A DNA stretch of 32,000 nt from Acuticoccus yangtzensis (lineage in GTDB: Bacteria > Pseudomonadota > Alphaproteobacteria > Rhizobiales > Amorphaceae), in the NCBI RefSeq assembly GCF_001927245.1, contig NZ_MJUX01000014.1, forward strand, positions 1 to 32,000. The letters are read 5' to 3'. The position numbers and the translations under genes were made by a program. Each line of letters starts with the position of its first letter. Position 1 is the first letter of the stretch. Of the stretch, positions 1 through 32,000 are shown one piece after another. The notes below the pieces were generated by a model, which made no database searches, was not told the origin of the DNA, and worked only from the letters and a program-made list of their open reading frames with translations.

Positions 1-2
1 AC

Positions 3-425
3 CTTCACCGCGAGCCGGTCTGGCTCGACCTCGCCGCCGGCGTGCGCGTCTGCCTCGCCCCGCTCACCACCGCGCTGATGGTGTCGGCGCGCAACGACCC
101 CGCCGTCCACGAGATGCCGGACGACGCCTCCGACGAGGACCGCGCGCTCGCTTACGCCAAGGCCATCGCCCGCCGCGCGTTGCTCGGCTGGGAGGGCGTC
201 GGCGACGCCGATGGTGAGCCCGTCGATCCGACCTTCGACGGCATCGATGCGCTGCTCGATCTCTACCCCGTCTTCGAGGCCTTCCAGCTGAAGTACGTGA
301 ACAAGGGGCTGCTATTGGACGCGGAAAAAAACGGCTCGCAGCCCTCGCCGAATGGCACTTCGGCGGCGGGCAAGGATACTGCGACGCCTGCCCGTCGCCG
401 TGCCAAGAGTGCCCGGGCCGCCTGA
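3..425 (+). CDS. Tail assembly chaperone, 5'-truncated by the window edge (lambda G / RcGTA g10-like position)
   Basis: The frame is open from nt 3 with no stop until TGA 423-425. It lies just upstream of the tape-measure gene, the conserved slot for the chaperone pair. It has a basic, disordered C-tail in the zero frame. Confidence 0.55.
   Translation, partial: LHREPVWLDLAAGVRVCLAPLTTALMVSARNDPAVHEMPDDASDEDRALAYAKAIARRALLGWEGVGDADGEPVDPTFDGIDALLDLYPVFEAFQLKYVNKGLLLDAEKNGSQPSPNGTSAAGKDTATPARRRAKSARAA
326..332 (+). promoter_or_regulatory. Candidate -1 programmed ribosomal frameshift heptamer A_AAA_AAC
   Basis: Zero-frame codons are gaA AAA AAC (324-332), an X_XXY_YYZ slippery site. I translated the -1 frame from 329 to 455 and found no stop; it runs straight into ORF 455..652. 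Confidence 0.45.
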
Positions 426-454
426 ACCTGCCGGCGACCTTCGAGGGCTGGCAG

Positions 455-652
455 GTGTGGGATCTCGCCCAGCGCATGGGCGGCCAGGTTCGCGCCGTGC
501 CGGGCGGCGTCGTCGGATGGGACATGACCGCCGCCCTCGCAATGGCTGACGCCCTCGGCTTCAGCCCGCTCGCCGCTGTCGAGATGCTGCCGGCGCTGGA
601 AGCCGCAGCGATCACCGCCATCAACAAGCAGATCGGATCCGAGCATGGCTGA
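455..652 (+). CDS. Distal tail-chaperone ORF (lambda T / RcGTA g10.1-like), possibly made as a -1 frameshift fusion
   Basis: GTG 455 is preceded by GAGGG (443-447). Its stop TGA 650-652 overlaps the tape-measure ATG at 645. It lies in the -1 frame relative to ORF 3..425 and is open upstream to the heptamer. Confidence 0.55.
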   Translation: MWDLAQRMGGQVRAVPGGVVGWDMTAALAMADALGFSPLAAVEMLPALEAAAITAINKQIGSEHG

Positions 653-2822
653 GAAGCGCGTCAGCGTCCGCCTCGCTGCCGTCGGCGGACGCCAGGTGAA
701 GGCCGAGCTGCAGGGCATCGGCGACACTGGCGGCAAGGCGTTCGGCCGGCTCTCGCGCGAGATGGAGGCGGCGAATGCGCGGATGGCATCGTTCGCGCGA
801 GCCGCCAAGGTCGGGCTGACGGCGGCGGCTGCTACCGCGACGGCCTCGCTTGGTCTGATCGTCCGAGCCGCGGCCGACAGCGGCGCGCAGCTCCGGCAGT
901 TCGTACAGGTCGCCAACGCCACACCCGAAGGGTTCCAGCGCTGGTCGGGGGCCGCGCGGACGGTCGGCATCGAGCAGGAGAAGCTCGCGGACATCCTGAA
1001 GGACGTGAACGACCGCGTCGGCGACTTCCTCCAGACCGGCGGTGGGCCGATGGCCGACTTCTTCGAGAAGGTGGCGCCGAAGGTGGGCGTCACAGCCGAA
1101 CAGTTCGCGCGCCTGTCCGGTCCGGAGGCGCTGCAGCTCTACGTCGACACGCTTCAGCGCGCCGGCCTCTCGCAGCAGGAGATGACGTTCCACCTCGAGG
1201 CGATGGCCTCGGATGCCACGCGCCTCCTGCCGCTGCTGCGCGATGGCGGCGCGGAGATGCAGCGCCTCGGCGACCGCGCGGCCGACCTTGGCGCCGTCCT
1301 TGACGCCGATGCTCTGAAGGCGCTGCAGCGGACCGAGGTCGCGCTCGACACGATGTCTCTGGTGATGGAGGGGCTGCGCAACCGCATCGCGGTCGCGGCG
1401 GCCCCGGCCGTGGAAGCGCTCGCCTCAGGCTTCGTCACGCTCGCGTCAGCCGGCGGCGTCGTCCGCACGGCCATCGACACCGTGATCGGCAACCTCGGCC
1501 GGCTCGCGACGTATGCGGCAACGGCCGCCGCCTTCTTCGCCGGACGCTGGGTCGCGGGAATGGTGGCGGCCGCGGTCTCGGTGCGCGGCCTCGCCACGGC
1601 GTTGGTCGTCCTTCGGGGCGCGCTGATCCGGACCGGCATCGGCGCGCTCATCGTCGGGGCGGGCGAGCTGATCTACCAGTTCGGGCGCCTCGTCAGCAGT
1701 ACCGGCGGCTTCGGCAATGCGCTGTCTCTCCTCGCGGATGTGGCGACCGAGGTGTGGGAGCGCATCAAGTCCGGTGGCCGTGCGCTCGCGCTGGCGCTTC
1801 AGTCGGTCTGGGCTCGGATCGAACGCGGCTGGCTCAGCGTCATGGCCCGGATCCAGAAGAGTTGGGCCGAGCTACTGCACCGGCTCGCGCGCGGTCTCGA
1901 CGGCCTCCCAGGCTTCGATGAGACGACGCTGCGGGTGCATGGCGCCGCGGTCATGGCGACATCCGGCTTCTACGAGCTCGAACTCGCGGTCGGCGAGGCT
2001 GACCAGCGCGCGAAGGAACTTGCCGCATCCGCGTCGGAAGCCGCCAAGGCGGCCACCGCCCCGCTGACGTCCCTGGCAGCGCTCGGGCAGGCCGCCGAGG
2101 AGGCCGGCAACGACAGCGAGGCGTCGTTGCAGCGCGCGGCGAAGGCCGCAGAAGGCTTGAAGGACGGTGTCGCGCAGACCGCCAAAGCGGCGAAGGCTGC
2201 GAAGCCGGAGGTGGTGGAGACCGCCGAAGCCGCGAAGACCGGCTGGAGCCAAGCGCAGGACGCGCTGAGCGATTACGCCAAACAGGCGGTGGCGCTCGGC
2301 AAGAACGTGGGCGACGCGCTGGTGAGTGCGTTCCGGAGCGCCGAAGAGGCGTTCGCCGAGTTCGTCCGGACGGGGAAGGTCGACTTCCGCAGCCTGGTAA
2401 GCTCGATGCTCGTCGACATGGCGAAGGTGGCGGCGCAGCGCTTCATCTTCGGTCCGCTCTCGAATGCGCTGTCGGCGGGGATCGGTCGCCTCGGTTCGGT
2501 GTTCGCCGGCGTCTTCCACGAGGGCGGTGTCGTGGGGCACCCGGCGACGATGCGGCTCGCGCCAGCGGCGGCGTTCGCCGGAGTGCACCGGTACCACGGC
2601 GGCGGTGTCGCCGGGCTGCGGCCCGACGAGGTGCCGGCGATCCTGCAGCGCGGTGAGCGCGTCCTTTCGCGCCGTGAGACGGCTGCGCTCGATCGCGATC
2701 GCGCATCGGGCGGTGTGAGCGTCACCATCGTCGCGCGGGACGCGGAGAGCTTCCGGCAGTCTCGGACGCAGGTGGCGGCAGACGTCGCTCGTGCGGTGTC
2801 GCTCGGACGGCGGGGGCTCTGA
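645..2822 (+). CDS. Phage tail tape measure protein (725 aa)
   Basis: Ala/Leu/Gly-rich helical protein with central hydrophobic segments. The C-terminal '...EVPAILQRGERVLSRRE...' is typical of lambda-family tape measures. It sits between the chaperones and the distal tail protein and is translationally coupled at both ends. Confidence 0.9.
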   Translation: MAEKRVSVRLAAVGGRQVKAELQGIGDTGGKAFGRLSREMEAANARMASFARAAKVGLTAAAATATASLGLIVRAAADSGAQLRQFVQVANATPEGFQRWSGAARTVGIEQEKLADILKDVNDRVGDFLQTGGGPMADFFEKVAPKVGVTAEQFARLSGPEALQLYVDTLQRAGLSQQEMTFHLEAMASDATRLLPLLRDGGAEMQRLGDRAADLGAVLDADALKALQRTEVALDTMSLVMEGLRNRIAVAAAPAVEALASGFVTLASAGGVVRTAIDTVIGNLGRLATYAATAAAFFAGRWVAGMVAAAVSVRGLATALVVLRGALIRTGIGALIVGAGELIYQFGRLVSSTGGFGNALSLLADVATEVWERIKSGGRALALALQSVWARIERGWLSVMARIQKSWAELLHRLARGLDGLPGFDETTLRVHGAAVMATSGFYELELAVGEADQRAKELAASASEAAKAATAPLTSLAALGQAAEEAGNDSEASLQRAAKAAEGLKDGVAQTAKAAKAAKPEVVETAEAAKTGWSQAQDALSDYAKQAVALGKNVGDALVSAFRSAEEAFAEFVRTGKVDFRSLVSSMLVDMAKVAAQRFIFGPLSNALSAGIGRLGSVFAGVFHEGGVVGHPATMRLAPAAAFAGVHRYHGGGVAGLRPDEVPAILQRGERVLSRRETAALDRDRASGGVSVTIVARDAESFRQSRTQVAADVARAVSLGRRGL

Positions 2823-3448
2823 TGGCGTTCCACGAGGTTCGCTTCCCCGAAAACATCAGCCGCGGCGCGCGCGGCGGTCCGCAGCGGCGGACGCAGATCG
2901 TCGAGCTGGCGTCGGGGGCCGAGGAGCGCAACGCCAACTGGGTCAACTCGCGGCGGCGCTACGACGTGGCCTACGGCATCCGCCGAATCGACGACCTCGC
3001 CGTCGTCGTCGCATTCTTCGAGGCGCGCAACGGACGGCTCTATGGATTCCGGTTCAAGGATTGGGCTGATCACAAGTCCTGCGCGCCGTCCGGGATCCCA
3101 GCCCCCACCGATCAGCTGATCGGGATCGGCGACGGCGAGCAGACCGAGTTCCATCTGACGAAGGCGTACGCGTCGGGCGGTGAGACTTGGATCCGCGCGA
3201 CCACCAAGCCGGTCACCGGGACGGTTCGCGTCGCTGTCGACGGCACCGAGCAGATGTCCGGCTGGTCCATCGATGCCACCACCGGGATCGTCACGTTCGC
3301 CACCGCTCCCGCTGATGCCGTCGCCATCCGCGCCGGTTTCGAGTTCGACGTGCCAGTCCGCTTCGACACCGACGCCCTCGACGTCACCCTCGACATCGAG
3401 CGGCTCGGCTCGATCACCTCCATCCCGCTCGTGGAGCTCCGCCGATGA
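2822..3448 (+). CDS. DUF2460/TIGR02217-type distal tail protein (RcGTA-like)
   Basis: The N-terminus 'MAFHEVRFPENISRGARGGPQRRTQIVELASGAEERNANW' matches this family as I recall it. The TGATG overlap with the tape-measure stop falls at 2820-2824. Confidence 0.88.
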   Translation: MAFHEVRFPENISRGARGGPQRRTQIVELASGAEERNANWVNSRRRYDVAYGIRRIDDLAVVVAFFEARNGRLYGFRFKDWADHKSCAPSGIPAPTDQLIGIGDGEQTEFHLTKAYASGGETWIRATTKPVTGTVRVAVDGTEQMSGWSIDATTGIVTFATAPADAVAIRAGFEFDVPVRFDTDALDVTLDIERLGSITSIPLVELRR

Positions 3449-4329
3449 AGGCGCTCTCACCTGAACTGCAGGCCCATCTCGACGAGGGCACGACGACGCT
3501 CGCCTGGTGCTGGCGCATCGCCCGCTCCGATGGCGAGACATTCGGCTTCACCGACCACGATCGCACGCTCACCTTCGACGGCACGGACTTCGAGCCGGAG
3601 AGCGGCCTGACCGCCTCCGAGATCCGCTCTGGCTCCGACCTGTCGATCGACGCACAGGACGCCGAGGGCGTGCTGACGTCGGACCGGATCGCCGAGTCGG
3701 ACATCCTCGATGGACGATGGGACAATGCCGCGGTCGAGGTGTGGCGGGTGAACTGGGCGGATGTCAGCCAGCGCGTCCTGATGCGGCGCGGCTCCATCGG
3801 CCAGATCCGGCGCGGCCGTCTCGCGTTCGTCGCTGAGGTGCGTTCCCTCGCGCACGTGCTGGGCCAGACCGTCGGCCGGACGTATCAGGCCACCTGTGAC
3901 GCTGCGCTCGGCGATGCGCGATGCGGCGTCGATCTCGACGATCCTGCCTATCGCGGATCGGGCGTCGTCGTCGATCGCCTGCGCGACCGAGCCTTCACGG
4001 CCTCCGGGATCGGCGCTTTCGAGGCCAGTTGGTTCGTCCACGGCACGGTCGAATGGACGAGCGGCGCCAACGCGGGACGCCGCGCGGAGGTCATTGCGCA
4101 TGACGTGTCCGAGGGGCTCGTGACGATCACGCTGCTTGAGGCTCCGGTGCGCGGCCTTGCCGAGGGCGACGCGTTCGTGATCCGTGCCGGCTGCGACAAG
4201 CACGTTGCGACCTGCGCGGCGAAGTTCGCCAACGTCGCGAACTTCCGCGGCTTCCCACACATCCCCGGCCAGGACACCGTGATCCGCTACGCGACGACCG
4301 ACGGCGGCCACGAGGGCGACGTCCTGTGA
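3445..4329 (+). CDS. DUF2163/TIGR02218 (BR0599-type) tail hub protein (RcGTA-like)
   Basis: 'LAWCWRIARSDGETFGFTDHDRTLTFDGTDFEPESGL' matches the DUF2163 N-terminal motif. An ATGA overlap falls at 3445-3448. Confidence 0.88.
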   Translation: MKALSPELQAHLDEGTTTLAWCWRIARSDGETFGFTDHDRTLTFDGTDFEPESGLTASEIRSGSDLSIDAQDAEGVLTSDRIAESDILDGRWDNAAVEVWRVNWADVSQRVLMRRGSIGQIRRGRLAFVAEVRSLAHVLGQTVGRTYQATCDAALGDARCGVDLDDPAYRGSGVVVDRLRDRAFTASGIGAFEASWFVHGTVEWTSGANAGRRAEVIAHDVSEGLVTITLLEAPVRGLAEGDAFVIRAGCDKHVATCAAKFANVANFRGFPHIPGQDTVIRYATTDGGHEGDVL

Positions 4330-4721
4330 CCATTCCGCCGAACCGCACGGTCTGGGACGCGCTCGTCGCTCTAGCAGCGACCGCGCTCGACGTTCCTGCC
4401 GCCGACGTGGGCGGACCAACTCGCGGGCCGGCGCGCGCTGCGCTCGCCCGACAGCTCGCCTACTACCTTGCGGTCACGACGTTGGGCTGGACGGCGAGCG
4501 ACGCGGGCCGCGTTTGCGGTCGCGACCGCACGTCGGTGAGCCATGCGCTCCCCTTAATCGAGGATCGGCGGGACTGCCCGCAGTTCGATGCCATGGTCGA
4601 GCGTCTCGAAGAGGCCGCGCTCGCTGCGGCAGGCTTGGCCGGCGCCGCCAATAGCGTGCCGGGGCTCCCCATCGCGATCGCATCGAGGAAGTCGCGTGCG
4701 ACGGGAGTGATCTGTCTATGA
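4326..4721 (+). CDS. Stand-alone DnaA domain-IV-like helix-turn-helix protein embedded in the tail operon
   Basis: 'ARAALARQLAYYLAVTTLGWTASDAGRVCGRDRTSVSHALPLIEDRRDCPQFDAMVERLEE' aligns by eye with the E. coli DnaA C-terminus '[63 protein letters not shown]' (quoted from memory). A GTGA overlap falls at 4326-4329 and an ATGA overlap at 4718-4721. Confidence 0.7.
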   Translation: MTIPPNRTVWDALVALAATALDVPAADVGGPTRGPARAALARQLAYYLAVTTLGWTASDAGRVCGRDRTSVSHALPLIEDRRDCPQFDAMVERLEEAALAAAGLAGAANSVPGLPIAIASRKSRATGVICL

Positions 4722-5164
4722 CAGCGGCAGCAGATCCCGCCTGCGTCGTCGATGCGGCACTGTCTTGGCTCGGCACGCCGTACCACGATCAAGCCAGCCT
4801 GAAGGGCGCAGGCTGCGACTGCCTTGGCCTCGCCCGTGGCGTCTGGCGCGAGATCGTCGGGCCGGAGCCGTTCCCGATCCCGCCCTACAGCCGCGATTGG
4901 GGCGAGGCCGGCGCGGTCGAGGTCCTGGCGGCGGGCGCCCGCCGAATGATGCCGGAGATCGATCCGGCATACGCGGAACCGGGCGCGCTGCTGCTGTTCC
5001 GCATGCGCCCGCGCGCGATCGCCAAGCACGTCGGCATCATGACGGCGGAGGACCGGTTCGTGCACGGCTATGAGCGACTCGGCGCGATCGAGCAGCCCCT
5101 CACGCCCGTCTGGCGGCGGCGCATCGCGTTCGCCTTCCTCTTCCCGGCTCCGGATCCTGGCTGA
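4718..5164 (+). CDS. Phage cell-wall peptidase, NlpC/P60 family (TIGR02219 / RcGTA g14-like)
   Basis: 'ALSWLGTPYHDQASLKGAGCDCLGLARGVW' carries the catalytic Cys context and 'AKHVGIM...RFVHG' the His region. It occupies the conserved slot before the host-specificity protein. Confidence 0.88.
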   Translation: MTAAADPACVVDAALSWLGTPYHDQASLKGAGCDCLGLARGVWREIVGPEPFPIPPYSRDWGEAGAVEVLAAGARRMMPEIDPAYAEPGALLLFRMRPRAIAKHVGIMTAEDRFVHGYERLGAIEQPLTPVWRRRIAFAFLFPAPDPG

Positions 5165-8100
5165 TGGCGACACTTGTTCTCGGCGCTGTCGGCACTGCGA
5201 TCGGCGGCGCGGTTGGCGGGACCGTCCTCGGTCTGTCCGGCGCCGCCATCGGCGGCATCGTCGGCTCGACAGTCGGTTCCGTCATCGACAGCTGGCTCGT
5301 CTCGCAGCTCGCACCGACCCAGCGCATCGAAGGCGCGCGGCTAGACAGCCTGCGCATCACCTCGTCCACCGAAGGCGCCGTCATCCCGCGGCTCTACGGG
5401 CGAATGCGGATCGGCGGCAACATCATCTGGGCCACTGACTTCCGTGAGGAGGTCGAGACGTCCACCCAGGGCGGCGGCAAGGGCGGCGGGCCGAAGGTCA
5501 AGACGACCGAGTATCTTTACTACGCCTCGTTCGCCGTGGCCCTCTGCGAGGGGCCGATCACCGGCATCGGCCGCGTCTGGGCCGACGGCAAGCTGATGGA
5601 CCTCGCCGGCGTCACCTGGCGCTGGTATCCGGGCGACGAGACGCAGGAGGCAGATCCGTTCATCGCGACCACGATGGGCGCCGAGCCGACGCCGGCCTAC
5701 CGCGGCACGGCCTACGTGGTGTTCGAGGAGCTCGCACTGGACCGCTACGGCAACCGTCTGCCGCAGCTCTCGTTCGAGGTGTTTCGGCCGATTGCCGATC
5801 CCGACACCGCCGAGGGCTGCGTCGAGGCGGTCACGCTCATCCCGGCCTCGGGCGAGTTCACGTATGCCACGCAGCCGATCCGCAAGGGCGGCGATGGGGA
5901 GACCGTCGCCGAGAACCTCAACGCGCTCACCGATACGGCTGATATCGTCGTCGCGTTGGACCGTCTGCAAGCGATGGTCCCCGCGGTGAAGAGCGTCTCG
6001 CTCGTCGTCGCGTGGTTCGGCGACGACGTGCGGGCTGGCGAGTGTCAGGTGCGGCCCGGTGTTGAAGTGCCGGCGAAGGAGACGACGCCGGTGTCGTGGT
6101 CGGTCAACGGCCTCTCACGCGCAGACGCCCACCTCGTCAGTCGCGACGATCAGGACCGGCCGGTCTACGGCGGCACGCCAGCCGACTTTGCCGTGGTCGA
6201 AGCGATCCGGGAGATGAAGGCACGCGGGCTGCGGGTCACTTTCTACCCGTTCATCCTGATGGACGTCCCGCCGGGGAACACGCTGCCGAACCCGTACAGC
6301 GACAACGCCGCCGAGATCGGGCAGTCGACCTTCCCCTGGCGCGGGCGGATCACCTGCTCGCCCGCGGCCGGATATGTCGGCAGCGTCGATCAGACCGCGG
6401 CGGCGGGCGCGCAGGTGGCCGCCATGTTCGGCAGCGCGGCGGTGGGCGACTTCGCCATCTCGGGCGACACCGTCATCTGGACTGGGAGCGCGGACGATAG
6501 GGGTCTGCGCCGGATGGTGCTGCACTACGCCCATCTCTGCGCCGTCGCCGGCGGTGTCGACGCGTTCCTGATTGGCTCGGAGATGCGCGGCCTTACCACC
6601 ATCCGGGATGGGGTAGCGAGCTTCCCAGCAGTCGACGCCTACCGACAGCTCGCATCCGATGTGCGATCGATCGTCGGCGCGGACACGAAGGTGAGCTACG
6701 CCGCCGACTGGTCGGAGTATTTCGGTCACCAGCCGTCCGATGGATCCGGGGACGTCTACTTCCACCTCGACCCGCTCTGGGCGGACGCCAACATCGACTT
6801 CGTCGGGATCGACAATTACGTTCCGCTTTCGGACTGGCGCGACGGCTTCGAGCATGCCGACGCCAACTCCGCCCCGGCGATCTACGGCCGCGCGTACCTT
6901 CAGGCCAACATCGCCGGCGGCGAGGGTTTTGACTGGTACTACGCCAGCGCCTCCGATCGGGCCGCCCAGATCCGCACGACGATCACCGACGGCGCCGGCA
7001 AACCTTGGGTCTTCCGGTACAAGGATCTCGAGGCGTGGTGGTCGAACGAGCACTTCGATCGCCCCGGCGGCACCGAAGCCGGTTTCCCGACAGATTGGAC
7101 CCCGCGATCGAAGCCGATCCGCTTCACGGAGTTCGGCTGCCCGGCGATCGACCGCGGGACCAATCAGCCGAATGTCTTCTTCGACCCGAAGTCGTCCGAG
7201 AGCTTCCTGCCGTACTTCTCACGCGGCTGGCGAGATGACGCGATCCAGCGCGCCTACCTCGAAGCGACCGCTCTCTATTGGCTCGATCCCGCCCACAATC
7301 CGGTGTCGCCGGCCTATGGCGGCCCGATGGTCGACGTGCCGGAGTGCGCCGCGTGGACGTGGGACGGGCGGCCGTACCCGTTCTTTCCGGAACTCACCGA
7401 CGTTTGGACCGACGGCGCCAACTGGCGGCTCGGGCACTGGCTCACGGGACGCCTCGGCTCCGTATCGCTGGCGGCACTGGTGCGGCACCTGTGCCTGCGC
7501 GCCGGCATGCCAGAGGAGCGCATCGACGTGTCGGGCCTCTGGGGCTCGCTCGAAGGCTACACCATCACCGCCCTGGAGAGCCCACGGGCGTCGATCGCGA
7601 TGCTCGCCCGGCACTTCGGCTTCGATGCGGTCGAGAGCGAGGGCGTCGTCCGCTTCCTGATGCGCGGCCGGCAGGCGTCCGCGACCATCGCGCCGGGCGA
7701 TCTCGTTGCAGCGGCGGAGGCATCTGACGTGTTCGAGCTGACCCGCGGACAGGAGACGGAACTTCCGCAGGCGCTGAAGTGGCAAGTCGCTCGCGCCGAC
7801 GAGGACTACGACGGCGCGCTGGTGGAAGCTCGGCGCGTCACCGTCGATTCCGCGCGCGTGGCGTCAGAGGCGTTCCCGATGGCGGTGCCGCCGGAGGAGG
7901 CTGAGCGGCGTTGCCGGCGCGCGTTGATGGAAGCATGGACCGGGCGCGAGGGGCTTGTGCTGCGTCTGCCGCCGTCGCGGCTCGCGCTCGATCCGGCGGA
8001 CGTCATCGCGCTCGAGCATGACGGCCGGCGCATGGACTTCCGCATCGCGTCCATTGCCGACGCCGAAGCCCGCGGCGTCGAAGCCGTCCTGCAGGACCGC

Positions 8101-9123
8101 ACGAACTACGATCTACCACCGGGTGAACCCCGACCTGCGGCGCCGACCCAGCTTCCTGTCTTCGGCGCCCCTGACGTCGTCTACCTGGATCTGCCGCAGC
8201 TCTCCGACGATCACGTCGCGCACCACCCGCTCGTCGCGGCGTACGCGAAACCGTGGCCGGGCCGGATGGCGGTCTGGCGCAGTCCCGCCTCCGACGGGTT
8301 CGACCTCGTCACGACGTTCGGGCGGCGGGCGCGCATGGGCGTGCTGGTCGACGATCTCTATCCGGGTCCGACCTCGCGGTTCGACCTCGGCAACGCGCTC
8401 GTGGTCGATCTCCGCGTCGGCTCGCTCGAGGGCGTGACAGACATCGCGCTGTTCGGCGGTGCCAACGCGCTCGCCGTCGAGGCGTCGCCGGGTGTCTGGG
8501 AGGTTGTCCAGGCGGCTGAGGTTGAGCTGATTGCGCCGCGGCGATACCGGCTGAGCAGGCTGCTGCGCGGCCAGCGCGGGACCGAGGCCGCGATGGGCTC
8601 GCCTGCACTGGCTGGGTCACGCGTCGTCGTCCTCGACGCCAACCTCGCGGCGCTGCCGATCGGGGAGGTCGACATCGGCCTCCCTTGGAACTGGCGTGTT
8701 GGACCGGCGAGCCGCCCGGTTAGCGACGACACCTACGTCGCCTGCTCATTCGCACCCGCTGGTGTCGGACTGCGGCCGTTCTCGGTATGCCACGTCGAGC
8801 AGCCGTGGCGAATGGCGCGGACGCCGGGCGATCTGACCATCCGATGGATGCGCCGATCGCGCGCGCTCGCCGCCGACAGCTGGAACGGCGTCGACGTTCC
8901 GCTCGCCGAGGAGAGCGAGCGCTACGAGATCGAGATCCTCGACGGTGCCGCGGTGAAGCGAACGCTGACGACGGGCTCGACCAGCGTCGTCTACCCGGCT
9001 GCACAGCAGACCGCCGACTGGGGCGCTCTGCTCGGTCCCGGCGACAGCCTCGATGTCCGCATTTTTCAGCTGTCGGCCATCGTCGGCCGCGGTGCCTCGA
9101 AATCCGTAACGCTGTTTTTCTGA
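5164..9123 (+). CDS. Host-specificity / baseplate 'megatron' protein (RcGTA g15-like), 1319 aa
   Basis: The N-terminus is Gly-rich and hydrophobic (MATLVLGAVGTAIGGAVGGTVLGLSGAAIGGIVG). Size and order after the peptidase match the GTA TIM-barrel-like/phage-tail_3 protein. A TGATG overlap falls at 5162-5166. Confidence 0.88.
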   Translation: MATLVLGAVGTAIGGAVGGTVLGLSGAAIGGIVGSTVGSVIDSWLVSQLAPTQRIEGARLDSLRITSSTEGAVIPRLYGRMRIGGNIIWATDFREEVETSTQGGGKGGGPKVKTTEYLYYASFAVALCEGPITGIGRVWADGKLMDLAGVTWRWYPGDETQEADPFIATTMGAEPTPAYRGTAYVVFEELALDRYGNRLPQLSFEVFRPIADPDTAEGCVEAVTLIPASGEFTYATQPIRKGGDGETVAENLNALTDTADIVVALDRLQAMVPAVKSVSLVVAWFGDDVRAGECQVRPGVEVPAKETTPVSWSVNGLSRADAHLVSRDDQDRPVYGGTPADFAVVEAIREMKARGLRVTFYPFILMDVPPGNTLPNPYSDNAAEIGQSTFPWRGRITCSPAAGYVGSVDQTAAAGAQVAAMFGSAAVGDFAISGDTVIWTGSADDRGLRRMVLHYAHLCAVAGGVDAFLIGSEMRGLTTIRDGVASFPAVDAYRQLASDVRSIVGADTKVSYAADWSEYFGHQPSDGSGDVYFHLDPLWADANIDFVGIDNYVPLSDWRDGFEHADANSAPAIYGRAYLQANIAGGEGFDWYYASASDRAAQIRTTITDGAGKPWVFRYKDLEAWWSNEHFDRPGGTEAGFPTDWTPRSKPIRFTEFGCPAIDRGTNQPNVFFDPKSSESFLPYFSRGWRDDAIQRAYLEATALYWLDPAHNPVSPAYGGPMVDVPECAAWTWDGRPYPFFPELTDVWTDGANWRLGHWLTGRLGSVSLAALVRHLCLRAGMPEERIDVSGLWGSLEGYTITALESPRASIAMLARHFGFDAVESEGVVRFLMRGRQASATIAPGDLVAAAEASDVFELTRGQETELPQALKWQVARADEDYDGALVEARRVTVDSARVASEAFPMAVPPEEAERRCRRALMEAWTGREGLVLRLPPSRLALDPADVIALEHDGRRMDFRIASIADAEARGVEAVLQDRTNYDLPPGEPRPAAPTQLPVFGAPDVVYLDLPQLSDDHVAHHPLVAAYAKPWPGRMAVWRSPASDGFDLVTTFGRRARMGVLVDDLYPGPTSRFDLGNALVVDLRVGSLEGVTDIALFGGANALAVEASPGVWEVVQAAEVELIAPRRYRLSRLLRGQRGTEAAMGSPALAGSRVVVLDANLAALPIGEVDIGLPWNWRVGPASRPVSDDTYVACSFAPAGVGLRPFSVCHVEQPWRMARTPGDLTIRWMRRSRALAADSWNGVDVPLAEESERYEIEILDGAAVKRTLTTGSTSVVYPAAQQTADWGALLGPGDSLDVRIFQLSAIVGRGASKSVTLFF

Positions 9124-9129
9124 GGGCTC

Positions 9130-10206
9130 ATGTCCGACACCTCGACCCATCTTTTGCTGCCCTACCTCCAGGCGGCGCAGGCGCAGAAAAACGTGACCCA
9201 CAATGAGGCGCTGCGCCTGCTCGACGGCCTTGTCCAGCTCTCGGTTCTCGATCGGGATCTTGCCGATCCACCCAGCAGCCCGAGCGACGGGGATCGCTAC
9301 ATCGTCGCAAGCGGCGGCAGCGGTGCATGGAGCGGCTGGGACCTCAACGTCGCGTACTACGTCGACGGGGCTTGGATGCGGCTCGTCCCGCGTGCGGGAT
9401 GGCGCACCTGGGTCGAGGACGAAGGGGTGCTGCTCGTCTTCGACGGGTCCAGCTGGGTCACCACGACACCGACCGCACTGCAGGCGCTCACGCGGCTGGG
9501 AGTTGGCACCACCGCGAACGCCGCAAACCCGTTCTCGGCGAAGTTGAACGCGGCGCTCTGGACCGCGCTGACGGACGCCGAGGGTGGCGATGGTGCGCTG
9601 CGCATCACGCTCAACAAGGAGAGCGCGGAAGACACTCTCGCGCTCCTCCTACAGTCTGGCTTCTCCGGCCGCGCCGAACTCGGTCTGGTCGGATCCGACG
9701 ATCTGACGCTCAAGGTGAGTGCGGACGGGAGCAGCTGGAATGATGCTTTCGTCGTCGATCGGAACTCAGGGATCGTCAGCGAGCCCAACCGCCCGCGCTT
9801 CAAGGCGTACACGAACTACGACAACTACGTCCCGCTCACGACGTGGACGAAGATCGCGATCAACGCCACCGAGGCGAACGACCAGAACGTCTTCGACGCG
9901 GGCGCCAACGTCTTCACCGCCCCCGCGGACGGCACTTATCTCCTCGGCGCCTCGTTGCTGTACAAGGTCAACGGCAGCCTGTCGTCACGGATGCGCGGGC
10001 GGCTCGTACTGAACGGCGCGATCGAAATCCGCGGCTCCCTCGGCGAGATCTCCGGAACGCACGTCTCGAATGCCACCGCGATCTGGCTCCAGACGATGGT
10101 GCCGCTGTCCGCCGGCGATACCGTCGAGCTGCAGGGCTACTTCCGCGGCGCCGATGGATACTTCGCCGCCGAGCACACCACCTTCTGGGGCACCAAGATA
10201 GGATGA
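9130..10206 (+). CDS. DUF2793 tail-fibre-like protein with C1q/TNF-like C-terminal domain
   Basis: The N-terminus 'THLLLPYLQAAQAQKNVTHNEALRLLD...GDRYIV' is the DUF2793 signature. The C-terminal ~135 aa ('FTAPADGTYLLGASLLYK...LVLNG...LSAGDTVELQ') follows a C1q-like jelly-roll pattern. Confidence 0.82.
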   Translation: MSDTSTHLLLPYLQAAQAQKNVTHNEALRLLDGLVQLSVLDRDLADPPSSPSDGDRYIVASGGSGAWSGWDLNVAYYVDGAWMRLVPRAGWRTWVEDEGVLLVFDGSSWVTTTPTALQALTRLGVGTTANAANPFSAKLNAALWTALTDAEGGDGALRITLNKESAEDTLALLLQSGFSGRAELGLVGSDDLTLKVSADGSSWNDAFVVDRNSGIVSEPNRPRFKAYTNYDNYVPLTTWTKIAINATEANDQNVFDAGANVFTAPADGTYLLGASLLYKVNGSLSSRMRGRLVLNGAIEIRGSLGEISGTHVSNATAIWLQTMVPLSAGDTVELQGYFRGADGYFAAEHTTFWGTKIG

Positions 10207-10224
10207 GAGGGCAGGCTCACGACC

Positions 10225-10512
10225 ATGCCGACGACACGCACACCCGACCACATCACGCTGCCGAAACCCGAGTTCGAGCAGCTCCTCGAAACCGCCGCCG
10301 AAAAGGGCGCGAAGCGCGCGCTCATCGACGTCGGCCTCGAAGGCGAGACCGCAGCAGCCGACGTCCGCGATCTCCGCTCGCTCCTCGATGCGATCAAGGT
10401 CGTCCGCAACACCGCCCTTCAGACCGCGGTGCATGTGATCGTTACCGCGATTCTGCTCCTCATGGTCCTCGGCGCCGCAATCAAGCTGAAGCTGTTCGGC
10501 GACGGCGGCTGA
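10225..10512 (+). CDS. Small membrane protein (95 aa), candidate holin/lysis accessory
   Basis: A soluble charged N-part is followed by a single C-terminal TM (ALQTAVHVIVTAILLLMVLGAAI). It sits directly upstream of the hydrolase gene. Confidence 0.5.
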   Translation: MPTTRTPDHITLPKPEFEQLLETAAEKGAKRALIDVGLEGETAAADVRDLRSLLDAIKVVRNTALQTAVHVIVTAILLLMVLGAAIKLKLFGDGG

Positions 10513-10579
10513 CCGCTCCCACTCTCATCATCGTCCACCGAGCCCGCCTTGTTCGGGCTCTTTTCGTTTGGAGGTTCCC

Positions 10580-11266
10580 ATGACGCCCAAGTGGTATCAG
10601 CTCGCAACCGCCGAGCTGGGCCAGCAGGAGATCCGTGGCGCGAGGCACAATCCGCGGATCGTCAGCTATCAGCAGGCGACCGGCCTTCGCGCCACCGACG
10701 ACGAGACCGCGTGGTGCGGCTCGTTCGTCGCGTGGTGCCTGCGCGAGGCTGGCATTCGCTATGATGTTGCTCGCGCGGCGGCCGCTCGGTCCTGGCTGAG
10801 CTGGGGCCGCAAACTCGACAAGCCGACCATCGGCTGCGTCGTCGTCTTCTGGCGCGGCAAGCGCAACGGCTGGCAGGGCCACGTCGGCTTCTACGCCGGC
10901 CGAGCCAAGAACGGCGACATCCTCGTCCTCGGCGGCAACCAGGGCGACGCCGTCGGCATCCGCCCGTACTCGGCGAGCCAGCTGCTCGGCTATCGCTGGC
11001 CGAGCGATGTCGCGCTGCCGCCGGACATCGAGCCGCTGGCAAAGTCCGGCGTCGTACAGGGCACCAGCATCGCCGTCGCCAGCGGCGGCGCGATCGTCGC
11101 AGAGAACCTTCCGACTTTGGTAACGGAACTCGAGCGGGCCGATCGACATCTGCAGGCGGGCACCATCTTCGGCATCGCCATCGGTGTGTTGATCGTCGCC
11201 GGCGGCGGATACGCCCTGTGGCGGAGGGTGAAGGCGGCTCGGCAGCTCGGCGAGGAGGTCACGTGA
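10580..11266 (+). CDS. TIGR02594-family (CHAP/NlpC-like) peptidoglycan hydrolase with C-terminal TM anchor; putative endolysin
   Basis: ATG 10580 lies 5 nt after GGAGG (10570-10574), so the track start at 10568 is less likely. 'ELGQQEIRGARHNPRIVSY...ETAWCGSFVAWCL...WQGHVGFYAG...LGGNQGD' matches TIGR02594. The C-terminus 'GTIFGIAIGVLIVAGGGYALWRRV' is a TM helix. Confidence 0.82.
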   Translation: MTPKWYQLATAELGQQEIRGARHNPRIVSYQQATGLRATDDETAWCGSFVAWCLREAGIRYDVARAAAARSWLSWGRKLDKPTIGCVVVFWRGKRNGWQGHVGFYAGRAKNGDILVLGGNQGDAVGIRPYSASQLLGYRWPSDVALPPDIEPLAKSGVVQGTSIAVASGGAIVAENLPTLVTELERADRHLQAGTIFGIAIGVLIVAGGGYALWRRVKAARQLGEEVT

Positions 11267-11508
11267 TGGGATGGCTTCTCGCAATGCCGTGGTTGCGGCG
11301 GCTCGGGATGTACGCCGCCGCTGCTGGCGCCTTCGTCGCGGCGCTTGCCGCGCTACTTCGCTCCGGCGAGCGCAGCGGACAACTTCTAGAGCAACTCGAA
11401 CAGGAACGGGAGGTGTCCGATGCGCGTCAGCGGATGCTCGATGCGGCGCACGATCGTCCTCGCGGGCGTGATGATCTCGCTCGGCGCATGCGCGACGGGG
11501 AATTCTGA
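11266..11508 (+). CDS. i-spanin-like protein (N-terminal TM plus short coiled coil)
   Basis: ATG 11266 overlaps the hydrolase TGA (TGATG) and has GAGGAGG at 11252-11258. The protein shows a TM 'WLRRLGMYAAAAGAFVAALAALL' followed by 'QLLEQLEQEREVSDARQRMLDAA'. Confidence 0.5.
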   Translation: MGWLLAMPWLRRLGMYAAAAGAFVAALAALLRSGERSGQLLEQLEQEREVSDARQRMLDAAHDRPRGRDDLARRMRDGEF

Positions 11509-11701
11509 CCGCGGCGGCGCGTGTGTCCCGGTGCCAGAGTACCGGCGGCAGTTCCTCGACCGGGCGGCGGACGAGATCGAGCGGATGACGGAGGAATCCG
11601 CAATCACGCGAATGCTGGAGGATTACGCCTTGATGCGAGCGCAGGGGCGTTCGTGTCCCGAGCCATACTCGAGCTCGTATATGCTCAGCCCCCCGAGGTG
11701 A
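11420..11701 (+). CDS. o-spanin-like lipoprotein, overlapping the 3' end of the previous gene
   Basis: GGGAGG (11408-11413) precedes ATG 11420, and ATG 11441 is an alternative start. The signal peptide with lipobox 'MRRTIVLAGVMISLGAC' is present. The gene starts out of frame inside 11266..11508 and extends beyond it, an overlapped spanin layout. Confidence 0.5.
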   Translation: MRVSGCSMRRTIVLAGVMISLGACATGNSDRGGACVPVPEYRRQFLDRAADEIERMTEESAITRMLEDYALMRAQGRSCPEPYSSSYMLSPPR

Positions 11702-12104
11702 CGGAAGCGACGCGCGCGATCGCCAAGCTTCCCCGTCGTCATACTCGCTCGCCGACTGCGAGTATACGTGCCGGACGCCGACGAGCGCGGACCCCGGTGC
11801 GAGGTCTTCGGGGACACAAATCCTCCCTCTGCGGCGTCGCGGAGTGGGACCCGGGAGCGAGAAGTTCCACAGCCGACCAGGGATGGGGCTATTCCGCCTA
11901 GCGCGGCGCTCGTCGACGACCCGAAGCCGCCGGCGCCGGCCTAATCGATCCGCATCGTATCCTCCAGCTCACGGTGCGAGCGGGCCTGAGGCTGAATAAC
12001 AGAAGCCGATGAAGAAGGTTGCCGCACGAGATGACGTGCAGGTATCCAACACGCGGCGCGCGGTGTGTACTGCAGTAGGCGTGCGTCACGCCGCGTAACT
12101 CTCA

Positions 12105-12377
12105 TCAGCCGAGGCCGAATACCCTTTCCGCAAGTGAGCCCGACTTGCGGTCATTGGCTGTGTCGACGCGATCGAGCCGGTCCTCGGTTACGACCCGCTC
12201 GTACGGTTCCGCCTCGTTCCGGATGCGGTACTGCAGGGCCTCGCCGACAGGCGGCAGGACGCGCGTGACCCTGAAGAGTTCGGCGGAGCCGGGCGGGCGG
12301 TCGAGCCGGTTTCTGAAGCGGACGGTCTGTCCCACCTCGAACAGGTGGGGTTCGGTGTCATGCCGTATGGGACGCAT
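12105..12377 (-). CDS. Hypothetical small protein (90 aa)
   Basis: An AAGGAG-type RBS precedes the ATG at 12377. The composition is balanced and non-shadow ('FEVGQTVRFRNRLDRPPGSAELFRVTRVLPPVGEALQYRIRNEAEPYERVVTEDRL'). No family was recognised. Confidence 0.5.
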   Translation of the reverse strand: MRPIRHDTEPHLFEVGQTVRFRNRLDRPPGSAELFRVTRVLPPVGEALQYRIRNEAEPYERVVTEDRLDRVDTANDRKSGSLAERVFGLG

Positions 12378-12706
12378 GGAATCTCCTTGCCGGCGCGCTA
12401 TGCGCGCTCGTGCCGTGTGAGAATCGGATGAGGATGTCCTCGACTGCTAGGAACAGCCTTGCGGTCCTTGCTCCGCCGCGTGAATGGCGAGCACCGGTGG
12501 GAGCTTGCAGTCAGGGAAAAGCGCAGGGGAGAAGGATGTCGCGCGGTTAGGCGCTGGATCACCAAATTCTTACTTATGATTTTCGAACGTTGAATACAAT
12601 GGAGCGCCAGCGAAAAATTGAAAGCGTCGATAGAAAGAGCGTCTGGCCGACTTGAGAAGATCGTCAAGGACGGCCGACGGGCCTCGGCAGCGGGCCGCAT
12701 CGGGAG

Positions 12707-13048
12707 GTGAACGTGATCCGCGCGCTAGTCACCTCTGATGGGGGGAATGCCGAGGCGGCGCGCGCCGAGGCGGCCGAAGCGCTCGCAAACGCCCGCGGGA
12801 TCCCCGTCGCCGAGGCGTCGCGGCAGGTCGCCGAGATCGAGGCCGCCTACCAGAGCACCGTGGACCGGACCGCGGAGGCGGCGGCGCGGGCCGCTGATGC
12901 GACTGCGGACGCCGTCTCGACGGGAGCGCTGCTCGCCTTCGCCGGGCTCGTCCTCGGCGCCATCGCGGGCTGGCTCGGCGGCCGGTCGGGCGTCGTCCAT
13001 CCGGTGTTCGCAAATCGTCTAGCGCCGGCGCGTCTGCGGCGCGCCTGA
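12707..13048 (+). CDS. Hypothetical membrane-anchored protein (113 aa)
   Basis: GTG 12707 follows GGGAGG. An Ala-rich helical N-part is followed by the TM 'GALLAFAGLVLGAIAGWLGG'. Confidence 0.45.
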   Translation: MNVIRALVTSDGGNAEAARAEAAEALANARGIPVAEASRQVAEIEAAYQSTVDRTAEAAARAADATADAVSTGALLAFAGLVLGAIAGWLGGRSGVVHPVFANRLAPARLRRA

Positions 13049-14160
13049 CCCGGAAGACCGACCGTCCGCTAGGGCCGGGGCAGTCCGCTCCGGCCACTAC
13101 GGATGATGCCGTCGCCGCGCAAAGTCGGGACGGAAAGCCGGGTCGTGTATGGGCTGCGACGGCGAACGTCCGCTCCGGCTGTGTCCCCGTGGTCGGCGCG
13201 ATTTCTTTCCGATCATTGATCCAACCTGATCGGAAAGCGGGCAGGTCATCTCCGGCATGATGCTGAAGCGCGTTCCGCAAGAGTGAAGGTGTCCGGCGAG
13301 ATGTATGACTCCGAACCCCATCACGTGCTGCTCGCGGCCACCGGGCTCGCACTCCTCGCCGCTTACGCGTTGCCGCGCCTCGCTTTCGCGCGCCCGCCGT
13401 CCTCCTCGTGGCTCCTCATGGTTTTCGGGCTTCTCGTTTTCGCGTTCGTCCCGGGTATGCCCGGGGCGCTCGACCCGGTGAGCGCGCCGCTCGTCTGGGA
13501 GGTGGTCAGCGAGCTGGTCGTGATCGTCGTCCTGTTTTCGACGGGGCTCCGCATCGACACGATCCGCGGTCTGAGGCTGTGGTCCCCCACGGTCCGCCTC
13601 CTCGCGATCACGATGCCGCTGACCATCGCCGCCGTCGCCTTCCTCGGCTGGTCGCTCGCGGGCATGACGGTCGCGGGCGATCCTTGTCGGCGCGGCGCTG
13701 GCGCCGACCGATCCCGTCCTCGCTGGCGATGTCCAGGTGGGAACGCCGCTTGAAGGGGGAGAGCATCCGGTCCGGTTCGCGCTCACGGCGGAGGCGGGCC
13801 TCAACGACGGGCTGGCCATCCCGTTCGTCCATCTCGGACTGCTGGTCGAGGCGCTCGGGCTCGATCCGGGGACCTGGCTGCCCGACTGGCTCTGGCGGGA
13901 CTTGGTCTACCGGGTCGCCGTTGGCGGCCTCGGCGGCGCGGCCATCGGGTGGGTCTTCGGCAGGCTCCTCGTCGGCAGCGGGCGGCGCATCACTGACGGT
14001 GTGTCGAGGATCGTCGCCTCGCCGGCGTGCTCCTCACCTACGGCCTCGTGGAGCTCGTCGAGGGATACGGCTTCATCGCGGCGTTCGTCGCCGGCATGGT
14101 GTGCAGGAGCGTCGAGCGCGACAACGCCTTCCACCGCCGGCTCCATGATTTCTCGGAGGC

Positions 14161-14166
14161 TCTAGA
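14161..14166. repeat. Target-site duplication TCTAGA (left copy)
   Basis: An identical hexamer lies at 15177-15182. It contains the CTAG core typical of IS481-family targets (NCTAGN). Confidence 0.8.
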
Positions 14167-15176
14167 TGTCGTTCCCAAGAAGATTGTTCAGCCTGAGCCA
14201 GGGTGTCTGATGGCCGATCGCTGAGTGTGGGCGGGCGGTGTTGTAGGTTTTGAGAAAGGGCTGCTAGCGCGCGTTCTCTCGGCGGATGAGTGATAGGGGC
14301 GGACGTAGGCCCATTCTCTGAGGGACGTCTGAATGAAGCGTTCGGCCTTGCCGTTGGTGCGCGGCGTGTAGGGCCTTGTCCGGATGTGCTTCAGCCCTCG
14401 TTCGTGCAGTATCTTGCGAAAGAAGTGGCTCCGGTAGGCCGATCCGTTGTCGGTCATGACCCGCTCGACGGTCACGCCATGGCGCTTGAAGAAGGCCAGG
14501 GCGCGGCCCAGGAAGGCAATCGCGTCCTCGCGTTTCTCGGAGGCGAGCACCTCGGTGAAGGCCAGGCGCGAGGCGTCGTCGATGGCCACATGGAGCACCT
14601 CCCAGCCGGTGCCGCGCTTGTTCGACTGGCCCCGCCGATCGCCTGTGATGCGATGGCCAATCCCCTTGATCCGCCCGAGCTTTTTGGTGTCCATGTGGAT
14701 CATCTCGCCAGGCTGTTCGCGCTGATAGCGCCGGACCGGCGGAGTTTCATCCAGGGCCTTGAGCTTGCCGAGGCCGAGCCGGCGCAGGACCGCACCGACG
14801 GTCGATCGGGGCATGTTGAGCTGGCGGGCGATGGCCGGCCCCGTCATGCGCTGAAGCCTGAGGCGCTTGATGTCCTGGACGGTTCTCTCGGCGAGTTTAT
14901 GACGGATACGATGCGGCGTGTGGGACCGGTCGGTGAGGGCCGCTTCGCCGCCCTCTTTGAACCTTGCCAGCCATTTGAAGGCGGTTCGCTTGGAGATCCC
15001 CGCGGCGCTTGCCGCATCGGCAACCGGCCAACCCTGGCTTTGCACCCGCTCCACCAGCAGGAGCCGACTGTGTCGGTTGGAACGTGCATTCTTGTGGGTG
15101 TTCATGACCGATCCCCGCTGCCTCCCGAAGAGACAATCAGACCCGGTCCCGGCGAGCAATCATCGTAGCATCCACA
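14167..15176 (-). mobile_element. IS481-family insertion sequence (1010 bp)
   Basis: The element is flanked by 6-bp TCTAGA direct repeats. The ends TGTCGTTCCCAAGAAGATTG... and the reverse complement of the other end, TGTGGATGCTACGATGATTG..., form imperfect IRs (about 16 of 24 nt by eye). A single transposase fills the element. Confidence 0.85.
14188..15105 (-). CDS. IS481-family DDE transposase
   Basis: The start 'MNTHKNARSNRHSRLLLVERV' is typical for the family, which makes ATG 15105 the likely start. The HTH N-terminus and the 'HMDTKKLGRI...VAIDDASR...TDNGSAY...RTRPYTPRTNGKAERF' DDE core are present. Confidence 0.9.
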   Translation of the reverse strand: MNTHKNARSNRHSRLLLVERVQSQGWPVADAASAAGISKRTAFKWLARFKEGGEAALTDRSHTPHRIRHKLAERTVQDIKRLRLQRMTGPAIARQLNMPRSTVGAVLRRLGLGKLKALDETPPVRRYQREQPGEMIHMDTKKLGRIKGIGHRITGDRRGQSNKRGTGWEVLHVAIDDASRLAFTEVLASEKREDAIAFLGRALAFFKRHGVTVERVMTDNGSAYRSHFFRKILHERGLKHIRTRPYTPRTNGKAERFIQTSLREWAYVRPYHSSAERTRASSPFSKPTTPPAHTQRSAIRHPGSG

Positions 15177-15182
15177 TCTAGA
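15177..15182. repeat. Target-site duplication TCTAGA (right copy)
   Basis: It matches 14161-14166 exactly. Confidence 0.8.
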
Positions 15183-15611
15183 GGAAGCGCTGACGGCCCT
15201 CCTCCTGATCTTCCTCGGTGGTGCCTTGCCCGCTCTGTGGCCCGCGCTCGACTGGCAGGGTTGCCTGATCGGCCTCGCGCTTCTTCTCGAGATCCGCCCG
15301 CTCGCGGGCTGGGTCGCGCTGTGGCGGTCGCCGCTCGGCGGGCGGGAGCGTGCCGTCGTCGCCTCTTGCGGCGTGCGGGGCATCGGGTCGGTCTATAATC
15401 TCGGCTACGCGTCCGGACGGATTGAGTTCATCAACGCGGCCCAGATCTGGGCGCTGGTGGCGTTCACCATCTTCGCGTCCACACTCGTCCACGGTGCGAC
15501 CGCCCGTCTCATCGTCGACCGGGTCGTCGGCGCCCGCTCGGCGCCTTCCTGATCCCGGGGCACGGGACCGGGGTTCCGGTCCGCTCGACGGTGGCGGGAC
15601 GAAGGGGACCG

Positions 15612-16484
15612 TCAGCGGGCGCTGAGCACGGCGACCTCCACCTCCATCGACGTCTGCGATGCGCCATCGAGGGACACGAAGGTGCCGCTGACAGGGACCG
15701 CCTGCGCAGGCGTGCGGGTCGTCGCCACGCGCACCAGGCTGCGGCTCGCGACGATCTGGTTGGTCGGGTCGAACTCGACCCAGCCGGCCCCCGGTAGGTA
15801 CACGTCCGCCCAGGCGTGGGTCGCGCCACCGCCCGTCAACGTCTCGGCGTCGGTGGCCGGGTCGTAGAGATAACCGGTGACGAACCGCGCCGCATAGCCG
15901 AGGGATCGCGCGGCCTCCATGAAGAGGAAGGCGAAATCCCTGCACGTGCCGCTTCCCTTGGCGATGGTCTCAGCCGGGGACTGCACCCCCATCTCCTCCC
16001 TGCGCCGGTAGACGAAGCTGCGGTGGACGGCCGTGGACAGGGCCTCCAGCACCTCGGCGCTTCCGTGCGGCAGTTCCGGCAGAACAGCCGCCACCCATGC
16101 CCTCACTGCCTCCGCGTCGCGCGGCCGGTCGATCGCGACGAGGGCGGCGAGGTCGAACGCCTCGTCGGATTCGTACCGTGGTGGGTAGGCGCCGGCGCGT
16201 CGGCCGATGCGCGGCAGCGGATCGTCGAGGGCGTATCGCTGCAACCGCAGCTCGCTGGCGATCACGAGCTCCTGCGCCGGCTCGTGGAACGTCAGCCGCG
16301 CCACCGAGTTACCAAATGTGTCGTAGGCCCATCCGACGTCCGCCGGCGGGGACACGGTCAGGCTCGATCCCAAGATCCTCATGTCGTGTCCGTCACGGGG
16401 CCTGAGCATCAGGTCGTGCGGTCCGAATTGCACAGGCCGGTCGTATGAGTACACCGTCTTGTGGGAGATCATCAGCGCACTCAC
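15612..16484 (-). CDS. Transglutaminase-like family protein (Bact_transglu_N + transglutaminase core)
   Basis: 'HKTVYSYDRPVQFGPHDLMLRPR' is N-domain-like. The core reads 'GSGTCRDFAFLFMEAARSLGYAARFVTGYLY...THAWADVYLPGAGWVEFDPTN' (Cys/His/Asp). ATG 16472 is an alternative start. Confidence 0.85.
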   Translation of the reverse strand: MSALMISHKTVYSYDRPVQFGPHDLMLRPRDGHDMRILGSSLTVSPPADVGWAYDTFGNSVARLTFHEPAQELVIASELRLQRYALDDPLPRIGRRAGAYPPRYESDEAFDLAALVAIDRPRDAEAVRAWVAAVLPELPHGSAEVLEALSTAVHRSFVYRRREEMGVQSPAETIAKGSGTCRDFAFLFMEAARSLGYAARFVTGYLYDPATDAETLTGGGATHAWADVYLPGAGWVEFDPTNQIVASRSLVRVATTRTPAQAVPVSGTFVSLDGASQTSMEVEVAVLSAR

Positions 16485-16611
16485 GAATGTTTTTCCACGT
16501 GGCCCGTCCTTTATTTTGCAAATATTGACACTATATCTGTAATGCTTGCCGATAAGGCAATGTCCAGACCATCGAATTCATCGTCTCGTTTGCGGGCGTG
16601 GAAAGGTAATA

Positions 16612-17490
16612 GTGTTTATTCGTTTCGGATTCGATATTGCGTTGAACTGCAAGACACCGACGACGCTCATTCTCGGCCTGTCGCCACACTCGACCTATTC
16701 CGGTCGCATCATCGGGTCCGACCGTCTCACCGTTGAGCCCGAGCTTGCGATGGACGATATCCTCGATCCGTTCGGCAACCGGCTCATACGGCTGAGGGCT
16801 CCCGCCGGCCGGCTCGCACTGAACGCGGACTGCGTGGTTGAGGTCGAGGGCGAGCCCGACCCGTTCGACTGGAACGCTCAGCAGCGGGATGTCGCGGACC
16901 TTCCGCCCGAAACGCTGCCCTTCTTGATGGCGAGCCGCTACTGCGAGTCTGACGTGCTCCGCGAGGACGCGTGGCGCCTGTTCGGCGGTACGCCGATGGG
17001 CTGGGCGCGCGTGCAGGCGATCTCCAACTTCGTGCACAACCACCTGACGTTCGGCTATGGTTTCGGCCGCCCGACGAAGACGGCGGCGGACGCGTTCAAG
17101 GAGCGCACCGGCGTCTGCCGGGACTTCGCGCATCTCATGATCGCGCTCTGCCGTGCCATGAGCATCCCGGCCCGCTACGCGAGCGGCTACCTCGGCGACA
17201 TCGGCGTTCCGCCGTCAGGCCCCGGCGACTTCAGCGCCTGGACCGAGGTCTATCTCGGCGATCGCTGGTACACCTTCGACGCGCGCCACAACATCCCCCG
17301 CATCGGGCGCATCCTGATGGTGCGCGGCAGGGACGCGGCGGACGGCGCCATGATGACCACGTTCGGCGCCTACGATCTCGAGCTGTTCAAGGTGTGGACC
17401 GACGAGGTCGAGGGCCGCGGTGACGACGATCTAAAGGAGCTGCTCCGCCGGCAGCCGGTAGGCGAAGCGCTAACACTCGCACCGGTCTGA
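16612..17490 (+). CDS. Transglutaminase-like family protein, divergent from 15612..16484
   Basis: The likely start is GTG 16612 after GAAAGG, giving 'MFIRFGFDIALNC'. The core reads 'GVCRDFAHLMIALCRAMSIPARYASGYLGD...DFSAWTEVYLGDRWYTFDARHN'. Confidence 0.8.
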   Translation: MFIRFGFDIALNCKTPTTLILGLSPHSTYSGRIIGSDRLTVEPELAMDDILDPFGNRLIRLRAPAGRLALNADCVVEVEGEPDPFDWNAQQRDVADLPPETLPFLMASRYCESDVLREDAWRLFGGTPMGWARVQAISNFVHNHLTFGYGFGRPTKTAADAFKERTGVCRDFAHLMIALCRAMSIPARYASGYLGDIGVPPSGPGDFSAWTEVYLGDRWYTFDARHNIPRIGRILMVRGRDAADGAMMTTFGAYDLELFKVWTDEVEGRGDDDLKELLRRQPVGEALTLAPV

Positions 17491-17782
17491 AAGCGCGCTT
17501 GCCGAGTACCGGAAGGGCGCGTTTCGGCGAGTGGCAGAATCTGCGCCCCGCGCAAGTCCGTCGCTCAATGCGGATTTCGAGACCCGCGCAGCGGACTTGG
17601 GCGGTATTTGAAAGCCAAGGCGCAGGCTATATTTGAAAAGTAAAGAGAAAACTTTGAAGGCTGCCCCCGAAAGCCTGCCTTCATCACGGCGGTCGGGTGC
17701 TGGACGGTATCACAGTGCGATCGGTTGACCGGTCGGCCGTCCGGACGGACGCCGCGGCCTGATCGCGTTTGGAGGACGATGC

Positions 17783-17938
17783 GTGGAAACGACCGACAGC
17801 CAACCTGAACAAAGCTTCGAAACGCCGAAGGCAGACAACAACAACATGAAAAGGCAGGCCGAGCCGAAAGGTCCGCCCGCGCCTCAACCCCCGGTGCCCG
17901 CCGGCGGTCACGTCAGGCCGCTCGGTGAACCATCGTGA
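17783..17938 (+). CDS. Candidate 51-aa upstream ORF (below the ORF-track cutoff), coupled to the 97-aa gene
   Basis: GGAGGA (17771-17776) lies 6 nt before GTG 17783. My translation is METTDSQPEQSFETPKADNNNMKRQAEPKGPPAPQPPVPAGGHVRPLGEPS. Its TGA 17936-17938 overlaps GTG 17935 (GTGA). The sequence is low complexity, so coding status is uncertain. Confidence 0.3.
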   Translation: METTDSQPEQSFETPKADNNNMKRQAEPKGPPAPQPPVPAGGHVRPLGEPS

Positions 17939-18228
17939 GTACCGCACGGGATCTGGATGCGCCGGAGTTTTTCGAGTCGCAAAACTACGCGACCTCGGCC
18001 AACCTCTTCGTCCGCCACGCCGGGTCGAGACGAGGGGGTCTTCGCAGCTACCGGTTCGATACGGCGGCCGATGCGATCGCCTGCGCTCTGACCAACTTTG
18101 CCAGTCGGCGGCCGAGCGACGTGGTGATGACCGTGGAAGACAAGCGGTTCAATCTCGACGCTCTGCGCGCGATCGAACGCCGGGATGGGGCGCCCAGCGG
18201 CCCCAGTGCGGGCATCGCTTCCGCCTGA
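17935..18228 (+). CDS. Uncharacterised 97-aa protein, paralog of 28631..28924
   Basis: It shares the core 'LFV...RGGL..(Y)RF.TAA.AI..A..N..S.R..D.VM.V..KRFN' with the second 97-aa ORF, roughly 40% identity by eye. Both have the same length and the same position upstream of the desaturase. Confidence 0.65.
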   Translation: MSTARDLDAPEFFESQNYATSANLFVRHAGSRRGGLRSYRFDTAADAIACALTNFASRRPSDVVMTVEDKRFNLDALRAIERRDGAPSGPSAGIASA

Positions 18229-18286
18229 TCAGCCGGTGATGCGGGCCATTCCTCCGGGGCGGTCGCGCCTGGACACCGGCGACGCC

Positions 18287-19474
18287 ATGAACGGCTCAGC
18301 AACACATCCGCGATGGGCGGAGGAGTACCGCGGTTTGACCCACCTAACTGTCGACGAACCAAGGCACCCCGACACGGGTGCGCAATCGTCGATCGCGCCT
18401 GCCGAGCTCGGACGGGAAATGCGGGCGTACACCGTTCCGGACCGCAAGCGCAGCCTCTTCGAGCTGACCGCCTCCGCCGTACCGTTCGTGGCTCTCTGGC
18501 TCGCCATGTGGCTCGCCCTCACCCAAGTCGGCTACTGGCTAGTCCTCCTTCTGGCGGTGCCGGCCGCAGGGTTCCTCGTCCGTCTCTTCATGATCCAGCA
18601 CGACTGCGGTCACGGCTCGGTCTTCGGCGCGCGCCGCGCGGACGACTGGCTCGGCCGCGCGCTTGGCGTGCTGACCCTCACTCCCTACGATCACTGGCGC
18701 CACACCCATGCCATGCATCATGCGGGTTCCGGACATCTCGGAAAGCGCGGCATCGGCGACGTCGCCACGCTTACCGTTGCCGAGTATCGCGCCCGCGGTC
18801 CGTGGGGGCGGTTCGCCTATCGCGCATATCGCCACCCTCTGGTGCTGTTCGGCCTCGGTCCGGCGCTCGTCTTCATCCTTCAACATCGGCTCCCGGTCGG
18901 CTTCATGCGCAGCGGCGCAATCCACTGGATGAGCACGATGGGCACCAACGCGGCGATTGCCGTGTTCGCAGCGCTGATGATGTGGGCCATCGGCGTCATG
19001 CCTTTCCTCGCCATTCACCTGCCGATCGTCGTGCTCGGATCTGCGATCGGCGTCTGGCTCTTCTACGTCCAGCATCAGTTCGAGGAGACCTCCTGGGACG
19101 GGGCGGATCAGTGGAAGCACCCCGAGGCGGCGCTCCACGGCAGCTCGCATTACACGTTGCCCGGCCCGCTTCGCTGGATCACCGCCAACATCGGGATCCA
19201 CCACGTTCACCACCTTTCGAGCCGCATTCCGCATTACCGCCTCGCCGATGTGCTGCGAGACTACCCGGCGCTCGCGGAGTTCAACCGGCTGACGCTGCGC
19301 GAAAGCCTCCGATGCGTCCGCATGACTCTGTGGGACGAGGAGACCCGCCGGCTCGTGCCGTTCTCGGCTGCGCGGACCGCCGGGCCGGGCGATGACGGGC
19401 GGACTCTGCCGTCCGCCGCCGCACTTGCGGATACAGTCGACGTATCCGGCGCGCGGACCGGTGTCGCCGTATGA
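18287..19474 (+). CDS. Membrane fatty-acid desaturase (three His boxes)
   Basis: Three His boxes are present: HDCGH ('MIQHDCGHGS'), 'WRHTHAMHH' and 'HHVHH' ('IGIHHVHHLSSRIPHYRL'), with TM segments between them. The start is uncertain (ATG 18287, 18239 or 18185 are all in frame). Confidence 0.85.
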   Translation: MNGSATHPRWAEEYRGLTHLTVDEPRHPDTGAQSSIAPAELGREMRAYTVPDRKRSLFELTASAVPFVALWLAMWLALTQVGYWLVLLLAVPAAGFLVRLFMIQHDCGHGSVFGARRADDWLGRALGVLTLTPYDHWRHTHAMHHAGSGHLGKRGIGDVATLTVAEYRARGPWGRFAYRAYRHPLVLFGLGPALVFILQHRLPVGFMRSGAIHWMSTMGTNAAIAVFAALMMWAIGVMPFLAIHLPIVVLGSAIGVWLFYVQHQFEETSWDGADQWKHPEAALHGSSHYTLPGPLRWITANIGIHHVHHLSSRIPHYRLADVLRDYPALAEFNRLTLRESLRCVRMTLWDEETRRLVPFSAARTAGPGDDGRTLPSAAALADTVDVSGARTGVAV

Positions 19475-20259
19475 CCATGATCGCACGGTCGGTCGGGCGA
19501 CTGGCGCCCTTCCTTGTCGTCCTGATCCTCTCCGGCGTGCCGCTTCCGGCGGCGGCGCAAGGGGGCGACGGCGATGTCCCGGCGAATGCGACCGCCTCCC
19601 GATACGGTACCGGGTGGACGTGCGATCCCGGCTACCGCGACATCGACGGCGTTTGCAGTGCGGTGCGCGTCCCGCCGAACGCATACGGCACCGGTCGCTC
19701 GTACGGCTCGGGGTGGGAGTGTCTGCGCGGCTTCGCCGCCACACACGAGAATGGCGACTGCGTGGCCGTCACGGTCCCGGACAACGCTTATTTGAACGAA
19801 CGCGGCCGGTCCTGGGAATGCGAACGGGGGTTCGCGCGTGAAGGCGACGGTTGCGTCGCCGTCGCCGTGCCCGACAACGCCCATCTGAGCGGAAACGCCT
19901 ACGACCGCGACTGGCGTTGCAACCGAGGCTTCCGGGAGGAAGGGGCGAGCTGCGCGAGGATCACCGTGCCGGAGAATGGCTATCTTACCGACACCACCTA
20001 TGGTCTCGGCTGGCTCTGCGAGCGCGGCTACCGGGCGACGCAGGACGCATGTGTGCCGGTTGAGGTGCCCGACAACGCCTATCTCGACGCAGCCGAGCGT
20101 GGTCCCGGTTGGACTTGCGAGCGCGGCTACGTCGAGCGCGAGCACGGCTGCGCTCTGATCGATATCCCGGACAATGCACATCTCGACTACAGCGGCCACC
20201 GGTGGACTTGTGACGAGCCCTACCGAAGGCGCGGCGGCGGGTGCGCTCCATCGGACTGA
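19471..20259 (+). CDS. Exported cysteine-rich tandem-repeat protein (262 aa)
   Basis: ATG 19471 overlaps the desaturase TGA (ATGA). The signal peptide is 'MTMIARSVGRLAPFLVVLILSGVPLPAAA/QG'. It contains 7-8 repeats of ~32 aa with two Cys each. Confidence 0.8.
   Translation: MTMIARSVGRLAPFLVVLILSGVPLPAAAQGGDGDVPANATASRYGTGWTCDPGYRDIDGVCSAVRVPPNAYGTGRSYGSGWECLRGFAATHENGDCVAVTVPDNAYLNERGRSWECERGFAREGDGCVAVAVPDNAHLSGNAYDRDWRCNRGFREEGASCARITVPENGYLTDTTYGLGWLCERGYRATQDACVPVEVPDNAYLDAAERGPGWTCERGYVEREHGCALIDIPDNAHLDYSGHRWTCDEPYRRRGGGCAPSD
19603..20256 (+). repeat. Coding tandem repeat, ~32 aa unit, consensus [YG]-x-x-W-x-C-[ED]-R-G-[FY]-x(5,6)-C-[VA]-x-[VI]-x-V-P-[DE]-N-A-[YH]-L
   Basis: Units read directly from the translation include YGTGWTCDPGYRDIDGVCSAVRVPPNAY, YGSGWECLRGF..., GRSWECERGFAREGDGCVAVAVPDNAHL, YDRDWRCNRGF..., YGLGWLCERGY..., RGPGWTCERGY... 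and GHRWTCDEPY... Confidence 0.85.
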
Positions 20260-20581
20260 TCGGGTCCAGCGTCGGTGGGCCGACGTCGGAACGCTCGCTC
20301 GAGGGCGGGTCCGCGGCGCACGGGAGGGGTTCCATCCCGACCGGAGGAATGGGCGGGGACCGTGGTCGCGCTCACGCCCAGCTCTCCGCTCTACGCCAGG
20401 CGTTCTCGTGACCGGCCGGATCGGAAGCCCTTGCAATCGTGTTGGTCGAAACGCGGAGGACGCGCGCGAAGGCTCGCGCACAACGCTGCGAGGCTTCCCG
20501 ACATGACCGCGTCGCCAAACCCTGAATTGGTCGTGCGCCACCAAGCCGAGCTGGGCCACGATCGGCATATTCATCATCCTG

Positions 20582-21643
20582 GTGTTCGCCGCCATCACGC
20601 TTGCCCGCAGCTTCCTGATGCCGCTGACGCTCGCGGTGCTCCTCTTCGTCGCCTTCACGCCGGTCTGTCGCGCGATGGGGCGTCTGGGCGTTCCGCAGGC
20701 GGTGGCCGCAACGCTGGTCACCCTTGCGCTGCTCGTCGGCGTTCTGGTTGCCATGGTCGTGCTCGCCGTCCCGCTCACAACCGCAGTGGAGGATGCGCCT
20801 AAGATATTCGCAGAGCTCCAGGTCAAGTTCCCGGCGCTGCAGGGGCCGATCAGCGAAATCCGGGATGCGATAGACAGAATCAGCGCTCTATCCGTCGGCG
20901 GCGCGCAACCTTTGACCGTTGTGACCGCCGCACCAGCCAACGGCTCCGGAATGCTGACGAGCATCGCCCTGACGACACCGGCGGTGTTCGCCCAGCTGAT
21001 CTTTACCCTCGTCCTGCTGTTCTTCGCCCTCGCCTCGCGCGAGCTTCTTTACAGGCGCACAGTACCGGGCTTCGCGGCGGCCGCCGAACGGAACGAGGTG
21101 CTGTCAGCGATGCATACGATCGAGAGCAGCCTCGGGCATTATCTGGGCGCGATCACGCTCATTAATGCGGGTCTGGGCGTGGCGGTCGGCTTTGCGATGT
21201 GGGCGTGGGGGATGCCGGCGGCGATCCTGTTCGGGGTCGGCGCGTTCGCCTTCAACTCCATCCCCTACGTCGGCGCCGTCGCGGGCGTGCTCGTCGCCAC
21301 GCTCGTCGCCCTCGTCACCATGGACGGATTCGTCGTTCCAATTCTCGTCGGCTCGACGTACCTCGCGTTGACGTCAGCCGAAGGACAGCTCGTCACGCCG
21401 TATTTCGTGTCTCAGAGGCTGAGGCTGAACACCGTCATCGTCTTCATCGCTGTCGCGCTCTTCACGTGGCTCTGGTCTGTCGTCGGCATGATCGTGGCGG
21501 TGCCGCTCCTCGTGGTGCTCAATGTCATCTGCCAGTTCGTACCGGGTCTGGCCGGACTTGGCTCGTTTTTGTCGGGCGGCGAGGCTGACGAGATGGAGGT
21601 CCAGACCCTTCCCGAACGAAGCGCTGAAAGGATGAAGTCGTGA
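20582..21643 (+). CDS. AI-2E family (PerM/UPF0118) transporter; true start probably upstream and frame-broken
   Basis: It is multi-TM, with 'FNSIPYVGAVAGVL' and 'VVGMIVAVPLLVVLNV' typical of the family. The same frame is open back to 20507 and encodes the TM-like 'WATIGIFIILVFAAITLA' without a canonical start. The nearest ATG (20503) is in another frame. Confidence 0.75.
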   Translation: MFAAITLARSFLMPLTLAVLLFVAFTPVCRAMGRLGVPQAVAATLVTLALLVGVLVAMVVLAVPLTTAVEDAPKIFAELQVKFPALQGPISEIRDAIDRISALSVGGAQPLTVVTAAPANGSGMLTSIALTTPAVFAQLIFTLVLLFFALASRELLYRRTVPGFAAAAERNEVLSAMHTIESSLGHYLGAITLINAGLGVAVGFAMWAWGMPAAILFGVGAFAFNSIPYVGAVAGVLVATLVALVTMDGFVVPILVGSTYLALTSAEGQLVTPYFVSQRLRLNTVIVFIAVALFTWLWSVVGMIVAVPLLVVLNVICQFVPGLAGLGSFLSGGEADEMEVQTLPERSAERMKS

Positions 21644-21945
21644 CTGAACGACGTGAACTCTACCGAAGTCCCAACGGGGACGCCTGGTTTCTGGGGCGTG
21701 AGCCGAGCGACGGGCAGGCCTTCATCATTCATCAGCCGAACGCCCCCTCCGGCGGCCGGCTTTCGCACATTGATCTTCGGCGCTTCCTCAAGGACGGGAG
21801 GGACGGTCCGGAGCATCGTGCGCTGCTGCGGCTGATCGGGACACTTATCGACGTTCCTCCGTATGCCGACCGAGACACGCAGAGCGAACCGCAGGATCTC
21901 CACGGCCGCCAGCCGACCGACCCCGCGGAGCCCCCACAGACCTAG
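21640..21945 (+). CDS. Hypothetical small protein (101 aa)
   Basis: GTG 21640 overlaps the transporter TGA (GTGA). 'YRSPNGDAWFLGREPSDGQAFIIHQPNAPSGG...PEHRALLRLIG' resembles a small conserved rhizobial family, recalled from memory and not named. Confidence 0.5.
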   Translation: MTERRELYRSPNGDAWFLGREPSDGQAFIIHQPNAPSGGRLSHIDLRRFLKDGRDGPEHRALLRLIGTLIDVPPYADRDTQSEPQDLHGRQPTDPAEPPQT

Positions 21946-22017
21946 GCCGGGCTGTCTGCGGCAAGGAAGAAGCGGATCATTGCGGCCGAAGCATCGGGTC
22001 CGGCCGGGTCGGTATAA

Positions 22018-23176
22018 TACCAGCGCGCCTACCCAATGACTCGGTAAACGGTTTGTCGTCCCAGCTCTGACTCCCTTGTCGGATCGGATGATTCGCGGGG
22101 CGCAGATGCGACGAGGATTGGTCATCAGCGACGCACTTTCGGCGGGCGAGCTGCGGCGGCTTGCCTTCCGCGAGCGTTCGGTTCGAACTGCGAAGCGCAT
22201 GCTGGCGATTGCCAATGCGCTGAGCGGTATGACGCGTGCCGATGCGGCGGCAGCGGCGGGGATGGAACGCCAGGCGCTTCGCGATGCTGTCGTGCGATAC
22301 AACGCCGAAGGTCTCGCGGGTCTCGTTGATCGCCCGGGCCCCGGACGTCGCCCGGCCCTCACGGAAGGCGAGCTGGCGCTTCTGGCGGAGCGGATCTTCA
22401 AGGGGCCCGATCCTGAGGTCGACGGCACCTCGAGGTGGACGCTGCCCGATCTCGCCGCGTTCATCGAGGAGCGGTTCGGCAAGACGATCACGCCCCAAAG
22501 CCTGTCGCGTATCCTGCGACGCGAGGGCTTCTCGCACCAGAAGACGCGGCCCTTTCACCCGAAGGCGAAGGCCAGGGCTGCATTCGAAAAAAGGGCTCCG
22601 CGGCGCGCTGAACGACGTCGCCGGGGCGCATCCGCACAAGCGCGTCGTCCTTTATTTCCAGGACGAGATGCGGGTCGGTCAGAAAGGCCGGCTGTGCCAT
22701 CGCTGGTGGCTGAAGGGCGAACGCGCTCCGGGGCGTCAGGATCGGCGGTTCTCCTTCACATATCTCTTCGGCGCAGCGCGGGCCGACGGCGAGGCCGCGT
22801 TCGCGCTGGTGCTTCCCGAGGTCGGGACGCAAGCCATGCAGCTCTTCCTCGACGGTTTCGCCAAAACTCTCCCTGCCGACGAACACGCCGTCATGGTGCT
22901 CGACGGCGCCGGCTGGCACGGCGCCAAAGCGCTGGCGGTTCCGTCCAACATCACCCTCGTGCCGCTGCCGCCGTACTCGCCGCAGCTGAACCCGATGGAG
23001 CGCGTCTGGCTGTACCTGCGCGAACGCTACCTCAGCCTGCGCCTTCTTCCGGGCACCGAGGCCATCCTCGACGCCTGCTGCGCGGCCTGGAACGCCCTCC
23101 TCACCGAGACCGGCCGCCTCCGATCCCTCTGCTACCAGCCGTGGCTTCAACGGATCATTGAATAAGCGCGGCGGTA
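22018..23176 (+). mobile_element. IS630-family insertion sequence (~1.15 kb) with flanking TA
   Basis: The left end ATACCAGCGCGCCTACCCAATGAC and the reverse complement of the right end, ATACCGCCGCGCTTATTCAATGAT, align as imperfect IRs. TA lies at 22018-22019 and 23175-23176, consistent with TA duplication. The exact termini are uncertain by 1-3 nt. Confidence 0.75.
22088..23165 (+). CDS. IS630-family transposase split over two frames at an A6 run (orfA 22088-~22592, orfB ~22593-23165)
   Basis: The N-part 'AKRMLAIANALSGMTRADAAAAAGMERQALRDAVVRYNAEGLAGLVDRPGPGRRP' is the HTH region. The C-part 'VVLYFQDEMRVGQKG...MVLDGAGWH...LPPYSPQLNPMERVW' is the DDE core. The frames change at CGAAAAAAGGG (22585-22595), and a +1 shift is needed. 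Confidence 0.8.
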
Positions 23177-23753
23177 TAAGTGCCGGCCTCCGATCCCACC
23201 GCCCAAGCGTGTCCCATCCCCCCTCGACCAGCCTCATCTCGGCGACGACGACACCATCCAATCAGACCGTGCGTTTCGGCGAGGCGGTTCATGTCCGGGC
23301 CGGCGGCGAAGTCGTCCGGATCCTGGTTGCAGCCATGCAACATCACGATAAGGCCGTTCGGCCCGGCGGGCATCGTCGCAGGGACATAGAGGCGATAGTC
23401 GCGGCTTCCCCCGGGTCCGTCGAAGGTTCTGGTCTGGAACCGGGGATCTGCGGGCTTCTGCAGATCAGCAGGAATTCGACCTCGAGAGGGCTGGGCACTC
23501 CGAGACTCGAGCGACCGATCGCGGCGCCGAGCGGGAAAGTGACCCGCTCCGACGGCAGCGGATCGATGGCAGGCGCCCGGACCGGTTCGATCCGCTGCGC
23601 AATGGAACCTCGATGCCGTCGAACGTCGTGCACAAGCGCGGCGGCGGCCTCTGAAGCGGGCGCATTCGTCTCGCGCTCACCGAGCGCGGCGCGTATGATC
23701 GCCATCGCTTCGCCCGGCTGACCGCCTCGCACGAGGGCGGTCGCCCGGCGCAT
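23177..23753 (-). pseudogene. PHB-depolymerase-family esterase, N-terminal remnant (frameshifted, truncated at the IS630)
   Basis: 'MRRATALVRGGQPGEAMAIIRAALG...' appears in one frame and 'GSRDYRLYVPATMPAGPNGLIVMLHGCNQDPDDFAAGPDMNRLAETHGLI' in another. The catalytic Ser region is absent, and nothing continues on the far side of the IS. Confidence 0.6.
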
Positions 23754-23879
23754 TGCCGGGGCAAAATCTTCGCTCGACTGGATTCCTTCGCCGGCGGTCG
23801 CTGGCAGTGTAAGTCGCTTGTCAGGCGATGCGATCCGCTATGGCCTTCTTTACATCCCGGCTTGCCTGGAGGCGTAAGC

Positions 23880-24679
23880 CTTCGGAGAGGGGCTGGGCGC
23901 ATGCGCGACGTCTGTTCTTCGAGCTCGCCGACATCGCCGCTCGGGCTCGGCGCGACGGCCGAGTGCCGGTGGATCTCGCTGGTCGCGCTCCAGGCGGTCC
24001 GGCGTATCGACGCGCTGTTCGACATCGAGCGCACCATCAACGGCCTCGACGCGGCAGAGCGACTTCGGGTGCGACAGGAGATAAGCGCGCCGCTCGTGCA
24101 AGATCTCGAGGTCTGGCTGCGCGACGAACGCGTTCGCCTGTCCCAATCGGCCGCCGTCGCCAAGCCGATGGATTACATGCTCAAGCGCTGGGACCGGTTC
24201 ACCGGCTTCCTCGAAGACGGCCGGATCTGCCTCACGAACAACGCGGCCGAGCGGGCCCTTCGAGGCTATGCCCTCGGCCGCAAGGCGTGGCTCTTCGCCG
24301 GCTCCGAGCGCGGCTCCGACCGGGCCGCCGCCATGGCGACGCTGATCGGGGCGGCCAAGCTCAACGACGTCGACCCGCAGGCCTGGCTCGCCGATGTCCT
24401 CGTGCGCATCGCCGCCATGCCGCAGGGCCGGCTCCCCGAACTACTGCCGTGGAACTGGAAAACGCCGGTCTCCTCCAGCGAAACCGCTTGAGCCATAGGC
24501 GCGATCCGCCGTGCCTGCGGCCCTCACCGGACGTGTGTGGACGCCCCCTCGGATGCAAGCGTTTTGTTGGGATCGAAGGACATGTGGCCAGGTGCGGTCG
24601 TGTGTCCGGCCTCGAAGGTGCGGCCTTCATCGCCGCGGGCCCGTATGGAGATAGGCGAGATCGGGACCATTTCGCTTAC
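23880..24679 (+). mobile_element. IS66-family remnant: 3' part of the transposase (TnpC, frameshifted) plus the right terminal repeat
   Basis: 'GWAHARRLFFELADIA' lies in frame 2. Frame 0, ending at 24491, reads 'ALQAVRRIDALFDIERTINGL...KPMDYMLKRWDRFTGFLEDGRICLTNNAAERALRGYALGRKAWLFAGSERGSDRAAAMATLIGAAKLNDVDPQAWLADVL'. The sequence ...TTCGCTTAC ends at 24679, which reads as GTAAGCG on the reverse complement, as expected for IS66-type ends starting GTAA. Confidence 0.72.
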
Positions 24680-24796
24680 CCGCGCTCAATGGCGCTGCAT
24701 CCGGAATGCTGGTTCGCCCGATCCGGTCTCGTGACCGTTTGCCCTTACGTTTCTTTCGCCCCGCTCACATCCTCGACGTCAACCCGGCGGCTCGGC

Positions 24797-25825
24797 CTAT
24801 TGCGCCGCCAGCGCCGGATCCCGGTACTCTCCGCCGTTTCGCATCAGCGCCCAGGCGACACGCGCCATGCGATTGGCAAGCGCGACTGCAACCAGCATGC
24901 GCGGCTTGCGGTCGATCATCCTCGCCAGCCAAGATCCCTCGGGCGCTCCCTTTCGAGCCGCCCATCGCACGACGGCGACGGCACCTATGATCAGGAGACG
25001 GCGAATGTTGCGTTGCCCCATCTTCGACGTCTTCCCCAGCCGCCCCTTGCCGCCGCTTGAATGCTGACGCGGCGTAAGGCCGACCCAGGCGGCGAAGTCG
25101 CGCCCCTTGGTGAAGGTCTGCGCCGGCGGGGCGAACGTGGTGAGCGCCGCGGCGGTGATTGGCCCCACCCCCGGGATCGTCATCAGCCGCCGCGCGGTAT
25201 CGTCGGCGCTCGCTCGCACGCGCAACTCCTTGTCGAGCGCCTCTATCTGGCTCCCCAGCATCTCGATCTGATCCACCAGCATTCGCCCCAAGGCTGTCGC
25301 CGCTTCCGGCAAGCCACTTTCGTCACCTTCGACGAACGCCGCCAGTCGGCCGACGTGCGTGATGCCCGTGGGCACGACGAGGTCGAACTCGGCGAGATGG
25401 GCGCGTAGCGCGTTGATCGTTTGCGTGCGCTGGCGCACCAGGAGATCACGGGTTCGGTACGCCATCGCTGCCGCCTGCTGGGCCTCCGACTTCGGCTCCA
25501 CGAACCGCATCGTTGGCCGCGACGCCGCCTCGGCGATCGCTTCGGCATCGGCCGCATCATTTTTCTGCCGCTTCACGAACGGCTTGACGTACGCTGGCGC
25601 GATCAACTTCACCTCGTGGCCCAAGCTTCGGATTGCTCGGGCCCAGTGATGCGCCCCGGCGCAGGCCTCCATCGCGACCGTGCATGGCGCTTGATCCGCA
25701 AAGAACTTCAACAGTTGCCCGCGCGACAGCTTCCGTCGAAAAACGACTGACCCATCCGGCGCAGCGCCGTGGGCCTGGATTACGTTCTTGGCCAGATCCA
25801 GGCCGATGATGCTAACCTCTTTCAC
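24797..25825 (-). CDS. IS110-family (DEDD) transposase/recombinase, copy A
   Basis: 'KEVSIIGLDLAKNVIQAHG...AMEACAGAHHWAR...QKNDAADAEAIAEAA...TIPGVGPITAAAL...FAAWVGLTPRQHSSGGK' are family motifs. The likely start is GTG 25825, 6 nt after AGGAGG. The track start ATG 25840 is the alternative. Confidence 0.9.
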   Translation of the reverse strand: MKEVSIIGLDLAKNVIQAHGAAPDGSVVFRRKLSRGQLLKFFADQAPCTVAMEACAGAHHWARAIRSLGHEVKLIAPAYVKPFVKRQKNDAADAEAIAEAASRPTMRFVEPKSEAQQAAAMAYRTRDLLVRQRTQTINALRAHLAEFDLVVPTGITHVGRLAAFVEGDESGLPEAATALGRMLVDQIEMLGSQIEALDKELRVRASADDTARRLMTIPGVGPITAAALTTFAPPAQTFTKGRDFAAWVGLTPRQHSSGGKGRLGKTSKMGQRNIRRLLIIGAVAVVRWAARKGAPEGSWLARMIDRKPRMLVAVALANRMARVAWALMRNGGEYRDPALAAQ

Positions 25826-26038
25826 GGACGCCCTCCTCATAGCGGTGCTTCAACACCCGCTACCTTGGCACTTCGATGCCGTCGGGGGGCGTCCACCCCA
25901 TCGCTTACCTGGAGGCTGCCGAGCACGGTGATGGATCCGATGGTCGCCGCAGCGAGCGCCGGCATGACGTCAGGCGCGATCCGCGCAAGACCGACGAGCT
26001 TGATGTGGAGCCCTTCACGAGCCGCTCGCGCCGCTTCC

Positions 26039-26049
26039 GGGGGGGGGGG
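26039..26049. repeat. G11 homopolymer in the spacer between the two IS110-family genes
   Basis: The run was counted directly: ...ccgcttccGGGGGGGGGGGcaactg. It lies 17 nt downstream of the copy-B stop codon. Confidence 0.9.
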
Positions 26050-26065
26050 CAACTGTGTAGTCGGC

Positions 26066-26989
26066 TCACGCTGCGAGCGGCGTTCCGCTGCGCAGCATGG
26101 CGTTGATGATGACGAAGAGTTGGCGTGCGACGGCGATGAGGATCGTCTTTGGCGCCTTCCCTTTCTCGCGCATTCGATCGCGCATGGCAGTGAGGCTCGG
26201 GATGCGTCGCGATGCCGTGAGGGCTGCGATGTAGAGCGCCTCACGGACCTTGCGACGACCGCCCCAGATGCGGCGAGCTCCGCGCCAAGTGCCGCTCTCC
26301 CGGGCATGTGGGGCGAGGCCGGCGAGAGAGGCGATGCGTCGCCGGTCGAGGGTGCCGAGCTCGGGAATCTCGCCGAGAAGGGTGGCGAGGACCGTTGGAC
26401 CGATGCCGGGTACGGCGCGCAGAAGCCGGGCTTGAGAAGAGAGCGTCAGGTCCTCCTCGATGAGGCGCGCGATGACTCGATCGAGTTCGGCGATCTGGCG
26501 GGTGAGGAGGTCGATCATCGCCTCGATCTGGAAGGCGATCTCGTCCTGCCCGGCGTTGTGGCGGCGCGTCTTCTCGGCTTTACGGATATCGACCAACTGT
26601 CTGCGACGCCTGAGGAAATCGGAAAGACGGCTGCGCGCCGGGCTACTTGGGCGGGTGATGGGAAGGTCCAGGACCGAACCCATATGCGCCAGCACCCGGG
26701 CATCGACGCGATCGGTCTTGGCGAGGACGCCGGTGGCTCTGGCGAACTCGCGGGCCTGACGTGGAGCGGTTCGCGAGAAGGCGAGGCCTCGTTCGGCGAG
26801 GGCGGCGATGAGAGGGCCGTCGCAGCCGCTGGTCGCCTCGAATACGACGAGGACGTCCGGCTCGAGCGAAAGGGCCCAAGCGGCGATCGCCTCCGGGTCG
26901 TTGGCGACCTGCGTCGAGGTGGCGTTCGGCAGGGTGTGGAGGTCGATGACGGCGCGCGAGAGGTCGCAGCCGATGACGGTGCGTGGCAT
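26066..26989 (-). CDS. IS110-family (DEDD) transposase/recombinase, copy B (distant from copy A)
   Basis: 'MPRTVIGCDLSRAVIDLH...VFEATSGCDGPL...KTDRVDARVLA...AVPGIGPTVLATLL...LAGLAPHARESGTWRG' are family motifs. The likely start is ATG 26989. Confidence 0.9.
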   Translation of the reverse strand: MPRTVIGCDLSRAVIDLHTLPNATSTQVANDPEAIAAWALSLEPDVLVVFEATSGCDGPLIAALAERGLAFSRTAPRQAREFARATGVLAKTDRVDARVLAHMGSVLDLPITRPSSPARSRLSDFLRRRRQLVDIRKAEKTRRHNAGQDEIAFQIEAMIDLLTRQIAELDRVIARLIEEDLTLSSQARLLRAVPGIGPTVLATLLGEIPELGTLDRRRIASLAGLAPHARESGTWRGARRIWGGRRKVREALYIAALTASRRIPSLTAMRDRMREKGKAPKTILIAVARQLFVIINAMLRSGTPLAA

Positions 26990-27080
26990 GGTCGGGGTCC
27001 TGTCCATGTCGTGCGGGATCGGGGTCCCAAGCAACTGTTCAGGGTTCAAGAGCGACGCGGAAGGGACCCATGCTCCCTAA

Positions 27081-27775
27081 CGGGTTCGAGGGCCCTCGGG
27101 GGGACGGGCTCCCTTCCGCAACTCCGAAGCTATCACCTCGCTGACAGACAGAGGGGGGCGATGGTCCGATCTGCCGGTACGCTACGGTAAGGTCTCGACC
27201 ATTAAGAGCCTTTACTACCGCTGGGCCAGATTGGCGTGCTCGACCGGCTTCTCGATGCGTTCGCGGCGGAGGCCGACACGGAGTGGGACGCCGTAGACTC
27301 CACGACTATCGAGGCCCATCCCCAAGCGGCGGGCACGTCGCATAAAAAGGGCGGGCATGAAGCTGGCGGCCTGGGCCAGTCCCGCGGCGGGCATATTTCG
27401 AAGTTGCACGTCGCTGCCGATGCGCTCGAGCTGCCGCTCAGGATTATCGTCTCGCCGGGGCACCGCGGCGATATGCTGTTCGGGGGTGACCTGATTGCGG
27501 GGCTTACAACACAGGCCGTCCCTGCCGATCGGGCTTACGACGCCAACCACTTCCGCCTGGCGTTCGCCTACGAGGGCGCGGAGGCGGTCATCCCCTCACG
27601 GCCCGACCGGCCAAGCCTGCCGTGCGACGTCCGGCTCCTATCGAAGCGCAATCTGGTCGAACGGCTCATCAATCGCCAGAAGCAGTTCCGCCGGGTCGCG
27701 ACGCGCTAAGACCGTCTCGCCGCGAACTATCGCGGCTTCGTGCTGGTTGCCGCGATCTGCCTCTGGCTGGCTTAA
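27081..27775 (+). pseudogene. IS5-family (IS427/IS1031-like) transposase remnant: lacks its first ~25-30 codons, one frame break, one nonsense codon
   Basis: My translation of 27081-27230 gives '...GGRAPFRNSEAITSLTDRGGRWSDLPVRYGKVSTIKSLYYRWAR'. The frame changes near 27228 into 'GVLDRLLDAF...DSTTIEAHPQAAGTSHKKGG...GQSRGGHISKLH...ADRAYDAN...RNLVERLINRQKQFRRVATR'. TAA at 27707-27709 sits where Tyr is expected, followed by 'DRLAANYRGFVLVAAICLWLA' to 27775. Confidence 0.75.
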
Positions 27776-27824
27776 CGGTAAAAATGCGACCAATGCCTGA
27801 TTGATCTTATCTCGGGATCGATTG

Positions 27825-27850
27825 AAAAGGGAGCCTCGAGGCTCCCTTTT
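27825..27850. terminator. Bidirectional rho-independent terminator (cspA 3' end)
   Basis: AAAA-GGGAGCCTCGAGGCTCCC-TTTT: a perfect 18-nt GC-rich palindrome flanked by an A-run and a T-run. It lies 4 nt past the cspA stop on the minus strand. Confidence 0.75.
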
Positions 27851-27854
27851 CGGA

Positions 27855-28064
27855 TCAGTCGACGAGCTGCAGATTCGCGGCCGACTCCCGTCCGTCACGG
27901 CCCCTTTCGATATCGAACGTCACCTTCTGACCTTCGCCGACGCTGCTGAGGCCAGCTCGCTCGACAGCGGAGATATGCAGGAAGATGTCTCGGGAACCGG
28001 ACTCCGGCTGGATGAAGCCGAAGCCCTTCTGAGAATTGAACCACTTCACGGTGCCGTTGGCCAT
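27855..28064 (-). CDS. cspA: Cold-shock protein CspA family (69 aa)
   Basis: 'MANGTVKWFNSQKGFGFIQPESGSRDIFLHISAV' carries the RNP1/RNP2 motifs. GGAGG lies 6 nt upstream of ATG 28064. The longer track ORF (to 28178) is rejected. Confidence 0.95.
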   Translation of the reverse strand: MANGTVKWFNSQKGFGFIQPESGSRDIFLHISAVERAGLSSVGEGQKVTFDIERGRDGRESAANLQLVD

Positions 28065-28463
28065 CGTGGCCTCCATCGGAAAGTGCTGCCCGCGACATGC
28101 GGCAGCCTGGCTGCAGTCAGAGCAAAAATCGGGACTGAAGCCGGATGGAGACAGTTTTCGACTATGGTAACCTAGCAATCTTTCATATACGGTGGGCGGT
28201 CGATGATCGCAAGATGCGTTTTATTTGAGGGAAGGACCGGAAAACTGCGCTGAATCTCGTTCAGCGCCCGCCCGTATGCCATAAAAGTGCTCCTATTAAT
28301 AGACGGCATTGAGTTCCGCTTTTCAGGCCCTACATATGAGTGTGCACGACTAGCTATCGAAGGCGTGCCACTTTTCTCGAAATCGTCCTGATCGTCCGCG
28401 AGGCTGACCGTTCGGCCGCGCGCTCAGAGGCTGCGTCCGAAGCGGCAGAACAAAGGAAGTCGT

Positions 28464-28634
28464 ATGGCCAAGGGCCAGAAGCGAACAGATGCGACCCCAA
28501 AATCCAGCAATGACGTCGCCAGGAAAGCTAAGAAGGCGGCGGGCCCGAAGTATCTTCGAGATGCCATGACCACCAGCCCCAACGCCACCGCGCTGACGGC
28601 GAAGGGCAAGGCACCACGCGGGAGCAAGGCATGA
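28464..28634 (+). CDS. Candidate 56-aa Lys-rich upstream ORF (below the ORF-track cutoff), coupled to the 97-aa paralog
   Basis: AAGGAAG lies 4 nt before ATG 28464. My translation is MAKGQKRTDATPKSSNDVARKAKKAAGPKYLRDAMTTSPNATALTAKGKAPRGSKA. Its TGA 28632-28634 overlaps ATG 28631 (ATGA). Confidence 0.35.
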   Translation: MAKGQKRTDATPKSSNDVARKAKKAAGPKYLRDAMTTSPNATALTAKGKAPRGSKA

Positions 28635-28924
28635 GCGGCGATCGGCGAACCGATCCGGCGGATGTCATGTGTGAAGCCGATTTCGGTTTGCCTGCAGACC
28701 TCTTTGTTTCTCGCCGCGCCAATTCGAAGCGTGGCGGCTTGCATTATCACAGATTTTCGACCGCCGCCGAGGCTATCGAGTTTGCTATCCATAACTATTC
28801 ATCCGCTCGCTCCGATGATATTGTCATGTCCGTCGACAACAAACGATTCAATTTCGCTGCTGTGAAGGTCATGCACCGTCGCACTTACGATCCTGTTAGG
28901 GCGGCCGATGCGGATTTGTCTTGA
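28631..28924 (+). CDS. Uncharacterised 97-aa protein, paralog of 17935..18228
   Basis: It has the same length and the same conserved core ('LFVSRRANSKRGGLHYHRFSTAAEAIEFAIHNYSSARSDDIVMSVDNKRFNF'). It occupies the same position in the cassette. Confidence 0.65.
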   Translation: MSGDRRTDPADVMCEADFGLPADLFVSRRANSKRGGLHYHRFSTAAEAIEFAIHNYSSARSDDIVMSVDNKRFNFAAVKVMHRRTYDPVRAADADLS

Positions 28925-29034
28925 AGAACGCGACCTGCGTCACGGTCGGTTCGAGAGAAACACATGGTTTGGCTCGAGAAACGGCGGCGACTCGCGGGCC
29001 GCGTCCGATAAGCGGCGGACCGGCTCACGACGAT

Positions 29035-29368
29035 TTGCGGGCGCTTGGCCTAGCGCGGAAGATGTACCGACACCCGACGTTCGGCGAAGCCTGTTCGAGG
29101 TCGTAGCCTCGCATTGCGATCTTCCCGCAGTCCTGCGATGGTCATAGCGAACATCGGCATTCATCACGTCCGCCAACTGTCGCGTCGCATTCCGCACTAT
29201 CGATTGCCGCAGGTCCTACGCGATTCTCCGCGGCGTCGGGACGTGAGCCGCCTGACATCTCTCTCCGTCGAGACCACGCGGTGTTGTGACGATCGAGGAG
29301 CCGGTTCTCCACCGGCGATCCTGCATTTGACGGTGATTGCCTCCGACAAAAAGGATCGTTCTTTATGA
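29035..29368 (+). pseudogene. Fatty-acid desaturase remnant (internal deletion of ~750 bp, frameshifts, stops)
   Basis: Pieces matching copy 1 lie in different frames. 'LARKMYRHPT' and 'PDVRRSLFEVVAS' match 'LGREMRAYTVPDRKRSLFELTAS'. 'LRW/VIANIGIHHVRQLSRRIPHYRLPQVLRD' matches 'LRWITANIGIHHVHHLSSRIPHYRLADVLRD'. His boxes 1 and 2 are missing and box 3 is mutated (HHVRQ). The terminal ATGA overlap with the next gene is retained. Confidence 0.72.
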
Positions 29369-30159
29369 GAAGCCTGCGCCGAGTGAGCTGGGCTTCCACC
29401 TGGCCAATTGCGATTGCGGTCGCTCTTACCTGCTTCGCCCTCGCCGCGAGCGCCTGGGCGCAGCACGGCGGTCAGCAAAGGCCTGGCATGCTCGCGGATA
29501 GTGTTGCCCCTCCTTGCACCGCGGGGTTCCGGCCTGACCCTTCGGGCGAGACGTGTACTGCGATCGTCGTCCCCGAAAACGCGTTCGCCACGAATCGTGA
29601 ATATGGCGAAGGGTGGGAGTGCAAGCACGGCCACGAAGCGTCAACCTCAAGCGATACGTGCGTCGCGATCGACATACCGGACAATGCATACCTCACCGAG
29701 CGCGGCGATCGGTGGGAGTGCGACCGCCGGTTCATCCGCGCGGACGGCAAGTGCCTGCCGATCGCGGTCCCAAAGAACGGTTACCTCACAGGCAACACCT
29801 ACGACGGTGGATGGGACTGTGCGCGCGGATACCGCAGGGACGACGGCACGTGCGTCGCGGTCGTCGTGCCGGAGTTCGGGTACCCCACAAACACTAGCTA
29901 TGGCAGAGGCTGGGAATGCGACCGTGGCTACCGTGAAGTCGGCGGCGCATGCGTCGCGATCCGCGTGCCCGAGAACGCCTATCTCACCGACCGCTCCTAC
30001 GGACGGGGGTGGACATGTGAGCGCGGATACAGCGAGACGACCGACGCGTGCGAAGCGATTGTCCTGCCCGAGAACGCACATCTCGACCACTTTGGCGCCC
30101 GTTGGACCTGCGATCGCGGCTTCGAAAGGCGCGGCGCCTCCTGTCTCCTGCGCGACTGA
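29365..30159 (+). CDS. Exported cysteine-rich tandem-repeat protein (264 aa), paralog of 19471..20259
   Basis: The signal peptide is 'MRSLRRVSWASTWPIAIAVALTCFALAASAWA/QH'. It has the same ~32-aa two-Cys repeat (for example YGRGWECDRGYREVGGACVAIRVPENAYL). The ORF is intact. Confidence 0.8.
   Translation: MRSLRRVSWASTWPIAIAVALTCFALAASAWAQHGGQQRPGMLADSVAPPCTAGFRPDPSGETCTAIVVPENAFATNREYGEGWECKHGHEASTSSDTCVAIDIPDNAYLTERGDRWECDRRFIRADGKCLPIAVPKNGYLTGNTYDGGWDCARGYRRDDGTCVAVVVPEFGYPTNTSYGRGWECDRGYREVGGACVAIRVPENAYLTDRSYGRGWTCERGYSETTDACEAIVLPENAHLDHFGARWTCDRGFERRGASCLLRD
29509..30156 (+). repeat. Coding tandem repeat of the same ~32-aa two-Cys unit (copy 2)
   Basis: Units read from the translation include YGEGWECKHGH..., GDRWECDRRF..., YDGGWDCARGY..., YGRGWECDRGY..., YGRGWTCERGY... 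and GARWTCDRGF... Confidence 0.85.
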
Positions 30160-30262
30160 ATTGGGCGTGTCCGCGAGCGTGACACCCAGATCGACCCTTT
30201 GACCTCGATCCCGTTCCGTAGCAAGAACGACGTCTGCGGTCCGGTTCCGATATCCTCGCGCC

Positions 30263-31696
30263 GTGGAAATCGGAGCGTTCGTGGTCGATATTGCAGAAGT
30301 TCTTCGAGAGATCGAGGCGACGGAGATCGTCGCGACCCTTCGCGAGGGACTATTAATCCTGACCGAGGAGCTTGTCGTCGAGTACGCGAGTCCCGGCTTC
30401 GTCCGCACATTTGCGGTTGACCACGCCGCGACCCTCGGCCGGCACCTGGCCGACCTTGGCAACGGCCAGTGGAACGTTGCCGAACTCCTGCGGGTCCTCG
30501 AACAGATCGTCGGCGGCGGACCAGAAGTCGAGGGTTTCGAGGTCGAGCACACCTTCGAGCAGCTCGGCCGGCGCGTCATGCACATCAATGCTCGCAAGAC
30601 AGTGCGGCCCGGCAATGGCTCGCGCCGCATCCTGATGGTGGTGTCCGACGTTACTGATGCCGTTGATGCGGCGCGGGAAGTCGACCGGCAAAGGCGCCTC
30701 GCGCAGGGCATCGTGGACACGCTGCGCGAGCCTCTGTTGGTACTGGACGCGGGTCTCGGCGTCGTCGAGGCGAGCCGCGCCTTCTATCGCACGTTCGCAG
30801 TGGACGATGACCAGACGATCGGTCGCCCGCTTGCGGCCCTCGGCAACGGCCAGTGGGCGATCCCCGAACTCATCGAGCTTCTGACCGACGTCATCCCCGA
30901 CAACACGACGATCGAGGACTTCGAGGTCCGCCACGTCTTCCCGCAGATCGGAGAGAAGGCGATCCTTCTCAACGCCCGCAAAGTGTACCGCGAGGGTAAC
31001 CACAGCGCGACGCTGCTCCTCGCCATGGAGGACGTGACGGAGCGCCGTCGGCTCGAGGCCGAGCGGGCGGCGGCGGCCGGTCGGGCGGAGCGACTGCTCG
31101 AAGAGTTGAACCACCGCGTGATGAACAGCCTGTCGACGATCAGCTCCATCATCTCCTTTGAGGGCCGAACCCTCGCCGATGAGGAATGCCGAACCGCGTT
31201 CGAGCGGATGCGCAGGCGGATCTTCTCCGTTGGTACCCTCTACCGGGCGCTGACCAAGTCGGGCTCGGTGGATACGGTGGACGCGAACGCGTACCTCTCG
31301 TCGGTCGCGCGAGACATTGCCGCTTCGATGTCGGGGCGCAGCGAAGCGGTCAGGCTCGAGCTTGATCTGGAAGCGATTGAGCTTTCGACGCAGCTCGCCG
31401 TGCCGATCGCACTCATTGTGAATGAGCTCTTCACCAACAGCCTCAAATATGCGTACGGGGATGGTCGCTATGGCATTCTCGGCCTGTCCCTGAAGATGGC
31501 GGATGAGCGGACCATGGTGCTCACGATCTGGGACGATGGACCTGGCATAAATCCCACCGCGCGGGTCGATTCGGGGCTTGGACAGCGTCTCGTCGAGGCG
31601 TTCCTCACGCAGCTCGGCGCGACCATGAAACGGGAGAGCGACGCTTCAGGCACGCGCTTCTACATCGCCATCCCGTACGAGAATGATAGCACATAG
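30263..31696 (+). CDS. PAS-PAS sensor histidine kinase, HWE/HisKA_2 type
   Basis: There are two similar PAS-like modules ('...FYRTFAVDDDQTIGRPLAALGNGQWAIPELIELL...EDFEVRHVFPQIGEKAILLNARKV...LLLAMEDVTERRRLE'). The H-box is 'ELNHRVMNSLSTI' and the ATPase region is 'NELFTNSLKYAY...GLGQRLV'. The start is uncertain (GTG 30263). Confidence 0.85.
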   Translation: MEIGAFVVDIAEVLREIEATEIVATLREGLLILTEELVVEYASPGFVRTFAVDHAATLGRHLADLGNGQWNVAELLRVLEQIVGGGPEVEGFEVEHTFEQLGRRVMHINARKTVRPGNGSRRILMVVSDVTDAVDAAREVDRQRRLAQGIVDTLREPLLVLDAGLGVVEASRAFYRTFAVDDDQTIGRPLAALGNGQWAIPELIELLTDVIPDNTTIEDFEVRHVFPQIGEKAILLNARKVYREGNHSATLLLAMEDVTERRRLEAERAAAAGRAERLLEELNHRVMNSLSTISSIISFEGRTLADEECRTAFERMRRRIFSVGTLYRALTKSGSVDTVDANAYLSSVARDIAASMSGRSEAVRLELDLEAIELSTQLAVPIALIVNELFTNSLKYAYGDGRYGILGLSLKMADERTMVLTIWDDGPGINPTARVDSGLGQRLVEAFLTQLGATMKRESDASGTRFYIAIPYENDST

Positions 31697-32000
31697 GAAC
31701 TGGCGTCAGCGGCCCGCCATAAAAGAGGCTGTTCTGCATGAACACGAGGTGGAGAATGTTGGCTCCCAGACCCTCTCCCTCCGCCAGACCCAAGCGAGAG
31801 GATCTGGGGTCGAACTGTTCTCCATTGGCGTCAGTCGCGCTGGTGACCGCTCTGAAGTTGTTCCCGCTCGCTGATTTGCCTGCATGCTTTGCTCTGACGA
31901 ATGGGGCAGCGGCGGGTTGATGCGGTACGACGAACCAGAGCTGACGAGACTGCGAGTTGATACTGCGGCCGCACGCCTCGAGTTCGCGCTCGTCAAGGCA

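Follow-up and report, generated by a model that had tools for sequence, protein, structure and literature searches.

A small-protein and desaturase cassette of Acuticoccus yangtzensis and its possible place in a recurrent, mobile alphaproteobacterial neighbourhood linked to cold or related stress

Des-type enzymes put cis double bonds into existing membrane lipids, using O2 together with ferredoxin or flavodoxin. The Des enzymes of Bacillus (B. subtilis des, B. cereus DesA) are Delta5 acyl-lipid desaturases under cold-induced DesK/DesR control. Overlapping ATGA and GTGA junctions are characteristic of translationally coupled upstream small ORFs in bacterial operons. Some alphaproteobacterial Csp paralogues answer stationary phase instead of cold. 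The Alphaproteobacteria include rhizobial inoculants used in cold soils and, to our knowledge, their cold acclimation is poorly mapped beyond csp gene counts. Here we describe a cassette present in two copies in a 32,000-nt stretch of A. yangtzensis DNA (the window). With moderate confidence, we regard it as the lineage-specific form of a mobile neighbourhood that recurs in Alphaproteobacteria, with its centre in Hyphomicrobiales, and whose most likely role is to help cells acclimate to cold or a related stress. The recurrent members of this neighbourhood are a CspA-type Csp, a phospholipid desaturase resembling Bacillus Des, transglutaminase-like proteins, and an alpha/beta protein of 80-100 aa.

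The four same-strand ORFs of copy 1 were found in the ORF list at the coordinates given by the preliminary description (17783-20259). They and their surroundings are as follows:

15612-16484, minus strand: transglutaminase-like gene (Pfam Bact_transglu_N, E 1.2e-24, and Transglut_core, E 7.5e-21).
16546-17490, plus strand: second transglutaminase-like gene, immediately preceding copy 1 (PF01841, E 2.2e-21).
17772-17777, plus strand: Shine-Dalgarno sequence GGAGGA, read from the sequence, 5 nt ahead of the tiny ORF 1 GTG.
17783-17938, plus strand: tiny ORF 1, 51 aa, GTG start, with a TGA stop that lies over the GTG where the 97-aa gene begins.
17935-18228, plus strand: ORF for the 97-aa protein of copy 1, from an alpha/beta family without annotation.
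18239-19474, plus strand: intact desaturase of copy 1, membrane acyl-lipid, Des type, starting at ATG 18239 or ATG 18287.
19471-20259, plus strand: exported Cys-repeat protein of copy 1, 262 aa, seven two-Cys repeats; its ATG overlaps the desaturase stop.
20582-21643, plus strand: AI-2E family transporter, downstream of copy 1 (PF01594, E 3.4e-39).
22076-27709, no strand assigned: IS cluster between the copies (Pfam), with IS630-like, an IS66 fragment, two IS110 and IS5-like elements; includes ORF 27236-27709.

Both stop/start overlaps claimed earlier are present. The GTGA at 17935-17938, joining tiny ORF 1 to the 97-aa gene, was seen directly in the sequence, and the ATGA at 19471-19474, joining the desaturase to the Cys-repeat gene, was deduced from the ORF ends. 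The gap between the 97-aa gene and the desaturase is 10 nt with the ATG at 18239 or 58 nt with the ATG at 18287; the mechanical first ATG of the desaturase, at 18185, would run into the 97-aa gene. The short gap and the second stop/start overlap, by which the desaturase and Cys-repeat genes are joined, imply that copy 1 would be read as one transcript. A scan of 17300-20800 for sigma-70 promoters and terminators returned nothing usable, and the window had no Rfam match at gathering thresholds. An EcfG-type general-stress promoter (GGAAC-N15-18-CGTT) was also considered and rejected, with 0 matches in the window and 0 in the upstream regions of 69 family genes.

The tiny ORF and the 97-aa gene form the most constant part of the cassette. 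In all nine close loci, the TGA of the tiny ORF overlaps the ATG or GTG of the 97-aa gene, and the tiny products are Lys-rich and share the motif MAKGQKR...AGPKY(L/M)R. Tiny ORF 1 is 48% identical to its counterpart in locus L003, with which its Shine-Dalgarno sequence is also conserved as TGGAGGACGATGCGTGGAAA, and tiny ORF 2, the copy 2 counterpart, is 58% identical to that of Acuticoccus kalidii. The dN/dS ratio of the tiny ORF was 0.22-0.48 across comparisons (tiny ORF 1 against L003, 0.48; tiny ORF 2, 0.25), GC3 is raised in its frame, and the peptides are very basic (pI 10.4-10.9). A strong Shine-Dalgarno sequence stands before tiny ORF 1, while the 97-aa start is preceded merely by a purine-rich stretch. 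The strong ribosome-binding site of the tiny ORF and the position of its stop over the 97-aa start make it probable that translation of the 97-aa protein is coupled to that of the tiny ORF. Since the peptide is conserved as well as basic, it may be a functional micro-protein and more than a coupling device. In other clades, the small ORF upstream of the family gene is non-homologous or missing.

The 97-aa protein had no matches in Pfam, NCBIfam or the PDB, and its family profile had none among PDB sequences. Homologues beyond the window pair, on which the earlier proposal depended, are abundant: 385 representatives matched in a profile search at E<=1e-3, and at least 3957 clusters exist. Cluster names were uniformly 'hypothetical' or missing. 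The family consists of alpha/beta proteins of 80-100 aa with the consensus ..AELF..R..L.YRRF.TAAEAIRFA..E......V.D.RF, to which both window proteins align. The conserved columns are R33, R40, F41, A44, A47, V67 and R71, with F72 also conserved. The alignment has no conserved Cys or His, in agreement with the preliminary description, which saw no Fe-S or haem pattern in the protein; therefore, it is not a classical electron donor. Ferredoxin, flavodoxin and cytochrome b5 were considered for that role and rejected, the invariant or near-invariant columns in 60 sequences being only A, R, F and V. The suggested AlphaFold check gave an AF2 model with a pLDDT of 75 and the order beta-beta-alpha-beta-beta-alpha, and its structural matches were uninformative (best, ERH-like, E 0.07). 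The pI values of the family (median 8.1, quartiles 6.1-9.7) are too scattered for nucleic-acid binding to be argued from charge. Kinship with DUF1488, a frequent neighbour, was rejected (hhalign probability 0.1%), and so was kinship with the protein of ~115 aa that accompanies the Cys-repeat family in Rhodobacterales. Profile matches to the giant repetitive proteins P0130 and P0132 were spurious and reflect Calx-beta/LapA repeats.

The desaturase of copy 1 matches PF00487 (E 3.6e-31, 109.3 bits against a cutoff of 29.7), and the three His boxes attributed to it are present in the translation of 18185-19474 as HDCGH, HTHAMHH and HHVHH. It also matches the NCBIfam Delta5 DesA model (NF052548) over its full length (E 7e-103), but its 344 bits miss the equivalog cutoff of 500, so the assignment stops at the Des type without a double-bond position. 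By analogy with other Des-type enzymes, it would desaturate existing membrane lipids with O2 and a general ferredoxin or flavodoxin.

The preliminary description had also reported the same gene order about 10.7 kb downstream. This second copy, at 28464-30159, is real, and its proteins are 43-46% identical to those of copy 1, but its desaturase is an internally deleted remnant. The features of this region are:

27855-28064, minus strand: CspA-type cold-shock gene, divergent from copy 2, coding for a 69-aa CSD protein with a KGFGFI motif.
28065-28180, minus strand: csp 5' leader; about 115 nt hardly vary among five loci, and there is a hairpin at 28086-28105.
28464-28634, plus strand: tiny ORF 2, 56 aa, pI 10.9, MAKGQKR...KKAAGPKYLR; its TGA overlaps the ATG of the 97-aa gene.
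28631-28924, plus strand: 97-aa protein of copy 2, 43% identical to that of copy 1.
29070-29368, plus strand: desaturase pseudogene of copy 2, with N- and C-terminal fragments (tblastn); ORF 29114-29368.
29365-30159, plus strand: exported two-Cys repeat protein of copy 2, 264 aa, 46% identical to that of copy 1.
30263-31696, plus strand: PAS-PAS-HisKA_2 histidine kinase, downstream of copy 2 (Pfam).

The junction of the ORFs 28464-28634 and 28631-28924 reads ATGA, and the two window 97-aa proteins are 43% identical with E 4e-22; that of copy 2 is 63% identical to its A. kalidii homologue and 61% to that of L004. A tblastn search with the copy 1 desaturase placed residues ~84-105 at 29070-29141 and 331-378 at 29138-29287. 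The ~225 residues between these fragments, including the first two His boxes, are gone, and the third box is changed from HHVHH to HHVRQ. The overlap between the remnant's stop and the start of the Cys-repeat gene is preserved (29365/29368). The other genes have dN/dS ratios of 0.16-0.25 (97-aa gene, 0.16; Cys-repeat gene, 0.20). To judge from these features, copy 2 is a decaying second version in which the desaturase is dead and the remaining genes are under purifying selection.

The Cys-repeat proteins of the two copies are 46% identical over 254 aa (E 4e-77), and the protein of copy 2 is 53% identical to the L015 orthologue. The copy 1 protein, for which 345 homologues were found, begins with a signal-peptide-like segment ending in AAA/QG, which predicts export, and carries 14 invariant Cys, two in every ~35-aa repeat. 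The proposed structural check gave an AF2 model that is an all-beta hairpin array (pLDDT 87), and its PDB matches, to EGF and TNFR Cys-rich arrays, were weak. EGF_MSP1_1 (PF12946) scored 26.9 bits for copy 1, 14.5 for copy 2 and 30.1 for L015 against a cutoff of 27.0. In the model, the protein would be exported and rod-shaped, built of seven beta-hairpin modules with one disulfide each, and the family is bacterial and, as predicted, periplasmic or exported. The gene is present in 4 of the 5 assessable desaturase-bearing loci and missing in L003; it follows the desaturase in L015 and is a remnant in L005. Elsewhere the family has another partner, of ~115 aa in Rhodobacterales. On this distribution, the Cys-repeat protein is a lineage-specific add-on to the cassette.

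The proposal that the four genes form one functional unit stands in part. Their adjacency is far beyond chance and recurs in unrelated contigs and genomes, but the conserved unit does not comprise all four genes. Its invariant core is the tiny ORF with the 97-aa gene (9/9 close loci), followed by the desaturase in 6/9. The order tiny ORF, 97-aa gene, desaturase is also found in L003, L005 (A. kalidii), L014 and L015. The suggested census of gene neighbourhoods found the family beside the same desaturase subfamily in A. kalidii and three metagenomic contigs, as well as on plasmids of Agrobacterium, Rhizobium, Sinorhizobium, Ciceribacter and Allorhizobium. A genome scan with family alignment A3 gave 3 loci, alignment A2 being too diverse for a locus scan. 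Since the window 97-aa protein matched no plasmid in tblastn, the plasmid contexts were collected with a Bradyrhizobium-like family member as the query. Within 5 kb of the family gene, 12 of the 16 contexts had csp, 9 a Des-type desaturase and 5 a transglutaminase-like gene, counts that overstate independence because the contexts are phylogenetically clustered in Rhizobiaceae. The plasmid-context desaturases are 52-63% identical to that of the window and occur with the family gene in at least five gene orders, and the linkage persists at protein divergence down to about 30-40% identity. The plasmids held no near-identical DNA, only desaturase matches at ~70%.

The flanking genes recur as well. 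A divergent transglutaminase-like pair, as at 15612-17490, is found in L004, L014 and L015; orthologues of the second gene are 60-84% identical in L003, L004, L014 and L015, and members of the family adjoin the 97-aa family gene on Agrobacterium and Allorhizobium plasmids. The AI-2E transporter is also a neighbour in L003, and on plasmids of Devosia and Allorhizobium AI-2E genes are found close to the family gene; PAS or HisKA kinases flank the family gene on plasmids of Devosia, Pelagibacterium and Allorhizobium. Further plasmid neighbours are GroEL, BON, DUF1488, NhaA, cyclopropane-FA synthase and PAS kinases.

The csp gene is the main neighbour and, with the transglutaminase-like genes (15612-17490), the most informative one; neither figured in the preliminary description. 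The window Csp is a cold-shock domain of ~70 aa with RNP1 (KGFGFI) and RNP2-like motifs, 80-90% identical to PF00313-bearing genes in L001, L004, L005 and L015. The hairpin motif of its leader occurs once in the window. The Rfam cspA thermoregulator (RF01766), a model that includes coding sequence, scored 39 bits (E 2.8e-7) against a gathering score of 78. A divergent csp lies upstream of the family gene in copy 2, L001, L004, L005 and L015, and across the wider family L007-L013 have csp after the family gene; of these, L007-L011 are long metagenome-assembled contigs of about 115-522 kb. Among 80 metagenomic loci, which are Bradyrhizobium-like and all 73-89% identical to one query, csp was present in 31 (238 kb of flanks in total) and a desaturase in none; csp lay within 1.3 kb in 22 of the 50 loci having enough downstream DNA. 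Rhizobial genomes carry only 8-16 csp copies each as a genome-wide background (PMC12197054). Our literature search found no link of csp to the 97-aa family or to a Des-type desaturase, and nothing on this neighbourhood or on DUF6481.

These distributions bear on what the 97-aa protein and its tiny partner do. They could serve the desaturase alone, whether by helping its assembly, by regulating it as a subunit or by linking it to its electron donor, and the four genes would then make up one lipid-remodelling machine. The 97-aa gene does directly precede the desaturase in the window, L003, L005 and L015, at distances from an overlap to 151 nt, and does so with a 47-nt gap on A. tumefaciens pAt, and 9/16 plasmid contexts have a desaturase near the family gene. 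However, none of the 80 Bradyrhizobium-like loci has one nearby, it is missing from L001, L004, L006 and the Devosia, Methylocystis and Pelagibacterium contexts, and a Nitrobacter plasmid has this desaturase subfamily but lacks the family gene. In copy 2, moreover, the desaturase is dead while the 97-aa gene is intact (dN/dS 0.16), and the family lacks redox-ligand residues. We consider such a machine improbable, and a dedicated desaturase subunit is unlikely because most family members adjoin csp without a desaturase (31/80 against 0/80). The pair might instead be regulatory, controlling csp, the desaturase and other stress genes, with the 97-aa protein binding nucleic acid or the tiny ORF acting as a translation-sensing leader. 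Its place at the 5' end of the operon, divergent from csp, the strictly conserved stop/start coupling, the Arg and Phe positions R33, R40, F41, R71 and F72, and the high pI of the tiny peptides (10.4-10.9) would suit this role. Yet neither a helix-turn-helix nor another known DNA- or RNA-binding domain was found in Pfam or PDB sequences, the upstream small ORF is non-homologous or absent in other clades, and purifying selection on the tiny peptide is atypical of a pure leader, so that we find a regulatory pair unlikely.

The genes might also share no function and be unrelated accessory cargo on plasmids and IS-rich islands, linked by common descent of one mobile island. The window copies do lie amid six IS elements, plasmids or chromids carry most of the annotated relatives, and the neighbourhoods hold varied stress-type cargo. 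Nevertheless, the linkage outlasts at least five gene orders and orientations and is kept down to about 30-40% protein identity, the stop/start overlaps point to co-translation beyond mere proximity, and the csp linkage is also found on the metagenome-assembled contigs of about 115-522 kb; mere co-travelling therefore seems quite unlikely to us. Within the preferred reading, that of a cold or related-stress neighbourhood, cold induction of the cassette genes is what the identities of their neighbours suggest, and a general stress island fits the GroEL, BON, DUF1488, NhaA, cyclopropane-FA synthase and PAS kinase neighbours equally well. The best reading of these contexts is that the 97-aa protein has a closer tie with Csp than with the desaturase. 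The family is linked to csp more often than to desaturases. The protein's most likely place would be on the Csp side of the response, where it might, for instance, bind RNA, the ribosome or a regulator.

Tentatively, the 80-100-aa family and the basic tiny peptide could be an unrecognised, widespread alphaproteobacterial cold-shock component that acts on RNA or ribosomes together with CspA and has become linked to a membrane desaturase on repeated occasions, as one mobile module. If so, RNA-level and membrane-level cold adaptation would be inherited together. Several thousand 'hypothetical' small proteins without a Pfam, NCBIfam or PDB entry are tightly linked to csp and, in several lineages, also to a Des-type desaturase. 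If this linkage means function, they would be new cold or stress players, and membrane-fluidity and RNA-chaperone functions would move together on plasmids; if the genes are unrelated in function, the finding shrinks to an ordinary stress-cargo island. The locus offers a concrete, testable handle on alphaproteobacterial cold acclimation, and its basic micro-peptide, conserved and translationally coupled, lends itself to study as a micro-protein.

Each part of the locus resembles a described system and departs from it. Like tandem arrays of EGF-like (Pfam EGF_MSP1_1, cEGF) and TNFR Cys-rich domains, the modelled Cys-repeat protein is a string of small disulfide-stapled beta-hairpin modules, with weak matches to NELL EGF repeats, Pfs25/28 and TNFR1 (TM-scores 0.1-0.23). 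Unlike the EGF domain, with six Cys and three disulfides, it has two Cys per ~35-aa repeat, and a canonical EGF-like module was rejected on the six-Cys criterion. The window csp resembles CspA-family genes with long structured 5' leaders in its conserved leader and hairpin and in a weak Rfam cspA match, which scores under the gathering threshold. The tiny ORF is similar to coupled upstream small ORFs in its 4-nt stop/start overlap (9/9 loci) and the strong Shine-Dalgarno sequence ahead of it, and differs from simple coupling ORFs in that the peptide itself is sequence-conserved and strongly basic. The desaturase differs from Bacillus Des in scoring below the DesA equivalog cutoff and in its place in an operon, after two small genes with no counterpart in Bacillus; no DesK/DesR-type pair is near either copy, the sole nearby kinase being of the PAS-HisKA_2 type. 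As with Bacillus Des, it is membrane-bound, has three His boxes and matches DesA over its full length, and its csp company points toward use at low temperature.

The four genes that the preliminary description had proposed as one functional unit, namely a tiny ORF, a gene for a 97-aa protein, a desaturase gene and a Cys-repeat gene, were all found by ORF calling, and the cassette is real. The second copy that it had claimed is also present, at 28464-30159 with matching gene order, and its 97-aa and Cys-repeat proteins are 43% and 46% identical to those of copy 1, respectively.

17783-17938, + strand, tiny ORF of copy 1 (51 aa, GTG start)
17935-18228, + strand, 97-aa ORF of copy 1
18239 or 18287 (ATG at either) to 19474, + strand, desaturase ORF of copy 1
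19471-20259, + strand, Cys-repeat ORF of copy 1 (262 aa)
28464-28634, + strand, tiny ORF of copy 2, with an ATGA overlap with the 97-aa ORF at 28631-28924

In copy 1, the GTGA junction between the tiny ORF and the 97-aa gene (17935-17938) was read directly in the sequence, as was a Shine-Dalgarno motif, GGAGGA, 5 nt upstream of the tiny ORF's GTG, while the ATGA junction between the desaturase and Cys-repeat genes (19471-19474) was deduced from the ORF ends. The gap between the 97-aa and desaturase genes is 10 nt from ATG 18239 and 58 nt from ATG 18287. We infer that the cassette genes form one transcript. The copy 1 desaturase scored 109 bits against PF00487 in Pfam (cutoff 29.7) and aligned over its full length with the NCBIfam Delta5 DesA model at 344 bits, under the equivalog cutoff of 500; its translation contains the His boxes HDCGH, HTHAMHH and HHVHH.

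The desaturase of copy 2 is a pseudogene, of which only residues ~84-105 and 331-378 are left, with a mutation in the third His box; the stop of this remnant has kept its overlap with the Cys-repeat start. The intact genes of copy 2 are maintained, because their dN/dS values against orthologues were 0.16-0.25. The copy 2 97-aa protein shares 63% identity with that of Acuticoccus kalidii (L005) compared with 43% with copy 1, whose nearest relative is on another contig, L003 (76%), so the two copies are old paralogues or separate acquisitions and not the products of a recent duplication. G+C falls to 56.5% at 28001-29000, compared with 63-71% in the rest of the window, and the 97-aa gene of copy 2 has a GC3 of only 0.56, which is consistent with this copy being of foreign origin or having relaxed codon adaptation. 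The copies are parted by a dense run of insertion sequence genes (22076-27709), and a further one lies upstream of both:

14188-15159, IS481 (Pfam), upstream of the copies
22076-23161, IS630-like HTH protein (Pfam)
23862-24491, IS66 fragment (Pfam)
24797-25840 and 26066-27049, - strand, two IS110 transposases (Pfam)
27236-27709, IS5-like

The cassette copies lie in a plastic and probably mobile region. Beside IS481, a 108-aa ORF (15226-15552) has similarity confined to the C terminus of a Na+/H+ exchanger (PF00999 positions 290-373) and is probably a truncated gene; NhaA antiporter genes were seen near family or Cys-repeat genes in Methylocystis, Pelagibacterium and the contig L098. The first third of the window (645-11266) holds a run of large same-strand ORFs of 725, 208, 294, 1319, 358 and 232 aa.

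A word-indexed search for close relatives of the 97-aa protein returned only three, and a profile search across 1.8 billion representatives gave 385 at E<=1e-3. Nine close loci were compared, comprising the window's two copies and seven further distinct loci from contigs or genomes of relatives; a short contig, L002, bears the same pair as L001 and is additional to these seven. In all nine, a tiny ORF lies upstream and its TGA stop overlaps the 97-aa gene's start codon, ATG or GTG. The tiny peptides share the motif MAKGQKR...K-rich...AGPKY(L/M)R, their pI is 10.4-10.9 except in copy 1, and dN/dS of the tiny ORF was 0.22-0.48. The invariant core is this pair with its conserved stop/start overlap. 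The desaturase follows the 97-aa gene in six of the nine (both window copies, L003, L005, L014 and L015), and of the five cases that could be assessed, four have the Cys-repeat gene after the desaturase: both window copies and L015 carry it intact and A. kalidii carries a remnant, whereas L003 lacks it. In five loci (copy 2, L001, L004, L005 and L015) a CspA-type gene lies upstream in divergent orientation, and transglutaminase-like genes also occur in 5/9, including 15612-16484 and 16546-17490 in the window.

The csp 5' leader (28065-28180, - strand, ~115 nt) is nearly invariant in five loci and contains a hairpin at 28086-28105, CTGCCCGCGACATGCGGCAG. The Rfam cspA thermoregulator matched 27821-28122 at 39 bits, compared with a gathering score of 78, and the leader may be an alphaproteobacterial element missed by Rfam.

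Beyond the close loci, a profile built from 60 members matched at least 3957 clusters, every one 'hypothetical' and without Pfam domains. A csp gene follows each of two Bradyrhizobium-like family members, seen on seven contigs. Among 80 metagenomic loci (238 kb of flank in total), csp was found in 31 and a desaturase near the family gene in none. Downstream sequence of 700 bp or more was available for 50 of these loci, and in 22 of the 50 csp lay within 1.3 kb. Chance linkage would be about 1-2%, since rhizobial genomes have only 8-16 csp genes each (PMC12197054). Sixteen plasmid or chromid contexts came from Rhizobium, Agrobacterium, Sinorhizobium, Ciceribacter, Allorhizobium, Devosia, Pelagibacterium and Methylocystis. 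Within 5 kb of the family gene, 12 of them carry csp, 9 a desaturase that shares 52-63% identity with that of the window, 5 transglutaminase-like genes and 1 a homologue of the Cys-repeat protein. Their gene orders included:

R. etli p42f: family, csp, DUF6481, desaturase
A. tumefaciens pAt: family, desaturase, transglutaminase, csp
A. pusense and Sinorhizobium B11: DUF4167, desaturase ... csp, small ORF, family, transglutaminase
Allorhizobium: family, two transglutaminases ... desaturase

The window's own order differs from all four. That the linkage has outlasted changes in gene order speaks for selection on proximity, though Rhizobiaceae dominate the plasmid set. The family is strongly linked to csp and, in several lineages, also to one desaturase subfamily and transglutaminase-like genes.

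Another conserved small ORF of 62-64 aa (KFKVGQSV...YRIKS...ERVAKESQL), with no match in Pfam, precedes the Bradyrhizobium-like members (contigs L007, 4680-4874, and L010, 4793-4981) and occurs in 31/68 metagenomic loci; thus an upstream small ORF recurs but is non-homologous between clades. A 46-aa ORF annotated DUF4167 runs up to or into the start of the Des-type desaturase gene in Sinorhizobium sp. B11 p2 (L104, 121-261) and A. pusense pR76 (L105, 1553-1693), and is a second case of a tiny ORF coupled to the window's desaturase subfamily.

In its AF2 model (pLDDT 75), the 97-aa protein shows the order beta-beta-alpha-beta-beta-alpha; the model had no significant neighbour among PDB structures, and the family had no relative among PDB sequences. 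Conservation falls on Arg, Phe, Ala and Val and on no Cys or His, in line with the earlier view that this is not an obvious electron donor, a role excluded on present evidence.

The N-terminus of the copy 1 Cys-repeat protein resembles a signal peptide, and the protein contains seven repeats of ~35 aa, each with two Cys. It scored at or below threshold against EGF-type Pfam models, and its confident AF2 model (pLDDT 87), a chain of beta-hairpin modules, showed weak likeness to EGF and TNFR Cys-rich arrays. This family had 345 matches, many in Rhodobacterales. Outside the window's clade the gene is preceded by a ~115-aa membrane protein that is neither the 97-aa family nor a desaturase. This conserved membrane-anchored protein (MTFPEWTKPG...GFSWGGW...MVPVCL; L096, 4658-5011; L100, 4601-4954; L098, 4143-4487) is encoded directly upstream of the repeat gene in Rhodobacterales, overlapping its start in L096, with DUF1611 and Ala_racemase_N genes downstream; in a gammaproteobacterium a 156-aa gene separates the two. 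On a gammaproteobacterial contig, the Cys-repeat gene adjoins two transglutaminase-like genes, with csp 4 kb off. The sole adjacency to the family outside the close clade is on Rhizobium sophoriradicis pCC511_3 (L107, 3463-4236, - strand), where a homologue of 41% identity lies divergently beside a family member.

A PAS-PAS-HisKA_2 histidine kinase gene (30263-31696) lies downstream of copy 2, and on plasmids of Devosia, Pelagibacterium and Allorhizobium (L108, L110 and L115) the family gene is flanked by genes for PAS or HisKA kinases, for response regulators and for AI-2E transporters. Dedicated signalling input is possible.

Taken together, the idea of a functional unit holds in part, with its centre shifted from four genes to the small-protein pair and csp. 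In the literature searched, the unannotated family and its linkage both appear to lack a description. The cassette components of known type are ordinary. We infer a module for cold or stress acclimation, in which the 97-aa protein would act on the Csp side and not as a desaturase subunit. Cold and broader stress are equally compatible with neighbours such as GroEL, BON, NhaA, cyclopropane-FA synthase and PAS kinases. In such a module the desaturase would fluidise membranes, as known for Bacillus Des, while Csp would chaperone RNA, as known for CspA families.
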